64,000 nucleotides of DNA. Source: an uncultured Planctomycetaceae bacterium. GTDB taxonomy: Bacteria; Planctomycetota; Planctomycetia; Gemmatales; Gemmataceae. The notes under the pieces are model-generated. The model searched no databases. It saw only the letters and a list, made by a program, of their open reading frames with translations, and was not told the DNA's origin. This document shows, piece after piece, positions 1 through 64,000 of this stretch; the first letter of the stretch is position 1, and each line of letters begins with the position of its first letter. The position numbers were made by a program, and so were the translations under genes. The stretch is taken from positions 29,788-93,787 of the forward strand of contig CAVXNL010000019.1 in NCBI GenBank assembly GCA_963763045.1, given 5' to 3'.

Positions 1-2
1 TG

Positions 3-128
3 GGGTGGTATCTCGCCCTGGCGGGAACGCGGAGCCATCTGTATCGGTCGATGAACGATCTCACGGCGCTGTTGATGGAAGAGTTACGTAAAATGGAAAA
101 GACCAAGACAATCACTGACGCCAAGTGA
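3..128 (+). CDS. 3' end of an unidentified upstream gene (partial)
   Basis: Frame 3 is open from the window edge to TGA at 126-128 (...LTALLMEELRKMEKTKTITDAK*). No recognisable domain. Confidence 0.25.
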   Translation, partial: GWYLALAGTRSHLYRSMNDLTALLMEELRKMEKTKTITDAK

Positions 129-140
129 AGAGGTGCTTCG

Positions 141-392
141 ATGTCGCGCGATGATATCAATAACTTTCTTCGTGAACGCCCATTTCGTCCTTTCCGGTTG
201 CTCTTGAGCAACGACAAGACTTACGAGATCCGTCACCCCGAACTGGCATTCGCCACACTATCGAGTGTCGTCCTGGGCATTCCAGCGACGAATTCCCCCC
301 AACCGGTAGCGGATTATGCCGTCCACGTCTCGTTGATGCACGTCGTACAAATAGAGCACATCGCTGCAACCCCCACCGCTTCGGCCGGTTAA
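141..392 (+). CDS. hypothetical small protein (83 aa)
   Basis: ATG-initiated ORF in the gap before sucD. No recognisable motif. Confidence 0.25.
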   Translation: MSRDDINNFLRERPFRPFRLLLSNDKTYEIRHPELAFATLSSVVLGIPATNSPQPVADYAVHVSLMHVVQIEHIAATPTASAG

Positions 393-418
393 CTGGACTC
401 CTCAAGGAACGATCCGCA

Positions 419-1295
<877 letters not shown>

Positions 1296-1401
1296 CCCTG
1301 TGGGGCTTTGCCACGAAATTGAAGTCGCCGACCGAGGAATAAGGACTTACGGCGAATCTCCGACCGAGGAATAAGGACTTACGGCGACGCAGCTGCAATT
1401 C

Positions 1402-1722
1402 ATGGCAAAGCCACCCTGTAGCGTCGATGCGGGGTTGTGCTACACTGAAAGCGCCTGGCTGAACGAGGGCGATCCAATGGACGAAACGAAACTTCTGGAA
1501 CGCATCACCGCCAACCCCGACATCTTCGGCGGCAAACCGATCATCCGCGGACACAGATTAGCGGTCGAACATATCTTGCGCATGCTCGCTCTCGGCGACA
1601 CACCGGAGACTCTCCTGGAAGGGTATCCGTGGTTGGAACGCGAGGACATTCAAGCCTGTCAGCTCTACGCCGCTCGCGTTGTCGGTCGGGAGCGCGTGGA
1701 GCCCCTTCTTGCGACGAAGTGA
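1402..1722 (+). CDS. DUF433-family protein (putative antitoxin); the real start is probably the internal Met at 1477
   Basis: ITANPDIFGGKPIIRGHRLAVEHILRMLALGDTPETLLEGYPWLEREDIQACQLYAA is a typical DUF433 sequence. It pairs with the DUF5615 gene 90 nt downstream. Confidence 0.7.
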   Translation: MAKPPCSVDAGLCYTESAWLNEGDPMDETKLLERITANPDIFGGKPIIRGHRLAVEHILRMLALGDTPETLLEGYPWLEREDIQACQLYAARVVGRERVEPLLATK

Positions 1723-1811
1723 CCAATCGATCAAATCAACGGCAGTTCCATCCGATCAGCCACAGAGACATCGTCGGGCAGACTAATAACACCCGTCAGG
1801 AGGCGTGACCC

Positions 1812-2170
1812 ATGAAGGTGCTGCTGGACACGTGCGTCTGGGGCGGCAGTCGTGCGGTCATCGCAGCCGCCGGGCATGACGTGGTCGAAACGGCCGACTA
1901 CTGGTCCGATGACCCCGGCGATCACATCATCCTCGCGCGGGCAAAGGCCGAGGATCGCGTCCTCGTGACATTGGACAAGGATTTCGGCGAGCTGATTTTC
2001 GCGGAGGATCTGCCCCACTGTGGCGTAATCCGTTTGTCCGATGTCAGCGCGAACAACACGGGCCGGTTTGTATTCAGGTGCTGGCCGCGTATGAGGCCGA
2101 GTTGCGAGCGGGCGCCGTGATCGTGGCCAGCCCCGGTCGAGTCCGTCTCCGCATGCCCGATGTCCCTTGA
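1812..2170 (+). CDS. DUF5615 (Mut7-C / PIN-like) putative toxin, frameshifted near nt 2070
   Basis: MKVLLDTCVWGG...VLVTLDKDFGELIF...GVIRL matches the DUF5615 N-terminus. After a frame shift the C-terminus reads QVLAAYEAELRAGAVIVASPGRVRLRMPDVP*. Confidence 0.65.
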
Positions 2171-2204
2171 AGCAATACCGCGCATATTCCGCGCGTCCGC
2201 CTCG

Positions 2205-5200
2205 CTACTTCGGCATGTGCCGCAGCCGAAAATCCTCCGCGATCAGGTCGATGATCCCCGTCCGCGGATCGACGCGCAGCGTGTGGAACGGCTCCGTCAT
2301 CTTCGGCACATCGTCGCGGCTGTAGAGCGTCTTCCCCGTGGTCTTGTCGATGACGCGAATGCGCTGCGTCACCTGCGGCATTCCGTTGGGCTGGTTCCTG
2401 GTTATCCTTGACGCACAGATTACGATCGGCAGGTCCGCAAAGCGATCGAACAGGATTGCCTGACCCGGCAGGTTCGCAAACCAGCGGCGCTTGCCGGTGG
2501 CGCGGTCGAAGGCATATACCCAGCCGTTAACGTCAACGGAGGTAAGCTCGACCTGGAACAACGCCGTCGTGGTTCCATCGGATTCGCGCGGTGCCTCCCG
2601 AACCAGCGCCAGGTAAGAGTTTGCCGAGTCGCCGAACAGGACCGTGGACTTGAGCTGCTCCAAATGCTTCGGCTCGACGTGCGTCTTTAGGAGCTCGCGA
2701 CGGGCGGCGAGGTCGAACACCGTCACATCGCCCTTCGGCGTCACCACGGCCACGAGATGAGGCTGCTCGGAATAACCGATGGTCGAGCCGGCCGGCATCC
2801 GCTGGTGCCAAACATCCTTCCCGGTCAGCACATCGTAAAGCCGCAAGTGCAGATCGTCGCCGCTGTCCTGCACCAGGATGCGGCCGTCGATTGTACGCAC
2901 CTTGCGGTGATAGGCTTCCAGGGCCCCGTCCGGAACGGGCACGCGACCCCGTCCGCCGTTCTCGCGCACGGATGCGCTTCAAAGTGCCATTGCGATTCCG
3001 TTCGACCTGGAACAGGTGGGTGCGATCACGGAAAGTGCCTGCGAACGTCGGCCAATCGGACCGTTGCCAGCGGACTGCGCCCGTGGCGGTATCGAGCGCC
3101 GACTAGGCCGCTCTTAGTTTCCACAAAGACGCCCTGGAGGTCCGGCGCATCGACCATGCCGACGGCAATTGGCTCGCCATCTGGTTGGAAAATCCCGGCG
3201 CCCACGGACGTGCCGTGTGCCAGGTTTGGGAGATTCAACTCGCCGGATATGCCGTCCGCCAAGTTGCGGAACCAGCATATGCGGCGCTCCACCACATCGA
3301 CGCCGAGAACTATCGGGCCGGCGCAAACGACCACGATATGTCCGATGTTCCACTGGGTACAAATGTACGGCAACGTGGGGGAACGGAGAACGGCGTCAAG
3401 CCCACTCGGAAGGCGCACCTCCAAAATTCGACTTCGGCCATGCGGTGCAGCACGCGCAGACGAGAAGCGGCACCGTCGAGTACAAAGCGGAGGTCGTTAC
3501 TGGAGGGCAGCAGGGTAGTCGTGCGGAGATAAGGCGTCTGCTCCCCCATGTACAAATCGGCGAATGGGCTAAATCCGTCGGGCAAGACGACGTTGCGCGC
3601 CGGGAAGCGGCCCTTCGATTCCGTAACTTCCAGGGATCGCCCCTGCCACGCCGGCACCACGGTTTCCAGGTACGGCAAGAAACGCTTGTCCGCGGCCAGC
3701 CTGGCGAGCGGTGCGCCGTTGCCGAACTCGCGCCAGTTTGCGGTAACACGCCGTCGCATCTTCGACCAGGCCGCGTTTCGTCAGCACCTGGGCGCGGGCC
3801 TCCAGCGCTCGCGCCGCCATCTCACGGTCGCCCTCCTGCTCCAGGGTTTGCAATTCGAGCAGTCCGGCCAGCACCAGACGCCGGTCCTCGCCGTCGGCCA
3901 GCCGCATCGCCAACTTCAGACGCACTTCGCGCCCGCGGCTCCCTCGGCTCCAGGCACCGCACCGAACAGCGCGGCGAAGCGCGTTCAGGGCGGCAACATC
4001 ATCAGCCGGCAGCGCCTTCGCCTCGCGCTCGATCTCGATGCGTAGTGCCGCTCGTTGTTCCGGCGTGGCACGGGCCAGCATCTCGGCGACGTGGCTGCGC
4101 ACCCACAGGTCGGGACGCACCTGCACGGCGGGGTCGTCCGGCAGGGCCAGCAAATCGCCGCCGAGCGTGGCGTCGTACAGGTCGCGGTAAGCGCGGACGG
4201 CATCGCTCAGGCGGCCCTGTTTCTCTCGACCGCGGGCCAGCACGGCGAAATAGCTAGCCTGGCGACGACGTTCTTCCGCCTTTGCACGCAGCCGATCCGC
4301 CAGTGCGGGGTTCGACGGCAGTGCGATCTTGCAAAGCGCGCGATACTCGTCGAGGTATTTCTCCCCCGCCGCGAAGTCGCTTTGCAGCAGCCGCGTCAGG
4401 GCGGTGTAGAGCAGGATCCGCGACCGCTCCGCCAACTCGGTTTCCTTTGCGCCGGCCAACACGGTCCGCAGATCGACGACGGCCATTGCTGCCTCGCCCT
4501 TTTCGAGCAGCAGTTGACCGCGTTCCAGCCGGGCCGACAGGTCGCCGGGCGTGCGTTTCAGAATCTCTTCGATGCGGCCAGCTTGGTGGCGAGCTGCGGA
4601 TAGGCCGTCACGCCGCCGTCGTCCTGCGACCACAGATCGCCGCCGTGGAATATCAGGTTGCCCTTCGCTTCGCCCTTCCGGCAATCGAGACGGGTCTGCC
4701 GCTCCGGCTTCTCAGGATCGAGGACCAAAACGCCGGTGTCGCGCAACGGCAGGTAGTAGCGGTTGCCGCAGAAGGTGCCGAGGCCGGCCGGTTCGGGGAT
4801 CGCCTGCTGCCACAGTTGCTCGCCCTTGTCGAGACTCAGCGCCCGGCACAACGTCCGGCCGACAATCAGCACCCGGCCGTTCTGCACGCCGCCGACGTAC
4901 AGGTCATCGTCGGTCCGGGCGCTCTTCCAGATCAGCAACCCGTCGCGCAGGTTGAGACAGCGGATCGAATCGGCGTCCGGGGCCGCGTAGACGATCCGGT
5001 CGCCGGTCAGGATCGGAGCGGTGTGCTTGAAGCCCTGCGTGAAGGTTTCCTGCGGGATCTGGCGGAGCACTATTTCCTCGCCAGGCGGCGGCGTGGGCTG
5101 CGCGCGATCGCGGTAGGCGTGCGCCAGAGCAGGCTGCGCGACAGCAGATCGAAGCCGATCAGCGCGCCGGCGTTGGTCGGACAGACGAGAACGCCGTCGC

Positions 5201-6807
5201 GGAAGGCCAGATGCACGGCGTGAATCCGGCGCGGCACGTCCAGCAGCAATTTGGTGCGCATGGTTGCCAGCGGCTGTGTCCACAGAAGCGTGCCCCGGTC
5301 GGCGTTGAGGCACAGGAGCCGTAAGTCCGATTGCTTATCGACCAGGACGTAGAGTGCGCCGCCCAGCGGCAGAGGCGGGCCGAGGAAATAGGCGTCGGCC
5401 AGCTCGGCGGGAACGCTGCCGGGTCGGCCGCCGATTTCCCAGACGACTTTCCCGGTGGCCAGGTCGAGAGCGCGAAGCCGATTGTGGTGAATGAGATTGC
5501 GCAGCGGACCGAAGTGGCGCGGCATCCCCGACTGCTGCTCCTCGATCATCTGCGGCGGCGGCGGCAGCGGCAGGTCCTCGACCGCGTAAACGTGTTTGCC
5601 GTCGCAGCTCAAGGTGCCGAGGGCGGAGTTCTGCATCAAGACGGCCTGGGCGCCGATGGCCCGGTATTTCCCCAGCCAGTCCTCGACCTGCACCTTCTGG
5701 CCGGGGTCGCGCAAGACCCCTTCGAGGCTAAGCCCAAGGTCGGCGCGCCAGACTTCACGGCCGGTGTTGGTGTCAAGGGCGCGAACGCCGCCGGGGCCGC
5801 GGAACACCAGGCGATTGCCGGCGGCGACAGGAACGTTGACCGGGAGCAGCGCGGCCTGCCCGATGGGCCGGCCGCGGCGGAGCCACTCCACGCTCTCCTT
5901 GTCGCCGGAGGCGACACCAGCTGCGCGAATCAAGCAACGGCACATCGCCTTCACCCCGGCCGGTCCGCGCCGCCGTGCCGCGAAAGAGCGGCCAATCGGC
6001 AGTGCGATCGCGCTCGGCGACCGGCAAGTCGATCCCACGCCGTAGCTGCTCAATGGGATATGTCTTCTCTCCCAGCTTCAACCCCGCCATGCCGACGCGC
6101 CGGCTGAGCGCATTCCACGTCTGTTCGGCGCACTCGGCGTCGCCGGCGGCCTGGAAGGCAAGGGCGGCCTTGAACAGGGTGAGCGGCGGTGGACGATCGG
6201 GGCTGTTTTGCTGAAGCAGCCGCTGGAAGCAGACGGCGGCAAGATCGAAACGGCCGCGGTCGAGATGCAGCGCGCCGAGCAGCGTCAGCCCTTCGCGGCC
6301 AGCGCTGGTGTATCCATAACGGCGGACCAGGTCATCCAGCGCGGCGAGGTCGTTGGCAGCGCGAGCGTCCCGCAATTGTTTGCGGGCCAGCTCGTTGTAC
6401 GTGGCCTCGTAATATTTTTTACCGTCGTCGGGCAATGTGGCGACCAGCCGTTCCGCCTCGGCACGCGTGCTGGTCCAACGCTCGGACGGTTTGCCGGTTC
6501 GCTCCTCTTGAGTCTGGCGAAAGAACGAATCTTCGCGGGCATCGAGAACGGACTGGAGCAGTTTGACGCTTTGGTCCCAGTCGGCGTCCCCGATGTAATC
6601 GCGGGCAGCGCTAAGCTTGTTGCGCAGAGTTGAATCGGTCGGGAGGATGAACAAGTCACCTGTCGTGAGCAGTGGCCGGGACGATTCCGATGCAGGCGGC
6701 GGAACATACACAACTCGCGGTTGAAGCGCACTGGCGTGGGCGGCGAACCCCAGCGCGGTTGCCAACGTGCAGGGGAGGATCCAGTTCCGGTGCCGATCCG
6801 ATGACAT
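2205..6807 (-). CDS. giant secreted protein (~1530 aa) with N-terminal TPR-like helical repeats and C-terminal PQQ-like beta-propeller repeats; multiple frameshifts
   Basis: Start is MSSDRHRNWILPCTLATALGFAAHASA (signal peptide), with ATG at 6805-6807 preceded by GGAGGAA. Five consecutive minus-strand ORFs overlap end to end (5773-6942, 5070-6053, 4558-5313, 3569-4684, 2205-2969). The C-terminal pieces carry beta-propeller-like motifs (WVYAFDRATGKRRW, VIDKTTGKTLYS). Confidence 0.65.
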
Positions 6808-7110
6808 GATGTTCCTCCCCGCTTGTCTACCGGCGAACCGGCTGCGTCCACGGCCGGGTTTGACACTCGCAGGTGAAGGTTCATTATGTCCGAGGGGAGG
6901 AAAAAGAGCAAAGGGGATTGGCGAGGGACCGGTCCAGTGCATGGTTAGCCCGACGCGCCAGCGAGGGTTGCTGCGGAAAACCCTCGCTGGCGCGTCGGGC
7001 TAACTCCGCGATGCCGTCGTGTGGCCGGGACTGAGGGACTCAGCCCCGGCCACCCCGAAGCCGTACACTACTTTTACGACCATCAATAAACACTACAAGG
7101 AGGTCCCGCC

Positions 7111-8588
7111 ATGCCTCGCCGCGTTCTCGGCCTCTTCACGATCTTCTTGGTCATCGGCATCTTCCCCCTCACTTCATCGGCGCCCGCCGAAAAACCCGCC
7201 GCGCCGCTTCGAGTCGGTTTCGGCGAGGCCGAGTCATCGGCGCCCGCCGAAAAACCCGCCGCGCCGCTTCGAGTCGGTTTCGGCGAGGCCGAGATCACGC
7301 CAAAGGTCGGCGGCGACAAGCCGGTATACGTCGCTGGTTTCGGCTCGAATCGGAAGGCGACCGGCGTTCACGATCCGCTCATGGCCCGCGCCGTCGTCCT
7401 CCAGCACGGCTCGCAGAAGGTGGCCATCGTGGCGCTCGATCTCGTGGGCTTCTTCCTTCCCAACGTGGAGCGCGTCCGCAAGGCCCTGCCGGGTTTCAGC
7501 TATGTCATGGTCAACAGCACACACAACCATGAGGGGCCGGATACCCTCGGACTCTGGGGGCCGACACCGTTTCAGAGCGGCGTCGATCCCGTTTACGTCG
7601 CCTTCGTCGAGAAGCAAATCGTCGCCGCCATCAAGGCCGCGGAAACGGCGCTGAATCCGGCCAAAGCTCGGATCGGTTCCATCAAAGCTCCGGAACTGCT
7701 CCACGACGGCCGGGAGCCATACGTCAAGCACGATGACCTCGTGGTCCTGGAGTTCCGCGACGGCGACAAGACCACGGGCCTGGTCGTGCAATGGAACTGC
7801 CATCCCGAGACGCTCGACAGCAAGAACACGCTCCTCAGCGCCGATTACGTCGGCTACACCGTCAAGCATCTCAAGGAGAAATACCGCTGTCCCGTCGTCT
7901 ACCTGACCGGCACCGTCGGCGGACTGATGACCTCGCTGAAAGTCGAGATCAAGGACGCCTCGGGCAAACCGCTGGCGGACGGCACCTACGAGAAAACGGA
8001 GCGCTACGGCGTGCTGCTCGGCGAAGCGGCGGAAAAGGCGATCAAAGCAGCGAAACCGATCGAGCTGACGCCGCTGGAAGTGCGGACACGATCGCTGTTC
8101 CTGCCGATCGAGAATAAACTCTATCTCGCGGCCCGGCAGTTCGGCGTCTTCGACCGTCCGGGTTACCTCTGGACCGGCAACCCCGACAAGGCTGAACCGG
8201 AGAAGAACCCCGATCCCGAGAAGCGACTGTGCCTGCGCACCGAAATCGCGCTGCTCCGTCTCGGCGAGTTGGACGTGGCGGCGATTCCCGGCGAGATCTA
8301 TCCCGAGCTGGTGCTGAGCAAGGTGCAGGATCCGGTGGACCCCGGCGCCGACTTTCCCGACGCCCCGATCGAGCCGGGCATCTACGCCCAGCTGCGCGGC
8401 CCACATCGCATGATGATCGGCCTGGCGAACGACGAGATCGGCTACATCATCCCGAAGCGCCAATGGGACGAGAAGCCGCCGTTCTGTTACGGACGGAAGA
8501 AGCGCAATATGGCGAGGTGAACAGTCTCGGATCGGATACGGCGCCGCTGATCTGTGAGGCGTTCAAGAAACTTGCGGCAGTGAAATAG
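7111..8588 (+). CDS. neutral/alkaline ceramidase-like hydrolase (secreted), C-terminal frameshift near nt 8490; contains a perfect 60-bp tandem duplication
   Basis: Signal peptide MPRRVLGLFTIFLVIGIFPLTSSA. The body is ceramidase-N-domain-like (GFGSNRKATGVHDPLMARAVVL, NSTHNHEGPD, DDLVVLEFRDGD). The last 35 aa continue in the frame of ORF 8229-8588 (...EEAQYGEVNSLGSDTAPLICEAFKKLAAVK*). Confidence 0.65.
7174..7293 (+). repeat. perfect 60-bp x2 tandem direct repeat inside the ceramidase-like CDS, encoding SSAPAEKPAAPLRVGFGEAE twice
   Basis: Two identical copies of tcatcggcgcccgccgaaaaacccgccgcgccgcttcgagtcggtttcggcgaggccgag lie back to back. Confidence 0.9.
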
Positions 8589-8663
8589 ACAGGGAGACAG
8601 GGAGACAACGAGACTCGTCTGTCTCCCTGTCTCCCTGTCTCCCTGTCCCCTGTCTTATTTTTG
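8589..8663. terminator. bidirectional intrinsic-terminator-like hairpin between convergent genes
   Basis: GACAGGGAGACAGGGAGACAACGAG / CTCGTCTGTCTCCCTGTCTCCCTGTC form a perfect ~25-bp stem followed by TTATTTTTG. It sits just after the ceramidase stop and before the 3' end of the minus-strand gene. Confidence 0.6.
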
Positions 8664-9014
8664 CCCCGGATCGACAATCCGCACCTTCGAAACCGGGCCG
8701 GTCGGAACCGGCTGGGCCAGCGGCGGCGTGTAGGGCCGGGGGATTGGCGCGATCGGCGGCTCGCCGCCGATGCCGTAGGGCGGCAGGGTCGTCGCTCCCG
8801 GCGGCTCCAGGAGCGGGCCTTCGCAAGCCGGTCCGGGGCCTCCTTCGATGACCCGGCCGGAACTGACAGTCGAACATTCGCACGGACAACGAGTGCCGAT
8901 GCCGAGCCGGCTCATCAGCTGCCCGTTGCCAATGCCCATGCCGCAGCCGTTGCAGCCCTGGAGCAAACCCAGACTGGCCGCAACGGCAACGGACGCCAAG
9001 CGGTGACGAAGCAT
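8655..9014 (-). CDS. small secreted Cys/Pro-rich protein (hypothetical)
   Basis: N-terminal signal peptide MLRHRLASVAVAASLGLLQGC, a CPCEC motif and a Pro-rich tail. No known domain. Confidence 0.4.
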   Translation of the reverse strand: MLRHRLASVAVAASLGLLQGCNGCGMGIGNGQLMSRLGIGTRCPCECSTVSSGRVIEGGPGPACEGPLLEPPGATTLPPYGIGGEPPIAPIPRPYTPPLAQPVPTGPVSKVRIVDPGQK

Positions 9015-9309
9015 GTGCGGTTCCTCTAGCTATTCGGTCCCGGACGGATGTGTACGAGACGGGTACCGGCGCCTTGAATCAATTCTGCATAGAGCCGCCG
9101 GGACGAAGCCACCGCCGGCCGCAAAACCGGAGTGGCCCGCCATGTTATCATTCCCCAGGACTGCTGCGGGGGCAAACCGCGACGTGCAATAAAAAAGACC
9201 CACGGGCTTGAGCCAATGGGTCTGGATTGAGTCTCTGTCGTCCCCGGCAGGCCGGGCGCCGGCGGGATAATCGGCAGCGTCGCTTCGCCGCTTGCGGCTA
9301 GGTCTTCTT

Positions 9310-9428
9310 CTCCCCTCTCCCCTGTACTCAGGGGAGAGGGGTCGGGGGTGAGGGGTGCGCAGAACGCTGCGCAGGTGCCCCACCCCTCACCCCCGACCCC
9401 TCTCCCCTGAGTACAGGGGAGAGGGGAG
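9310..9428. repeat. G-rich perfect palindromic repeat element (REP/MITE-like), family copy A
   Basis: The arm CTCCCCTCTCCCCTGTACTCAGGGGAGAGGGGTCGGGGGTGAGGGGTG and its reverse complement flank a palindromic core (tgcgcagaacgctgcgca). The same arm sequence recurs at 18136-18258. Confidence 0.8.
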
Positions 9429-9465
9429 ATTCTGTGTTGCTAGGCCGCATGCGGCGAACGGCGGG

Positions 9466-11107
9466 CTACTTCTTCGCCGTCTTGATCTGCTCGCGCAGGT
9501 AGTCCAGGGCCGCGTCGAGCTGCTTGTCCTTGAATTCCTTGGCCGTCTCCTTCGGCGGCTTGCCGTGGCGGATGATCTCGGCTTCGTGCTGGGCCTCGTC
9601 CAGGTCGTCGCGTTCCTTCGGCGTGAGCTTCACGACCTTGTCGGGCGTGACGCCCCATTCGTCCTCGTCCTTGCCGGTGGTGCTGGACTTGTTCAGGTTC
9701 TTGCCGCTCGGCCGCCAGAACGACGCCGTCGTCAGCTTGATCTCACCGGCGACGCCGGACGCCACTCTGAAGCGTCGAATGTTCTGCACGCTGCCCTTGC
9801 CGTAGCTGCGCTCGCCGACGATGAAGGCCCGCTTGTGGTCCTGCAGGGCCGCCGAGACGATCTCGCTGCCGCTGGCGCTCATGCCGTTGACCATGCAGAC
9901 CATCGGGAAGTCGAGCAGGCTGCCTTCGCGGAAGCCGCTGAATGTCGTCTCCCGGCCGACGCGCGGCCGGATCGACACGATCAGGCCGTCGTCGATGAAC
10001 AGGTCGGAAATCTTCACGGCGGAGTCGAGCAGGCCGCCCGGGTTGAAGCGCAGGTCGAGGACGAAGCCCTTGATGCCCTGCTTGGTCAGCTCCTCCATGA
10101 CGCCTTCATGTCGCGGGCAGCTGTTGCGCTGGAACGACGTCAGGCGGATGTAGCCGATCTTGTTCTTCTGGTCGATCATGTAGTCCCACTCGTCGTCCGC
10201 CTTGCGCTTGAAGCCGAGGACCGACTCGATCTCGATGCGAGCGCGGGTGATCTCGACCGTGATCGGCTTGCCGTCGCGCTCGACGGTCAGCTTCACCTTG
10301 GTGCCGGCCTTGCCCAGGATCTTCTTGACCGCGTCGATGAGGGCAAGCCCTTGGTGTCGATGACCTCGGGCGGATTGAGCGGATTGCCGTTGCTGTCCAC
10401 CTCGCGGATGATCGTGGTGATGATGTCGCCGGCTTCGAGGCCCGCCTTGTAGGCGGGGCTGCCCTTGATCGGCGTCACGACCAGCAGCTGGTCGCTGACG
10501 TTGTCCTTGCGGATCTGGATGCCGATGCCGGTGAAGAAGCCCTGCGTCTCCTGCTTGAAGCGTTCGAGCTGTTCCGGGATCGATGTAGGTCGTGTACGGA
10601 TCGAGGTTGCGCAGCATCGTGCTGCAGCGTGAAGTCGATGTCCTTGTGCTTGTCGAGGTCCTCGCGCTTGCCGAGCAGCTGGCGGACCTCCGCCAGCAGC
10701 ACCGTCAACTTCTCGTCGTCCAGGTCCTTGGCGTTTTTCAGCTTGGCTTCGATCTCCGTCGGCACCGGCTCGTCGATGCGGCGATACAGGCCGCTTGACG
10801 GCCCAGACGACCATCTCCGGCCGGTCACCTTCTTGATGTGCTTTTCCTTGATGAGCTCGACGACCTCCATGATCTTGTTGGCATACTTGGTCGGCCTCGA
10901 TCGCACTCAGCTTGGTCTCGTCGAGGATGGCATCGCGGTGCGTCTTTCAGGCCGTCGAGCGTGATCTTGCCGTCCACGAAGGCCTGGTATTCCTTGCGCA
11001 GCTCGCGGCGGCTCTCCAGTTTGGGCATACGATCGAGAAGAGTTCGGCCTTCCTCGGCGAGGGCGGCCGGGACCTTCCCGTCGATGGCCCATTTTGGCCA
11101 GGGTGCT
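9466..11107 (-). CDS. C-terminal processing (tail-specific) peptidase, S41 family with PDZ domain; several frameshifts; no own start codon or signal peptide, possibly fused to the upstream caspase-like ORF
   Basis: Pieces across overlapping minus-strand frames are Ctp-like: YANKIMEVVELIKEKHIKKVTG, FFTGIGIQIRKDNVSDQLLVVTPIKGSPAYKAGLEAGDIITTI (PDZ), GFVLDLRFNPGGLLDSAVKISDLF, and MVCMVNGMSASGSEIVSAALQDHKRAFIVGERSYGKGSVQ (catalytic Ser/Lys region). Confidence 0.85.
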
Positions 11108-12023
11108 CAGCCGCTCCAGCCGCTTCGGGCGGCGGCGGGATTGGTCGTCAGGACGTAATGGCTGCCGCGGCCGAGGACGAAGTGCTGCTGCTGTCTTCTC
11201 CTCGGTCGTCTTGCCGTACTTGCGGGCCAGCTCGCGGCAGGTTCTTGTCGAGGTAGGTGGTCAGCTCGTCGACCGTGACGACGCCGTCCGGCTCCGTAGC
11301 CTTCCTTGTCGGCCGCGCCCTTCAGGCCGTCGAGGAGCACCTGGGTGAACAGGCCGTGCTTCTCGAGGTCGAGGGAGGTGTACAGGCCGTTGGTGGCGAG
11401 GAACAGCGACGCGGCCGGGGATGGAGAGGTGGTCGTCGCTGCCGTCGTCGCCGAGGAATTCCTTGTACGGAGCATCGCCCAGGCTCGGCTCGGTGATGGC
11501 CGCCTTGCCGGTGAAGCCCTTGAAGTCCACGTCCAGAAACGCGCAGAAGTGCTGGCCTTGAGGTTCTTCAGGATGTCGCCGATCTCGGCGGCGGCGACGG
11601 CGTCCTTCTCCCGGCCCTCGAAGGTGGAATCGGCGGCGAGGTAGCAGCGGCGGTCGCCGGCATCGCCGAGCGGAGCCGCCGTTGCCGATGAAGGCGAAGA
11701 GGACCAGGTCCTGACTGTTGGCTTTCGCAACAACGCCATTCAGCGTCTTGAGGATGTTCTCGCGGGTGGCGTCGGCTCCGACGAGCAGATCGGCGTTGGT
11801 CTTCTCGACACTGAGATATTGCTTGTCGGTGAGGACCTCGAACAAGGCCCGGGCGTCTTCCTCCGCGAGGGGCCGTTGTTTGATCTGATCGTCCTTGTAC
11901 TTGCCGATGCCGACGACCACCACGTAGGTCTTCGGTGCGGCTTTTTCCTCCGCGCGCGCGGGAGAAGAACGACCAGGGCGGCCACAGGACGCCCAGGTAT
12001 CGCAAACTCTTCGCCATGGCCAT
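11107..12023 (-). CDS. secreted caspase-like (peptidase C14) domain protein with degenerate catalytic dyad; frameshifted
   Basis: Signal peptide MAKSLRYLGVLWPPWSFF, then KTYVVVVGIGKYKDDQIKQRPLAEEDARALFEVLTDKQYLSVEKTNADLLVGADATRENILKTLNGVVAKANSQDLVLFAFIGNGGS. This matches the C14 fold, but Asn replaces the catalytic His of the SGHG motif and the Cys motif region reads FCAFLDVDFKGF, with no D-A-C-x-S-G motif. Confidence 0.55.
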
Positions 12024-12297
12024 TGTCGATCAGTCCTTTCCAGAAGAAGCAGAGGATGGGTGCCGCGTCGCCCCGTTGTCCTCTGTCGTGTGGCGGCGGA
12101 TGGGTCCGTCGGAATGGGCGAAAGATTAGGGATACTCACCTTTCTCATTATATCCGGACGGCACCGTGAGCATATTGTGCCGGACTTCCCGATTGAGTCA
12201 ACCCGGAATGCTGGGAGGGCGGTCGAGCCGAGTTCGTGGGGCAGGCATTCTTGCCTGCCGCGGCAGACAGGAATGTCTGCCCCACACCAGAGCCGTC

Positions 12298-13587
12298 TCA
12301 GCCGCGGACGGACGCCGGTTTGAGCACGAACAGGACGGCCGGTCCTTCCGGGTTCGTCTTGAATTCCGTCGGACGATCGTGTCCGGCCGGCGCCAGACAG
12401 ATGGTGAGCGTGCCCTTGTCCAGATGATAGATTCCGGAGGAGCGCTTCGCTCCCTCGACGAGCACGTCGATCGTCTTCGGTGCCTGAGAGGGACCGAGTT
12501 TGAAGGTCGCGGTGGTCGGGGTGCCGTCGTCAGCGGTTGAAGCGAACCGCGTGCGCAGCGTGTCGGCTTTGAACGTCACGACCTGATCGCACAGTTCGGG
12601 AATCAGGGGAACGGCGCGGCCGTCCGTCTCCAGAGACACCACGTCCCAGGTTCCCTGAAGACGCTCCTCGTCGGTCGGCGGAACGCGGTTCGTCCGCAGT
12701 TCTGCCGACGGAGCGGCTAGATTCTCTGGTGCGGGAGCGCGCGTGGTGAGGACCCCGGTCCCGAGAACGACCGCGACGATCAGCGAAGCGAGCGCCGCCA
12801 CCTTGTTCAGCAGCAGCGATTTGAGAGCCGCGTCCATCAGAGCCGCCACGGAAGCCGGAACAACTCCCGCACCGGCCGCCAGCAGGACCGCGGTCTTGGT
12901 CGTGGCCGCGGCTAACCCGGCCGGCACCGCCGCGGCAGCGGCGTGTGCGGTCAGGGCCGCGCCCAGAGCCACCGACGAAAGCGTGACGCCGCGCCGGCCG
13001 AGTCGCTTCGCCAGCATCCGCCGTCCCCGGTTCAGCCGGCTCGACAAGGTTCCCTCGGGCACGCCGAGCTGCCGGGCCACGTCCTTGCGCGACCGACCTT
13101 CCACGTCGCACAGAACCACGGGCGTGCGGTACACGTCCGGCAGCTTGTTCAGTTCCTGGTCGAGGAGGGGTTGCAGATCCAGCCAGACGTCCTGCTCGGC
13201 CACCATGGGTTGGGGCATGTCTTCCACCTGCTTCTCGATCGCCCGTCGTCGCAAGCGCACGGCACGGGCCTTGAGGGCGGTCCGGTAAGCGACGCCGTAC
13301 AAGAAGTTGCCGACCATGTCGCGCGGTCGAATGTCGTCAGCCTTGCGGGCCAGGACGAAGAATGTGGCCTGAAAGGCGTCGTCCGCGTCGTGGTGATCGC
13401 CGACGACGCGCCGGCAGACGCCTTGTACCATCGGCCCGTGACGGCGCACCAGGGCGGCGAACGCAGCCTCATCCCGGCGGGTGATGAAACCCTCCAGGAG
13501 CTGCCCGTCCGTCGCCGTGTCCGGGTCAAGGGACAGGGCGAGCCGGTGCAAATGATCGACAACCTTGCTCATCGGGCCGGACGCCAT
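12298..13587 (-). CDS. ECF-type RNA polymerase sigma-70 factor fused to a TM segment and a C-terminal TIGR03067 (Planctomycetes-specific) domain
   Basis: Region 2/4 motifs (FVLARKADDIRP, VVLCDVEGRSRKDVARQLGVPEGTLSSRLNRGRRML), an Ala-rich TM, then QGTWDVVSLETDGRAVP...GIYHLDKGTLTICLAPAG typical of TIGR03067. Intact 429-aa ORF. Confidence 0.8.
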   Translation of the reverse strand: MASGPMSKVVDHLHRLALSLDPDTATDGQLLEGFITRRDEAAFAALVRRHGPMVQGVCRRVVGDHHDADDAFQATFFVLARKADDIRPRDMVGNFLYGVAYRTALKARAVRLRRRAIEKQVEDMPQPMVAEQDVWLDLQPLLDQELNKLPDVYRTPVVLCDVEGRSRKDVARQLGVPEGTLSSRLNRGRRMLAKRLGRRGVTLSSVALGAALTAHAAAAAVPAGLAAATTKTAVLLAAGAGVVPASVAALMDAALKSLLLNKVAALASLIVAVVLGTGVLTTRAPAPENLAAPSAELRTNRVPPTDEERLQGTWDVVSLETDGRAVPLIPELCDQVVTFKADTLRTRFASTADDGTPTTATFKLGPSQAPKTIDVLVEGAKRSSGIYHLDKGTLTICLAPAGHDRPTEFKTNPEGPAVLFVLKPASVRG

Positions 13588-13879
13588 GGCGTGCGGTCTC
13601 CTGGCCGTCGGTGCCGCGCCTCTGATCTTATTATTGCCCGGTTAGGGACCGGCGCGTCCCAGTATTCTGACAACCGGACGGTCGTCCTACCAGCCCGAAG
13701 CACGCGAAGAGATCTGCTCGGCGAATCGCAAGCGGCCAAGTAGCATGTCGGGTTGTGCGACTACGGTGCTGCCGCGCCTTGCCCCTGTTTCTCCTACGGG
13801 GTCGCCGTAGAATACAACGATCCCGACAACACAGACCGGTGACGATCTCGATCGGTCAAACGCGGACGGAGAGTTTCTC

Positions 13880-14269
13880 GTGGCGAAAAAACGGCGGGGA
13901 CCGGCCGGAGCAAAGGTAGCAGGGACCAGAATCCGCCGACCGAAGTCAAATGCTGTTGACGTGGAAGAGCAGATTCTTCAGGCAGCCACTCTTCACTTGA
14001 TTACCAAACACGGAGGGCTCTTCGTTGCCACTGGCCTGCGTCAGCTTCGAGCCAGGGGAAGCCCTCTCTGGATCATCACGGTGACCATGCGCTATCCGAC
14101 TGGGTTTGCGGGCTATGTCGGTGACCTTCTGTACGATGGGGAGAACTTCACGCTGCTAACCGAGCAAGCGGTTATCGACGAGCGGGTACGGCAAATTGCC
14201 GCTGATCCGGAAGGGATTCGTCAATGGAATGAAGATCGAGCTTCCACTCTACGGCCAGGAAAAGCGTAA
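13880..14269 (+). CDS. hypothetical protein (129 aa), locally lower GC
   Basis: ATG ORF in an otherwise gene-free gap with a basic N-terminus. No identifiable domain. Confidence 0.3.
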   Translation: MAKKRRGPAGAKVAGTRIRRPKSNAVDVEEQILQAATLHLITKHGGLFVATGLRQLRARGSPLWIITVTMRYPTGFAGYVGDLLYDGENFTLLTEQAVIDERVRQIAADPEGIRQWNEDRASTLRPGKA

Positions 14270-14600
14270 CACCTGTGCTCTGGGATGTCTCTCGCCTGGA
14301 CGCGCGAAACCGATCTTGCCGCGGCGATTCGGTTATTATTCTATGTCGCTCCTAACGCAAACAGATCACCGCACGCTTATCGTCTCCGTGGATAGCGTCC
14401 TCTGACTCTCCGCAACGGCTACTTCGCCGCGCTTCGTTTTTCAACGCCGGGTAATCCTTACGCTTCCGGCAACGGTGCCGCGCAACGCCGCGCGACAGCG
14501 GGGTAACTGCTCCAGGCGTCGTTGTCGAGTGATGCGGCTCCTGCTACACTTTTCTCACGACCTTCGTGCCCTGATTCCTTTCACCCGCGCGAGGTAAACC

Positions 14601-15872
14601 ATGACGATCCGCTCGTTTTCCCTCTGTTTCCTGTGCGCCTGTGTGCTGTCTCCGCCGGCCCGCGGCGACGACTGGCCGCAATGGCGCGGGCCCGAGCGCA
14701 CGGGTCTATCGAAAGAAACCGGCCTGCTCAAAGAGTGGCCCAAGGGCGGCCCGAAGCTGCTCTGGGAGCGAAAAGACATCGGCGGCGGTTATTCGACCCC
14801 CGTCAACGTCGGCGACCGCGTCTACCTGATGGTCGACCGCAAGGGCGAAGAGTTCGTCCTCGCCCTCGCCGTCAAGGATGGGGCGGAGATCTGGGCGACC
14901 CGAGTCGGCAAGGTCGGCGCCAACACCGGCCCGCAGTATCCCGGTGCCCGCTCGACGCCAACGGTGGACGGCGACCGCATCTATGCCCTCGGCTCCGACG
15001 GCAACCTTGCCTCCCTGGACAAAGCCACGGGCAAGGTGATCTGGTCGAAAAACCTGAAAAAGGAGTTCGACGGTGTTCCGGGGATGTGGGCCTACTCCGA
15101 GTCGGTCCTGATCGACGGCGATCTCGTCGTCTGCACTCCAGGCGGCAAGACCGCGACACTCGTCGCGCTGAAGAAGACGGACGGCGACAAGGTCTGGACA
15201 TGTGCCGTGCCCGACGGAAATACAGCGGGCTACGCCTCGCCCATCGCCGTCGAGGTGAGCGGCGTTCGCCAGTACGTGCAATTCCTGGGCAGCGGCGTGG
15301 TCGGCGTCGAGGCGAAGACCGGCAAGTTCCTGTGGCGTTATGACAAGACGAAAGATCAGGCAGCGAACATGCCGACCCCGGTGTTCCACGACGATTGCGT
15401 GTTCACCTCGACCTCGCGCAACGGTAGCGGATTGAATCGGATCAAGGTGAGCAAGGACAAGGTGAGTTCGGAGGAGATCTACTTTAACCGGACCAAGCTG
15501 AATGGCCTCGGCGGCATTGTGCGCGTCGGCGAGTTCCTGTACAGCTCCAATGCACGGGGTGAGTTGACCTGCCTCGACTTCAAGACCGGCGAGGAAAAAT
15601 GGCATGACGCCTCGGTCGGCACGGCGTCGCTCTGTTACGCCGAGGGCATGTTGTACGTTCGCGGCCAGGGCGGCACCGGCTTCGGACCGGAGCAACCGCC
15701 GTGGGTGGCGTTGGTGGAGGCCACTCCGACGGGTTACAAGGAGCACGGCCGCTTTGAGCAACCCGATCACGGCACCCGGCCCGCGTGGCCGCACCCCGTC
15801 GTCGCCAATGGCCGACTGTATCTGCGCGACGGCAATGTGCTGCTGTGCTATGACGTCAAGGCTGAGAAGTGA
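14601..15872 (+). CDS. secreted PQQ-like beta-propeller repeat protein (BamB/PQQ enzyme-repeat family)
   Basis: Signal peptide MTIRSFSLCFLCACVLSPPARG followed by DDWPQWRGPERTG and repeated G-D-R-V/IY.. and DGxLxxLDxxTGKxxW propeller motifs. Intact 423 aa. Confidence 0.8.
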   Translation: MTIRSFSLCFLCACVLSPPARGDDWPQWRGPERTGLSKETGLLKEWPKGGPKLLWERKDIGGGYSTPVNVGDRVYLMVDRKGEEFVLALAVKDGAEIWATRVGKVGANTGPQYPGARSTPTVDGDRIYALGSDGNLASLDKATGKVIWSKNLKKEFDGVPGMWAYSESVLIDGDLVVCTPGGKTATLVALKKTDGDKVWTCAVPDGNTAGYASPIAVEVSGVRQYVQFLGSGVVGVEAKTGKFLWRYDKTKDQAANMPTPVFHDDCVFTSTSRNGSGLNRIKVSKDKVSSEEIYFNRTKLNGLGGIVRVGEFLYSSNARGELTCLDFKTGEEKWHDASVGTASLCYAEGMLYVRGQGGTGFGPEQPPWVALVEATPTGYKEHGRFEQPDHGTRPAWPHPVVANGRLYLRDGNVLLCYDVKAEK

Positions 15873-16108
15873 GACAGGCCGCACCCCAGGTAGCGCATCC
15901 GATCAACAGAGCGGGAAGAAGGAGTCGGTCGCTTAGGATCCGTCGTTACGCCGCTCTTGTTTCCATGCCGTGCGTGGGAACGAGCGGTGTGTTTCGGCCG
16001 CGCAGTTAAGGATCTTGCACGCTGAATCGACCACCCTCTTGCTTTCGATGCCCCGCAGCGCGACAATGCCCAATGTTCACCCCCTGTTCCACACAAGGAG
16101 ACGATCCC

Positions 16109-16684
16109 ATGAATCTGCTGCGGTCCCTGGCATTGTTTGGGCTGTTCGTCGTCGCCTCCGGCGCGACCGTATCGGCATTCGAGGAGAAGAAAGTGGAAAC
16201 GCCGAAGGTTGAAGAAGGCAAACCGGCTCCCGACGTCGAGCTGCCCGCCACCCAGATCGACAAGGTGCTGCCCGACAAGAAGGGTGCCAAGACGCTGAGC
16301 CTGAAGGATTTCCAGGGCAAAAAGAACGTCGTGCTGTTCTTCTACCCCGCGGCCATGACCCCAGGCTGCACCATCGAATCGTGCGGTTTCACCAAGGTCT
16401 ACGACGATTTCGCCAAGCTTGACACCGTCGTCATTGGCATCAGCACCGACACGCTGGAGAAACAGCTACAGTTCACCGAGAAGGAAAAACTCACGACGCC
16501 GCTGTTCGCGGACACCGAGAAGAAAGTGACGACGGCTTTCGGCGCCCTGAACACGAACGGTAGGGCCAAGCGCTTCACGTTCGTGATCGACAAGAAGGGA
16601 ATCGTGCGCAAGATCTACACGACCGTCAAGCCGGCCGATCACCCCGCGGAGGTGATGGCGTTCATCAAGGATAACTTGAAGTAG
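16109..16684 (+). CDS. peroxiredoxin (Bcp / AhpC-TSA family), secreted or lipid-anchored
   Basis: Signal peptide MNLLRSLALFGLFVVASGA, then VVLFFYPAAMTPGCTIESCGF with the peroxidatic Cys in the TPGC motif. Confidence 0.85.
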   Translation: MNLLRSLALFGLFVVASGATVSAFEEKKVETPKVEEGKPAPDVELPATQIDKVLPDKKGAKTLSLKDFQGKKNVVLFFYPAAMTPGCTIESCGFTKVYDDFAKLDTVVIGISTDTLEKQLQFTEKEKLTTPLFADTEKKVTTAFGALNTNGRAKRFTFVIDKKGIVRKIYTTVKPADHPAEVMAFIKDNLK

Positions 16685-16738
16685 GATGCTGGATTTACCC
16701 CGAAGGGGTTGCATAGCTCAGCCGGGGGTCGCGTACTC

Positions 16739-16778
16739 GCGCACCCCCGGCGCTGTCTGCGCACCCCCGGCACTGTCG
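16739..16778. promoter_or_regulatory. tandem ~20-bp direct repeat (GCGCACCCCCGGCRCTGTC x2) immediately upstream of the STPK start codon
   Basis: The two copies are adjacent and end 13 nt before ATG 16791. This could be an operator or translational element. Confidence 0.3.
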
Positions 16779-16790
16779 CGGGCCGCGATC

Positions 16791-18123
16791 ATGGACCCCT
16801 CCACCTCTCTCGAAAGTCGTCTCCTCGGCCAAACCATCGCCGGCCGTTATCGCCTCAACGCCGTGCAGGCCAGCGGGGCGTTCGGCACCGTCTTCCATGC
16901 GCATCAATACTTTTGCAGCCGGTTCATGCGGCCGGTCGCGGTCAAGGTCTCGCGGCAGAGCGGGCTGACCGAGGAAAACGCGCCGGGGCTGTTCGGCGAT
17001 GCCATCGTCCTGGCGCGTCTGCTCGCCGAGGGGGATCACGACCACGAAGGCCGGGCGCATCTCGTGCAAATCTTCGACATGGGACTGCTGCCCGAGCACG
17101 ACGATCGCGCCTACCTGGCGATGGAGTACGTCGATGGCTCGCCGCTCCTGTCGCACATGCGCGCGGCGGGACGGTTCAGCGTTGCCACGGGATTGCGCTT
17201 CGTCAAACAGATCTGCCGGGCGCTGTCGCTGGTCCACGCCCAGGGGGCCGTCCACCGCGATCTCAAGGCCGACAACATCCTCGTGGACCGCCGCGGCGTG
17301 GTGCGCGTCGTCGATTTCGGCTTGGCCGCGTTCGCCGACGAGCGCATCGGCTTTGTGCCGGGAGCGATGGGCACGTTCACCTACATGGCTCCGGAAACGG
17401 TTTACGGTCGATCGACGCCCGCCTCCGACGTCTACAGTCTCGGCCTCCTCCTGTACGAGTTGTTCACCGGCGGCGGCCCGCATCTGAGCGCTCCGTGGCG
17501 GAATGACGAGAAGGACGACCGCTGCGACGAGAACTATCGCATCAAGAAGTCGTTCCGCTTCGATCCCCCCTCGCAAGCGCAGAACGAGATTCGGAACGAC
17601 TACCGCTGGCTGGACGCGCTGATCCTGCGCTGTCTGGAAACGGAACCGGAGCGGCGTTTCGCGGATGCGCGGACTGCTGACGGCCATCGAAAGCTGCGAA
17701 AACGGCGAACAACTGCCTGCTCTTCCTCCGCCGGTTGACGACGACTCACCCGCGCTCTCAACGCCGCGCACCGAAGACGCGGAGCGCGACCTGCTGCTCC
17801 GAGAAACGCGGCGATTACTGGCGGCGAAGGCCTACGATCGGGTGATCGACCAACTCGACGTGCATCGACCGCCGGAATGGGCCACGCTGGACACCTTCGG
17901 CGCCCGGACTCTGCGAGCGCTGGGACAGGCCTATCTCGGGCGCGGCGACCTGACCGTGGCACGCGATTGCCTGGAGCAGCTGCGAAGCGGCCAGAAGCAG
18001 CAGGCACTGCTCCCGAAGGCAGACTATGCGCTGGCGTTATCGGACCTGTTCAAGTGCTACCGCGCCCTGGGTCAAACGGAACTCGCCAAGATGTGTCAGA
18101 ATGAGGCACGCGGGTTGTTGTGA
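16791..18123 (+). CDS. Hanks-type Ser/Thr protein kinase with C-terminal helical (TPR-like) extension; frameshift near nt 17660
   Basis: MDPST...GAFGTVFHA...VAVKV...HRDLKADNILVD...VVDFGLA...TFTYMAPE...DVYSLGLLLYELFTG. The tail (ORF 17665-18123) continues after a shift at ...ERRFAD with GQAYLGRGDLTVARDCLEQL. Confidence 0.8.
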
Positions 18124-18135
18124 TCAGGACTCTTT

Positions 18136-18258
18136 CCCCCCTCTCCTCTGTATTCAGGGGAGAGGGGTCGGGGGTGAGGGGTGAGCGACTTCACCGTGTT
18201 CTGGCTCTCACCCCTCACCCCCGACCCCTCTCCCCTGAATACAGGGGAGAGGGGGGAG
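18136..18258. repeat. G-rich palindromic repeat element, family copy B
   Basis: Same arms as copy A (…CAGGGGAGAGGGGTCGGGGGTGAGGGGTGAG) in inverted orientation around a 19-nt centre. Confidence 0.8.
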
Positions 18259-18466
18259 GATCGAGGTCTCATGTACGACCGCACCGAAGCCCCGCGCATC
18301 GCGCGCCGCCAGGCGGAAGCACTGCCCGGCCGCAATCCCCTTGAGGCCGCGCGCCGTGCCCTGGAGCGAGTGCGTCGAACGCTCGACGCGCCTTCCGTCC
18401 CGGCGTACCGTTCGATGCCGCCGCGCTTCGAGCTGCGCTCACGGATGCGCTGCCGCCCCCTCACCC

Positions 18467-18518
18467 TACCCTCTCCCCCTCAGGGGGAGAGGGTAGGGTG
18501 AGGGGGGAATCCGAGGCG
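18467..18518. repeat. shorter G-rich perfect palindrome (related element C)
   Basis: CCCCCTCACCCTACCCTCTCCCCCTCA / TGAGGGGGAGAGGGTAGGGTGAGGGGGG. Confidence 0.7.
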
Positions 18519-21309
18519 GAGCGCCTGTTCGCGCTCGGCTGGCTGCATTGGCTCGACGGTGCTTTCGTCGAGGCCGAGTCTGCACTGGTCATGGCAGTCG
18601 AAATCTATCGGCAGGCGAACGCAACCCCGCAGCTCGCCGAAGCCGCGTACTGGTTGGCACGGGTGCGGATTCGCCTCGACCGGCAGGATGCGGTCAACGG
18701 CTTCGAGACACTTCTGCGCCAACTGGGCGGCTCTCCCCAGGCGACCGTGTGGTTTGTCGATCTGCTCTGGCGCACCGGCTGGGTGGGTCGAGCCGAACAA
18801 GTGTGGAAGGCGGTGCGCGGCAACAAGCGTGTCGCCGTCTGTCCCGATGGGCCGTTGCTGGAGGCGCGCTTGCTCTTGCAGCGCGGCGAGGTCGGCGGCG
18901 CCGTCAAAGTGCTCGTCGAAGTCCAGCCGGCGAACGGCGTACACTGGGTCGAGCGCCAGTTGTTGCTGGCGTGGGCCGAAGCCGCACAGGGCAGACGCGA
19001 CAAAGCGCTCGAATTGATGCGTCGTATCGAGGAGTTGCCGTATCCACGAGCCGCACTGGCGACCTGGCGCGCAGCGCTGGAAGGCGCGTTGCCGTCGCTC
19101 GCCGACGAATCCGAACCGCTCGTGCTGCGCGACCTGAAGCGCGGCTACCGAGAACTCACGGAAGGACGCACGATGGAGGCGGTCGAGGCGTTCCGCGCGG
19201 CACAGGGGCAGCAGTCGGCTCTGCCGTTCGCGCGCTTTGCTCTCGCGCGCCTGGGATACGATAGCTTCGCCGCTCTCCTGGCCGTTCAATCGGGGCTGTT
19301 CATCGCGGTGCGCTGCCGTGTCTGGCTCGCCCTGGAGCGATTCCGGCTGCGCCAGGGCAACCCGGCCGAATGGCTGGAAACGCTGCAACACGAGAGTCGC
19401 CTTGGCTTCATCGCCGGTCCGATCGTCGAACACTATCGCCGGCTCGCGCAGCTCCTGCGCCAACCGGCGGACAGCGAAGCGTTGTGCGACCTCGTTGAGC
19501 AACAGGAGCAGTTCGAGCCAAGCGTGTACCGCAACGTCGTTCGTGCGGCGCTGGAGGTTGTCCGCCGTCTGCCGAGTGAAGAGGCCAGAGAACTGATCGC
19601 GGCGTGGGGGAGATTGGAGTGGCTCACCGCGGAGGAAGAACTGCGTTGTTCCCTCCAGCGGCAGTCACTGCAGCTGACCCTTCGGGAGACGAACGCGGCC
19701 GACCTTTTGTCCGACGAACCGCTGCTGCAACCGGCGTCGCAGTTATGGCAAGCCGCGACGGAATTAAAGGACGACGACTCCTGGCGCGAGCAGGTTCGCG
19801 CTCTGCGATCCTCGCCCCGGTTGAGGCCGCTCACCCAGGCGCTGTTATTGCAGGAGGCTGCCCAACGCGGCGACGTGACGGGAGTCGTCGCGCTGCTGGA
19901 CGAGACGGACGTCTGGCGCGGTTTTCGGCCGGCGCCGCCGGTTTTTGTGCTGCGCACGGTTCAGAGCGTGGTGCATGGTCAGCCCTCAAACGCGGGCTTG
20001 CGCCGCTCTATCGCGCGCTGGTTGCAGATCTGGGACCTTGACGCTCTGGGCCAGCCTGGCTCCTCATTGGCCGCGCTCGTCGGGCTGCTGACCGTGCCTG
20101 CCAGCCGCGCGGAAGCACCTCCTGGGATACCCATTGTCCCGTGGCTCTTCCATCAGGCGGCGCGCACACTCGGCCACGAAGACTATATCGAGGCGCTCGC
20201 CTGCGTTCGCCGAGCGGAGGAGGTCGATCCGGAATGGGCGTCGGCGGCGAGCGCCGATCTCATGCGCACGGTGTTACCCGATCTGGAGAGGCGCGCAGTC
20301 GCGCAGTCCCTCGCCGCCGCGCTTCGGGAAACAGAATCGGAAGCGGTGGAATCCGGCCGATTGCTCACGGACGTCGTGGACCTGCTTCGCCAGCATCCCG
20401 ACGGCGCTGCCATCCTCAACGCAGCGGTGCGCGGCGACCGTGATGCCGTCCGCGAGGGTCTCGCTCTGCTTCTGAATCAAGCCGATTTGCCGCCGCGTCT
20501 CGCCCATCATCTGGCGCTGATCGAAATGCGGTCCGCTCTGGCGCTGGAGGACAGGGACAACACCGCAGCCGCTGAAGCGCACTGGCGGCGTGCGTGGACC
20601 GCGTGGCTTCGCTTGCTCGCAACGCCGCCGGGAGGAGAGGGTCTGCCTGTTCCCGACGCCGCCCGGATGGTTCTCGATACGCTGCTCGCCGATCATCGCC
20701 GGCGGATCAGCGGTCTGCTGGCCCGCAACGCCGTCGATGCGGCACGGCGGTACTGGGCGCTGGTTCAGGAGTTGCCCGCGCTGGCGGCGCTCCAATCGGC
20801 ACCACTGGGTCAAGACCTGGTGGTGCGAGTCGAACGATTCCGCGATGAGCTGGCGTCGGAATACCTGGTCATGACGCGCGAGTCGATGCGCTATGGCGAC
20901 GTGCCCGAAGGTTGCGCGCGCGGATTACGAAAAGGGTCTGTCGCACCTGCGGCGTCTTCTGAGCCTGGACCGCGACAACGTGCGGCTGCTGACAGCCCTG
21001 GTCGAGGTGTGCGGCGACTGGTTCCTCGACCTCTACAACGCGGAAGATCGCGATCGACTGACGGAACAGGTGACGCGGTTCGTTCCCTTCGCGCAGCAGC
21101 TGGTTCGTCTGACGGAGGGTCGGTCCGGCGAGTTGGCTGCGCGGGCAGCGCTGTCGGAATACTTCAAGTTCCGCGGGTTCGTCGCGCCGGATCACGCCGG
21201 GAAGGCGGCACTGTACCGCGAGGCGCTGCGGTTCAACCCGGCCAATGAGAATGTGCGTGAACTGCTGCAAGGACTCGGGGAAGGATCGGCCGCCGATGAA
21301 CCGGAGTGA
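18498..21309 (+). CDS. large alpha-helical repeat (TPR-like) hypothetical protein (~930 aa); frameshift near nt 20890; GTG start or a shifted earlier start
   Basis: Continuous 916-aa Leu/Ala/Arg-rich ORF of helical repeats with a signal of real coding. After a shift at ...ESMRYG the C-terminus continues in ORF 20893-21309 (ATCPKVARADYEKGLSHLRRLLSLDRDNVRLL...). It lies immediately downstream of the STPK. Confidence 0.5.
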
Positions 21310-21375
21310 GAGGTTCGTTAGCCCGACGCGCAAGCAAGGGATTCCCTTGCTTGCGCGTCGGGCTGACGGGATGGG

Positions 21376-21681
21376 TCATCCTTCAAAACGAATGCCGACG
21401 TCATACCAGCCGTCGCCGCAGCGCTGCACGCGAACGAACTTGCCGACGACCGTGACCGCTTCCTCGACAGCCGGATCGGTCAAGCGGAGCGACACCTGAG
21501 TGCCCGGTAGGATTCGCGGCAGATACAGCCCGATCCCCGAGGAAGTCAGATCGCGGCTTTGCCCTTCCACCATGCCGCACGAATCGCCGTTGGAGAGCAG
21601 GAACGTCGTCGCGACCGGTTGCACCCACAGAATGCGCTTCTCGCGGCGCCGCTCCGACCCCCCCTGGAGTTGCGTCCTCAA
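21376..21681 (-). CDS. PilZ-domain (c-di-GMP-binding-like) small protein
   Basis: RRREKRILW is an RxxxR motif. The downstream ...NGDSCGMVEG...GIGLYLP...GKFVRVQRCGDGWYDVGIRFE resembles a PilZ beta-barrel. Its start overlaps the stop of the upstream pseudokinase gene (ATGA). Confidence 0.55.
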   Translation of the reverse strand: MRTQLQGGSERRREKRILWVQPVATTFLLSNGDSCGMVEGQSRDLTSSGIGLYLPRILPGTQVSLRLTDPAVEEAVTVVGKFVRVQRCGDGWYDVGIRFEG

Positions 21682-24348
21682 ACTTTCGATGAGTCGGGCG
21701 CAAGCTCGTGCAGACTCGCCGCCGCGCTCTTGTCTTCTTTGTCCGCGAGACGAACCCGCGTGATGATGCCGGGTATACCCATGGCGGGAGGGCGAGGCCG
21801 CGACCAGCGTATCTCGACATGCAGGGGCGACGTCCGGCCCAGTAAGCGTTTCCAGAACTTTTTCTGGGGAGCGACCTCGAGCAGGGCAGTTTCCTCATCC
21901 ACGCTCATGATTTGCCCGTTCCACTTTTCGCGCAGCTGATCGAAGTTAATCGGCGGTCCGCTCGGCGGCAGGCTGGCCGGGAACCGGCATTCCAGCACCT
22001 CCCCTTCCTCTTCCGTCGTGATCCAGCGTTCCGGCTCGTTGGGCGGCACCGTCTGCGCGGCCGCTTCCAGCAGCGCTTTCAGATCGGCTGCGCGACGGAG
22101 GGCAGTCTCATCCGAATCCCGGAGGTTCGGGACCTCACCGCTTTTCGGTGCCGAGGTGTCACGCCGTAGACTGCGCAAGCGCGGAAGATACGTTTCGGCG
22201 TTTCCGTCTTCACGGCTGTCTCGACGGGAGCTGTGCCGTCTGGCCTCGGCATGTGTTTGGCCGTGCTCAGAGCAACGACAAAAGGCTCGAAGACCGGCAC
22301 CGGTTCCGAAGCAGCCTTCTCGAATGTGCGAGGTGGGAGTGGCTCCAGCTCGTTCTCCGCTACCGCGACATCCGCTTCCTCGGTCGAATCGCCATCCGGG
22401 GTCACGACCGTCTCGGGTACGTCCGCCGTGGCAGGAAACGACCAATCGGCTGAGGGATCGAACGAATCGTCGTCGTCCTGCTGCTCGAAGTTCGGATCGA
22501 ACGGTGAATCTTTCGCGGAAACAGCCGCCGCGTCCTCGGGATCCGCGGGACGATCCACGTTTTCTGTCACGACCTTCAGCGGCGGATCGGCCGCTTCAGG
22601 AGTTCTTGTTTTTCCTTTCAAGAACGAGAAATCGGTAAGCGGGAGTGTCGAGCCCCCCCCTTCAGAGAACAACTCGTTGAACGGGTCGTCCGGCGGAACG
22701 GAAGCCGTGCGCTCGTCAACCTCTTCCCGATCGGAGTCGATGTTTGCGAAATCTGCGAACTCAGATTCTGGGGATTCCGCGCCTGGGAGGAGGCGTCTGC
22801 TCTCCGTCGTGTAACAACTGCGTAGGCCCCACGGGCGGCGCTGCCTCGACGACAGGGGCCTCTTGCGGTTCGTCTATCTCCTCCTGACGGTTTTCCGGCG
22901 ATTCCTCCGGGAAGACAGATTGGCAGTCCGTCTCACGGCACTCGTCAATCGCAGCTGGTTGATTCTCCGGCGCAACGTCCGCGGTGCTGGCACCGTCAAA
23001 CGGTTCCGGCTCAGGCTCGGGCGAAACGGTTTCCTCCAGAATCACGGCGTCTGCCTGATCCTCGTTTCCGCCACCGGAGGGCGTGGATAGCTGCACGTCC
23101 CAGTCTTGGTCATCCGGCCATTCATTCAGGAACGAGGGTGACGGTGCCGCGGCTTTTGGCGACACCGGCCATTCCGGCGCATTCTGCCGCCGGCGTGGCA
23201 TCGACCGCCATCAGCTCAGGAGTCGATTCCGTCAGGACAGATTTTTCGACCTCCGTTACGTCGATATCGTGAGCCGCCGTGGGTCGGCCGGATTCGAGTA
23301 CGAACGTCCTGATTTCCTCTTCGTCTTCGCGGGATGGTTCGGCAGTGGGTGAGAAGGCCGGCTCTGCATCGGCCGCGACGGGATCGGTTGCGATCGGTTC
23401 CGTCGGGGTTTCGGCCGCGGCATCGAGAGGGTACGCAACCACGGATTCGGGTTCTTCGGGCAGCGTAACCGTGCGGACTCTTGGCGCTGAACTTTTCGTT
23501 GCCGGCGCAACGGGAGGTGTTGCGGAAGGAACCACCGCCTTGACGACACCGGCGTTTTCCAGTGCGTCGATCAGGTCCACGCAGGAGGGGAAGCGCCGAT
23601 TCGGGTCGAAATCCAGAGCGCAGGCGATGGCCTTGCGATCGGACTCTGGCAGCGGCGAGAGATCCGGCGCTCCCGCGGGACGGGCGCGATACGGCGGCGT
23701 CCCGGTGAGCAACTCTTGATAGATGGCTGCGAGGCTGAACTGGTCACATGCTGGGCCATTCTGATAGCGATCCGGCAACTCCGGCGCGCTGTAGCGCGCT
23801 GCAACCTGTCCGGCAAACTGTCCGGTCGGCAGCCACATCAGCTGCACCAGGCCGTAGTCCGCGATGAGCAGGGTGTCCGCCGGACGCAGCAGGTGGCGCG
23901 GCGACAAACCAAGATGAGAGACGCCTTGCTTCGCCGCCACCTCTTCGAGAGTGGTCGCAGCTTGGCGCAACCAGCGGAGAAGGGGCTGACGCGGAATTCC
24001 GAAGGAGCCGTCCATCTGGTGCTGCTTCAGGAAGTCGAGCAGCGTGACCGAGGTGTAGTCGGCGGCCAGAACGAGGCAGCCCGGTCCGCCTGGCATCACG
24101 CGAGTGGGAACGAGGTTCGGATGGGTCAGCGCCTGGAGACGGCTCACCGCCTCGGCGTGCTTCGGATCGGGGCCGGCGACGTTGAACAGCACCTTGACGA
24201 GCCAGTGCCGGCCGTCGGCAGTTTGCGACTCCCAGGTTTCGGTTGCCGCGGTCCGCTCCAGACAGCCGATGAACTGATGGTCCGCCAGTGCGCGCCCGCA
24301 CGCCGGTTTCCGCGAACGATTGCGGTGAGGCCGAATGGTTGTCGTCAT
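21678..24348 (-). CDS. predicted pseudokinase: STPK-like domain with degenerate catalytic loop, long acidic disordered linker, conserved C-terminal domain; frameshifted
   Basis: Kinase-like fold (HWLVKVLF, ADYGLV, SAPEL, DQFSLAAIYQELLTGTPPY), but the catalytic loop reads HLGLSPRHLL where HRDLKPxN is expected, so the catalytic Asp is missing. It is followed by ~400 aa rich in D/E/P/T across ORFs 22761-23201 and 22079-22672, and a C-terminal domain (...FDQLREKWNGQIMSVDEETALLEV...). Confidence 0.55.
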
Positions 24349-24495
24349 GGGTGCGTTCGTCCTGTTACGGAACATTCTGAGTATGGCGACCGTCCCTAGC
24401 ACGCAGCGTGCCAACGGTCTTAGCGGTACGATTCTGCTGCGGCGTTCTGACTCAAACCTAGTTCGAGACGACGCGGGATGCAAACCCGGCGTGAA

Positions 24496-26585
24496 TCATT
24501 CTTCCCGGGCAAGAACACACGACGCTACGGCGACTTCCTGCCGGCGCGTGGACGGGGCGATGACGCTCTCGACCTGGTCGGACGCCCCGAGCACCACGGC
24601 TCCGACGATCGACGGGTGCTGTGCTTCCAGCTGTTGCCGGGCAGCCTGGACCGCGGGAAGAAGGCTCACTCCTGCCTGAACCGCGATCAGAATCACGTCG
24701 GCGTCGGGGGAGAGCAGCAACGCTTCGCGCCCGGTGCCCATAGCGGCAGCGTCCACGATCACACAGTCGAATTGTTCCTTCAGCGGTTCCAGGACGTTGC
24801 GTGCTTCACCGCGCGACAGGGCCTGGTTAGCCGCGGCGTCAAACCGTCCGGCAGGCATCACCCAGAGTCGATTGAAATCCGTCGCCCGGAGGACGTCGAA
24901 CGTTTCCGCATCGCCGCGCAGGACCTCGGCCAGTCCGGGTCCAGCCGCGATGCCGAAGGTGTCGCCGCAGTCCACCGCTAGCCCGATCGGCGTCGATCAG
25001 GACCGTTTTGTGCCAGGATCGGGCCAGGCCCGCGGCGAGATGGGCCGCGAGTGCGGACTTGCCGCCGCCATCGCCCGGACCAGTCACCACGATCACACAC
25101 GCTCTGTCCGGCACCGACTCCAGGATCGCTTTGCAGACAGTGTCCACGGCTTCGCCAGTCCGCCCCGGTGCCGCGAGAATCTTCGCCGTCGCCTTCAAGT
25201 TCGGCAGGGCGCCCAGCACCGGCATCCCCAGTCCGTGGGCGACGTCGTGGACCGAGGTGACGCGCTGCCGGCGCGACTCCGCGAACCCCACAAAAAGCAA
25301 GCCGATCAGGACGCCCCCAAGACCGCTCAGTCCCGCGGCGAGTTGTCGGTTCCGGACGCTGTCCGCGTCCACCGCCACTTGCTCTGCCACCCTGGTGACC
25401 CAGTAGGGTGCCGCTTTCTCCGCTTCGATCTGGCGGATTTCGGCCTCTAGTTTCCGCCAGCTCGGGCTGTCCAACGGCACTTCGACTCGAACAACGGGCG
25501 GCGGCGGAGCGACGACTGTCGCAGGCCGCGGCACGGAGCGACCGGATTTCTTTTTCGAGCTTCTCTTGCTGGCCCGTCAAACTCACCACCCGCTCCTGGA
25601 TTGTCTTGATCTGCGGTTGCAGATTGGGAGTAGTCGAATTATCACGGGTCAACTGCGCGAGTGTCTTCCGAATCGCGGTCCGCCGCTCCTCCAGTTCCTT
25701 GTTGATCGCGGCGCGCCGGTCGAGGTAGCCGCGCAGGGCCGGTTCCTTTTCTCCGAGGACGGCAATGCGGATCGTTCTCTGGATGACTTCCTCGATCGGT
25801 TTCAGCTCTGTCTTCATCTGCTGCACGAAGGCGTCGTTCAGGAACGTCTCGTTGACCAGATCCTCGGAAACGACCGGGACCGTGCGTTTCTGTTCGGCCG
25901 TCCTGAGAGCAGCCAGCTCGTCCACCGCATTCTGGTAATCGCTTCGGACCTGGACCAGTTCCCTCTCGGCGACACCCAGGCGCGGATCGTCGCCGCGCGG
26001 CGCGGGAACGGGGACCGGCTCTTCTTTCACGATCGCGGACGAATCGTGAGCCAGCGTTTCTTGCAGATCGTGCAAATACCGTTCGCGGCGGTTTTGCAGC
26101 TCTCTCAAGTAGGCATTGGCGGTCGAGTGAGCGATGACGACGGCCCCGGCAGACGTCTTGTCCGAGGCCCGGATCCGCACCGCACTGTCCTTCGGGTGTA
26201 CATCGACCTGCACGGCCGCGGCGATCCTGTCCGACGGAGAACTCCAGCCACGCTCAGCGACGAGGTCGGCGAGTTCAGGCTCCTCGACGGCGAACTGGAA
26301 AACGATCGGGTTGTTGATTATTTCGACCTGGGCACGAAGTTCGGCAGCTGCGTCGATATCCTTCTCGACGATACCCGCTGGAGCGCGTTGAACCCGAAGC
26401 CGCAGATCGGCGTTGTATCGGAAGGAACTGAATGTCCAAACCGCATAGCCCGCGGCCATCCCGAACAAAGCGGCGACGGTCAGGGAACGGAACCAGCAGT
26501 GCGCTGCGGCACGGAGCAACGCTCCGAAAGACGGATGCGTAGTTGGCACGGATGGTGGAACACGGCTGGGATCGAAGGGAGGCAT
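24496..26585 (-). CDS. polysaccharide co-polymerase / BY-kinase (Wzc/GumC-like chain-length determinant with C-terminal P-loop ATPase); frameshifted
   Basis: N-terminal TM (LTVAALFGMAAGYAVW), a long coiled-coil periplasmic region, a second TM (LGGVLIGLLFVGFAESRR), a Walker-A-like segment (VIVVTGPGDGGGKSALAAHLAAGLA) and DAAAM / LIAVQAG motifs typical of CpsD/Wzc ATPases. Confidence 0.7.
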
Positions 26586-26937
26586 CGCTGCGGCTCCGGC
26601 GTCGCTCGGCCGTTCCGCAAAACGAACCGGCCGCGACAGTAAGGGGATGGATCGAACCTTGGGAGAGTGGGATAGGCTAGTGGCCGGTCGCGTTTGCTTC
26701 GACTGTTGCCGACGACTCTCTTGTCGCCTCGGTCAAGACTTTACGCTTCGCCTACCGGTGTAAACACAGGCGGGGACGACTCTCGTGCCATCCCGGCGAG
26801 GCTTGCCTGCCCATCAACGCAATCGCGGCAGACCACTAGATTCCCGCTTCTCATCTATAGGTCATAAATTGCGCCGGTGCCAAATCGCTCGCCGTCATAA
26901 CTTCGTCGCGGCAGGAGAAAAGACGAGCGGGCTGTTC

Positions 26938-27006
26938 GTACCAGCCTGATGCGCAAGCGAAGGGAACTACCTGCCCACTCTTTGCTGGCGCGTCAGGCTG
27001 GTATCA
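26938..27006. terminator. stem-loop downstream of the FHA-kinase gene (16-bp arms GTACCAGCCTGATGCGC / GCGCGTCAGGCTGGTA)
   Basis: Imperfect inverted repeat 25 nt after the stop of the minus-strand gene ending at 27031. Confidence 0.4.
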
Positions 27007-27030
27007 GACGGAGCGCAATCCAGGCTAACG

Positions 27031-28497
27031 TCAATCGCAGAACGGCAGCAGCGCCTTGCGCATCTCCGTCACGTCGTCGAACCGCTCGTCGGGATCGCGG
27101 GACATGGCGCGGTGGATGATCTCACCCAGGTCGTCGGGCACGTCGGGGCGGCGGTTCCAGATCGGCACCGGGTCTTCATGGAGGATCTTGAGCATCTGGA
27201 ATTCGTAGCGATACGGCAGGTCGTAGATCAGGTTGTTGGTCAGCAGGTTGTACAAGGTTGCCGCGGCGGCGTAACGATCGGCCGGCGGTTTGGCCTCGCG
27301 GAAGTTGGTCAGCTGTTCGGGAGCCATGTAGGCGATGGTCCCGCCCACGTCCCCTTTGAGCGTGACGCCGCTCAGCTTGGAAGCCTGGTAGATGCGGGCC
27401 AGGCCGAAGTCGGCGACTTTGACCACCTCACGCCCTTTCCGCTCCGTCAGCAACAGATTGGCCGGTTTGATGTCGCGGTGGACGTAATTCTTGGCGTGGG
27501 CGTATTCCAGCGCCTCAAGGAGCTGACAGACCAATCCCACTGCGCGGCCGATGGGCAGAGGCCCCTCCGCCCTCATCAATCGTGAGGCGTCGCTCCCGCG
27601 GACGTATTCCATCACGATGTACGGTCGGTCGTCCACCGTCCCCATCTCCCGAAAGGCGACGATACGCGGATGCTTCAGGTTGCGCAGGATGGACGCTTCG
27701 CGCAGGAAGCGCTGCAGATCGCGCGGCTCCGCGTTCACCGCCGGTGTGATCGTTTTGATCGCAAAGGGCGCCCCGTCGGACTTGCGGAGGGCGAGGCAAA
27801 CGACACCCATCCCGCCCACGCCGAGTTTGCGGACGACCAGGTAATTCTCGAACAGTTGGAGTTGTTGGCGCAGTTCCTCCTGGCACTCGCCGCAAATCGG
27901 GGCCAACTCCACGGGAAAGAGGTCTTCCGGTTGGGGTGTACCGCCGTCTTCGACCGGTGCGTGACAGCTGCGGCAGCAATCCGTGACGTCGATCGGCTCT
28001 TCGGGAACAGACGCCGGCGTTGGCGGAGCTTGCGGAGCCGGTGTCGGGAGGCGCCTTCTTCGCTTGCACACTATCGAGGAGCGGACCGAAATTAGCGACG
28101 CGGACGGAGGACTCCGCTTGAGCGGTGATGCGCCGGGGATCCGAAGCCTCCAGCTGCGCGGGCGGGCGCCGCCCTCGATCGTATCCGCCGCCTCATCTGG
28201 ATGTACGGTGACGGTGATAAGGCTCCGGCCGGCCTTGATCGTGTCGCCGTCCTGCAGATCCGCCGCATTGACTTCCTGGCCGTTGACGTAGGTGCCGTTG
28301 CGGCTACCCATGTCCATTAGCCGGCAGTAAGGCGGATTGACCTCCACCAGGAAATGGATGCGCGAGAAGTACTTGTCCTTGGGCGGCAGCCGGAAGTGCG
28401 CGAGCTTGGAACGGCCGACGATGAAACGATCGCGGCCGTCAAACGTGTAGACTCGGCCTTTGTTGGGCCCCTTGGTTACGGTGAGCGTGATACGCAT
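27031..28497 (-). CDS. FHA-domain-containing Ser/Thr protein kinase with a central Cys4 zinc-ribbon-like linker
   Basis: N-terminal FHA (FIVGRSKLAHFRLPPKDKYFSRIHFLV...GSRNGTYVNGQ), CCRSCHAPV...CGEC, then a kinase domain (GVGGMGVVCLA...FAIKT...HRDIKPANLLL...VADFGLAR...GTIAYMAPE). Confidence 0.85.
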   Translation of the reverse strand: MRITLTVTKGPNKGRVYTFDGRDRFIVGRSKLAHFRLPPKDKYFSRIHFLVEVNPPYCRLMDMGSRNGTYVNGQEVNAADLQDGDTIKAGRSLITVTVHPDEAADTIEGGARPRSWRLRIPGASPLKRSPPSASLISVRSSIVCKRRRRLPTPAPQAPPTPASVPEEPIDVTDCCRSCHAPVEDGGTPQPEDLFPVELAPICGECQEELRQQLQLFENYLVVRKLGVGGMGVVCLALRKSDGAPFAIKTITPAVNAEPRDLQRFLREASILRNLKHPRIVAFREMGTVDDRPYIVMEYVRGSDASRLMRAEGPLPIGRAVGLVCQLLEALEYAHAKNYVHRDIKPANLLLTERKGREVVKVADFGLARIYQASKLSGVTLKGDVGGTIAYMAPEQLTNFREAKPPADRYAAAATLYNLLTNNLIYDLPYRYEFQMLKILHEDPVPIWNRRPDVPDDLGEIIHRAMSRDPDERFDDVTEMRKALLPFCD

Positions 28498-28637
28498 GGC
28501 GTCCTCGTCGGCGCCTACAGTTCAGTTTCCGGGTAGCGCTTCGGACGCCCTCATTATGCCGATTGTCGGCGCGACACTCAAGTATTGATGCGGAAGACGA
28601 TGGCCGCGAATTTCCCCCACCTCGGAAGTCTCATGAT

Positions 28638-29533
28638 TCACTCCGGATTCTCAGGCGAACCGTTGGCCTTAAGTTGCCGTGCCAGTGCTTCCAGGGTCTC
28701 TCGAGGTAGTGCGTGGGCGAGTTGTTCCACTGACAATCCCTTGAGGCGTTCCTCCGCAGGTAGACCCTTGAGGCGCTCCTCCGCGGGTAGACCTTCCATC
28801 CGCTCCGCGGGAGACAGTCGTTTGCGCAGTTCCTCCGCAGGCAGCCCCTTGAGCCGTTCCTCCGCAGACAAGCTCTTGAGGAGTTGGTCGATACTCTCGC
28901 GGACGTACTCTTTCAGTTTGTCGGACATGTCGGGTTCCTCGCTATAGACCCTGAGCAGATCGCGCAGCAACGTACTGGTTTCCTCCGAGCGCGACGGTAG
29001 TGCTCCTGGCCGTAGCGGAGCGATTCCACCCGCGCGCTGAATAGGAGGAGCATGGCATTCTGCTCCTCGAGCGGCAACTGATGCACCACGATGACGCGGA
29101 TGCACAGCGTCAGCACTCGCACTTCGTAGACGCCCGGTCGTATTGGCGTTAGCTCCACCTGCTGCGCGAGGTTTTGCGGATAGCGCACGCACACCGCATA
29201 CAGCCGATAGTCAGTCTCCGGCAGTAGGTCGTCCAGCGACGGACTGGACTGCTTCCGATAGTTGACGTAGTGGCCGATTAACTCCAAGAGCGCCCAGCAA
29301 TCGAGAGCCTCCTGGTGCGACTTGAAGGTCACCAGGTTATGCGGGGCCAGGTCCTCGAAGCCGTCAGGCAGCGGTCGCGGAATCGGCTCGGTCCCCCTGC
29401 GAATGAGGACGAGGTCGATAAACTGCTGCTTGAGCGACAGATCCATCTCCGGTTCCACACCGACGGCCGTGCCCCGGAAAAAGTCCATCCAGGACAGTCC
29501 GAACAGCCGGTGCAACGGTCTGGGTTCGCTCAT
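28638..29533 (-). CDS. PD-(D/E)XK nuclease-superfamily (Rpn/YhgA-like, DUF4351-type) protein with C-terminal tandem 9-aa repeats; frameshift near nt 28960 (tentative family call)
   Basis: ORF 28913-29533 (…HNLVTFKSHQEALDCWALLELIGHYVNYRKQ…) continues in ORF 28638-29192 after ...GQEHYRR into SEETSTLLRDLLRVYSEEPDMSDKLKEY..., then the repeats SAEERLKGLPAEELRKRLSPAERMEGLPAEERLKGLPAEERLKGL. Confidence 0.4.
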
Positions 29534-29723
29534 CTTTTGTCCGGCTTACGGCGGCGATCCGGCGCGTTCGATCGTGGTGCTTTCCTCCCCTCATCGTACA
29601 TCGGTGCGCACCGTTCAAACCATAGTAGCTCGATTTGTCGATTTCTCCCCTCCCCCCAACGTAGGCGCCTGCGGTAGTCTGGCGCACGAAAGTCGCCCGT
29701 CCGTCCTGCTGCCGAGGTGCAAC

Positions 29724-29864
29724 ATGTCCATCCGCCTCCTCCTGACGCTTTCCGTGGTTGCGGTGTCAGTCGCCGCGGCGTCGATGCACATCTCCCAACC
29801 GGTCCGGCCCATCGAGCAAGGCTGGTCGTGTCTCGAGACGACCTGCGCCGAGTTCGTTTGGTAA
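29724..29864 (+). CDS. small secreted Cys-containing peptide (46 aa), first of a possible tandem series ending in C-x-EFV
   Basis: MSIRLLLTLSVVAVSVAAAS (signal peptide) ...GWSCLETTCAEFVW*. Two further C-termini follow in downstream frames: CSECSEFVS* at 29963 and ...CDRRGRSEFVRQFW. Confidence 0.25.
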   Translation: MSIRLLLTLSVVAVSVAAASMHISQPVRPIEQGWSCLETTCAEFVW

Positions 29865-30045
29865 TTTCTTGCCTCGGCTGGTGTGTACGCCGCGACACCA
29901 AGTGCAGCGGATCATGCACTTGCTGGCGCCGCGTGCTCAGAGTGCTCTGAGTTCGTTTCGTAATTATGACCTCGCCCTGCCGTTTGGTGCTCCGGTTTGT
30001 GACCGGCGAGGTCGGTCGGAGTTCGTTCGGCAATTTTGGCTCGCT
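29825..30045 (+). repeat. three spaced copies of [short hairpin]+GAGTTCGTTYGGYAATTW, upstream of the P-type ATPase
   Basis: Copy 1 starts at 29850 after hairpin GGTCGTGTCTCGAGACGACC. Copy 2 starts at 29949 after CTCAGAGtgCTCTGAG. Copy 3 starts at 30019 after GACCGgcgaggtCGGTC. Spacing is 99 and 70 nt. Confidence 0.6.
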
Positions 30046-30256
30046 CGTCCTGGCCCCGTCCTCGGTAGCAGCCTGCGCGCTCGACACGTCATAAAGCGCG
30101 ATGCGCTGCTTCTTCAACAACAGCGGTGCCGATCGGCTCGCGGTGCCTACCTGTCCGGGGTGTGCGCCGGCTCCTGGTTTCGCACCGCTTGCCGCAACTC
30201 CGTGCCGAGCATAGCGTAAATCAGAGTCCTTCCGAATCGACCAGCCGGCAGTTCCC

Positions 30257-33200
30257 ATGCACCGCGAAATAAGCCACAGCGACCCGAACCACGACCAGGA
30301 CAGCCAACTGTCGCTCTACCTGCTGACAGCGCTTCTCGGCCTGCTGCTCGCCGCCGACCTGTGGCCGATGTTCGCCCGCTGGTTCAGCCCCTGGGGTCTG
30401 AAACTTCCCTCGTACAGTAATGAAGTGTACGGCAATCGGCTCGCCCTGTTCGCGGCTGTCCTCGGCGGCGCTCGCGCCTCTATGGTTCACTCGACGCTCT
30501 CTTCGCCGGCCGAGTGGGAGCCGACCTGGCACTGGCACTAGCGTGTGTCGCCGCCATCCTCCTCCGGGAGCAGCTCGTCGCCGCCGAGATCGTCTTCATC
30601 GGGATGCTCGGCGAATGCCTCGAAAGCGTCACGTTTGAACGCACTCAGCGGGCATTGCGGCGCTGGTCGAAATCTTCCCGCGCCGCTGCTGGCGGCTGCG
30701 CGATGGGCAAGAAGAGCGTGTGCTGACCACCGAATTGCAGGTTGGCGACAAGGTCGTGGTCAAGCCGGGCGGCCGCGTTCCGGTGGATGGCAGCGTGTTG
30801 GACGGCCGGTCGGCGGTGGACGTCAGCGCCCTGACCGGTGAGAGCCTACCGGTGGACAAGGGGCCGGGCGACGAGGTGCTGGCCGGCTCGCTCAACCAAT
30901 TCGGGGCACTCACCATCGAGGCGAAACGCGTTGCCGAGCAGACCGTCGCCGGCCGTGTGCTCGCACTGACGGCAAAGGCGCTCAAGGACAAGGCGCCGCT
31001 GGAACGCACCGCCGACCGGCTGGCCCGCTACTTCCTACCAGCTGTCCTCGGCCTCGCAGCGCTGACGTTCCTCGCCGGCATGATGATGTACGGCGGCAAC
31101 TGGTTTCGGCCGGCCAATTCGCAGAAACTGACGCTCGGCGAAGCGGCCCGGCACAGCGCCTATCCCGCGCTCTCGGTCCTGGTCGTCGCCTGTCCGTGCG
31201 CCTTGATCCTGGCGACGCCGGCCGCGGTCATCGCCGCGCTGGGACGCCTGGCGGGCACCGGTATTCTTATCAAGGGCGGCTCGGCCCTGGAGCGGCTCTC
31301 GTCGGTGAATGCCTTCGCCTTCGACAAGACCGGCACCCTCACCGAAGGCCGGCTCGAAATCGGCGACTTGGCTCCCCTTCCCGGCGTCGAGGCCGACGAC
31401 GTGCTGCGCGCCGCCGCGACCGCCGAGCAGCGCAGCGAGCATCTCCTGGCCCGGCTCGTGCTGCAAGAGGCGGCGCGGCGTAATCTGCACCTGGAAGAGG
31501 TCGCGGAGTTCAAGGCGCACCCCGGCGCCGGTGTCGAAGTAAAGACGCCATTGGGGATCGTCATTGTCGGAAATAGGCGCCTGCTGGAGGAGCAGGGCAT
31601 CACGCTCCCGGCTGAGGTCGCAGCGCTGCTGGAGCGCTTCGACGCTACTGGCCAGACGGCGCTGCTGGTGGTACGGGATGGAATCGTCCTCGGCGCGATC
31701 GGCGTGCGCGATCACCTGCGGGTGGAGGCCGCCGAGGTCCTGGCACAACTGCGCGGCCTCGGTATCCAACGTATCGCCCTGCTGACGGGCGATCGGCCGG
31801 CTGCCGCGGCAGGGGTGGCCGCCGCACTCGGTACTTCTTCTCCACTCCCCGCGCTCGGAGCGCCGCCGGAACAGGCCATCACGCAGGCACCGGCCGACGG
31901 GGGCGGGTCGCTATTAACCGAAGTGCGCGCCGAGTTACTGCCGCAGCAGAAGGCGGAGTTCGTCGCCGACTGGCAGCGCCAGGGACTGCGCGTGGCCATG
32001 GTTGGCGACGGCATCAACGATGCCCCAGCCCTTGCTCGGGCCGATGTCGGTCTCGCGCTGGCTGCGGCCGGTACCGACGTGGCTGCCGAGGCGGGTGACA
32101 TCGTCTTCATGAAGGACCCGCTGCAATCGCTGCCGCTCCTGCTCCGCCTGTCGCGCGAAACGGTCCGCATCATCCGCCAGAACATCATCGTCTTCGCCTT
32201 CGGCGTCAACATCGTCGGCGTGGTGCTGACCGCCTGGCTGTGGCCGATCTTCGCGCCGCCGGACTGGTACGAACAGTCGCCGGTGGTCGCCGTGATCTAT
32301 CACCAGCTCGGTTCGCTGGCGGTGCTGCTCAACGCCATGCGACTGTTGTGGTTCGAGCGGGCCGTCACCAACCCGACCTACGTCCGCTGGCGCGAGCGCC
32401 TGGACCATGTGAACGACTGGTTGGAACGCATCAGCGTCGATGACGCGGCTCACTGGCTGAGCCACCACTGGCGCGACGTGACGACGGTGCTGCTCGGTCT
32501 GGCCTTTGCCTGTTACACCCTGAGCGGCCTCACGCAGGTCAACGCCGACGAGGTGGCGCTCGTGCGCCGTTTCGGCAAACCGTTGCCCGTTAAACTCCGG
32601 TCCGGCCTGCACTGGTGCTGGCCGTGGCCCATCGACGCCGTCACGAAGGTGCAGCCCGACCGCATTCAGACCATCGAGATCGGTTTCCGCACGGTCGGTA
32701 AGGAGCAGGCACCGACCGCACGCGTCTGGTCCAGCACCCACAGCGGCGACGGCATCCGCCGCCTTCCCGACGAGGCCGTGATGATTACCGGCGACGGCCA
32801 GCTGATCGAGCTGCAAGGCTCGATCCGGTTCCACATCGCCGACCCGCACGTCTTCCTGTTCGAGGTCGAGGACGCGCCGTCGCTGCTGCGCGGCGCCGCC
32901 GAGGCAGTGCTGCGTGAGAAGGCGGCGGCGCGGACCTTCGACCGGCTGTTGACCGTGGACCGCGAATCGTTCCAGCAGGAAGTGTTGGAGCGACTGCGAG
33001 AACGCTGTACGGATTACGGATTGCACGGTCTCGGCGTTCACCTCGACGGCGTGTCGCTGCACGACCTGCACCCGCCGCAGGATGTCGTCGCCTCGTACCA
33101 TAGCGTGACGAAGGCGATGGAGAAGCGCGACGAGGCGGTCAACATGGCCAGGGAGGAGGCCGTGCGAAAAGAGAACGCCGAGTTGGGGAAGATGCGCAGG

Positions 33201-33607
33201 ACATTCGCCTCGCCACCGCTGAGCATGATGGCCGGCTGCGTCTCGTCCGCGCTCAGCGCGATGCCCTGCTCGCGCGCCTGAACGCACGCACGGGCCCATC
33301 GGCGGTAGGTGTGGCGATGCTTGGCGGCAGCGTCTTCTTCCGCGCCGGCCAGGAGGAGGTCGCCGGCATGACGGGGCGAGCCAATTTCCGCCTCTATTGG
33401 GAGGCCGTGGTGGACACGCTGAAGGACCGCCAAAAGATCCTGCTCGACGCCGACAAAATGCCGGAGCTGAGCAGTTTATGGCTGATGCGGCTGCTGCCGT
33501 TCGATTCGCTGCGCATGCCGTTCTCGACACGGCCGCCGGTGCTTCCGCCGGAAGCTGCCGTGAGACGAAAAGGGAGGCTCATTCCATGCGTAAGCTCTTC
33601 TGGCTGA
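30257..33607 (+). CDS. P1B-type heavy-metal-translocating ATPase (CPC motif, no N-terminal HMA domain) fused in frame to an HflK-like SPFH/band-7 domain; frameshifts near 30530, 30670 and 33195
   Basis: TM N-terminus (ORF 30257-30541), the actuator TGESLPVDK, CPCALILATP, DKTGTLTEG, MVGDGINDAPALARADVGLAL and the final TM ...LAVLLNAMRLL. The same uninterrupted 853-aa ORF then runs, with no stop, into a TM (VTTVLLGLAFACYTLSGL) and an SPFH domain (VNADEVALVRRFGKP...HWCWPWPIDAV...GVHLDGVSLHDLHPPQDVVASYHSV). The HflK C-terminus (RLYWEAVVDTLKDRQKILLDADKMPELSSLWLMRLLPFD) ends at 33607. Confidence 0.7.
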
Positions 33608-34552
33608 CCCTGCTCCTCGTCGGCGGAACGCTGCTGGCGTCGTCGTGCCTGTACTCGGTAGATCGCATCGACTTCGTCTATCTGACGCAGTTCGGCCGGC
33701 ACGTCGCCACGTTCGATGGGACGCGCGACGCCGATGCCGGGCTGCACGTCAAGTGGCCGTGGCCCATTCAGTCGGTGCAGCGCCTCGACCGGCGGCTGCA
33801 ATACTTCGACCTGCCCGGCGCCGAGTTGATGACCCGCGACCGCGATCGCAACACCATCGACAAGACGCTGACCATCGACGCCTACGTCTGCTGGCGCATC
33901 GCCGACGGCGAGGGCGTGGATCAGTTCGTCCGCACCGTCGGCACGGCAGAGAGTGCGCGGGCCATCCTTACGCAGCGGCTCGGCAGCGAGCTCGGCGCGC
34001 TGATCGGCGCCCGCGAGATGAATGACCTGGTCAGCACCGACCGGCTCGGCGGGAAGGTAGATGCGCGAGCGCGAACAAGCTCCGCGAGGAGCTGCTGAGC
34101 CGCGTGAAGCAGGTCCGGGAAGAGGCTGGTATTGAGGTGGTGGACGTGCGGCTGCGGCGCATCAATCATCCCGATTCGGTGCGCAAGGAGATCTTCGAGC
34201 GCATCCGCAGCGAGCGCGCGAAGATGGCCGCCGAGTACGAAAGCGACGGCAGGCGACAGGCCGCGGACATCCTGAGCAAGAGCGAGCAGCGCGATCGGAG
34301 AACCTCCGGACGCGGGCCAAGGCAGAGGCCGTGCGGCTGCGCGGCGACGCCGATGCGCGAGCCGACCGGATCCGCGGCGAAGCGCAGAAGCAGGATCCCG
34401 ACTTCTACGCCTTCCTCAAGAAGCTCGAGGCCTACAAGAGCATCTTCGGCGACAACAAGACCTTGTTGCTGCTCTCCACGCATCGAGAGATGTTCGACCT
34501 GTTCAACAATCCGCCGGGAATGAAGCCGGCGCCAAAACCGGGAGAGAAGTGA
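33586..34552 (+). CDS. hflC: HflC-like SPFH-domain membrane protease modulator; frameshifts near 34060 and 34320
   Basis: MRKLFWLTLLLVGGTLLASS (TM), HVKWPWPIQSVQRLDRRLQYFD, TIDAYVCWRI, then after shifts EIFERIRSERAKMAAEYESDG and RLRGDADARADRIRGEAQKQDPDFYAFLKKLEAYKSIFGDNKTLLLLS. The start overlaps the hflK-like stop. Confidence 0.75.
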
Positions 34553-34700
34553 TTTATCGATTTGCGCGTCCAGCGCGAATCGATAAATCGAGAACTTGGA
34601 ACTGCGAAACCGGCATTGCACCGTCGCAGGCGCCGCCGTTATACTCCTCCTCCAGTCGCGGCAATTCCGCCGGCGGCCGGCGTCCAGGGGAAGGAGCCTG

Positions 34701-35771
34701 ATGGACACGCAATCCGTCTTGCCATGTCTTGTTGCGCCCTCACCGCGCTCTGCCGTGCTGTCGCGCCGCAGGACCCAAACGCCGCGGCTTTCCGTCGTCG
34801 TGGTCAACTATCACCACTGGCACGAAACCGCTTCGTTGCTGCGCCAGCTGCGGGCCTCGCCGGCCCTGCGCCGCGGCGACGCCGAGGTCATTGTGGTGGA
34901 TAACAACTCGCCGCGCCATCCGCTGTTGAACCGCTTGCGGCGCCTGCCCGGCGTATCGGTGCGGCGCTGGCGGCGCAACCGCGGCTTCGCCTGTGCCGTC
35001 AACGAGGGCTGCCGTCTGGCCCGCGGCGACTGGTTGCTGCTGCTCAATCCTGACGTCACCCTCGCGCCGGGTTTTCTCGCCCAGGCGCTGCGGACCGTGG
35101 AGCGCCGGCTCCTCGAAGAGCCGGACCTGGGCGTCGTCGGTTTCCGTCTTCTGAACCCGGACGGCACTCGGCAGCCGTCCACCGGGCCGTTTCCGACGCT
35201 GACCGGCTCCGTGGCCCGTCTGCTGCTGCCGCGCTGGCTGCGCAAGTACAACCTTTTCTCGTTGGACGAAGCCGGTCCCGTGGACTGGGCGACAGGCTGT
35301 TGCCTGCTCGTGCGACGGGCGTGCTGGGAACAACTGGGCGGTTTCGACCGTGACTTCTTCCTCTACTACGAAGACGTGGACCTCTGCCGCCGCGCCCGCA
35401 CTGCCGGCTGGACAGTGGCGTTCGAGCCGTCGGTCAGCGTTATCCACCATCACCCGCTACACGGCCGGGACATTCCGCCCTATCTGCGCCTGGTCACCCG
35501 CCACGCTCTGCTCACCTATGCCCGCAAACACTGGCCGAGTTGGCAAGTCCGCGTGCTCGCCGGCCTCGTCGCCACGGAAGCAAAGGTGCGCGCCTTCAGC
35601 GCCCGCCGGCAGGGAGATGATCGGGCCGCCGACGTCTTCGCCGAACTCGGGCAACTCACCACCGATCTCGTCCAGGGCGACAAGGTTGCCGCCGAACGAC
35701 GCTTGCTGCGCGTCGTGTACCGGGAGGAGAAGGAGCGTGGCAGCGTTCTCGATCGTCGTTCCAAGCCATAG
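34701..35771 (+). CDS. family 2 glycosyltransferase
   Basis: LSVVVVNYHHWHETASLL...VIVVDNNSP...NRGFACAVNEG...LLLNPDV...GGFDRDFFLYYEDVDLCRRA is a GT2 signature (DxD, ED motifs). Confidence 0.8.
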   Translation: MDTQSVLPCLVAPSPRSAVLSRRRTQTPRLSVVVVNYHHWHETASLLRQLRASPALRRGDAEVIVVDNNSPRHPLLNRLRRLPGVSVRRWRRNRGFACAVNEGCRLARGDWLLLLNPDVTLAPGFLAQALRTVERRLLEEPDLGVVGFRLLNPDGTRQPSTGPFPTLTGSVARLLLPRWLRKYNLFSLDEAGPVDWATGCCLLVRRACWEQLGGFDRDFFLYYEDVDLCRRARTAGWTVAFEPSVSVIHHHPLHGRDIPPYLRLVTRHALLTYARKHWPSWQVRVLAGLVATEAKVRAFSARRQGDDRAADVFAELGQLTTDLVQGDKVAAERRLLRVVYREEKERGSVLDRRSKP

Positions 35772-35799
35772 TCGCGCGGATCTGCTCCGCGGCCGTTAA

Positions 35800-36286
35800 C
35801 CCCACACCACACCGGGACAGAAGTCATCGTGGTCCCGGCCGACCTATCCGAACTTCCAGCCCTTCGTCGGTGTCTCACATATCTGGGACCAGGCCGAGTT
35901 GATGCAACCTGGGAGCTGGATCACCGCTTCACAGCGTAAACATGCACCGCGATTGATTCTCAACAAGCGGATACACCGTCTCAGAAGCCCTCACCGTCAC
36001 CCGGCGGATCTGCTGATTGGATTGCAGGGTAAAACCTTGCGTTTTCACACATTGTGCCAGGTATATTGCCATCTCAATGAAATTATTGACATGAATGCCA
36101 GGTGATACCTCTCACATCTCACTGATCCATTCGTTCACTACAGCGGGAATGAGCGTGAATTTGCGTTGCGATTTCTGTGTTGACTCTCCATAAGGAATGT
36201 GTAGTAATTTGGATACCGAGATTCAGTCTCATTAAATATGCTGCTGATTCTCACCTGCCGTTCCGCCTTCATCGGAGAGACTTGCC
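35800..36286. promoter_or_regulatory. AT-richer intergenic region with sigma70-like elements upstream of the DUF1559 gene
   Basis: Marked local GC drop. TTGACT-N17-AGTAAT lies near 36180-36215 and TTGACA near 36092. The downstream gene starts at 36287. Confidence 0.3.
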
Positions 36287-37246
36287 ATGCGAACGCCATC
36301 CCGCCGCCTCGCCTTCACACTCATCGAACTGCTCGTCGTCATCGCCATCATCGCCGTTCTCATCGGCCTGCTGCTGCCCGCCGTGCAGAAGGTCCGCGAG
36401 TCCGCGGCTCGGTCCTCGTGCGAGAACAACCTCAAACAGATGGGACTTGCTCTGCAATCGTATCACGGTGCGAACCTGACGCTGCCGCCCGGCTATACCG
36501 CCAGCGGCGCCTTCGTGAACGGCGGCACCGACACCACGCCGGGTTGGGCTTGGGGAGCGTACATCCTGCCGCATATGGAGCAGGATAACCTCTTCAACCA
36601 GTTCAATTTCAGCCAGCCCGTGCAGAATTGCCCGGCCAGCCAGACCGTGGTGAATGCCTTCCTCTGCCCCTCCGACATCGTGCCGCCGATGCCCTTCGCC
36701 GTGACGGACCTGAACTGGAACACGATCTGCTTGGCCCCGCCATGCAGCTATGCCGCCTGTTGCGGCGGCAGCTACGTTAGCACGGCCGGAACGAGCACCA
36801 CGGTCAGTACGACGACGGGCATGAATAATACTGGAATTGGCAACGGCTGCTTCTACCGCAATAGTGCTGTCCGCATGACCGACATCACCGACGGGACCAG
36901 CAACACGATCTTCCTCGAAGAACGGGCCTTTGCGAACGTGGAGTGTACGTGGGTCGGAGCGATCAGCGGCGGCTATTGCAACCAGGGCCAGTTCAACCCG
37001 AACGCCGTCGCCGGACATTTAGGCCAGGTGGCCGGCAACCTCGTCCTCATTCACGCCTCAACGATCAATAGTTCTTCCGGCAGGAACCTCGACGACTCCG
37101 CCAGCCTTCACCCCGGTGGGGCGAATTGGCTGTACGCCGACGGCTCCGTCCACTTCCTGCCGAACACTGCGTCCGGTTCGGCGAATCAGGCAACCCTAGA
37201 AGCGATGGGGACGATCGCGGGTGGTGAAGCCGGGAGCGGTTTCTAG
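36287..37246 (+). CDS. DUF1559 domain protein with type IV pilin-like N-terminal cleavage/methylation motif (planctomycete pseudopilin family)
   Basis: RRLAFTLIELLVVIAIIAVLIGLLLPAVQKVRESAARSSCENNLKQMGLALQSYH, and later ...HPGGANWLYADGSVHFLP with the H-x9-DG end motif. Intact 319 aa. Confidence 0.9.
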   Translation: MRTPSRRLAFTLIELLVVIAIIAVLIGLLLPAVQKVRESAARSSCENNLKQMGLALQSYHGANLTLPPGYTASGAFVNGGTDTTPGWAWGAYILPHMEQDNLFNQFNFSQPVQNCPASQTVVNAFLCPSDIVPPMPFAVTDLNWNTICLAPPCSYAACCGGSYVSTAGTSTTVSTTTGMNNTGIGNGCFYRNSAVRMTDITDGTSNTIFLEERAFANVECTWVGAISGGYCNQGQFNPNAVAGHLGQVAGNLVLIHASTINSSSGRNLDDSASLHPGGANWLYADGSVHFLPNTASGSANQATLEAMGTIAGGEAGSGF

Positions 37247-37444
37247 TTGAAAGCGTCACAAGTTCCTCGCCGGTTCTAACCGGCAGACCGCTTTGGAGAG
37301 ACTGGAGGTCCGAAATTTGCTGCGAATGTTGCACACGGATTGTCGCCCCAAGACGATCGGCACGGTCGCGATGCGAATTATCGCTCGTCCTGTTCTTGGC
37401 GCTACGGACTTGCAGGATGGCTGCCTGCATTCTGGATCAGGCTC

Positions 37445-38266
37445 TTAATGCTTTCCTCCGCGCCGCCATGTGCGCTCCTTTCGCAAGCCTTTGCTCTTCA
37501 GCAGTTCCGCGGCCCACCTTGCCGTCTCACCGTGCAGCGGCGGCACGGGTTCGGCGCGGTAGTCGAGTTCGAGGTCATACCCTGCTAGATCGTAGACCGA
37601 ATCCAGCACGGCTTGCAGATCCAGCGGCACTTCCGGGTCTTCTTCTCGCAGCGGGATGGGGATGGTGGGCAGTTTTTGCTGAAGCAGAACGGGCCAGGCG
37701 CGGCCGTGCGGCCGGCGGCCAGCGTGGGACACGTGAATCAGATAGTCGTGTTGGGGAACCATCGTGCGGACGAAGATGGGCTGTCCGGCGCGGAGGAGGT
37801 CGATCTCTATCAGGTGGCTCGGTGAATTCATGATTTCGTACCGCTTGTCGAGGTAGCTTTCCCGGCCTTCGGAATTCGGTACTTTGTTCGTCGGACTCAA
37901 CACCTCAATAACGGCGACGACTCGACGGTTTTCTCGATCGAACACTTTCAATCGTCGCTCTCGGATCTCGTCATCCAACAAGGTGACCAACTCGATGGGT
38001 TCTGAAACAGTCATCGGAACCATCCCCGGTAGACTTTTGTATCCCTTACTCCGCGCTCCGCGGGGTCGGACAATGCGCAGGTCTGGAATGATGACCGACC
38101 GCCCCGGATCGGTGTCGTGAGAGACGTAGAGGCGACTCTTCAATCCGGACGTAGTATTTCGGTCTGAGCTGAGGAGCGAGCGCAGTTGCTGATCGCCGTG
38201 ATTAGACGGTGATGCACATCCGGCCACAACCCCGGCTCTTCCAGATACGGATCCATCCCCGGAAAA
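37445..38266 (-). CDS. DUF4058 family protein; at least 2 frameshifts
   Basis: True N-terminus MPSPFPGMDPYLEEPGLWPDVHHRLITAI (38266 downward), then after shifts ...APQLRPKYYVRIEE...VIIPDLRIV... and ORF 37445-38293 (VVAVIEVLSPTNK...SHLIEIDLLRAGQP). Confidence 0.7.
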   Translation of the reverse strand, partial: FSGDGSVSGRAGVVAGCASPSNHGDQQLRSLLSSDRNTTSGLKSRLYVSHDTDPGRSVIIPDLRIVRPRGARSKGYKSLPGMVPMTVSEPIELVTLLDDEIRERRLKVFDRENRRVVAVIEVLSPTNKVPNSEGRESYLDKRYEIMNSPSHLIEIDLLRAGQPIFVRTMVPQHDYLIHVSHAGRRPHGRAWPVLLQQKLPTIPIPLREEDPEVPLDLQAVLDSVYDLAGYDLELDYRAEPVPPLHGETARWAAELLKSKGLRKERTWRRGGKH

Positions 38267-38323
38267 GGACTCGGCATGACGATCCCTCCACAAGTAACCA
38301 GCGTCATTCTATCATTCGCCGTC

Positions 38324-39496
38324 TCATAACCACCAGCGCAGCATCCACGCCAGGCGATCGATCAGGCGTCGCCACCAGCTGCGGGCGCGATACGCCTTGA
38401 ACGAGATGCGCGCACTGCACGCGATCTCGCCTTCAACGATCTCGGTTAATGCCCGCGCCAGTTGCGGCGAGTGGATGACGGCGAGAAACTCGTGGTTGAG
38501 GTACAGGCTGCGGGCGTCGAGATTGGAAGAGCCGACCACGGACCAGTCGTCATCGACGACCATGACCTTGCTGTGCAACATGTGGCCCTGCCGCTCGTAG
38601 ATGCGAACCTTGCGCCGCAACAGCCGGTCGTAGAGATGCCGCGTCGCACTCTGCACCAGGGGCACGTCGCTGTCGCCGGGGACCACGACTTGTACCCGCA
38701 CATGGCGGCGCGGCGCCTTCAGCAGAGCGGTTAGCACCGGGCCGACCGGCAGGAAGTACGCCATGGAAAGCGTGATGGATCGCTGAGCCAGCTTGAGGAA
38801 GCGCGTGAACAGGCGGGCGGCGTGTGTCTGGCGGCGACCGGGACCACTGTCGAAGAACTGGATGCTCTCGCCGCCCTGGGTCAGCACGGCATGCCGATAG
38901 GCGCGCGGCCGGCGCGGCACGCGCTCGCCGTGTGCCGCGCGCCAGGAGCGGTCGAAACTCTCGGCAACCTCTGCCTGCTGTGGCCCGACCAGGCGGACAT
39001 GCACGTCGCGCCAGCCGAGCGACCGCGGCAGGTGGGACGGCGGGTGGGACGCGAGCACCGCGCCGGGGTCGGCGATATTCATGCCGCCGAAGTAGGCGAC
39101 ACGGTCGTCGATCACCAGCAGTTTGCGATGGTCGCGGCGGTTCAGGACGCGGAGGAACGAAAACCGCCAGCACGCTTCCCACAGCGAGTGGAAGATGTGG
39201 ACCTGGACGCCGGCATGTTCCAATTCCCGGAAGAAAAGGGAGGACGTCCACTGGCTTCCGATGGCGTCACATAAAACGCGCACCTCGACGCCGGCCCTGG
39301 CCCGCTCCTTGAGAGCATCGGCGACAGCCCGACCGACAGCATCGTCGAAAAAGATGTACGTCTCCAGCCATACGCGCGTGCGGGCGGCCGCGATGTCGTG
39401 GACCATAGCCGACAATAGAGGCCCGATCTCGACGAAGAGCGTTAATTCGTGTCCCGCCACCGTGACGCACACCGGTGCCTCCGTAGCATTTATCAC
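38324..39496 (-). CDS. cls: cardiolipin synthase / phospholipase D family protein (two HKD motifs)
   Basis: HRKLLVIDDRVAYFGGMNI and HSKVMVVDDDWSVVGSSNLDARS. Intact 390 aa. Confidence 0.85.
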   Translation of the reverse strand: MINATEAPVCVTVAGHELTLFVEIGPLLSAMVHDIAAARTRVWLETYIFFDDAVGRAVADALKERARAGVEVRVLCDAIGSQWTSSLFFRELEHAGVQVHIFHSLWEACWRFSFLRVLNRRDHRKLLVIDDRVAYFGGMNIADPGAVLASHPPSHLPRSLGWRDVHVRLVGPQQAEVAESFDRSWRAAHGERVPRRPRAYRHAVLTQGGESIQFFDSGPGRRQTHAARLFTRFLKLAQRSITLSMAYFLPVGPVLTALLKAPRRHVRVQVVVPGDSDVPLVQSATRHLYDRLLRRKVRIYERQGHMLHSKVMVVDDDWSVVGSSNLDARSLYLNHEFLAVIHSPQLARALTEIVEGEIACSARISFKAYRARSWWRRLIDRLAWMLRWWL

Positions 39497-39580
39497 AAAT
39501 CTGAGTGGGTGAGGGGTGAAGGGGTGGAAGGTTCGTGGTTTTTCACATCCTCATCCCTTCATCCCTTCATTCCTGCATCC

Positions 39581-40330
39581 TCAGCGGTGCGTTATTGCGT
39601 GGTGCTTCGGCGGGTGCTTGATGAGGTGGAAATCGACGACCAGCGGCAGGTGGTCGGAAGCGCAGCGCACGAGGCGATGGGTGACAACATGCGCCTCCTT
39701 CACTTTCAGCGAACCGCGATGAAAGACCTTGTCTAGCGAAGCCAGAGGCCAGAAGGCGGGAAAGGAACGGTACTGCGCGATCGGATCGGTAGCCTGGCTG
39801 AAACCGTGGCCGAGGAAGCTGTGGCCGCCGAGGACGTTGCGCCAGTCGTTGTAGTCGCCCACGATCAGTGTCGGCAGCTGGCCCGACTCGCGGAACAGGG
39901 CGTGGCTGAGCAGATGGTCGGCTTGCCAGCGCCGTTCCTTCTCGAGCAGTCCGAGGTGCCAGTTAACCAGGTGCAGCGTTCCTTCCGGCGTGTCTACCAC
40001 GACCATCTGGGCGCCGCGCGGCTTCTTATGATCGAGGCGCAGCGACACCTGATGCCGGCGCTGAAACGGCCAGCGCGACAGCAGCAGGTTGCCGTACCCG
40101 CCCTGGTGGATCGGGACGTTGAGCTGGTAGAGATGCGCCTCGGCCCGCAGTTTCTCGGCCAGAAGCGACGGCTGATCGTGGTAGTCGGTGCGGCGAACGT
40201 GGCGATCCACTTCTTGCAAACAGATGAAATCTGGCTCTTCCGCGGCAATCACCTGAAGGATGCGTTCCAGACGGTAACGCCGATCGACGCCGCCGATGCC
40301 CTTGTGGATGTTGTACGTCAGGAGTCGCAT
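39581..40330 (-). CDS. endonuclease/exonuclease/phosphatase (EEP) family protein
   Basis: MRLLTYNIHKGIGGVDRRYRLERILQVIAAEEPDFICLQEV...LLSRWP...VVDTPEGTLHLVNWHLG...IVGDYNDW...SDHLPLVVDF. Confidence 0.8.
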   Translation of the reverse strand: MRLLTYNIHKGIGGVDRRYRLERILQVIAAEEPDFICLQEVDRHVRRTDYHDQPSLLAEKLRAEAHLYQLNVPIHQGGYGNLLLSRWPFQRRHQVSLRLDHKKPRGAQMVVVDTPEGTLHLVNWHLGLLEKERRWQADHLLSHALFRESGQLPTLIVGDYNDWRNVLGGHSFLGHGFSQATDPIAQYRSFPAFWPLASLDKVFHRGSLKVKEAHVVTHRLVRCASDHLPLVVDFHLIKHPPKHHAITHR

Positions 40331-40471
40331 CGCGGAAGGCTCGCAGGGTAGAGGGCGATGAGCGGATACCACTTCAGTTTGACATACAGAAGGCGGAGAG
40401 GGAAGGGATTTGTTGAGGATCCTGTTCAGGAACATAATCTGCCACAGGTGTGATGACTGCGGTAATTCTGG

Positions 40472-40726
40472 TCAGTTGCAGCCGACAAAATGATTGTAGT
40501 CGCTGTGCGAGCCGATCCAGTACCAGACGTTTGTGTCGCCATCAACGACGTAGATCGCTCGGTATTGCGCACTGATGGATACTGAACGGCTACCGTTGCG
40601 GTGTTGGCCCTTGTCCGAATCGGCCAGAGTGTGATTGCGAAGCGCGGGATGATTCTGATTAGACAAGAACATCTGATAGGCTTCCTGGGCCAGTTTTCGT
40701 ACCCGCTCAGGAAGCCGTGCGAACAT
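40472..40726 (-). CDS. RelE/ParE/YoeB-superfamily type II toxin
   Basis: MFARLPERVRKLAQEAYQMFLSNQNHPALRNHTLADSDKGQHRNGSRSVSISAQYRAIYVVDGDTNVWYWIGSHSDY has the RelE-like end pattern (R...YR.IY....V......H.DY). Confidence 0.6.
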   Translation of the reverse strand: MFARLPERVRKLAQEAYQMFLSNQNHPALRNHTLADSDKGQHRNGSRSVSISAQYRAIYVVDGDTNVWYWIGSHSDYNHFVGCN

Positions 40727-40754
40727 CGTGCGGAACGCGGCAGTCCGGCAGTTC

Positions 40755-41225
40755 CTAATGGTCCATCCTCCCCATCTCGTCCGACTGGCCCGCTCGGTGG
40801 GAGTCGATTGCAGCATCACGGAGGGCCACGAGCTTGTCGCCCTTGAAGAAGGACTCGTCCGTAGTCAGCATGTCTTCGGCCTCGGTGATGTGCCGGCGAA
40901 GTTCATTCGCACCACTGACGGAATAGCCATCCACTTCGAGGTGATCGATGGTTGCAGTCCAGTTGGAGGCTCCGCGCTTCCAATCCGGAAGAACCTTGCC
41001 CAGCAACTCCTCAAATCCAGGCTGGTATTCAAGCTGTCCGGTGTAGACGAGTGATCGCCACTTCTCATCCAGTTGAATGATCTGATCGAACAGGAAATTC
41101 AGGAACGCCACGTGGTGTTCAGTTTCAAAGCAGCGCGTCGCCGCATCGCACTCGATTTTCCAGGGTTCTTCGCGCTCTTCCGAGAGAATTTGAACTTGCC
41201 TTCTGAGCAATTGCAATAAAATCAT
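40755..41225 (-). CDS. hypothetical 156-aa protein immediately upstream of the RelE-like toxin (candidate atypical antitoxin)
   Basis: MILLQLLRRQVQILSEEREEPWKIE...SFFKGDKLVALRDAAIDSHRAGQSDEMGRMDH*. The stop lies 29 nt before the toxin start. No HTH or RHH detected. Confidence 0.4.
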   Translation of the reverse strand: MILLQLLRRQVQILSEEREEPWKIECDAATRCFETEHHVAFLNFLFDQIIQLDEKWRSLVYTGQLEYQPGFEELLGKVLPDWKRGASNWTATIDHLEVDGYSVSGANELRRHITEAEDMLTTDESFFKGDKLVALRDAAIDSHRAGQSDEMGRMDH

Positions 41226-41388
41226 GGGACGTGCCTCCGCTGAATAAAGCGCAGTTACCGAAAAATGTTCACGCAAACGCGGTGGGGCCGCAAGGGCTCT
41301 CGGACTTACACGTCCCAGAGGTCCTATAAGCCCTATCGGCCCTGGCGGTTTCCCGTTTCATGTCGCGGCGAAACGACGCCTGGAATGT

Positions 41389-44300
41389 TCATTGATCCCC
41401 GGTCAAGTTTGTCGGTTGCGGCAGCGCCTTGACACCGGTCGGCGTCCGCACCATCCCCGACGGCACTCCAACCGAGCTGCCCCAAGACTGGCAGTTTTGC
41501 CACAGCATCTTGTGCAGAGTACCAACCAGGTCCTCGGCCCCTCCACGGATGTGGAAAGGCTCCGGCGTCTTTAGTGAGTTCTTGCGCTCGAAGATCACTT
41601 GCCCGCGCTCATCGGTCAGGACGGCCCGGCAATCAACCATCTGGATCGGTACTTCAATCGTTCTTCGGCCGGCACGGGGACCGATGACGTTATACTGGGT
41701 CTTCTCGCCGGTGTTGCTGCTCCGGCTGGAACGAAATAACCAGTGCCGCCTGCCCCTGGTCGGCGACCTTCAGGCCGTGCTTCCCCAAGCTCTGCTTGAT
41801 GTTCTCCGTGATGCGCTTATGGAAATCAGCGTCTCCTGGAGGGCCGGCACCTTCGACGCGCACGCTGATCGTCATGCCGGGGCTGAGTACGGGCTGAACC
41901 CGCTTGGCGGCCACATCGGCAGCCAGTGTCTTGCTGACAGCGTCGGGGAACGACTGGGCCATCAGCACCGCCGGAGCGTTCGCCTGTCCGGCAAACGTGA
42001 ACCAGTGCCGGCCGTCCGGCGTGCCGGTGGCGTGCTTACCGCCGCCGCCGGGGATGTTGTAACTGAACGTGACCCACTTGAGGTTCAGATCGATGAGCTG
42101 ATTCTGATTCATCAGGTGGTCGGGGCCGCACCACTTCAGTTCGTTGTGGTAGATGTCGTTGGAGATCATCGCGATCGGGAATTCGTCGATCGGTACGCCG
42201 TCCGCGGCGTTCCAGCGGAGGAGGACGGTGCCGCCGTCTTGCTTCTGGACCGCCGCGGCGAACTCCTTGCCGTCCGGCTTGAACGCTGCCGCCCAGACGT
42301 TGGTAAAGACGGGGCCGGTGAAACCGCCCACGCGGTCGCCGGCAGCGGTTAGCATCTCGATCGCGGTGCCGGTATAGATCGCGAAGTATTTGCGGCCGGG
42401 GCTAATAATCGGCACGCCGCGGCAACCGTCCTGAGCCCACACCGCCTTGCACTCCGGCAGATCCCACAATACCAGTTTGCCGGCGGCGCCGAGGGTCAGT
42501 AACCGTTTGGCGTCGAGGAAGCCGATCCAGCGCACACCGGCATCGGCCTCCTTCTCGCACGGCAGCCAGCCGACGAAGTGCTTCTTGTCGGCCAGCGACC
42601 AGACGTCCACGCGCTTGCCATCTTTCGGCTCCTTGACGGCGATCAGGGCGCCGTCGGGGCTGAAGGCTGCGTCGATCTTGAGCTGCTGACCCTGCGGCGG
42701 TTCGGCGCTGAACAGGTCGAGACTGCCGAGGTTCTTGCCAGCGAGCAAGTCGTAGCGGTCGGCGCGGACCTGTTTCTGAACGACGACCTCGCTGGGCGCG
42801 GAGGCGCTCAGGACGGCGGCCTGGGCGGCGTCGGGAGCGAAGAGGATGAGCGCGAAGTCAGCGCCCTTGCCTTGCAAGGGGACGCTCTTGACCAGGGGCT
42901 TGCGGGCGGGTGCGGGATCGATCGCGGCTTTCCAATCGCCTCCGGCACCTGGAGCGGGCAGAGAACGGACCGCCGACCAGTCGGCGGCCTTAATGGGCGG
43001 CAGCTTCGTCGCCGTTGGGTCCTCGCCGTTGCGAATGGCCCGCTGAGCGGCTGCGACCTGATCGCTGGGAAGCGCGTCGACGATCAAAGTCTTAGCGCGA
43101 AAATCACCCTTGACCTGCGCCACGTGTTTCATGCCGAACTGACGGCGCGGCAGCGTGTCGCCGGGGGGCGGCGGCGGTAGCTTCCAGAAGATGACACCCT
43201 TTTCGGCATCGACAAATTGGGAACCGTTGACGAACCAGCCGGAGCCATCGGACAGCCATTCCAGCGGCGCACCTCGGTAGCCGAACGCGGTTGCCAGCCC
43301 CTGGGGAAACTTGTGGGTAAGCTTGACCTTGCCGGTCGTGGCGTCCCAAACGGTAATCTGGGGGGTGGCAACGACGGTGAACATTCCCGCCAGCGACTTG
43401 CCGTCCGAAGAAAAAGCCAGTCCTTGGCAGCCGGGAACGAAGAAGCCCTCTTTCTGAATCACTGCCTCACCGACCGCCATGCCGGTGGTCAGGTCGTAGA
43501 TCAGGATGCGTTCGCCATTCTTGTTGAGGATGGCGAGATACTTGCCGCCGGAGCTTATCGTCATCTGTCTCTTGTCCCCGTTCGCCGGCGGTGTGAACTG
43601 TGCGCACCTCAGCCCCGGTCTTGAGATTCCAGACCTGGAAGACCCGTTCTCCCTTGAGCGTCTTGGACGTCAACAGCTGGCCGTCGGCGATGAAGTCGAT
43701 CGTCTGCAAGCTCGACGTACCCGGTTTCTCATTATCGGCCATGATGTCGCCGATGCGCTGGCCGTTCGCCGTGGACCAGAGTTCCACGACCGGCCTGAAC
43801 TCCTGCGCCGGGCTTGCAAGCAACGAGCGATCCGTCTGGGCTGAGGGCATAAGGCTCCGAGAGCAATTTGCCGGCGCCGAGAGTGAACACGCCGACCTTC
43901 TTGACGTTGCGCAGGTCCCACACCTCGTAGAAGCTGGTCGGCCCTTGCAGCTGCGAAACCAGCACAAACGGACTCGGTGCAGACGGGAAGAGGGCGAGGT
44001 GCGTAAAACCGGCGATGGGGATCGCACCCTTGGTGGCATCGGGCAGAGTGACCGGCTGCGGCAGCGGATCGGCCGTGGCCTTCCAATCGGGAACGACCAC
44101 CGGCGGCACTACGGGGCGCGGCTTCGGATCGGGCTTGAAAATCGGTTCTTCCTGTTTCACCGGGAATTGGGGTTGCGGCCGACCGATTTCTTCGGGTTTC
44201 GGTTGCTGGCCCGGTTTGCGCTGCGGGAAGCCGCCATCCTTCTTCGGCCCCTCATCCTTTGGATTGTTGTTGCCGTGCGGTGGATCGTTGATAGCGACCG

Positions 44301-44645
44301 GTTCCGCCGGCTTGTTGTGCATCAACAGTGCCGCCGTCACGCCGCCGCCGACGAGCAGCACAAACGCCGCAATCCCGCCGACGATCCAGCCGACCGGCAC
44401 GCCGCGCGGCACTTCGAAGTCGTCGTCTTCGTCGCGCCGGCGGCGCGGCCGGACCGGTTCAGAGCGTGCAGGCGCAGCAAGCGGTGCCTTCTGCTTCGTG
44501 ACCACAGCCGGCCGGTTGTTGTAGGCGGCGCACTGGGCACGATGAAGACATTCGCACACTTCTTGCAGCGAACGTCTTTGCCGACGTAGCTTTCGGCCAG
44601 GTGGTAAACAGCGTTGCACTGCTCACAACTCACGCGGATTGTCAT
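41389..44645 (-). CDS. large membrane-anchored protein: N-terminal MJ0042-type zinc ribbon, TM, Pro/Lys-rich spacer, WD40/beta-propeller repeats; frameshifts
   Basis: MTIRVSCEQCNAVYHLAESYVGKDVRCKKCANVF (Zn ribbon), GWIVGGIAAFVLLVGGGVTAALL (TM), then a PKPEEIGRPQPQFP-rich stretch. Repeated WD-like blades follow in ORFs 43732-44619 and 41690-43564. Open continuation to 41389. Confidence 0.6.
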
Positions 44646-44821
44646 GGCGGGTCGGCCCCGAAGGAAGAGGGAAAGAGTCCGAGTAAGATTATCGGATGAC
44701 TGCGTCCATCTTTCTACTGACGACTCTTGGGCTGGTCGTCGGGTTTATCCCGGCGGGCCGCACGGCGGGGATGAGCCCACCGCTCGCCAAGTGTGTCTTG
44801 CGAAAGGCTGGAAACAGTAGA

Positions 44822-45714
44822 CTATTGTCTCTGTCCCATCGGGAGTGTCAACCCCCTGGATGGAAATCGGAAGGGTGGCAGCGCGTTACGGTGGGAGACA
44901 GTACGGGCCGACTGTCGAAGTTGGAAGGGCGAGTGCGAATTACTCCTTGACGCGGTTCTGCGAACCAGCGCGTAGACAGCGTCGTTCATCTTGTGGAGCA
45001 CCTCCGTCGCCGTCTCACGCACGTCGGCGTCCGGATCGTCGAGGCGGCGGCGGACAAGAGCCAGAGCGTTACGGCCGCCGAGCTTGCCGAGGATCGTGAC
45101 GACGTGGCGGCGCACTCCCGCGTCGGTGTGGTGCAGCGCTTCCATGAGTCGCGGCAGCGCCACCAGACCTACACGCACCAGGGCGGCGGCGGCGACGACG
45201 CGGTTCTTGACGTCGTCCTCTCCCAGAGCCACGATCAGGGCTGGCACGGCGGCGGGAGCGGCGGGACCAAGCTCCCTGATCGCAGCCGCGGCGCAGCGGC
45301 GCACCAGGCCACTGGCGTCGTGCAGTGCCTGGATGAGGGCCGGCACCGCCACGCTGGCGTCGGATGCCACCTCGCCCAGGGCCACGACTGCGTGGCGGCG
45401 CACGACTTCGTCGGTATCCTTGACGCAGCGGCTCAACGCTTCGACGGCGGACCCTGCCTCCGGGCCGATCTCGCCGAGAGCCGCGGCGGCCACCCGCCGA
45501 ACCTGCGCATAGCGATCGGTGAGCAACTCTGACAATTCCTGCACAGCGTCGCGCGCCGTGGGCCGATCGAGGCGAGGACCGTCGCAGCGTGCAGCCGGCG
45601 ATTCGGATCGCCATCCTTGAGGCGGTCGATCCACAGCCGCAAGTTCGGCTCCGGGTTGGCGGTCAAGACAATGGCCAAGGCTGATCCCTCAACAGCATGA
45701 ACGCAGAGCGACAC
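44822..45714 (-). CDS. HEAT-repeat (PBS-lyase-like) protein; frameshift near 45500
   Basis: Repeated VRRxAAxALGEIG / VPALIxAL units. The N-terminus is in ORF 45433-45714 (MSLCVHAVEGSALAIVLTANPEPNLRLWIDRLKDGDPNRRLHAATVLASIGP). Confidence 0.6.
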
Positions 45715-45770
45715 TGAATGGGTGATGTGGGACTGTCATCTTCACTCTAACTTCTATCTTGAGTCGATGT

Positions 45771-45786
45771 CGGCAAAATTGCCGAT
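45771..45786. promoter_or_regulatory. perfect 16-bp palindrome TCGGCAAAATTGCCGA in the AT-rich region upstream of the HEAT-repeat gene, with a downstream half-site repeat ACGGCAAAAT at 45805
   Basis: Operator-like dyad 57 nt upstream of the minus-strand start at 45714. Confidence 0.35.
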
Positions 45787-45860
45787 TCCTGATATTTTCT
45801 GCAACGGCAAAATCAGTTCGGAACGTAAGTAAGTATTGTTCCGAGCACGGATACGACAGG

Positions 45861-45962
45861 GCACCGGAGGGATAACACCGTGGTAGGACGGATTTGCAAT
45901 CCGTCCGGGCTAAAACGGACAGATTGCAAATCCGTCCTACCACGGTGTTATCCCTCCGGTGC
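45861..45962. repeat. long inverted repeat: two ~46-bp arms (1 mismatch) separated by a 10-nt loop
   Basis: GCACCGGAGGGATAACACCGTGGTAGGACGGATTTGCAATCCGTCC ...gggctaaaac... GGACAGATTGCAAATCCGTCCTACCACGGTGTTATCCCTCCGGTGC. It lies between the cytochrome c 3' end at 46176 and the HEAT gene 5' end. Confidence 0.8.
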
Positions 45963-46175
45963 CCCGTTTGAACCAGGCCCAGGAGTAACTTTCCGATGAG
46001 GAGACGATGTCCCGGATCGCCAGCCGTTCCGACCTGCTGGAGCGGCTGATGCGAAAGGGAGCGGAGGGGACTGGGCCGGTGGTGCTGGCCGCGGAGAAAA
46101 CGAAATGACTGGCCCGTTCACGTTTCGCGGGACGGTTGCTACCCGTATCCCACGAAACGCAAACGCCGATAGGAT

Positions 46176-47670
46176 TCACGAGCCGCCGAACAGTTTCAGC
46201 AACTCGCCCAACTCCGTCGTGAGCGGATCCGAACCGGTGGGGGTAGTAGTCTTACGAAACTCGGCCGGACTCTCGAACCCCGGAGGATAGGCCAGTAACT
46301 CGTACACCTTCGCAAACTGTTTCTTCACGTCGTCGCTTTTCACGGCGCCGGGATTCGCCTGGTAGAGCGCCGTCAGACCGTAGACCATTTGCGTCGCCTC
46401 ATCCCAACTGAGCGCTGCGAGTTTCTTTGCATCGACGGCGGCGAGGTCCTTCGTCAGCTTGCCGACCTGTTCCTTGCTCAGGCTCTTACTGCTAAGCGAC
46501 CCCAATTTTTCCAGCGTCGCCTCGACCAGTTTGGCTACTTCTTTTCGATCGGGAGACGGCTTGCTCATCAGCCGGGCCAGCGCGGCGAAATCGGGTGCAT
46601 CGGCTCCCAGACTCTTTGCCAGTGTCGGCAGTCCTGTCGAGAACCACTCGTTGTAAGGCAGCCCACCGGGAACACGCTCCTTGATGTCGCGATAACCGGG
46701 CCGGTACCGGAAATCGCTGTGTGACTCCCGTAAGCTGGCGTGGCAGGCGAAACAGTTGTACTCGGCGAACTCGGGCCAGGGTTTCTGCTCGTCCTTGGCG
46801 CGAAAAGCCAGCAGATCGAGAGACGCCCGGGCCGACTCGGTGCGTCCCGCCGCCCACAGTTTCGCCTCGTAATCGGCCGGATACTTGTCGCGGCGCCAGT
46901 GGGCCGGTAAGTTCGCCTGGAACGTGCTCAACTCGAAGACCAGGCGCGGGTGGCCGGCGGCCATCAGGTCGTGGTTCAGATCGCGGGCCGGCACACCGTT
47001 CTTCGGATCGGCAGGGCGCCGACGTGACAACCGGCACAGACCCGCGCCTGCTCCCGCGGATCGCTCATCATCTTCATGCCCTGCTTGTCGTTGCTCGCCT
47101 TCCACCCTTTCAGTGTGTGCGCCGTCAGCCAGCCCGCCGCTCTCGGGGGCGAGTCCGTGGCAGGCTTCGCAGCCGATGCCTTCGGCTTGCAGCGCCCGCA
47201 TTTTGGCACCGTTCCCGACAGCGAACTCCGGCGTCGTGTGGCAGGCGAGACATTTCGGATCTTCGTAGGCGTTTATTTTCTTGCCGCCGTTCAGCGGGGC
47301 GAGGTTCTGGGCGATGCGATCGGCACGCGGCTCGTGCAGTACCTCGTAAGGCGCGGGTGTGCGGGTCGTGGCGCACCCAAGTCGTGAACTCGTTCTGCTG
47401 CACCCCGTCCTTGTTCGCCGTGAGGGCGCCGTGGCAGCCGCGGCCTGCGCAAGACCCACTGCCGGCGAGACCGTGACCGCGTGCGATAAGCGCAAGGATG
47501 TCCGGGTCCTCACTGACTTCAGCTTTCATATTCATGACGACGGCGCCGGCGTTTGCTCCTTCCGGTGCAGGGGAACGGGCCGAGTTGGCTGTACTCACCA
47601 GCGGATAGATCAGGACGGCGGGCAGCAAGCAGACGGCGAGAGCGGCCGACCTTCGGAGATTGTTCTGCAT
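46176..47670 (-). CDS. multiheme c-type cytochrome (secreted); frameshifts near 47130-47360
   Basis: Signal peptide MQNNLRRSAALAVCLLPAVLIYPLVSTANSA. CxxCH motifs CLACH, CEACH and CFACH lie in ORF 46176-47513, with a further GCHG-type site upstream. Confidence 0.75.
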
Positions 47671-48037
47671 GGGGAGCCTCGGCACCGGAGATGCGAGCCA
47701 GATAGACTTGAGGGAAACGATACCGTCCGCGGGTGTGGTTGGCAACGCCATCCCGCCCGTCGAAGATTATTTTCCGAAAGTTGGTGAATCGAGTCGGCAG
47801 ATCGTTGACAGTCATCCGCGCGAGTGATAGATTTGCCCCCGTTCCTTGGCGTTCGCCAAATACTGCGTGAAGCGGCTCTCCTAACTCTTAGGGGATGCCG
47901 TAGCGGCGAGGCGCTCTCGACCAGTCAGGTATCGGCGGTGCGCTGCGCGGAGGTTGCACAGTATTCCCCTCGGGCATGGGAGTCCCTTGTTGTGCTGATC
48001 GATCGCTCGACTTTATCCCAGCACTTGCCGTGGGTCG

Positions 48038-48958
48038 TTGCCAGCGTCGCTGCTGGCTGCGCTCGCCAGTGTCTGGTACTTCGTCGCCAGCGCCAGTGTC
48101 GCAACCTGGCCGGGGGGCAGTAGCTTCCCCGGGTTCACCTTCGGCGTTCTCGGCGGTCTGATCTGCCTGTTCGAGTTCCTGCTCTGGCCGCGCAAGAAGT
48201 TCCGCGCCTGGCGTATCGGCCGGACGCAACACTGGATGCGGGCGCACATCTGGCTCGGACTGCTCGCCGTGCCGCTGCTGATCTATCACAGCGGCTTCCG
48301 CTGGGGCGGTTCGCTCAGCACCATCCTTATGGTGCTGTTCCTTGTGGTGATCGCCAGCGGCGTCTGGGGCCTGGTATTGCAGCAGTTCCTTCCCAGCAAG
48401 ATGCTCATGGAAGTCCCGGCCGAGACGATCTATTCGCAGATCCCGCGTATCTCCGGCATCATGGCGATGGAAGCCGAACGCCTCGTCCTGGCGACCTGCG
48501 GCGGCGAAGGCAACGTGACGCCGACAGATCAAGAAGAAATCGGCGATGTCGGCGTCGCACACATGGTGATCGGCAAGGTGCGGCATGTCGGCGGCGTCCA
48601 GGGCGTGGTGCTCGAAACGTTGGCGCCATCGCAGCCGATCACAAACACCGAGTTCCTCGCCAACGCCTTCCGCGACACCATCCGCAATTACCTGATGCAG
48701 GGGGCCAAATCCGGCTCGATTCTGGCCACGGCGCCGCGGGCCGTCGACTATTTCCGCACCGTCCGCGAGCGGATCAACCCGGATGCGCTTTCGGTCGTCT
48801 CCCACCTCGAAGGGTTGTGCGACCAGCGCCGCCAGTTCGACGCCCAGGAGCGGATGCACTTCTGGCTGCACAACTGGCTGTTCGTGCATCTGCCGCTATC
48901 GGTGGCCCTGATTCTGTTGATGTTCGTGCATGTGTACGTGACGCTTAAATACTGGTGA
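48038..48958 (+). CDS. integral membrane protein (4-6 TM) of unknown function, between the two cytochrome c genes; possibly a b-type-haem or quinone-interacting partner
   Basis: Hydrophobic segments LAALASVWYFVASASV, VLGGLICLFEFLLW, IWLGLLAVPLLIYH, TILMVLFLVVIASGVWGLVL, LFVHLPLSVALILLMFVHVYV, plus conserved His/Trp. Confidence 0.45.
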   Translation: MPASLLAALASVWYFVASASVATWPGGSSFPGFTFGVLGGLICLFEFLLWPRKKFRAWRIGRTQHWMRAHIWLGLLAVPLLIYHSGFRWGGSLSTILMVLFLVVIASGVWGLVLQQFLPSKMLMEVPAETIYSQIPRISGIMAMEAERLVLATCGGEGNVTPTDQEEIGDVGVAHMVIGKVRHVGGVQGVVLETLAPSQPITNTEFLANAFRDTIRNYLMQGAKSGSILATAPRAVDYFRTVRERINPDALSVVSHLEGLCDQRRQFDAQERMHFWLHNWLFVHLPLSVALILLMFVHVYVTLKYW

Positions 48959-49047
48959 TGTGATGGACACGACGAATAGGTCCTCTCGGGCCTATAAGTC
49001 CTATTCGGCTCCAGCCACAAACCCCCGGCCCCCTTGGAAACGAGCAT

Positions 49048-50545
49048 GGCTAACCAGACCCCAGGCGGCTGCGCCGCTCCAAACCGGTAAGGGACGAGCG
49101 ACTCGGATTCCGCTCGACTACTACAAGACCGCCAACCCTCTGGAAAAAGGCAAACTCGTGCTGGCGGGAGTCGCCGTCCTCGGCACCTGCGTCTGGCTGG
49201 CCCTGGGGTTCGCCACGTCGGACGGCGGCCAGTCGCGCTACTCTCGCGGCCAGGTAGCCAAGGTTCACGAGAAGTGGAACAACGACTGCCAGGCGTGTCA
49301 CGTTCCCTTTTCGCCGATCAGCGAGCAGAGCTTGTTCATGAGCCATCCGTCGCCGGCGGACAAGAACTGTCAGGATTGCCACGCCAAGAACAACCGTGCA
49401 ACCGGCGACCATTACGTAGGCCGCGAACCGGCGTCGAACCAACTCAGGAGTTGTGCAGGCTGTCACCGCGACCATCACGGCGCGGAGGCCGATTACTCGC
49501 TCGTCCGCCTGGCTGACGCCGATTGCGCCTCGTGCCACAAGGACCTGAAGAACCACTACGGTTCGGGTAAGCCCATCGTGTTCGCCAACGACGTCACGTC
49601 GTTCGCCAAACACCCCGAGTTCGGTGCTTATTCGAAGGGGGTGAAAGATCCCGGCAAACTGAAGTTCAACCATAAGCTGCACATGCAGCCCGGCCAGGTT
49701 CCGGCTGACGGCATCGGTGCCTACACCCTCGACAAGATCAAGACGCTCGACCGCGGCGCGATGAGCGCTTCAAGGACGCGGCCTGGCAGACGGACAAAGC
49801 GGACACGGCGGCCGTCCAGCTCGATTGCGCCGCGTGTCACGTGCCGACGAAACCGGTTGAACAGGGGGCCTCCACGGCGACGGCGGGCCGTTACATGCAG
49901 CCGATCAAGTACGACGCCCATTGCAAGGCGTGCCATCCGCTGACGTTCGACACCGACAAGGAAGCTCTACCGCATGGTCAACCACTGGCCAAAATCGACA
50001 TCTTGCTCGAAGCGGCGTACAAGGACTACAAGCCCTCGCCGGCCAAGCCGAGTTCACGGCCGCTGCTCTCGAAACCACTCGCCAGCCCCGAACAGATGCG
50101 GACAACTGCGGATCTCGTCAAGGAAGCAAAGCGGTACATCGAGGGAACCCGGGCGGGTTGCGTCGAATGCCACTTCATCGAGGTCCGAGAAGGTAAAAAA
50201 GAGATCGAACCGGTGCATGTTCCGGAGGTGTGGTTCAAACATGCCAAATTCAGTCATCTTGCCCACCCGTCGACGGTAGCCAAGTGCATTGACTGTCACG
50301 GGAAGGCCAAAGAATCCACCGATCATGCCGACGTGCTGATTCCTGACCTCAAGAGCTGCCAGACCTGTCACGCGCCGGAAAAGTCGGAGGGCGGTAGAAA
50401 GATTGGCGGCGCCCGCCATGACTGCACGGCCTGCCATGTGTTCCATCACAATGAGCAGGTGAAACCCGGTGTCGTCGGGCTGGACGCCGATCCGCGGACC
50501 GCGCTGGAGTGGCGCTTGTTGCTGCCGAGTAAATCGAGGAAGTGA
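49048..50545 (+). CDS. membrane-anchored deca-haem c-type cytochrome; frameshifts near 49070 and 49800
   Basis: An N-terminal TM anchor (LVLAGVAVLGTCVWLALGFA), then CxxCH sites: CQACH, CQDCH, CAGCH, CASCH, CAACH, CKACH, CVECH, CIDCH, CQTCH, CTACH. Confidence 0.75.
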
Positions 50546-50718
50546 GCATCGTCCGCCGCTTGCGGCTTAGCGAGGAGCCGCCTTTAAGCAGTGGTTTCAA
50601 AATCTTGTACCGCCGACATTCCTGTCGGCACGGGCCGGCAAGAATGCCGACGGTACGAGGTTTTTTCACCGCGTCTAGGCCGCAAGCGGCGGACAGGATC
50701 TCAGCGAGTGACTATCTC

Positions 50719-51090
50719 ATGATCGTACAAGAACTTCGCCACATCCAGGAACGCTGCGGCTGGCTGCCCAAGGAAGAGATGCGGGCACTGTCGGAACGGC
50801 TGAAAGTGCCGCTGCACCGCTTGCACGAAGTGGCCAGCTTCTATCCGCTCTATCGTCTTGAACCGCCGCCGACCGTCGAGGTGCACGTTTGCCGCGACAT
50901 GGCCTGCCACATCAACGGCGCCGCGCAGCTGACGAGAACCTCGAAGCCTACGGCAAGGAGCTCGGAGGCGAAGAAGGTCAAGGTCTGCGGCGTCTCCTGC
51001 CTCGGCCAGTGCGACAAGCCCGTCGCTGTCATCGTCAACGAGCATCACGTCTACCGCGGCCTCTCCGAAGACGGAGATCAAGCGTACTGA
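50719..51090 (+). CDS. NuoE/HoxE-like thioredoxin-fold [2Fe-2S] subunit; frameshifted
   Basis: MIVQELRHIQERCGWLPKEEMRALSERLKVPLHRLHEVASFYPLY...VHVCRDMACHINGA, then after a shift ...VKVCGVSCLGQCDKPVAVIVNEHHV. Confidence 0.7.
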   Translation: MIVQELRHIQERCGWLPKEEMRALSERLKVPLHRLHEVASFYPLYRLEPPPTVEVHVCRDMACHINGAAQLTRTSKPTARSSEAKKVKVCGVSCLGQCDKPVAVIVNEHHVYRGLSEDGDQAY

Positions 51091-52444
51091 TGCGCACCGC
51101 CCTGAAGAAGGAGCCGCTGCCGCACGAACACGTCGATTCCGCTCCGCTCGGCTGGAAGATCGATCCCTACAAGGGCAAGCCGCAATACGACGCGCTGAAG
51201 CAATACATCGCCGAGAACAAGAACGCTCTCGCGCTCATCAAGAAGCTGGAAGTGTCCAGCCTCCGCGGCATGGGCGGCGCCGGCTTCCCGACGTTCCGCA
51301 AGTGGTCGGCGGTGCGCGGCGCCCCGGCGACGAAAAGTACGTCGTCTGCAACGCCGACGAGAGCGAGCCGGGCACGTTCAAGGATCGCGAGCTGCTGCGG
51401 CGGACGCCGTGGCTGGTCATCGAGGGCATGATCCTGGCCGGCCTCGTCGTCGGGGCCAAGCAGGGCTGGATCTACATCCGCCACGAGTATCCCGACGAGG
51501 AACGAGGCCGTCGAGAAGGCGCTGCACGAGGCCCGCGAGATGGGCGTCCTGCGGCGACAACGTCCTCGGCTCCGGGCATGCCGTTCCAGCTCGAAATCTT
51601 CATCAGTCCCGGCGGCTATGTCCAGGGCGAAGAAAGCGCGCTGCTGGAGGCGATGGAGGATCGCCGCGGCGAGCCGCGCAACAAGCCGCCGTTTCCGGTG
51701 TTCAACGGCCTGTACAACAAGCCGACCGTCATCAACAACGTCGAGACGCTGAGCTGGGTGCCGGGCATCGTGCTGAACGGCGGCGAATGGTATCGCGAAC
51801 CAGGGCATCAACGGCGAACCCGGCATGCGCTTCTGTCTCGGTCAGCGGCGACGTGGTCAAGCCGGGCGTCTACGAGGTGCCGTTCGGCCTGAAGGTGCGG
51901 GAGCTGATCTTCGAACCGGAATACTGCGGCGGCATGCGGCCGGGACGCAGGTTCAAGGCGATCGCGCCGTCCGGGCCGTCCGGCGGCTTCTTGCCGGCGA
52001 TGATCAAGCTGACCAATCTGCCGCCGAAGTTCGTGCAGGACCGCCTCAATAAGCGAAGACGTTGCCTTCGCCTTTCTCGACTTGCCGCTCGGCCTGAACA
52101 CGTTCGACGAGTTCGGCGGCATGCTCGGAGCCGCTCTCATCGTCTACGACGACACGCCGCGACATCGTCGAGAACGCGCTCAATTGCGTCGAGTTCTACC
52201 GCAACGAGTCGTGCGGCAAGTGCGTCCCCTGCCGGACCGGCTCGCAGAAGCTGGTCGAGCTGATCGGCCAGATGATGGACCAGCAAGTTCCCGCGCGACC
52301 CAGCTGCCGCTGGTCGGCGAGCTGGCCGACACGATGTGTATCGCGTCGATCTGCGGCCTGGGCCAGGTGGCATCGAACCCGATCGCCTCGGTGCTGAAGC
52401 ACTTCCCCGAGGAGCTGGATAAGTATATGCGCAACGGCGCGTGA
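51089..52444 (+). CDS. NuoF/HoxF-like NAD(H)- and FMN-binding [4Fe-4S] flavoprotein subunit; at least 4 frameshifts
   Basis: SSLRGMGGAGFPTFRKW, YVVCNADESEPGTFKDRELL, GAKQGWIYIRHEYP, QGEESALLEAMEDRRGEPRNKPPFP, TVINNVETLSWVP, VSVSGDVVKPGVYEVPFG, NESCGKCVPCRTG. The ATG overlaps the NuoE-like stop (TGATG). Confidence 0.8.
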
Positions 52445-52447
52445 ACT

Positions 52448-52511
52448 CGTTTAGCCGCGAGCTGTTTGCGAGCGCTGAGCCTCGGCGCTCGCAAAAGCTC
52501 GCGGCTAAACG
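52448..52511. repeat. perfect 64-nt palindromic stem-loop in the 92-nt gap between the nuoF-like stop and the next gene's ATG
   Basis: CGTTTAGCCGCGAGCTGTTTGCGAGCGC...GCGCTCGCAAAAGCTCGCGGCTAAACG, nested inverted repeats. Confidence 0.8.
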
Positions 52512-52536
52512 AAAGACCTCATTGTCGAGACTTCTC

Positions 52537-54912
52537 ATGAGTCCTGCTGACAATAACGAACCGCTGGTCATGGAAGGCCATTATGTCGAGCTGGAAAAGA
52601 CCGTCGTCGATCTGCTCAAGGAGCCGCCGGTCAAGGTCACCATCGACGGCAAATCCATCGAGATCCCGCGCACCACGCTCGTCGAGAACCCGGTGACCGG
52701 CAAGGTCGAGCCGAAGCCGACGACCATCTACGACGCCGCCCTCAAGCTCGACATCAAGATCCCGATCCTGTGCCACCGCGAGCACATGACCCCCGTCGCC
52801 GCCTGCCGTTTCTGCACCGTCGATGCCGGCGGCCGGGTGCTGACGGCCGCCTGTCACCGGCAGGTCGAGCCGAACATGGTCGTCCACACCGGCAACGCCG
52901 ACACGCCGCAGGGCAAGCGCGTCCGGAACACGATCAAGGTGCTGACCGAGCTGCTGCTCGCCGATCACGAAGTGCCGCGCGAGGCACATAAGGAGTACGG
53001 CGACAACGAGCTGCGCACCATCGCCAAGAACCTCGGCCTCAATCCGTACTCCTCGCGCTTCCCCAAGTCCGGGCGCGACCGCGGTCAGACGAGTCGTCGC
53101 TCGTCATCGCCGTCGATCACAACGCCTGCATCCTGTGCGACCGCTGCATCCGCGGCTGCAACGAAGTGCGCAACAACCAGGTCCTGGGCCGGATGGGCAA
53201 GGGGTACAAGGCGCACATCGCCTTCGACCTCAACGACCCGATGGGCCAATCGAGCTGCGTCTCGTGCGGCGAGTGCATGATCTCCTGCCCGACCGGGGCA
53301 CTGACGAATCGGAAGTTCGTCGGCGCCGATCCGTGGGCCGCCGTGCGCAGACAAGGTTCAGTCGGTCAATCCCGCGGACCTCTACAAGAACCCGCTGTTC
53401 GAGGGCGTATCGCGCCAGTTCCTCGAGTTCAACAAGGGCTCCGTGGTCCGGCGCACGTTCAAGACCGGCGACATCATCTGCCGCGAAGGCACGGCCGGCT
53501 CGACTGCGTTCCTCATCGAAAAGGGCAAGGTGGAGATCCGCATCACGTCGCCGATCAAGCACGCCAAGGCGCAGAAGATCGGCGTCCGCGGCATCTTCCG
53601 CAAGTTTGCCAGTGCCCTCGTCGGCCGCGGCGAGGACTCGCGCGATGAGGAGAGCCGGTCGTCGTTCATCCACATCGACGGCCCCGTGTCGCTGAAGTAC
53701 TCCGATCCCGTCGCCGAGCTGGACGAAGACGACCTGATCTTCGGCGAAATGACGTGCATGAACAACTACCCGCGGTCGGCAACGGTCGTGGCCAAGACCG
53801 ATGTGACCGTGCTGGAAGTGCTGCGCAACGTCCTCTACATCTTGCAGCGCAACAAGAAGTCGAAGGCGAAGCTCGACGCCGTCTACCGCCGGCGCTCGAT
53901 CGACAACCATCTCCGTAGCGTGCCGATCTTCGCCGACCTGCAACAGGATGAGACGCAGTTCAAGCGCTTCATCGACTTCTTCCGCGAGCGTGTCCAGCTG
54001 GTGCGGCTGGCACCGGGTGAGACGATCTTCCGCCAGGGCGACAGGGCCGACGCCTTCTTCATGGTGCGCGTCGGCTTCGTGAAGGTGTCGCAGAATCAGT
54101 CAGGCGGCGAGCAGGTGCTGGCTTACATCGGCCCCGGCGGCTATTTCGGCGAGATCGGTCTGATGGCCGACGACGCCGACGTAAGCCGGCTGGCCCCCGC
54201 CGGCGTCCGCACCGCAACCTGCACGGCCCTGGACCACGTGGACATTGTGCGCATGAAGGCGTCGGACTTCCGCCAGATCCTGACGGACTTCCCAGCCGTC
54301 GCCGACAAGATCAAGTCGCGGGCGATCGAGATCCTGAAGAAAAACGAGGCGACCCGCGAGCGCGTGCAGAAGGTGCCGCTCGGCGAGTTCGTTCGCCAGG
54401 GCTTGCAGGAGGCGACGTATCTGCTGGTGCTCGACCTGGAGAAATGCACGCGCTGCGACGAATGCACCAAGGCCTGTGCCGACACCCACGATGGCGTGAC
54501 ACGGCTGATCCGCGAGGGTTTGCGGTTCGACAACTACCTGGTGGCGTCGTCGTGCCGGTCGTGTCTCGATCCGTACTGCATGGTCGGCTGCCCGGTCGGC
54601 TCGATCCGCCGCCGCCAGTCGCGCGAGATCATCATCGAGGACTGGTGCATCGGCTGCGGCAAGTGCGCCGAGAATTGCCCTTACGGCAACATCAACATGC
54701 ACCCGTTCCCGACGAACCAGCTGATGGACGATCCGAACAAGCCAGGCTTCAAAGTGCCGGTGGTGCAGCAAAAGGCGACGCTGTGCGACCAGTGCAGCGA
54801 GCTGGACGGCCAGCCGAGCTGCGTCTACGCCTGCCCGCACGACGCGGCGCATCGCATGTCGGGCAAGCAGCTGATCGGGATCGTGGAGAAGCGGGCGGCG
54901 GCGATGAAGTGA
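52537..54912 (+). CDS. multidomain redox/sensor protein: NuoG/HydA-N-terminal-like ferredoxin module ([2Fe-2S] + His-ligated and 2x [4Fe-4S]) + two cyclic-nucleotide-binding (CAP) domains + C-terminal poly-ferredoxin (4x CxxCxxCxxxCP); frameshifts near 53090 and 53350
   Basis: VKVTIDGKSIEIP...ILCHREHMTPVAACRFCTV...TIKVLTELLLADH, then after a shift NACILCDRCIRGCNEVRNNQVLGRMGKGYKAHIAF...SCVSCGECMISCPTGAL. CAP domain 1 follows (LYKNPLFEGVSRQFLEFNKGSVVRRTFKTGDIICREGTAGSTAFLIEKGKVEI), then CAP domain 2 (VRLAPGETIFRQGDRADAFFMVRVGFVKVS...YIGPGGYFGEIGL). The C-terminus has CTRCDECTKAC, CRSCLDPYCMVGCP, CIGCGKCAENCP, CDQCSELDGQPSCVYACP. Confidence 0.7.
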
Positions 54913-55079
54913 GAGGCCGGGGGTGAACTGTGATCGTTAGAGAGAACGCCTCCCGCTGTGAGCCGACTCTTGAAGACGGCGGGGTGGCAAAGAAGGTCCG
55001 TTCGTGCGAAGGAATGTTTACGTTTCGCGAGGTGTCTTCCCCGCGAAACGTAAACGAGAAGGGGTTGCACCGACGGGAT

Positions 55080-55487
55080 TTACTCTTTCGGTTTGGTTCG
55101 ATCGATGGTCACCTCATCCACGACCCGCCGAGGGCCTTTATCCGAGAAGTGGATTTGCACATTGGCGCCTTCATATTGCTTGAAGTCAGCCGCCAGAACC
55201 TCGCTGGTTTTGATCTTCCCGTCGATAGCCGTTTCTTGAACTTTCAGTTTGACGTCCTTTCCAATAACAAGAGGCGGATAAATACTGCCTTCCACATCGG
55301 ACAAGTAGAGGGATTTATTATCCGTGGCAATGCGATCCAATGTGCCCATGACTGGCCCGTTGTTGGTCTCGGGAGCCACAAGAGCGTTGGCGGAATGAGT
55401 CGCCGGTTTCGTGTTATTGACCGTCACGTCGCAGCCCGTGGCCACCATGGTGAGGACGGCGATGCAGATGATAAGTAGACGCGACAT
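55080..55487 (-). CDS. small lipoprotein (hypothetical)
   Basis: MSRLLIICIAVLTMVATGC is a lipobox. The mature protein is Lys/Thr-rich and 135 aa. Confidence 0.5.
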   Translation of the reverse strand: MSRLLIICIAVLTMVATGCDVTVNNTKPATHSANALVAPETNNGPVMGTLDRIATDNKSLYLSDVEGSIYPPLVIGKDVKLKVQETAIDGKIKTSEVLAADFKQYEGANVQIHFSDKGPRRVVDEVTIDRTKPKE

Positions 55488-55585
55488 GATGGTATACCTC
55501 CCTTGGAGTGGTGCTCTCTATCATTCTACGGCACTGGTGGTGTCCGAGTGTCACTTGTCAGAAAAAAAACACCACGGAGATGCGC

Positions 55586-57728
55586 TCAGACTTGGGGGGC
55601 CGGGTAGTGTACGTGCAGCCAGTCGGTCACTTCGGCGTCTCCTTGCGCGAGTCGCTCAAGCAGGCCGCCAGGAGGGACACCCGTGGGTACGAAACAGAAT
55701 ACGGTCAGGAGGCAGAGAATTAGCATACGGGCTGTTTCTGGGCCACCCTCCACGAAGACTTGCGTGGACAGCTGTACCGCGAACTGACCGAGATGCGCGA
55801 ACTGAGCCGCAGTCAGAATCCCGTTCGGGAATTGTCCCTCCAGCATCACGGTCATCTCAATCAGGTTTTGTCGCCCCGCAGGCGTGAACCCTGTGGGGCG
55901 AGGTGCATCGTGTCGCAAGATCCGATGATTACACGCAACGGCCCACTCGGCCAGTTGCTCGGCAGTCAGCGTCATCGCTGGACCGCGCCAGCCTGTGCCT
56001 CCTTCGGCCTTTTCACGATGCCGTTCGAGAATCTGCCGTACTTCTTCGGCCACTGCCCTGCGATAGACCTCATCGGTGTCGTAGCGGCGTAACCGACGTA
56101 ACACGGCGTCACGCTTCCCTTCCGGCGGCGGTTGCTGGCGATTTTCGCCGTCCGAACCGTGCAGGACTTCGTAGAGCGGGCCGTGCCGCAGGTGATTCCA
56201 GAACAGCTCTTCCACATCGATTCGGTTGGCATTCGCCAAATTCTCCGGCAGCTGGCTGCACAGTAATCTGCCGATGTGAAAGCCGAGTTGCCGGTAGGAT
56301 TCGACCATGTCCGGATCGTAAAACTGATTGACCGTCGGATCGTGCGGGAACGGTTGCCGGTGATGGAAATGACGCAGCAGATCATTCTCTTCGTCCTTAG
56401 TCAGCGACGGCTTGAGGTAGATGATGTAACCCTCCTTGCAGGTGCGCGGTTGAACTCCGTCCGGCATGTAGTCATCGGGATAAAGCACGCGGCCGATGAA
56501 GAAATGGTAGCGGCAAGTGTCATCTTCCTTGACACTCAACGGCTGGAGGTCGATCGGCCGTTTGTCGTGGAGGTCGAGGACCTCGACACCGTGGAAGAGG
56601 CGTACCCGGCGGCACACCTTCAGAAAATCCTCGAACGAGTGTCTGGGATCTTCGCCGGCATCGGAAACGACGATGAGCTTGCAGCGGCGTTGCAACAGTG
56701 CCCAGAGGCCGAGGTTTTCGCTGTGGCCGCCGTCCGTGACCAGGCACCAGGCGCGATCCTCGGCATCGAAGAGCAGGTGATCGGCCAGAAGCATCGGCAA
56801 CGTGGGCCAGGGTAGGATCTGTACGTGGCGCCAAATCCACGACATCCACGAATGTTTGCCGGCGCTGGGATTGAGCAACCACTGGCCGAGCCGCATATTG
56901 AACACCGCGAGCAGCACACCCCATGCACCCTTGACCTGTGATGGGCTGACGGCGGCGCCTGAGATGGCGGTAACCTCGGCGAGATCATCGCGTCCATGAA
57001 ACCACCTTCTCAGCCACTTCCATCGACTCAAGTACGGCGCCGTCGGCACACACTGGGTGACGGAGGAACCGCAGTAGAGCGGCGAAAACAGGAACGGCCA
57101 GGAACGATCCTCGCTGCGGGAGTCGCCCAAGAGGTTGAGCGTACCGGAGAAGAGGGGATACGGTTCGCTCCCCCGCCTCGGCGCGTCCAGTTCGGAGAGG
57201 CGAATGAATCGGCCCTGCCCGGTTCTGGGTTCGACGTACTGTTCTGCGCAGCCGGTCGCGATAGAAGCCGTGCATGGCCGTCCAGTTTACGTTGACCAAG
57301 CCGATGAGGAGGCACACCCAGAACGAGCCACAGAGGATACGCAGACGAACGTACTGATCTTCCTCGGCCAATGTCGTCCGCTGGCCGATACCTCCGAGCC
57401 ATTGCAACGTTTCCCCCGGCGTGAGACGATCGTCAATCCACTCGGGGAGTTTTTCGGTCACGGCCTGGTCGATCGGCTTACTGGCGCGGACGATGTTCTG
57501 CCGATTGGCGGCAACGAGACCGAGATGGCGCGGCCTACCATATTCCGGAAGGAGGGAAAGTTCGAGTGCAAAGCGGTCCAAGTCGCCCGGGAGGGCTTCG
57601 TTTGAAACCAGGCTTAGCCACAGGGCATTAGCGGAATTGTCCGGCCAGCATTTTAATAGCAATCGATTCACTCCCTTCATGGCGGCTGGGGTTTCTTCCC
57701 AACGCGGTAGGAGCGTGAAGGCGGCGCC
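55586..57728 (-). CDS. 3' portion of a large membrane patatin-like phospholipase gene (contains the DGG catalytic-Asp motif), separated from its 5' portion by an IS insertion; internal frameshift near 57000-57130
   Basis: LVTDGGHSENLGLWALLQRRCKLIVVSDAGEDP matches the patatin D-G-G block. The reading frame is open on the minus strand from the IS boundary (…GAAFTLLPRWEETPAAMKGVNR…) with no stop. Confidence 0.55.
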
Positions 57729-59398
57729 GGTACTACCCTCAAGTTTACCCGGAACATTCTACCATCGCGTGACAGGAGGTCTGTGTCTCTACGTGATTGT
57801 ATTTTTTTCCACCGCAGCGCCGTGACGCCCCCTGGGCATAAGCTGGCGAACCTTTGCGGCTGTGCCCGCAGCTTTCCGAGCCTCTGTACTCTGGTAGTTT
57901 TTGCAATCACGTACCAGACCACCGCACCGCTCTTGACCACACGACCATCCTGAAAGTGACGGCAGGGTTGCACTGGTCACGAGGGCACGGTCATGACGAC
58001 AGACGCACGGTTCGGCGAACATAACTTCGGCGCGGCCTTTCTGGGACACAAACGGCGCACCGATTGTCTGGTGCGCATCGCACACCAGATTTACCGTCAT
58101 CCCGGCGGGACCTTGCCCGCCAAGCTGCACGAGCCCAAGGATTACAAGGCGATGGACCGGCTCATGAACCGCCCCGAGGTGACGCACGCCGCCGTGCTGG
58201 AGCCGCACCGCCAGCGGACCCTGCAACAGATGCGTCTGGCTCCCGGCGTGGTCCTGGTGTTGCATGACACCACCGAACTCGACTACTCGGGGCTGCGTTC
58301 GATCCCCGACCTGGGTCCGATCGGCGGCGGCCTCAACCGTGGCTACTTGTGCCACAACAGCCTGGCTTTCGACCCGCAGCGACACGAAGTCCTCGGTCTG
58401 GCCAACCAAATCCTGCATCGGCGCCGCCACGTCGGTCGCCACGAAAAAGTGCGGGCCAAACGCGAACGCCGCGATCGCGAAAGCCGGTTGTGGATCGACG
58501 GCGTCGCCGCGGTCGGCCCCGCTCCGGACGGCTGCACCTGGGTGCATGTCGCGGATCGCGGCGCCGACACCTTCGAGTTTCTCGCCCGCTCCTGGGGGCC
58601 ACACGAAGGGTTCGTGATGCGTTCCAAGGTCAACCGCGTGATCCGCCACGGCCACCATGACCCGCAGGGTCCCAAAGACTATCTGCACACCTATGCACGC
58701 ACGCTGCCGCTGCAGGGACACCGGGAAATCGTCGTGTCGGCACGGCCGGGCCAGCCCGAACGCAAGGCGGTCGTCGCCGTGTCGTTCGCGCCGGTGTTGC
58801 TCAGTCCGCCGCACGTGCGTCGCGGCTTGTATGAGAAGCGGCCGCTGCCGCTGTGGGTCGTGCGCGTGGCCGAAATCAAGCCGCCCAAGGGCGTCGCGCC
58901 GGTGGAGTGGATCCTGCTGACCGACCGCAAGGTGGGCACGCTGGCGGACGCCTGGGAACGGGTGGATTGGTACGGCGACCGCTGGATCATTGAGGAATTG
59001 CACAAGGCGCAAAAGAGCGGTTGCGCCATCGAAGATCTGCAGTTCACTACGTCGGCGGCCCTGCAACCGATGATCGCGCTGCTGTCGGTGGTGGCGGTGG
59101 CGTTGCTGAACCTGCGCGAAGCCAGTCGGCGACCGGATGCCAAGGAGCGGCCAGCGACGGAGGTGGTGGATGCACGCTACGTGGCCGTGCTGAGTGCGTG
59201 GCGTTACAAAGAGGTACGGCCGGAGTTGAGCATCCATGACTTCTTCTATGCTTTGGCGCGCCTGGGTGGCCATCAGAACCGCAAACGCGACCATCGCCCC
59301 GGCTGGCTGATCCTGTGGCGCGGCTGGATGGCCTTGCAACACATGGTCGATGGTGCGGAAGCTCTGAAAAGTTGTGGGTAAACTTGAGGGTACTACCC
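57729..59398 (+). mobile_element. IS4-family insertion sequence (~1.67 kb) with 22-bp imperfect terminal inverted repeats
   Basis: IRL GGTACTACCCTCAAGTTTACCC (57729-57750) and IRR GGGTAAACTTGAGGGTACTACC (59376-59397) match 21 of 22. A single intact DDE transposase ORF lies inside, and the IRR overlaps its stop codon. Confidence 0.85.
57993..59381 (+). CDS. IS4-family DDE transposase (462 aa, intact)
   Basis: VLHDTTELDYSG (D1), WVHVADRGADTFEF (D2), YGDRWIIEELHKAQKSGC (E / YREK-like region), typical of the IS4 family. Confidence 0.85.
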   Translation: MTTDARFGEHNFGAAFLGHKRRTDCLVRIAHQIYRHPGGTLPAKLHEPKDYKAMDRLMNRPEVTHAAVLEPHRQRTLQQMRLAPGVVLVLHDTTELDYSGLRSIPDLGPIGGGLNRGYLCHNSLAFDPQRHEVLGLANQILHRRRHVGRHEKVRAKRERRDRESRLWIDGVAAVGPAPDGCTWVHVADRGADTFEFLARSWGPHEGFVMRSKVNRVIRHGHHDPQGPKDYLHTYARTLPLQGHREIVVSARPGQPERKAVVAVSFAPVLLSPPHVRRGLYEKRPLPLWVVRVAEIKPPKGVAPVEWILLTDRKVGTLADAWERVDWYGDRWIIEELHKAQKSGCAIEDLQFTTSAALQPMIALLSVVAVALLNLREASRRPDAKERPATEVVDARYVAVLSAWRYKEVRPELSIHDFFYALARLGGHQNRKRDHRPGWLILWRGWMALQHMVDGAEALKSCG

Positions 59399-61086
59399 CA
59401 CAGCTCCATCAGCTGTTTTTGCGTCGGTTCGACAGAAGCCACCAACGCCGCCGCTGCCCAGACTGATCCCTGGACACCTGGCAAGCCCACCATCCCCGCG
59501 CTGCCTGCAACCCATTCCGGTTGGACCTGAGGCTCTCGCGCCTTGACGAAGCGAACTTCGATGGCAACGAGTTGAGGATCCATCAAGGATTGCTGGGTCG
59601 CGACCGCGTTGCCGAACAGGCGATCCATGACGTTCCCCGCATAGCCACGGGCGCTCAGTTCTTTCTCAACCTCTTTGCGGCTGTAGAGACGCACGGCCTG
59701 CACCTGGGGCGGCCGCTCTCTGGACCAGTTCGTTTTCACCTTGATGAGCTTTCCTTGCGCTGCTCGACCGGAGACATTTTCGCGCGCCAATTTGTACAGA
59801 ACGAAGAGAGGGACCCCGATCAGGACGATGGCGCCGACAAAGTTCAGGGCCTTGCCCCATTGGGCCGAGGAGGCCTGATTCGTCCTGTCGTTGCGTGAGG
59901 GCCGCAGCACCGGCCAGATGCCGAAGACGAGGAGAAGGCCGACAACAATCGCGATCGAGCCGTACACTACGGAGCGCAGCATGCTGCCGATCCAATCGAG
60001 ATCCAGGCTGGCGTTTTGCCGCGATGTGGGATCGTAAATGAGTAGCGCGTCGGGAACGCAATGGCGCAGCGGTCCGATGGAGATGTCGCCGTTGCCCAGG
60101 AGGACAATTACGCTGACCACAAGCGAGACGCCACAGATTGTCCGACTGGAATGGAACCACCGCCGTGGCAATCGTAGTTTCTTCTCGTCGGCTGGCCCTA
60201 CCTTTTTTTCGACGCGGCGCAGCCATCTCCAGGTCGTCAACCAGAATAAAGCCGGCACAAGGCTCGGGAGAAAAGCCCGGAACAGGTCCGACGTCAGAGA
60301 GTGACCCAGGCCGTCTGGCTCGTTCTCGAAAGTGATCCATTCCCGAATCGCCGGTTGGTCGAACAAGCGCCACAGACAAGCGATCAAGGTGCAGAAAAAG
60401 ATCAGGGCAGTACCGACGAGGGCCAGATTGGGCAGCAGGCCGCGCGCATAGTCCAAGACGAAATCCCAGGGACGGGCTAAATAATCTCCGCGGCGAATGA
60501 AGCGACGTACGCGCGGCGGCTGCCGGTCGCCTTCCTGCGGCAGCAGAGGTGCGTTGGGGTCCGTCGGCGACCGGGAGGCCAGGTGAGCCGCCAGGTAACT
60601 GCCGCCCGAGACGGCGGAAAGGTAGTCGAGGTAGCGATAGAGACCGCGGACAAGAAGGGCCTGTACAACACCGAGGTTGAACATCGCCGAGCGAATACCG
60701 CCTCCGGAGAGTGCCAATCCGACCAGATCGCGGCTTACGTCCGCGCCATTCACGCCGGCTCCGAAGGCGGCGATGCGTCGCTGAGCCACCTGCTCACGTT
60801 CCGCTTCGATTACCTCCTCTTCCGAAAGCAGTTCCGGGAAGATGTAGCGATAAAATTTCATCCACACGGCCGCCAGCCATCGCGCGAACTGTTTCACATA
60901 CGTGAATGCCAGGAAAAGGAAAATGAGCCCAATCAGTAAGTAGCAGCAGGAGCCCAACGGCCACCAGACTTGCGCGAACATTACGGTAGCCTCGCGGATT
61001 GGATTTGGCTCTTGGTTGATCGCAAGTGATCTGCGTGAGAAGACGTACCTGCTTGCACATTTCAACGTACCATTCGTCATCCCCAT
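59399..61086 (-). CDS. 5' portion (~562 aa) of the membrane patatin-like phospholipase: N-terminal TM, GGGxRS oxyanion motif and G-x-S-x-G-like nucleophile motif, multiple further TM helices; truncated by the IS
   Basis: LALSGGGIRSAMFNLGVVQALL...YLSAVSGGSYLAAHLAS matches the patatin block. The real sequence ends ...ASVEPTQKQLMELW exactly at the IS right end, and the track ORF then reads through the IS antisense. Confidence 0.6.
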
Positions 61087-61206
61087 GTCAACGAAAAAGC
61101 CGCGACCGTTATCCTCTCGCCGCCGTCGCGGTTCTCTCTCTGGAAACCCCGCACGTCTTCCCCGTACAATCCCTCTGGGTTTCCACTACGGCACACGAGG
61201 CCAGTC

Positions 61207-62349
61207 ATGATGCAGGCGAACGTCGATTCCCGTCTCGCGGACATTCGCTCCAGGGTCGAAGCCGAGGAACGCCTCTCATTCGAGGACGGCGTCTTCCTCT
61301 ACGACCACGCCGACCTGTTCACGCTCGGCGATCTGGCCAATCTCGTTCGTGAACGGAAGAACGGCAACTTCGCCTATTACAACGTGAATACCCACCTGAA
61401 CCCGACCAACGTCTGCGTCTATCGTTGTACCTTCTGCGCTTTTCGGGCCGACCTGAAGAGCGAGAAGGGCTACGTGATGACCGACGAGCAGATCCTCGAA
61501 CGCGCCGCCGAAGCCGATCGTCGCGGCGCGACCGAGCTGCACATCGTCGGCGGACTGCACCATCAGTTGCCGTATGAGTGGTATTTGAACGTCATCCGCA
61601 TCATCCACGTGGCTCATCCGCGACTGCATCTGAAGGCGTACACGGCGGTCGAATGGGACTGGTTCGCCCGGCTGACGGGCCGGCCGACGCGCGCTCTGCT
61701 CGCCGAGTTCCAGGACGCCGGCCTCGGCAGCCTGCCCGGCGGCGGTGCCGAGATCTTCCAGCCCGAGGTGCGCGATAAGATCTGCGAGCACAAGGCCGAC
61801 GCCGCCGAGTGGATTCGCATTCACCGTGAGGCGCACCAGCTCGGCCTGCGCTCCAATGCCACGATGCTCTACGGCCACATCGAGGAGCCGCGGCATCGCA
61901 TCGACCATCTGATTCGGCTGCGCGAACTCCAGGATGAGACGGGCGGCTTCCAGACGTTCATTCCGCTGGCGTTCCATCCGGACAACACGGGACTGGCGCA
62001 CCTCCCCAAGGCGAGCGGCCTGCTCGATCTGAAGACGATGGCGATCAGCCGATTGATGCTCGACAACTTCCCGCACATCAAGGCGTACTGGGTCATGCTC
62101 GGCATCAAGACAGCCCAGCTGGCCCTGAGCTTCGGCGCCGATGATCTCGACGGCACCGTGGTCCACGAAAAGATTTATCACGACGCCGGCAGCGATTCGC
62201 CGCAGGAATTGAGCGTCGCCGATATCCGCCGCATTCTCGAAGAAGCCGGCCGCGTGCCGGTGGAGCGCGATACGCTCTACAACGAGGTCATCCGCGATCA
62301 GGGCGAGAAACGGTGGCAGACGGGGCGACGATTGCAATTGGTGAAGTGA
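61207..62349 (+). CDS. radical SAM menaquinone (futalosine pathway) enzyme, MqnC/MqnE family
   Basis: NVNTHLNPTNVCVYRCTFCAF (CxxxCxxC) with a CofH/MqnC-like body (HIVGGLHHQLPYEWYL, TMLYGHIEEP, GADDLDGTV). Intact 380 aa. Confidence 0.8.
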   Translation: MMQANVDSRLADIRSRVEAEERLSFEDGVFLYDHADLFTLGDLANLVRERKNGNFAYYNVNTHLNPTNVCVYRCTFCAFRADLKSEKGYVMTDEQILERAAEADRRGATELHIVGGLHHQLPYEWYLNVIRIIHVAHPRLHLKAYTAVEWDWFARLTGRPTRALLAEFQDAGLGSLPGGGAEIFQPEVRDKICEHKADAAEWIRIHREAHQLGLRSNATMLYGHIEEPRHRIDHLIRLRELQDETGGFQTFIPLAFHPDNTGLAHLPKASGLLDLKTMAISRLMLDNFPHIKAYWVMLGIKTAQLALSFGADDLDGTVVHEKIYHDAGSDSPQELSVADIRRILEEAGRVPVERDTLYNEVIRDQGEKRWQTGRRLQLVK

Positions 62350-62364
62350 GACGCGGGAGGTCAA

Positions 62365-62778
62365 ATGCCCAAACTCGATATTCCGCCGATAATCCGCAAC
62401 ATGCTCGCCTGCGAGGACATCCAAACCGATCCGCAGGATGCGCGGAAAGTGTCGCTGGTGAACCTGATCCATTCGATAAAGTCCGTCGAGGAACCTCCGT
62501 ATCCGTTACGGTACCGGGAACTCTGCGTCTTTGTTCAGTTGACGGAATGTCGTGGGAAGGGCCGCGTCGGTTTGACTATTTCGCACGCTGATAGCGGGGC
62601 GTCCGCCTACGATGGTCCCGCACACCCCTGGCAAGCGAACCTCCCGAACGCTCCGCTCCAGCTTGTCGGGCTTCCTTTTCGGCTCACGAACATCGAGTTT
62701 CCGGAGCCGGGATTGTACCTGATCGAATTCTGGTATAATGACAAGGTCTTGGGGGAACAACCACTTTTGCTCAGGTGA
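62365..62778 (+). CDS. hypothetical protein (137 aa)
   Basis: ATG ORF with a plausible RBS (GGAGG at 62355) directly after the mqn gene. No recognised domain. Confidence 0.4.
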   Translation: MPKLDIPPIIRNMLACEDIQTDPQDARKVSLVNLIHSIKSVEEPPYPLRYRELCVFVQLTECRGKGRVGLTISHADSGASAYDGPAHPWQANLPNAPLQLVGLPFRLTNIEFPEPGLYLIEFWYNDKVLGEQPLLLR

Positions 62779-62781
62779 TGC

Positions 62782-63112
62782 AATGGTCGGTAAATCGAAC
62801 GCCATGGTGGAATGTTACCTTCTGCCGGAAATCGTGGACGATGCTGGTGGCACCAACGGGCGTGACACCGAGAACAAGGCTGGGGACGCCCTCGCCGAGT
62901 ACGTGCGGTGCGTCGCCGTCAGGTTTGCTCCCCGGTTCTTACAGGATGAGATTGTCGCAAAGATCCTCGCTTCCACGTCTGCGGAGATGGAGAACCGGGT
63001 GCGCCAGCAAATCAAGCTCATCATGCAGGAATACCGCCGCAAACCGGAACGGCCAGCGACGTCGCCCGCTCCCGACAAACCTGCTGAGGGCGGTGCGTCG
63101 CCGACCTCTTGA
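62782..63112 (+). CDS. hypothetical protein (~109 aa)
   Basis: MVGKSNAMVECYLLPEIVDDAGG... has an ordinary amino-acid composition rather than the Arg-heavy bias of wrong-frame high-GC ORFs, and is translationally coupled to the previous ORF. Confidence 0.3.
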
Positions 63113-64000
63113 GCGCTAGGCAAGTGCCGCTCACGCCGTCACCTTGTCCCCGCTCTGGCACCGCGACGTCAACGAACCCTTTATCCCGCAATCCCGTCGC
63201 CAGCGCCGCCGCCCGCTCCGGCTCACCATGCACCAACCGCACCTGCCGCGCCCTGCCGGCGAGTGGTCCGAGACTGTGCAACAATTCCGCGTGGTCGGCG
63301 TGGCTCGACAGGCCGTTGAGTACCACCACGTCGGCCTTAAGCGCTAACGTCCGCCCCAGGATGCGCACCTCGGGCAGGCGCTCCACCAACCGATGCCCGA
63401 GCGTGTTGGGAGCCTGATAGCCGACGATCAGGATCGTGTTCCGCGCGTCCTCGATCGTGTGCTTGAGATGGTGCTGGATCCGTCCCGCCTCGCACATGCC
63501 GCTGGCGGAGATGATGACACACGGCCCCGACTTGTCGTTCAGGGCGATGCTCTCGTGGACCTTTTCGACGTAGCGGATCCAGCGTTCGCCGAACAAATCG
63601 GGTTCCTGCTGCAAGAGCTGAAGCGTGGGTGCCCCGTAGCATTCGGTGTGGGACCGAAACACCTCGGTGGCCCGCACCGCCATCGGGCTGTCCACGTAGA
63701 CAGGGATTTGCGGCAGCCGGCCGGCGCTCATGAGCTGATGGAGGAAGTAAACGACCGTTTGCGTCCGGCCGACGCTGAACGCCGGGATCAGCAGTCTGCC
63801 GCCGCGTTCGGCCGTTTGGCGCACCACCTCGCCCAGGCGCTCGGCCGTTTCCTCGACGGGTTCATGCGTGTGGCCGCCATAGGTGCTCTCGCTGATGAGA
63901 AGATCCGCCGGCGGCACCGGGGCGGGTTCGCGCAAGATCGGCAGTCCCGGCCGGCCCAGGTCGCCGGTGAACGTCAGACGCCGCTCGCCGTCCGGCCCCT
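63021..64000 (-). CDS. MBL-fold / beta-CASP family metallo-hydrolase (RNase J/CPSF-like), 5' end beyond the window; the true 3' end is probably earlier than 63021
   Basis: LISESTYGGHTHEP (motif A-like), SGMCEAGRIQHHLK, LSSHADHAELL (beta-CASP motifs). The ORF tail overlaps two plus-strand ORFs, which suggests an unrecognised frameshift or stop. Confidence 0.7.
   Translation of the reverse strand, partial: GPDGERRLTFTGDLGRPGLPILREPAPVPPADLLISESTYGGHTHEPVEETAERLGEVVRQTAERGGRLLIPAFSVGRTQTVVYFLHQLMSAGRLPQIPVYVDSPMAVRATEVFRSHTECYGAPTLQLLQQEPDLFGERWIRYVEKVHESIALNDKSGPCVIISASGMCEAGRIQHHLKHTIEDARNTILIVGYQAPNTLGHRLVERLPEVRILGRTLALKADVVVLNGLSSHADHAELLHSLGPLAGRARQVRLVHGEPERAAALATGLRDKGFVDVAVPERGQGDGVSGTCLALKRSATHRPQQVCRERATSLAVPVCGGIPA

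Follow-up and report, generated by a model that had tools for sequence, protein, structure and literature searches.

Gene Locus and Reading Frame

The five-gene set in the 64,000-nucleotide stretch of planctomycete DNA analyzed here (the window) consists of a divergently oriented gene for a cytochrome c554-family tetrahaem cytochrome with a signal peptide (46180..47551, minus strand) and, on the plus strand, an intact gene for a polytopic membrane protein of 306 aa with five predicted transmembrane (TM) helices (48038..48958), a gene for a membrane-anchored decahaem cytochrome c with an N-terminal TM helix (48960..50545), a NuoE-NuoF fusion (50719..52444), and the target gene of this study (52537-54912; stop codon 54910-54912). 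The NuoE-NuoF fusion combines a thioredoxin-like [2Fe-2S] domain, an FMN/NADH site, SLBB and the N3 [4Fe-4S] cluster, as assigned by Pfam on an orthologue.

The target gene changes frame twice. Segment 1 (52537..53087, frame 1) encodes residues 1-184, comprising an N-terminal leader and a HoxU/NuoG-type [2Fe-2S] domain; a one-base deletion at 53087..53088, where the bracketed G of GGTCA[G]GAC is absent (53088), shifts the reading to frame 0, in which segment 2 (53088..53348) encodes residues 185-271, a ferredoxin-like domain with two [4Fe-4S] motifs; a one-base insertion at 53349, the surplus A in GTGCGC[A]GAC, returns the gene to frame 1 over 53350-54912. These positions, all on the plus strand, were fixed by DNA alignment to the intact orthologue L001 (91% identical), and contiguous tblastn HSPs agree with the deletion at 53088. 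The initial annotation had described a single-base slip at the Fe-S/CAP junction; this slip is the extra A at 53349, and the missing G at 53088 had been overlooked. Since the uncorrected frame from 52537 hits a stop at 53278, and the public entry for this contig has the gene called as two products of 247 and 489 aa, there is no single ORF in the window as written. With both indels mended, the coding sequence forms one ORF of 791 aa, matching the earlier estimate of ~790 aa; the one-protein fusion proposed at that stage therefore stands for the corrected sequence and for single-ORF relatives, and fails for the uncorrected window. An uninterrupted ORF (53443-54912) spans the second CAP domain into the C-terminal Fe-S motifs, and bears out the earlier reading that this domain continues into CTRCDECTKAC...CIGCGKCAENCP without a stop. 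The two indels are probably assembly errors, because the best 120 relatives are intact single ORFs.

Domain Architecture of the Predicted Protein

The [2Fe-2S] ligands of the N-terminal module are Cys79, Cys90, Cys93, and Cys106 (nt 52771-52854). In Pfam, the reconstructed protein matched Fer2_4 at residues 62-120 (E = 1.7e-9) and Fer4_Nqo3 at residues 190-257; Fer4_21 also matched in segment 2, where the two [4Fe-4S] motifs are CILCDRCIRGC (53127-53159) and CVSCGECMISCP (53256-53291). Matches among PDB sequences were the N-termini of FdhA, HydA, and NuoG (~1e-31). The HoxU model of NCBIfam aligned over positions 18-213 of 238 (E = 1.9e-38), at 132 bits vs. an equivalog cut-off of 333; NuoG likewise stayed below its equivalog cut-off (89 bits vs. 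470). The cysteines of this module are invariant in the alignment of relatives. The His-ligated [4Fe-4S] motif of the N5/FS4C type (HxxxCxxCxxxxxC) is missing from the window protein, which has the cysteine-free HEVPREAH..GDNEL; two cysteines of the N5-type motif are kept in some relatives (HPTPC..GDCEL). With this cluster missing, the intramolecular path would therefore be unlike those of known NuoG/HydA modules.

The C-terminus is a four-cluster ferredoxin domain of the DmsB/HydN/HybA type (54421..54912, plus strand), recognized by Pfam and NCBIfam matches and by its four Cys groups: CTRCDECTKAC (54445), CRSCLDPYCMVGCP (54553), CIGCGKCAENCP (54646), and CDQCSELDGQPSCVYACP (54784), at residues 637, 673, 704, and 750. 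Several Fer4 dicluster families of Pfam matched residues 665-768; the NCBIfam matches were HydN, DmsB, AegA, DsrO, and HybA, all below cut-off. Diverse representatives retain complete Cys groups I-III in every case (131 of 131), and a complete group IV in 114 of 120. The target thus contains one [2Fe-2S] Cys4 set and six [4Fe-4S]-type Cys4 motifs, two N-terminal and four C-terminal, and the corrected window protein retains all 28 Fe-S cysteines. The NuoG-like N-terminus and the two cNMP domains had been named correctly in the initial annotation; its total of four [4Fe-4S] motifs has to be raised to six, plus one [2Fe-2S].

The tandem cyclic-nucleotide-binding (CNB/CAP) domains were matched by cNMP_binding (PF00027) in three stretches over two domains (4.2e-33; 113.6 bits vs. 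a cut-off of 27.5), in agreement with their earlier assignment. CAP domain 1 (53380..53859, plus strand; Pfam, approximately residues 282-441) contains an insertion of ~60 aa that is conserved; its phosphate-binding cassette, FGEMTCMNNYPRSATVVA (53740-53793), is canonical and has the form FGEM..PRSAT. CAP domain 2 (53920..54294, plus strand; approximately residues 462-586, best Pfam stretch 487-581) has the cassette FGEIGL...GVRTATCTA (54145-54228), with an insertion of 9-10 aa. The cassette Glu and Arg are E404 and R413 in the first domain, and E539 and R558 in the second (corrected window protein numbering); in the alignment with E. coli CRP, E404 falls on CRP E72, and R413-S414 on CRP R82-S83. 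Glu and Arg of both cassettes are invariant in the closest 120 relatives. Among 150 diverse representatives, the first domain keeps Glu in 124 of 131 and Arg in 127 of 135, and the second keeps Glu in 127 of 141 and Arg in 91 of 109 (the Arg being lost in ~17%); conservation of the cassette Glu and Arg, a check named in the initial annotation, thus lies at 83-95%, with canonical motifs. Among PDB sequences, the region of CAP domain 2 resembles PKG and PKA-R in their tandem CNB domains (~1e-18), and NCBIfam matches of the CNB region were the mycobacterial acetyltransferase Pat and the family 2B encapsulin shell protein. The CRP model reached 45 bits on the target vs. a cut-off of 266, and neither a helix-turn-helix nor another output domain appeared in Pfam and NCBIfam scans of the target. 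By sequence, both CAP domains have the appearance of true cNMP binders.

Distribution and Architectural Variants

More than 5000 database proteins match the target at E ≤ 1e-10, and the best 120 of these carry the same architecture in single ORFs of ~745-990 aa with identical Pfam families; single-ORF relatives share 58-86% identity with the target, and an 814-aa relative (P0392) is 87% identical. At E ≤ 1e-30, the relatives form 916 representative clusters (50% identity). They occur in Planctomycetota, Acidobacteriota, and other phyla; the gene cluster is present in at least 587 genomes, and it has a cultured carrier, Tautonia sociabilis GM2012. The architecture is far above chance, and the fusion is real; it is also not rare, and represents a large family under automatic names. 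Against the curated NCBIfam models, neither the target nor the decahaem, tetrahaem, or TM protein scores above a cut-off.

The architecture also has triple-fused, split, and module-swapped variants. In one relative (P0151), a polypeptide of 1483 aa unites NuoE and NuoF with the HoxU-like module, CAP, and the four-cluster domain; at another locus (L083), two neighboring genes separately encode the HoxU-like part and the CAP-CAP-four-cluster part. At a third (L085), an FNR-like NAD-binding protein and a ferredoxin stand in for NuoEF and HoxU, with the TM protein, decahaem, and CAP-CAP-four-cluster protein all retained; this exchange of the NAD(P)H module is compatible with either direction of electron flow. 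The standalone CAP-CAP-four-cluster form is established from full-length members; another candidate for it (P0174) lies at the edge of a 1.6-kb contig, may be a fragment, and was rejected. AlphaFold2 modeled the closest intact relative only poorly over its full length (pLDDT 64.7, pTM 0.43, Fe-S regions <50).

The initial annotation knew of no characterized example of this architecture, and the searchable literature yielded none, nor any account of characterized family members; the only relevant mention is a preprint on Ptd (bioRxiv 10.1101/2023.11.21.568154), where the CAP-CAP-Fe-S core is already named PtdE within a ptdABCDEFG operon, with its function given as ‘completely unknown’. A preprint on peatland Acidobacteria mentions complex I nuoEFG only.

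Conserved Gene Neighborhood

At 80 loci from Planctomycetota, Acidobacteriota, and others, the target is accompanied by NuoEF (74 loci, adjacent), the TM protein (72), the decahaem (67), and the tetrahaem (67); the five-gene set is kept across phyla while gene order is permuted. Ten CxxCH motifs were found in 66 of 67 decahaem orthologues, and four in 65 of 69 tetrahaem orthologues. The invariant Fe-S ligands, the adjoining NuoE-NuoF gene at 74 of the 80 loci and its fusion to the target in one relative support the initial description of the target as an electron-transfer polypeptide. Electron bifurcation was considered and set aside because the NuoEF paralogue has standard domains only and lacks the additional ferredoxin domains found in HydB-type subunits. 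The SthA transhydrogenase adjoins at 19 of the 80 loci, above its NCBIfam cut-off, and class III cyclases lie beside the cluster at 13; beyond these, no genuine family is common to more than ~25 loci. Neither a pentahaem nor a porin was seen among the conserved families of the 80 loci. The conserved neighborhood lacks hydrogenase genes, further nuo genes, a molybdopterin or hydrogenase partner, and an anchor of the NrfD, NarI, or FdnI type; the gene cluster contains no ion-translocating subunit.

The membrane protein is homologous in all cluster variants, and the decahaem gene abuts or overlaps its gene. It has a predicted cytoplasmic insert of ~150 aa, and structure prediction gave a confident helical bundle; invariant His pairs, 14 residues apart, lie in TM3 and TM5 (H83/H97 and H297/H311). 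One orthologue has a faint Ferric_reduct match; similarity to the NrfD, NarI, and FdnI families was not detectable, and a profile search against PDB sequences returned nothing meaningful. We infer that this protein is a di-haem-b transmembrane electron carrier.

The class III cyclases beside the cluster, with differing sensor domains, occur in two phyla, and the locus with separate HoxU-like and CAP-CAP-four-cluster genes (L083) has one as well, together with a PDEase_II-like gene. Within the 64-kb window, neither a cyclase nor a phosphodiesterase was found, and at most loci there is no cyclase within 10 kb.

Proposed Function and Alternative Interpretations

The target is a candidate for the cNMP-regulated cytoplasmic Fe-S ‘wire’ subunit of a transmembrane cytochrome complex that is conserved and linked to NADH, an assignment that we give an even chance of being correct. 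NADH would be oxidized at the NuoF FMN; electrons would pass through the NuoEF Fe-S clusters to the HoxU-like module and on to the four-cluster module, which would be docked to the membrane protein on its cytoplasmic side. From there, a pair of b-type haems would take the electrons over the membrane, first to the decahaem and tetrahaem cytochromes and finally to a periplasmic or extracellular acceptor. The initial annotation had raised ligand gating of electron flow, and we infer the same: the gene set appears to carry NADH electrons across the membrane, so cAMP or cGMP may switch that path. A nucleotide bound to the tandem CNB domains would alter how the two Fe-S modules are placed relative to each other, or how they dock; in this way, a conduit that otherwise drains NADH without coupling would be opened or closed by the second messenger. 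The full proposal is a quinone-independent conduit from NADH to periplasmic multihaem cytochromes, common in soil Acidobacteriota and Planctomycetota, with an Fe-S wire directly switched by cAMP/cGMP via tandem CNB domains; it would represent the first cyclic-nucleotide control of an electron-transfer chain itself, not of transcription. We advance it tentatively, as a possibility that may well prove wrong in one part or another.

Electrons could also flow inward or reversibly, from a periplasmic donor through the tetrahaem and decahaem cytochromes, the membrane protein and the Fe-S protein to NuoF, making NADH. NuoEF and HoxEFU modules are reversible, cytochrome c554-family proteins accept electrons from periplasmic oxidations, an outer-membrane porin-cytochrome partner is not conserved in the 80 loci, and the adjacent SthA could distribute reducing power to NADP; however, reaching NAD+ (-320 mV) requires either energy or a donor of very low potential, and the cluster offers no ion-translocating subunit. 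This direction of flow appears rather unlikely, if worth keeping in mind.

The same complex might operate constitutively, with the CNB domains serving as a structural or dimerization spacer or binding a ligand other than cAMP/cGMP. CAP folds have been reused for other ligands, such as haem in CooA and 2-oxoglutarate in NtcA; the Arg of CAP domain 2 is missing in 18 of 109 diverse representatives, and most loci are without a neighboring cyclase. Yet the Glu and Arg that contact the ribose phosphate are nearly as conserved as the Fe-S cysteines in representatives no more than 50% identical, the motifs FGE..PRSAT and FGE..RTAT are canonical, and cyclases flank the cluster in two phyla, all of which makes this reading improbable.

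In the source genome, the gene cluster might be a true pseudogene, with genuine indels and no protein made. The public record has identical frameshifts and the two-product gene call, the window NuoE-NuoF gene is disrupted by ~10 frame changes, and others occur in the decahaem gene (one, near 49762-49814) and in the tetrahaem gene. However, no frame segment of the target gene contains a stop codon; the corrected protein retains 172 of 172 family-invariant and 135 of 140 near-invariant residues, and diverges from its relatives no more than these do among themselves. Frame changes are also clustered elsewhere in the window, including unrelated genes, in coding sequence without decay, yet neighboring genes of 1.2-2.5 kb are free of them; the related nanopore-derived contig L001 shows similar fragmentation of NuoEF. 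We regard gene decay as quite improbable.

A comparably slim chance is left to a quinone site in the membrane protein, which would make NuoEF and the target an alternative, non-pumping NADH:quinone oxidoreductase and the cytochromes a separate quinol-oxidizing branch. Four-cluster proteins of the DmsB/FdnH type normally dock on quinone-reactive anchors, and FdnI-like di-haem b subunits reduce quinone; against this, no similarity of the membrane protein to NrfD, NarI, or FdnI could be detected, and the decahaem gene that abuts or overlaps its gene always co-occurs with it. Finally, the redox-sensing CRP/FNR-like regulator offered as an alternative in the initial annotation can be dismissed as highly improbable: the CAP domains and Fe-S clusters of the target recall FNR superficially, but it has no helix-turn-helix or other output domain, arranges seven clusters as in electron-transfer modules, and is encoded with, sometimes fused to, NuoEF and conserved beside cytochromes and a membrane protein.

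If the target does act as a switchable wire between NADH and periplasmic cytochromes, the abundant Acidobacteriota and Planctomycetota of soil and freshwater would have an undescribed route that leads from NADH to periplasmic multihaem cytochromes without passing through the quinone pool, as an overflow valve or as an entry point for extracellular respiration. With a cyclic nucleotide controlling this route at the post-translational level, bacterial cAMP/cGMP signaling would gain a new target class, and nature would supply a design for protein ‘wires’ that a ligand can switch. As a genomic marker, the conserved gene set would indicate NADH-to-cytochrome capacity. Tautonia sociabilis GM2012, as a cultured carrier, makes the hypothesis directly testable.

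Comparison with Known Systems

The N-terminal module resembles those of HoxU from NAD-reducing [NiFe] hydrogenases, NuoG (Nqo3), HydA of bifurcating [FeFe] hydrogenase, and FdsA/FdhA of NAD-dependent formate dehydrogenase (residues ~57-262 align, E 1e-15 to 1e-31), and shares with HoxU/NuoG-type modules the [2Fe-2S] Cys4 set, the ferredoxin domain with two [4Fe-4S] clusters, and the adjoining gene for a NuoE/NuoF-type flavoprotein. Unlike these proteins, the target has lost the N5/FS4C motif and lacks a catalytic domain (hydrogenase, molybdopterin, or NuoG C-terminus); it runs on into CNB domains instead. The C-terminal domain has the canonical spacing of DmsB, HybA, HydN, and NrfC of CISM enzymes (CxxCxxCxxxC; CxxCx4Cx3CP; CxxCxxCxxxCP; CxxCxnCx3CP); in contrast to them, it is cytoplasmic and CNB-fused, and its presumed anchor is an unrelated five-helix protein.

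The CNB domains share the cassette FGE...R[ST]A with PKG and PKA regulatory subunits and with E. coli CRP, and the tandem arrangement with PKG and PKA; the tandem CNB domains of Plasmodium PKG match the target at E ~1e-18. Unlike these proteins, the target has no kinase, DNA-binding domain, or channel, and carries the ~60-aa insert in CAP domain 1 and the 9-10-aa insert inside the cassette of CAP domain 2. Pat and the family 2B encapsulin show that CNB domains can exert allosteric control over bacterial enzymes or assemblies and, like the target, are not transcription factors; unlike the target, neither is a redox protein. We know of no electron-transfer chain under CNB-domain control, and none was found.

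The four Ptd components conserved here are the CNB and Fe-S protein, the ferric-reductase-like TM protein, the decahaem, and the tetrahaem cytochrome. In a comparison by description, not by sequence, the window protein differs from PtdE by its extra HoxU-like N-terminus, a NuoEF gene takes the place of the FAD/NAD(P) oxidoreductase PtdC, and the pentahaem (PtdA) and porin (PtdB) are not conserved in the 80 loci. The Tmc/Hmc complexes of sulfate reducers link periplasmic multihaem cytochromes, a haem-b membrane subunit, and a cytoplasmic Fe-S protein, and in NOX, NADPH electrons cross the membrane via two bis-His haems. The logic of the proposed complex would be identical to that of Tmc/Hmc and of NOX/cytochrome b561-type carriers; in contrast to these systems, to which its membrane subunit has no sequence relationship, it combines the input of an NADH flavoprotein with CNB domains on the Fe-S subunit.

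Reading frame and integrity of the fusion gene

The gene for the fusion of a HoxU/NuoG-like N-terminus, two cyclic nucleotide-binding domains (CAP1 and CAP2) and a DmsB/HydN-like four-cluster domain (52537-54912, + strand) is split over frames; three-frame translation of 50500-55000 and the ORF list place its first segment in frame 1, from the ATG at 52537 to approximately 53087, its second, carrying DESSLVIAVDHNACILCDRC...CVSCGECMISCPTGAL, in frame 0 (53088-53348), and its third again in frame 1 (53350-54912), stop-free up to 54912, all on the + strand. Queried by tblastn, the four closest database proteins align in three HSPs that adjoin one another (query residues 1-181, 182-268, and 269 to the end). 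DNA alignment with the uninterrupted orthologous gene of L001, a locus from another genome, with 91% identity across this region, placed two lesions at base-level resolution: at 53088, GGTCA[G]GAC lacks one G, and at 53349 a surplus A is present. The initial annotation had recognized a one-base frame slip, which corresponds to the second lesion, and had overlooked the first; its single ORF is recovered, at 791 aa and without internal stop, once the G is put back and the A removed, and does not hold for the sequence as written, where the frame from 52537 meets a stop at 53278. Both lesions are also present in the source contig deposit (116,997 bp, NCBI/ENA), where the gene is called as products of 247 and 489 aa.

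These indels are probably artefacts. In a codon-usage Viterbi map, frame changes bunch in certain window genes, with clusters at 3096-6670 (-), 10345-11960 (-; approximately 14 changes), 24527-26370 (-), 33196-34523 (+), 43549-44434 (-), 46180-47551 (-) and 50708-52436 (+; the gene of the NuoE-NuoF fusion partner, approximately 10 changes); genes of 1.2-2.5 kb next to the affected ones are clean, a pattern that suggests a locally unpolished long-read assembly, not uniform error or gene decay. The NuoE-NuoF gene is broken up likewise on a related contig, contig_..._np1212, whose name suggests nanopore assembly. The window copy could conceivably be a very recent pseudogene. Each frame segment is free of internal stops, and the corrected protein retains all 172 residues that are invariant among 65 relatives, together with 135 of the 140 near-invariant ones, and is 81-87% similar to these relatives, as alike as they are among themselves. 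Elsewhere in the window, P-type ATPase domains (E1-E2_ATPase, Hydrolase) and a C-terminal SPFH/Band_7 domain share an 880-aa stop-to-stop ORF (30639-33281, +), which represents an unusual fusion or else two genes joined by an indel.

Domain content and distribution

Pfam searches identified Fer2_4, Fer4_Nqo3, cNMP_binding (E=4.2e-33, two domains, which bears out the proposed CAP regions) and C-terminal 4Fe-4S dicluster families. The Fe-S complement, previously counted as four [4Fe-4S] motifs, is revised by cysteine pattern and alignment to one [2Fe-2S] set (Cys79, 90, 93 and 106), two ferredoxin-type [4Fe-4S] motifs (residues 198-208 and 241-252) and four C-terminal [4Fe-4S]-type groups (at 637, 673, 704 and 750) with exactly the spacing of DmsB/HybA/HydN. 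The N-terminus most resembles the corresponding Fe-S modules of NADH-dependent [FeFe] hydrogenase, HoxU and NuoG, with further matches to the modules of NAD-dependent formate dehydrogenase and HydA; it differs from them in scoring far under all curated cut-offs and in the loss of the His-ligated N5-type cluster motif. The CAP pair is similar to the tandem domains of PKG and PKA-R. CAP1 contains an insertion of approximately 60 aa (residues ~330-395, window ~53524-53720) with sequence conserved across phyla; the alignment shows invariance or near-invariance at its H, G, G, L, R, D, I, D, P, V and L positions. Its pLDDT is <50 in the structure prediction, and it could serve as a docking element and fold only inside the complex. 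In P0085, a relative from Isosphaeraceae (987 aa), an N-terminal extension of approximately 200 aa precedes the [2Fe-2S] domain (alignment columns 1-200); it consists of ~25-aa repeats (…VRLVVDG.EVP…) similar to the short beta-hairpin leader PVKVTIDGKSIEIP, present once in every family member.

The domain fusion is genuine and common. More than 5000 proteins match at E<=1e-10 in a word-indexed search, and the best 120 of these are single ORFs of ~745-990 aa with 58-86% identity and the same Pfam families; they bear automatic names only, for example [quoted passage not shown] or "cyclic nucleotide-binding domain-containing protein". At E<=1e-30, 916 clusters matched when representatives at 50% identity were searched exhaustively, and at least 587 matching stretches were obtained when each species was scanned through a single genome. 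The best 80 of these stretches span residues ~30-780 and belong to Gemmataceae, Pirellulales, Isosphaeraceae, many Acidobacteriota, and a few Verrucomicrobiota and others. The 80 include a cultured carrier, Tautonia sociabilis GM2012 (Isosphaeraceae); the family is widespread, uncharacterised and experimentally approachable.

Conserved gene set and natural variants

All ORFs of these 80 loci (the best of at least 587) were clustered into families and then annotated. A five-gene set emerged: the fusion gene (80/80 loci), the NuoE-NuoF fusion (570 aa, 74/80; a paralogue under the NuoF equivalog cut-off), a membrane protein (~320 aa, 72/80), a membrane-anchored decahaem cytochrome (10 CxxCH in 66 of 67 copies) and a c554-family tetrahaem cytochrome (4 CxxCH in 65 of 69 copies). 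The set is retained across phyla in varying gene order; in Acidobacteriota, a reverse tetrahaem gene is followed by forward NuoE-NuoF, fusion, membrane protein and decahaem genes, in Gemmataceae and Tautonia the reverse tetrahaem gene is followed by forward membrane protein, decahaem, NuoE-NuoF and fusion genes, and in Pirellulales the order is membrane protein, decahaem, NuoE-NuoF, fusion and tetrahaem, all forward. The window holds the complete set, with the tetrahaem gene at 46180-47551 (-), the membrane protein at 48038-48958, the decahaem gene at 48960-50545 and NuoE-NuoF at 50719-52444, ahead of the fusion gene. The soluble NAD(P) transhydrogenase SthA (539 bits vs. a cut-off of 465) adjoins the set in 19 of the 80 loci, in two phyla; in contrast to related Gemmataceae loci, no SthA gene follows the fusion gene in the window. 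Directly downstream lies a 514-aa ORF (55586-57130, -) without Pfam matches at E<=1e-5, and just 3' of the cluster a transposase-like ORF of 462 aa (57993-59381, +), overlapped by a 517-aa antisense ORF (57789-59342, -) that is probably a high-GC artefact.

As aligned, the membrane protein has five hydrophobic helices, together with a conserved insert of ~150 aa that the positive-inside rule places in the cytoplasm. Four His residues are invariant (H83/H97 and H297/H311), 14 residues apart within each of two helices, with one member of each pair near either membrane face; the natural reading is that the protein would carry a transmembrane pair of b haems, each with bis-His ligation.

Natural variants rearrange these modules. 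P0151 (1483 aa; JGI 3300047160, 98,861-bp contig) joins NuoE, NuoF, HoxU-like, CAP and four-cluster domains in one polypeptide; where other loci have the decahaem and membrane protein genes, its locus has PSCyt2/PSD1 and DUF1501 proteins. Loci L083 and L084 encode the HoxU-like part (395 aa) and the CAP-CAP-four-cluster part (530 aa) in two distinct genes, which overlap and are flanked by NuoE-NuoF on one side and the decahaem and membrane protein genes on the other. In L085, NuoE-NuoF and HoxU give way to an FNR-like NAD-binding protein plus a small ferredoxin; the locus retains the CAP-CAP-four-cluster protein, the membrane protein (hmmsearch 7e-80) and a 10-haem cytochrome; in L086, a c554-like cytochrome is followed by the CAP-CAP-four-cluster protein, the membrane protein (with a faint Ferric_reduct match) and a 10-haem cytochrome. 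The invariant core therefore consists of the CAP-CAP-four-cluster protein, the membrane protein and the decahaem cytochrome. The predicted cytoplasmic NAD(P)H-oxidising module is exchangeable, and the window protein is the version with the HoxU-like adaptor fused onto the core.

Possible link to cyclic nucleotides

The phosphate-binding cassette of CAP1 is FGEMTCMNNYPRSATVVA (window 53740-53793), and its Glu and Arg-Ser match E72 and R82-S83 of E. coli CRP by BLAST; the cassette of CAP2, FGEIGL...GVRTATCTA (window 54145-54228), contains an insertion. The cassette Glu and Arg named in the initial annotation are conserved: they are invariant in both domains in the best 120 of more than 5000 relatives. 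Among 150 representatives (<=50% identity), CAP1 retains Glu in 124/131 and Arg in 127/135, and CAP2 in 127/141 and 91/109, respectively, compared to 95-100% retention of the Fe-S cysteine groups. CAP1 has R-S-A as in CRP, and CAP2 has R-T-A as in cGMP-selective PKG sites, a hint by analogy that the two domains might prefer different nucleotides.

In 12 acidobacterial and two planctomycete loci, the immediate neighbours of the cluster include a class III nucleotidyl cyclase; the 64-kb window contains none. The acidobacterial enzymes (L016, L019, L021, L032, L038, L043, L049, L054, L061, L063, L064 and L071; ~14480-17900, - strand) are CHASE2 membrane adenylate/guanylate cyclases of ~787 aa from one clade, convergent with the decahaem gene and usually directly abutting it. 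Of the planctomycete loci, L013 has a GAF-cyclase and L083 a homologue of it; in L083, the cyclase gene and an NAD kinase gene (669-2504, 2642-4009) lie upstream of the split cluster and a PDEase_II/metallo-beta-lactamase-like gene (16933-17593) downstream. Together, these genes could provide for synthesis and breakdown of a cyclic nucleotide next to its presumed receptor.

Predicted function and comparison with known systems

Domain content, conserved ligands and partners, fusions and splits are direct observations, and predicted gating of electron flow is the best-supported reading of them; the alternative initially offered, a redox-sensing regulator, is unsupported. Electrons from NADH would enter at the FMN of NuoF, pass along the Fe-S chain of NuoE-NuoF and the HoxU-like module to the four-cluster module, cross the membrane over the two b haems, and reach a further acceptor via the decahaem and tetrahaem cytochromes. 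Such a path would use up NADH and dissipate membrane potential, and this would provide a rationale for a fast ligand-dependent switch. The tandem CAP domains are placed exactly between the two Fe-S modules in sequence; in PKA-R and PKG, the same tandem layout turns the binding of a cyclic nucleotide into a large shift in conformation. Structure prediction for the full-length protein gave a model of poor quality.

No characterised family member was found in the literature searched. The ptdABCDEFG operon of marine Alphaproteobacteria, Nitrospirales and Planctomycetes, whose function "remains completely unknown" (bioRxiv 10.1101/2023.11.21.568154), shares a D-E-F-G core with the window cluster; it has PtdC where the window cluster has NuoE-NuoF and the fused HoxU-like module, and no pentahaem cytochrome or porin is conserved among the 80 loci. 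Tmc/Hmc transmembrane redox complexes and NOX-type carriers are alike in logic, but their membrane subunits have no sequence relationship to the membrane protein described here. The fusion protein is a new combination of module kinds that are already known.

What the first reader, a model, noticed from the sequence alone, without database searches (positions are those of the whole stretch)
55586..61086. IS4-family element sits between the two catalytic halves of a large membrane patatin-like phospholipase gene
The upstream patatin ORF carries the GGGxRS and AVSGGS (Ser nucleophile) blocks and ends ...QKQLMELW at the IS right inverted repeat. On the other side of the IS the same strand is open from the left inverted repeat (GAAFTLLPRWEETPAAMKGV...) and later contains the catalytic-Asp block LVTDGGHSENLG.

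With the IS (57729-59398) removed, the two parts join in frame. The most economical reading is one ~1250-aa TM-rich patatin-like lipase split by a recent IS insertion, because the transposase and inverted repeats are intact.

The alternative is two paralogous genes with the IS sitting in the promoter of the second.
Basis: partly seen in the sequence, partly recalled or inferred. Interest (0 to 1): 0.6.

Follow-up and report, generated by a model that had tools for sequence, protein, structure and literature searches.

The report
Lipase gene split by Tn5-like IS
A mobile DNA element of the Tn5 type has jumped into the middle of one large membrane lipase gene and cut it in two, which is an ordinary way for a bacterial gene to be knocked out.

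Summary
One minus-strand gene of about 1279 codons, a membrane-embedded cPLA2/patatin-like Ser-Asp lipase, is interrupted by a Tn5-like IS4-family element.

Three details need correcting:
- The IS is 57738-59388 (1651 bp), not 57729-59398. That is the target-site duplication expected of a Tn5-type transposase. Five independent copies of the same IS from other samples start and end exactly at 57738 and 59388.
- With the IS and one repeat copy removed, the gene reads ...QKQLMELW-GST-GAAFTLLPRW... in frame.
- The downstream half is not one open frame. One surplus base at 57245-57248 separates ...FYRDRL from AEQYVE...LVTDGGHSENLG. At least four other conserved genes or domains in the window show similar frame breaks, so this one may be an assembly error.

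Single-ORF homologues of 960-1181 aa align straight through both lesion sites. This refutes the reading of two paralogous genes. No allele closer than about 47% identity was found anywhere.

The event is routine, so interest is low.

The parts
59398..61086 (-). N-terminal part of the lipase gene, codons 1-563. It holds an N-terminal TM helix, the GGGIRS oxyanion block (128-133), the VSGGS nucleophile block (Ser160) and four more hydrophobic segments. It ends ...QKQLMELW. The true start may be Met36 at 60981.
   Evidence: ORF list; translation; Pfam Patatin 29.2 bits, aa 124-179; invariant columns in A1; hydropathy
59389..59397 (.). Target-site duplication, right-hand copy (GGTACTACC on the + strand). 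In the gene it encodes Gly564-Ser565-Thr566.
   Evidence: Perfect 9/9 direct repeat with 57729-57737. Other copies of the IS carry unrelated bases here.
57738..59388 (+). Tn5-like IS4-family insertion sequence, 1651 bp, inserted antisense to the lipase gene
   Evidence: Five independent copies (L002-L006) begin and end at exactly these bases. They are 99.5-99.9% identical with no gaps.
57738..57756 (+). Left terminal inverted repeat (CTCAAGTTTACCCGGAACA). The first 13 bases are identical to the right repeat.
   Evidence: End alignment; repeat search; pattern search, 2 hits against 0 expected
59370..59388 (-). Right terminal inverted repeat (CTCAAGTTTACCCACAACT)
57993..59381 (+). Transposase gene, 462 aa, full length. 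It has the Tn5-type N-terminal DNA-binding domain and a DDE catalytic core with the Y-R-E-K signature.
   Evidence: NCBIfam transpos_IS4_3, 301 bits against a cut-off of 160; Pfam Tnp_DNA_bind; Tn5 transposase in PDB, E=2.7e-36, aa 8-459 against 13-467, with DTT / DR.AD / RW.IEE.HKA.K conserved
57729..57737 (.). Target-site duplication, left-hand copy (GGTACTACC)
59047..59388 (-). Read-through of the truncated lipase ORF into the IS: 113 IS-derived codons plus the stop codon, antisense to the 3' end of the transposase gene
   Evidence: The ORF 59047-61086 has 679 aa, made up of 563 native, 3 from the duplication and 113 from the IS.
57249..57728 (-). Middle part of the lipase gene, codons 567-726. 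It covers the variable linker, one TM segment (693-713) and the conserved NWT.MH.FYRDRL block. It is in the same frame as the N-terminal part once the IS is removed.
   Evidence: Three-frame translation; alignment A1
57245..57248 (-). Frameshift site. There is one surplus base inside the palindrome CTGCGCAG (57244-57251). Removing one base restores RL[A/R]EQYVE, which matches the family consensus FYRxRLAExYIE.
   Evidence: The codon-usage segmentation puts the frame switch at 57243/57244.
55586..57247 (-). C-terminal part of the lipase gene, codons 727-1279 plus the stop codon. It contains the conserved PY.L..TLNL, F.FS..YCGS, SGAAVSP, N.RLGQW and TDGGHSENLG (Asp898) blocks, RRCKLIVVSDAG and YRQLG. 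The last ~170 aa have no counterpart in homologues.
   Evidence: ORF 55586-57130 and the open frame upstream of it; A1 invariant columns D898 G899 G900

Best explanation
A single minus-strand gene of about 1279 codons encodes a membrane-embedded lipase of the cPLA2/patatin superfamily. The oxyanion block and the Ser160 nucleophile lie about 740 residues upstream of the catalytic Asp898. Five to six transmembrane helices and a variable linker sit between them.

A 1651-bp Tn5-like IS4-family element transposed by cut-and-paste into the codons for that linker, after Trp563. It duplicated 9 bp of target (GGTACTACC) and lies antisense to the gene.

The predicted consequences are inferred, not shown:
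- The upstream part can only give a 679-aa product with Ser but no Asp.
- The downstream part has no promoter or conserved start of its own.
- The enzyme is therefore inactivated.

The insertion looks recent. The duplication is perfect, the transposase is intact, and the element is at least 99.5% identical to other copies.

A second lesion is one extra base at 57245-57248. It is either later decay of the dead gene or, more likely here, an indel error of the assembly.
For: **Shown**
- A perfect 9-bp direct repeat flanks inverted repeats with 13/13 identical terminal bases.
- The IS ends are fixed by five independent copies with unrelated flanks.
- In those copies the left flank of L003 and the right flank of L002 share a different 9-mer, GGCCGCCGC. 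This suggests a second 9-bp duplication.
- The transposase aligns end to end with Tn5 transposase (E=2.7e-36) with the DDE and YREK residues conserved. NCBIfam assigns IS4 at 301 bits.
- The join across the IS is in frame.
- P0001 (1139 aa) matches at E=1.7e-227, with 86% of the reconstructed protein covered by one local alignment.
- Alignment A1 shows nine full-length homologues running through both lesion sites. Ser160, Asp898 and about 100 other columns are invariant.
- 585 of 600 candidate stretches in GTDB genomes encode relatives. In 79 of the 80 best the match runs from query residues ~90-120 to ~1050-1160 in one locus.
- An AlphaFold model of P0001 (pLDDT 76.6, pTM 0.77) is confident for both catalytic parts. 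Its best PDB matches are human cPLA2 alpha and delta over about 400 columns.
- The insertion point maps to P0001 residues 535-541, inside its low-confidence segment 470-578.

**Evidence that the frameshift may be an artefact**
- The Fe-S/cNMP-binding gene is broken at ~53085 and ~53345.
- A PDZ domain is cut at a frame switch in the S41 peptidase gene.
- A Band_7 domain is split at profile position 114/116 between two overlapping frames.
- The codon-usage segmentation finds about 48 candidate frame switches in 64 kb.
Against: - No uninterrupted close allele was found. The best homologue is 41-47% identical, so the pre-insertion sequence is reconstructed, not observed.
- Relatives whose MqnE neighbour is 92% identical are not syntenic at this locus.
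- The order of the two lesions is unknown. If the frameshift is real and older, the IS landed in a gene that was already dead.
- Loss of function is inferred from the separation of Ser and Asp and was not measured.
- The last ~170 aa and a 10-aa insertion (RWKWLRRWFH) have no counterpart in homologues, so the 3' end of the gene model is uncertain.
Confidence: 0.9

Rival explanations
1. These are two separate paralogous patatin-like genes, and the IS sits in the intergenic or promoter region of the second.
For: The downstream part has an ATG 48 nt after the IS (57680, MKGVNRLL...) that opens a 231-aa ORF.
Against: - The upstream part has Ser but no Asp block. The downstream part has Asp but no GGGxR or Ser block.
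- All nine aligned homologues, and 79 of the 80 best genomic loci, carry both blocks in one gene.
- No homologue ends or begins near the junction.
- The flanks join in frame across a 9-bp duplication.
Confidence: 0.02
2. The gene was already a pseudogene because the frameshift at 57245-57248 is real and came first. The IS then inserted into dead DNA.
For: The frameshift is present in the sequence and lies at a non-homopolymer site. The gene has lower third-position GC (0.66-0.71) than its neighbours (0.79-0.90).
Against: - Apart from this one base, 1279 codons remain open and aligned to homologues.
- The window has at least four other frame breaks in conserved genes or domains. A sequencing or assembly indel is therefore at least as likely.
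- A frame break in the neighbouring Fe-S gene, near 53345, has the same TG[C]GCAGA context.
Confidence: 0.2
3. The juxtaposition is an artefact or a rearrangement. Either the assembler placed the IS wrongly, or recombination between two IS copies joined unrelated flanks.
For: The IS is multi-copy in the public record. Its 90% protein cluster has 16 members, several on large contigs. Short metagenome contigs break at its ends or are chimeric there. The assembly is of visibly low base-level quality.
Against: The identical 9-bp repeats on both sides, the in-frame join, and the colinearity of the two flanks with single homologous genes would all have to be coincidences.
Confidence: 0.03
4. The split is tolerated. 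Both halves are made, the second from the ATG at 57680, and they assemble in the membrane into an active two-piece enzyme.
For: The insertion lies in a poorly conserved linker that is modelled with low confidence. The frameshift might be an artefact.
Against: - No promoter-like site was found at the IS end facing the downstream half.
- The N-terminal fragment carries 116 extra residues, 3 from the duplication and 113 from the IS.
- No natural two-gene version of the family was seen.
- If the frameshift is real, the Asp block cannot be translated from that start.
Confidence: 0.04

Closest known systems
IS50 / Tn5 (IS4 family, IS50 group)
   Same: - One transposase of about 460-480 aa with the Tn5-type N-terminal DNA-binding domain and the DDE plus YREK catalytic core. 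It aligns end to end with Tn5 transposase.
- Short terminal inverted repeats that begin 5'-CT.
- A 9-bp target-site duplication.
- The duplicated 9-mer GGTACTACC matches the four fixed positions (G1, T3, A7, C9) of the published Tn5 target motif A-GNTYWRANC-T, as quoted in PMC12090612.
   Different: - The match to Tn5 transposase is distant (E=2.7e-36, 128 bits), and the inverted-repeat sequence differs.
- It is a simple IS, not a composite transposon.
- It was found in a planctomycete-like genome and in soil, wood and other metagenomes.
- No inhibitor-protein start was examined.
Cytosolic phospholipase A2 (cPLA2 alpha and delta; PDB 1CJY, 5IZ5) and bacterial patatin-like lipases (ExoU, VipD, PlpD)
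   Same: - A Ser-Asp dyad lipase with a GGGxR oxyanion block, a small-x-S-G-G/S nucleophile elbow and a DGG Asp block.
- As in cPLA2, a large insertion separates Ser from Asp.
- The profile hits cPLA2 delta in PDB at E=1.1e-4.
- The model of homologue P0001 matches 1CJY and 5IZ5 over about 400 columns with probability 1.00.
   Different: - The Ser-to-Asp spacing is about 740 aa, against about 320 in cPLA2 alpha and about 200 in ExoU (my own recollection of the literature).
- The insertion contains five to six predicted TM helices, and there is no C2 domain.
- Only profile positions 1-54 of Pfam Patatin match.
- NCBIfam and PADLOC give no hit.
- No member of this family appears to have been characterised; one targeted literature search found none.
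IS-disrupted genes (insertional pseudogenes) in bacterial genomes
   Same: A coding sequence is interrupted by an intact IS with a target-site duplication. The flanks can be rejoined in frame.
   Different: Nothing of substance. This is a typical example.

Membership tests
IS4 family insertion sequence (IS50/Tn5-like group) | DDE transposase of the IS4 type with the Y-(2)-R-(3)-E-(6)-K signature | tested here: met
   NCBIfam transpos_IS4_3 scores 301 bits against a cut-off of 160. In the alignment to Tn5 transposase, query HDTTELDY aligns with the Tn5 Asp97 region, ADRGAD with the Asp188 region, and DWYGDRWIIEELHKAQK with Y319/R322/E326/K333. The Tn5 residue numbers are from my own knowledge.
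IS4 family insertion sequence (IS50/Tn5-like group) | Tn5-type N-terminal DNA-binding domain | tested here: met
   Pfam Tnp_DNA_bind scores 24.4 bits against a cut-off of 24, aa 9-63. NCBIfam IS4_FS_Nterm scores 26 bits, just under its cut-off of 27. The margin is thin in both.
IS4 family insertion sequence (IS50/Tn5-like group) | Terminal inverted repeats at the ends of the element | tested here: met
   CTCAAGTTTACCC is 13/13 identical, 16/19 over the longer stretch. The ends are identical in five independent copies.
IS4 family insertion sequence (IS50/Tn5-like group) | Direct target-site duplication of 9 bp, as for Tn5/IS50 | tested here: met
   GGTACTACC lies at 57729-57737 and 59389-59397, 9/9 identical. 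It is not part of the element in other copies.
IS4 family insertion sequence (IS50/Tn5-like group) | Transposition activity | not testable with these tools
   Only indirect evidence is available. Copies from six sources are 99.5-99.9% identical, and the ORF is intact.
Patatin / cPLA2 superfamily Ser-Asp lipases | Glycine-rich oxyanion block GGGxR | tested here: met
   SGGGIRS at aa 127-133. S127, G128, G129, G130, R132 and S133 are invariant in A1 and in the 76-sequence alignment A2.
Patatin / cPLA2 superfamily Ser-Asp lipases | Nucleophile elbow G-x-S-x-G | tested here: met
   The sequence is A-V-S160-G-G-S, and S160, G161 and G162 are invariant. It aligns to G-I-S-G-S of cPLA2 delta. The first Gly is replaced by Ala or Thr in this family, so the motif is met in a variant form.
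Patatin / cPLA2 superfamily Ser-Asp lipases | Catalytic Asp in a D-G-[GA] block | tested here: met
   T-D898-G-G-H-S-E-N-L-G. D898, G899, G900, N904, L905 and G906 are invariant.
Patatin / cPLA2 superfamily Ser-Asp lipases | Alpha/beta fold of the patatin/cPLA2 type that brings Ser and Asp together | tested here: inconclusive
   The model of homologue P0001 (not of the window protein) finds cPLA2 alpha and delta as best PDB matches: E about 1e-4, probability 1.00, about 400 columns, but TM-scores of only 0.17-0.31. The Ser-Asp distance in the model could not be read out.
Patatin / cPLA2 superfamily Ser-Asp lipases | Pfam Patatin (PF01734) gathering score | tested here: met
   29.2 bits against 27.7. 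Only profile positions 1-54 of 191 match, so it barely passes.
Patatin / cPLA2 superfamily Ser-Asp lipases | Lipid acyl-hydrolase activity | not testable with these tools
   No member of this subfamily was found to have been characterised.

The most novel reading that the evidence does not exclude
The most novel reading that is not excluded has two parts. First, the IS landed in a disordered, poorly conserved linker between the two catalytic halves. If the frameshift is an assembly artefact, the two fragments could still be made and assemble into a working two-piece membrane lipase. Second, the interrupted gene belongs to a very widespread, apparently uncharacterised bacterial family of membrane-integral cPLA2-like lipases, with about 740 aa and five to six TM helices between Ser and Asp. 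The C-terminal catalytic half of that family matched no model in Pfam, NCBIfam or PADLOC.
Probability: 0.05. Interest if true: 0.4.

Novelty: new member of a known kind. Interest (0 to 1): 0.15.

Why it matters
It matters little beyond annotation. The locus should be annotated as one lipase pseudogene interrupted by an IS, not as two or three "hypothetical" or "patatin-like" ORFs. The IS should be annotated as 57738-59388, with a 9-bp duplication.

Two side results may be more useful:
- The window comes from a sequence with many single-base frame breaks. Any apparent pseudogene or split gene in it needs read-level confirmation.
- The disrupted gene belongs to a large, uncharacterised family of membrane-embedded cPLA2-like lipases found in many bacterial phyla.

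Tried and rejected
- **Uninterrupted allele.** I searched with the reconstructed protein against the 5.8-billion-protein collection (best hit 41-47% identity), GTDB genomes and JGI metagenomes. No close relative turned up.
- **Synteny route.** The adjacent MqnE gene has relatives at 92% identity, but their neighbourhoods differ and lack the lipase. The contexts of homologues P0002 and P0006 are also unrelated.
- **Source contig.** The 100%-identical transposase (P0121) and MqnE (P0255) are in the collection, but their contigs could not be retrieved.
Nothing is repeated there.
- **Anti-phage defence role.** PADLOC gives no hit for either half or for P0001.
- **Outward promoter at the IS end facing the downstream half.** None was found. 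This is a consensus scan only, and it may not suit this organism.
- **GC3 frame plot to settle the 3' tail of the gene.** It was ambiguous.
- **TGCGCA as a systematic error motif.** It lies within 15 nt of 6 of the 48 candidate frame switches, against about 1 expected. The indel types are mixed and most TGCGCA sites are unaffected, so this stays open.
Full report
**What is in the sequence**

The gene lies on the minus strand. ORF 59047-61086 (679 aa) starts with a hydrophobic N-terminus. It carries SGGGIRS (aa 127-133) and AVSGGS (Ser160). Its native sequence ends ...QKQLMELW at base 59398. It then runs into foreign sequence.

Between the two halves lies a 462-aa ORF on the plus strand (57993-59381). 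It is bounded by inverted repeats that occur nowhere else in the window. The pattern search gives 2 hits against 0 expected from shuffles.

Below the element the minus strand reads GAAFTLLPRWEETPAAMKGV... from 57728. Further down it contains LVTDGGHSENLG.

**The IS and its true ends**

Reading both ends on the plus strand shows GGTACTACC at 57729-57737 and again at 59389-59397. This is a perfect 9/9 direct repeat.

Read as an inverted repeat, the same 9-mer has one mismatch. It is nearly palindromic, which explains the confusion. The real inverted repeats are CTCAAGTTTACCC, 13/13 identical and 16/19 over the longer stretch.

This was tested independently. The transposase has relatives of 90% identity or more in public data. 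Five contigs from other samples (L002-L006) carry copies that begin exactly at CTCAAG... and end exactly at ...CTTGAG. Their flanks are unrelated to those in the window. They align over exactly 1651 bp with 99.5-99.9% identity and no gaps.

The element is therefore 57738-59388. GGTACTACC is duplicated target DNA. The left flank of L003 and the right flank of L002 share another 9-mer, GGCCGCCGC. This looks like a second 9-bp duplication split over two contigs.

**The transposase**

- It is IS4 family by NCBIfam (transpos_IS4_3, 301 bits against a cut-off of 160).
- It has the Tn5-type DNA-binding domain.
- It aligns end to end with Tn5 transposase structures (E=2.7e-36, aa 8-459 against 13-467). 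The DDE and YREK positions are conserved.
- A 9-bp duplication is what Tn5/IS50 makes (own knowledge).
- The 9-mer matches the four fixed positions of the published Tn5 target motif A-GNTYWRANC-T, quoted in PMC12090612.

**One gene or two**

With the IS and one copy of the duplication removed, the codon boundaries coincide. The sequence reads ...QKQLMELW-GST-GAAFTLLPRW....

A search with the reconstructed protein returned 296 relatives. The best is P0001 (1139 aa, E=1.7e-227), and one local alignment covers 86% of the query.

In alignment A1, nine homologues of 960-1181 aa run through the insertion point. All are single proteins. ...AFTLLPRWEE aligns to ASYILIRRWET, VSYSLLSPWED and so on. None ends or starts near the junction.

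A scan of GTDB species representatives found at least 585 loci in many phyla. In 79 of the 80 best, the match runs from about residue 90-120 to 1050-1160 of the query. The Ser block and the Asp block thus belong to one gene throughout the family.

The upstream fragment has no Asp block. The downstream fragment has no oxyanion or Ser block. The alternative of two paralogous genes is rejected. A rearrangement between IS copies is also rejected, because of the matching 9-bp repeats and the colinear flanks.

The downstream half is in two frames.

- From 57728 to 57249 the frame gives ...NVNWTAMHGFYRDRL.
- From 57247 another frame gives AEQYVEPRTGQGRFIRLSEL...DGGHSENLG... to the stop at 55586-55588.

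The conserved block in the family is FYRxRLAExYIE, with fixed spacing. One base too many therefore sits within 57245-57248, inside the palindrome CTGCGCAG. Removing one base gives RLAEQYVE or RLREQYVE. P0002 has RLREAYVE.

A self-trained codon-usage segmentation puts the frame switch at 57243/57244.

**Is that frameshift real?**

The window is full of similar breaks. The same segmentation finds about 48 same-strand frame switches with long overlapping open frames. Four were checked by homology:

- The gene at 52441-54912 is one protein of about 823 aa (Fer2_4, Fer4_Nqo3, cNMP-binding and a 4Fe-4S dicluster). It is broken at about 53085.
- The same gene is broken again at about 53345.
- A PDZ domain is cut at the same residue in three Pfam models, at a frame switch in the S41 peptidase gene at 9469-10946.
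- A Band_7 domain is split at profile position 114/116 between the overlapping ORFs 33229-34095 and 34026-34520.

These genes otherwise have strong codon bias, so indel errors of the assembly are the economical explanation. The break at 53345 has the same context (TG[C]GCAGA) as the one in the lipase gene. I therefore treat the lipase frameshift as more likely an artefact than a mutation, but this is not settled. The IS insertion does not share this doubt, because an assembler does not create a target-site duplication.

**What kind of protein was hit**

- Pfam sees only the first 54 positions of the Patatin profile (29.2 bits against a cut-off of 27.7).
- NCBIfam and PADLOC see nothing.
- A profile of A1 hits cPLA2 delta in PDB (E=1.1e-4), and VipD weakly. 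Both matches cover only the Ser-containing N-terminal block.
- An AlphaFold model of P0001, built from 76 homologues (pLDDT 76.6, pTM 0.77), is confident for residues ~50-430 and ~670-1070. It is poor for 431-660.
- Its best PDB matches are human cPLA2 alpha (1CJY) and delta (5IZ5) over about 400 columns. Probability is 1.00, but TM-scores are low, at 0.17-0.31.
- Hydropathy gives segments at 44-62, 221-239, 317-340, 372-390, 413-431 and 693-713, and perhaps 1232-1250.

The family is thus a membrane-integral cPLA2/patatin-like Ser-Asp lipase. Its "cap" insertion of about 740 aa contains the TM helices.

The IS site maps to P0001 residues 535-541, inside the low-confidence, poorly conserved segment 470-578.

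**Consequences (inferred)**

- The N-terminal product would be 563 native residues, 3 from the duplication and 113 from the IS. It lacks Asp898.
- The C-terminal part lacks its own conserved start. No sigma-70-like promoter faces it from the IS end (a weak test).
- The enzyme is most likely inactive.
- A functional two-piece enzyme is not excluded but is unlikely.

**Context and origin**

Neighbours are MqnE (61207-62349), a DUF6941 protein, a beta-CASP/RMMBL nuclease, multihaem cytochromes and the Fe-S/cNMP protein.

MqnE relatives with names are from Gemmataceae and Planctomycetales MAGs, at 85% identity. Contexts of related contigs carry DUF1501 and PSCyt2/PSD1 genes. I regard those families as typical of planctomycetes (own knowledge). 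The window is probably planctomycete.

No close allele of the lipase exists in the collections searched. MqnE neighbourhoods in the nearest relatives are not syntenic.

**Verdict**

This is an ordinary, probably recent insertional inactivation of a lipase gene by a Tn5-like IS. The IS coordinates, the place of the target-site duplication and the continuity of the downstream frame needed correction. Interest is low.

Noticed in passing
whole window; checked at 53085, 53345, ~10340-10410, ~34030-34075: The sequence is rich in single-base frame breaks. A codon-usage segmentation gives about 48 same-strand frame switches in 64 kb. Four of them were confirmed by split conserved domains or genes (Fe-S/cNMP gene twice, PDZ of an S41 peptidase, Band_7). 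This most likely reflects an indel-prone assembly, so other apparent pseudogenes in this window need the same caution.
   Followed up: partly
57244-57251 and 53344-53351; TGCGCA sites across the window: Two verified frame breaks share the context TG[C]GCAGA, and in both a surplus C explains the shift. TGCGCA lies within 15 nt of 6 of the 48 candidate switches, against about 1 expected. This may be a systematic consensus error at a palindromic, perhaps methylated, motif, but the indel types are mixed.
   Followed up: partly
52441-54912 (+): After repair of two frame breaks, this is one ~823-aa protein. It combines a NuoG-like 2Fe-2S domain (Fer2_4), Fer4_Nqo3, cyclic-nucleotide-binding domains and a C-terminal 4Fe-4S dicluster. 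This is an unusual redox/cNMP-sensor architecture.
   Followed up: partly
55586-61086 (-) and homologues P0001-P0120, L007-L086: The interrupted gene belongs to a very widespread bacterial family. It occurs in Planctomycetota, Acidobacteriota, Nitrospirota, Pseudomonadota, Bacteroidota and others, with at least 585 loci in GTDB representatives. Members are ~1000-1400-aa membrane-integral cPLA2-like lipases. The Asp-containing half matched nothing in Pfam, NCBIfam or PADLOC. No characterised member was found.
   Followed up: partly
55586-56100 (-) and 56840-56870 (-): The last ~170 aa of the reconstructed lipase have no counterpart in any aligned homologue. The same holds for a 10-aa insertion (RWKWLRRWFH) before the DDLAEV block. 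The codon model scores 55471-55937 as non-coding. The true stop may lie further upstream and have been lost through another indel.
   Followed up: no
55586-61086 (-) compared with neighbours: The lipase gene has clearly lower third-position GC (0.66-0.71) than neighbouring genes (0.79-0.90). This fits either horizontal acquisition or relaxed selection.
   Followed up: no
30639-33278 (+): One open frame combines P-type ATPase domains (E1-E2_ATPase, Hydrolase) with a complete Band_7/SPFH domain at aa 633-841. A second Band_7 gene follows and is split by a frame break. The fusion may be real, or a stop codon may have been lost to an indel.
   Followed up: no
L002 1827-1835 and L003 214-222: The right flank of the IS copy in L002 and the left flank of the copy in L003 are the same 9-mer, GGCCGCCGC. 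The two contigs come from different samples. They look like the two sides of one further insertion with a 9-bp duplication, or like a preferred target.
   Followed up: partly
2208-6999 (-): A run of overlapping minus-strand ORFs in different frames carries PQQ_2/BamB-like beta-propeller repeats. It is probably one large propeller protein gene broken by several frame errors.
   Followed up: partly
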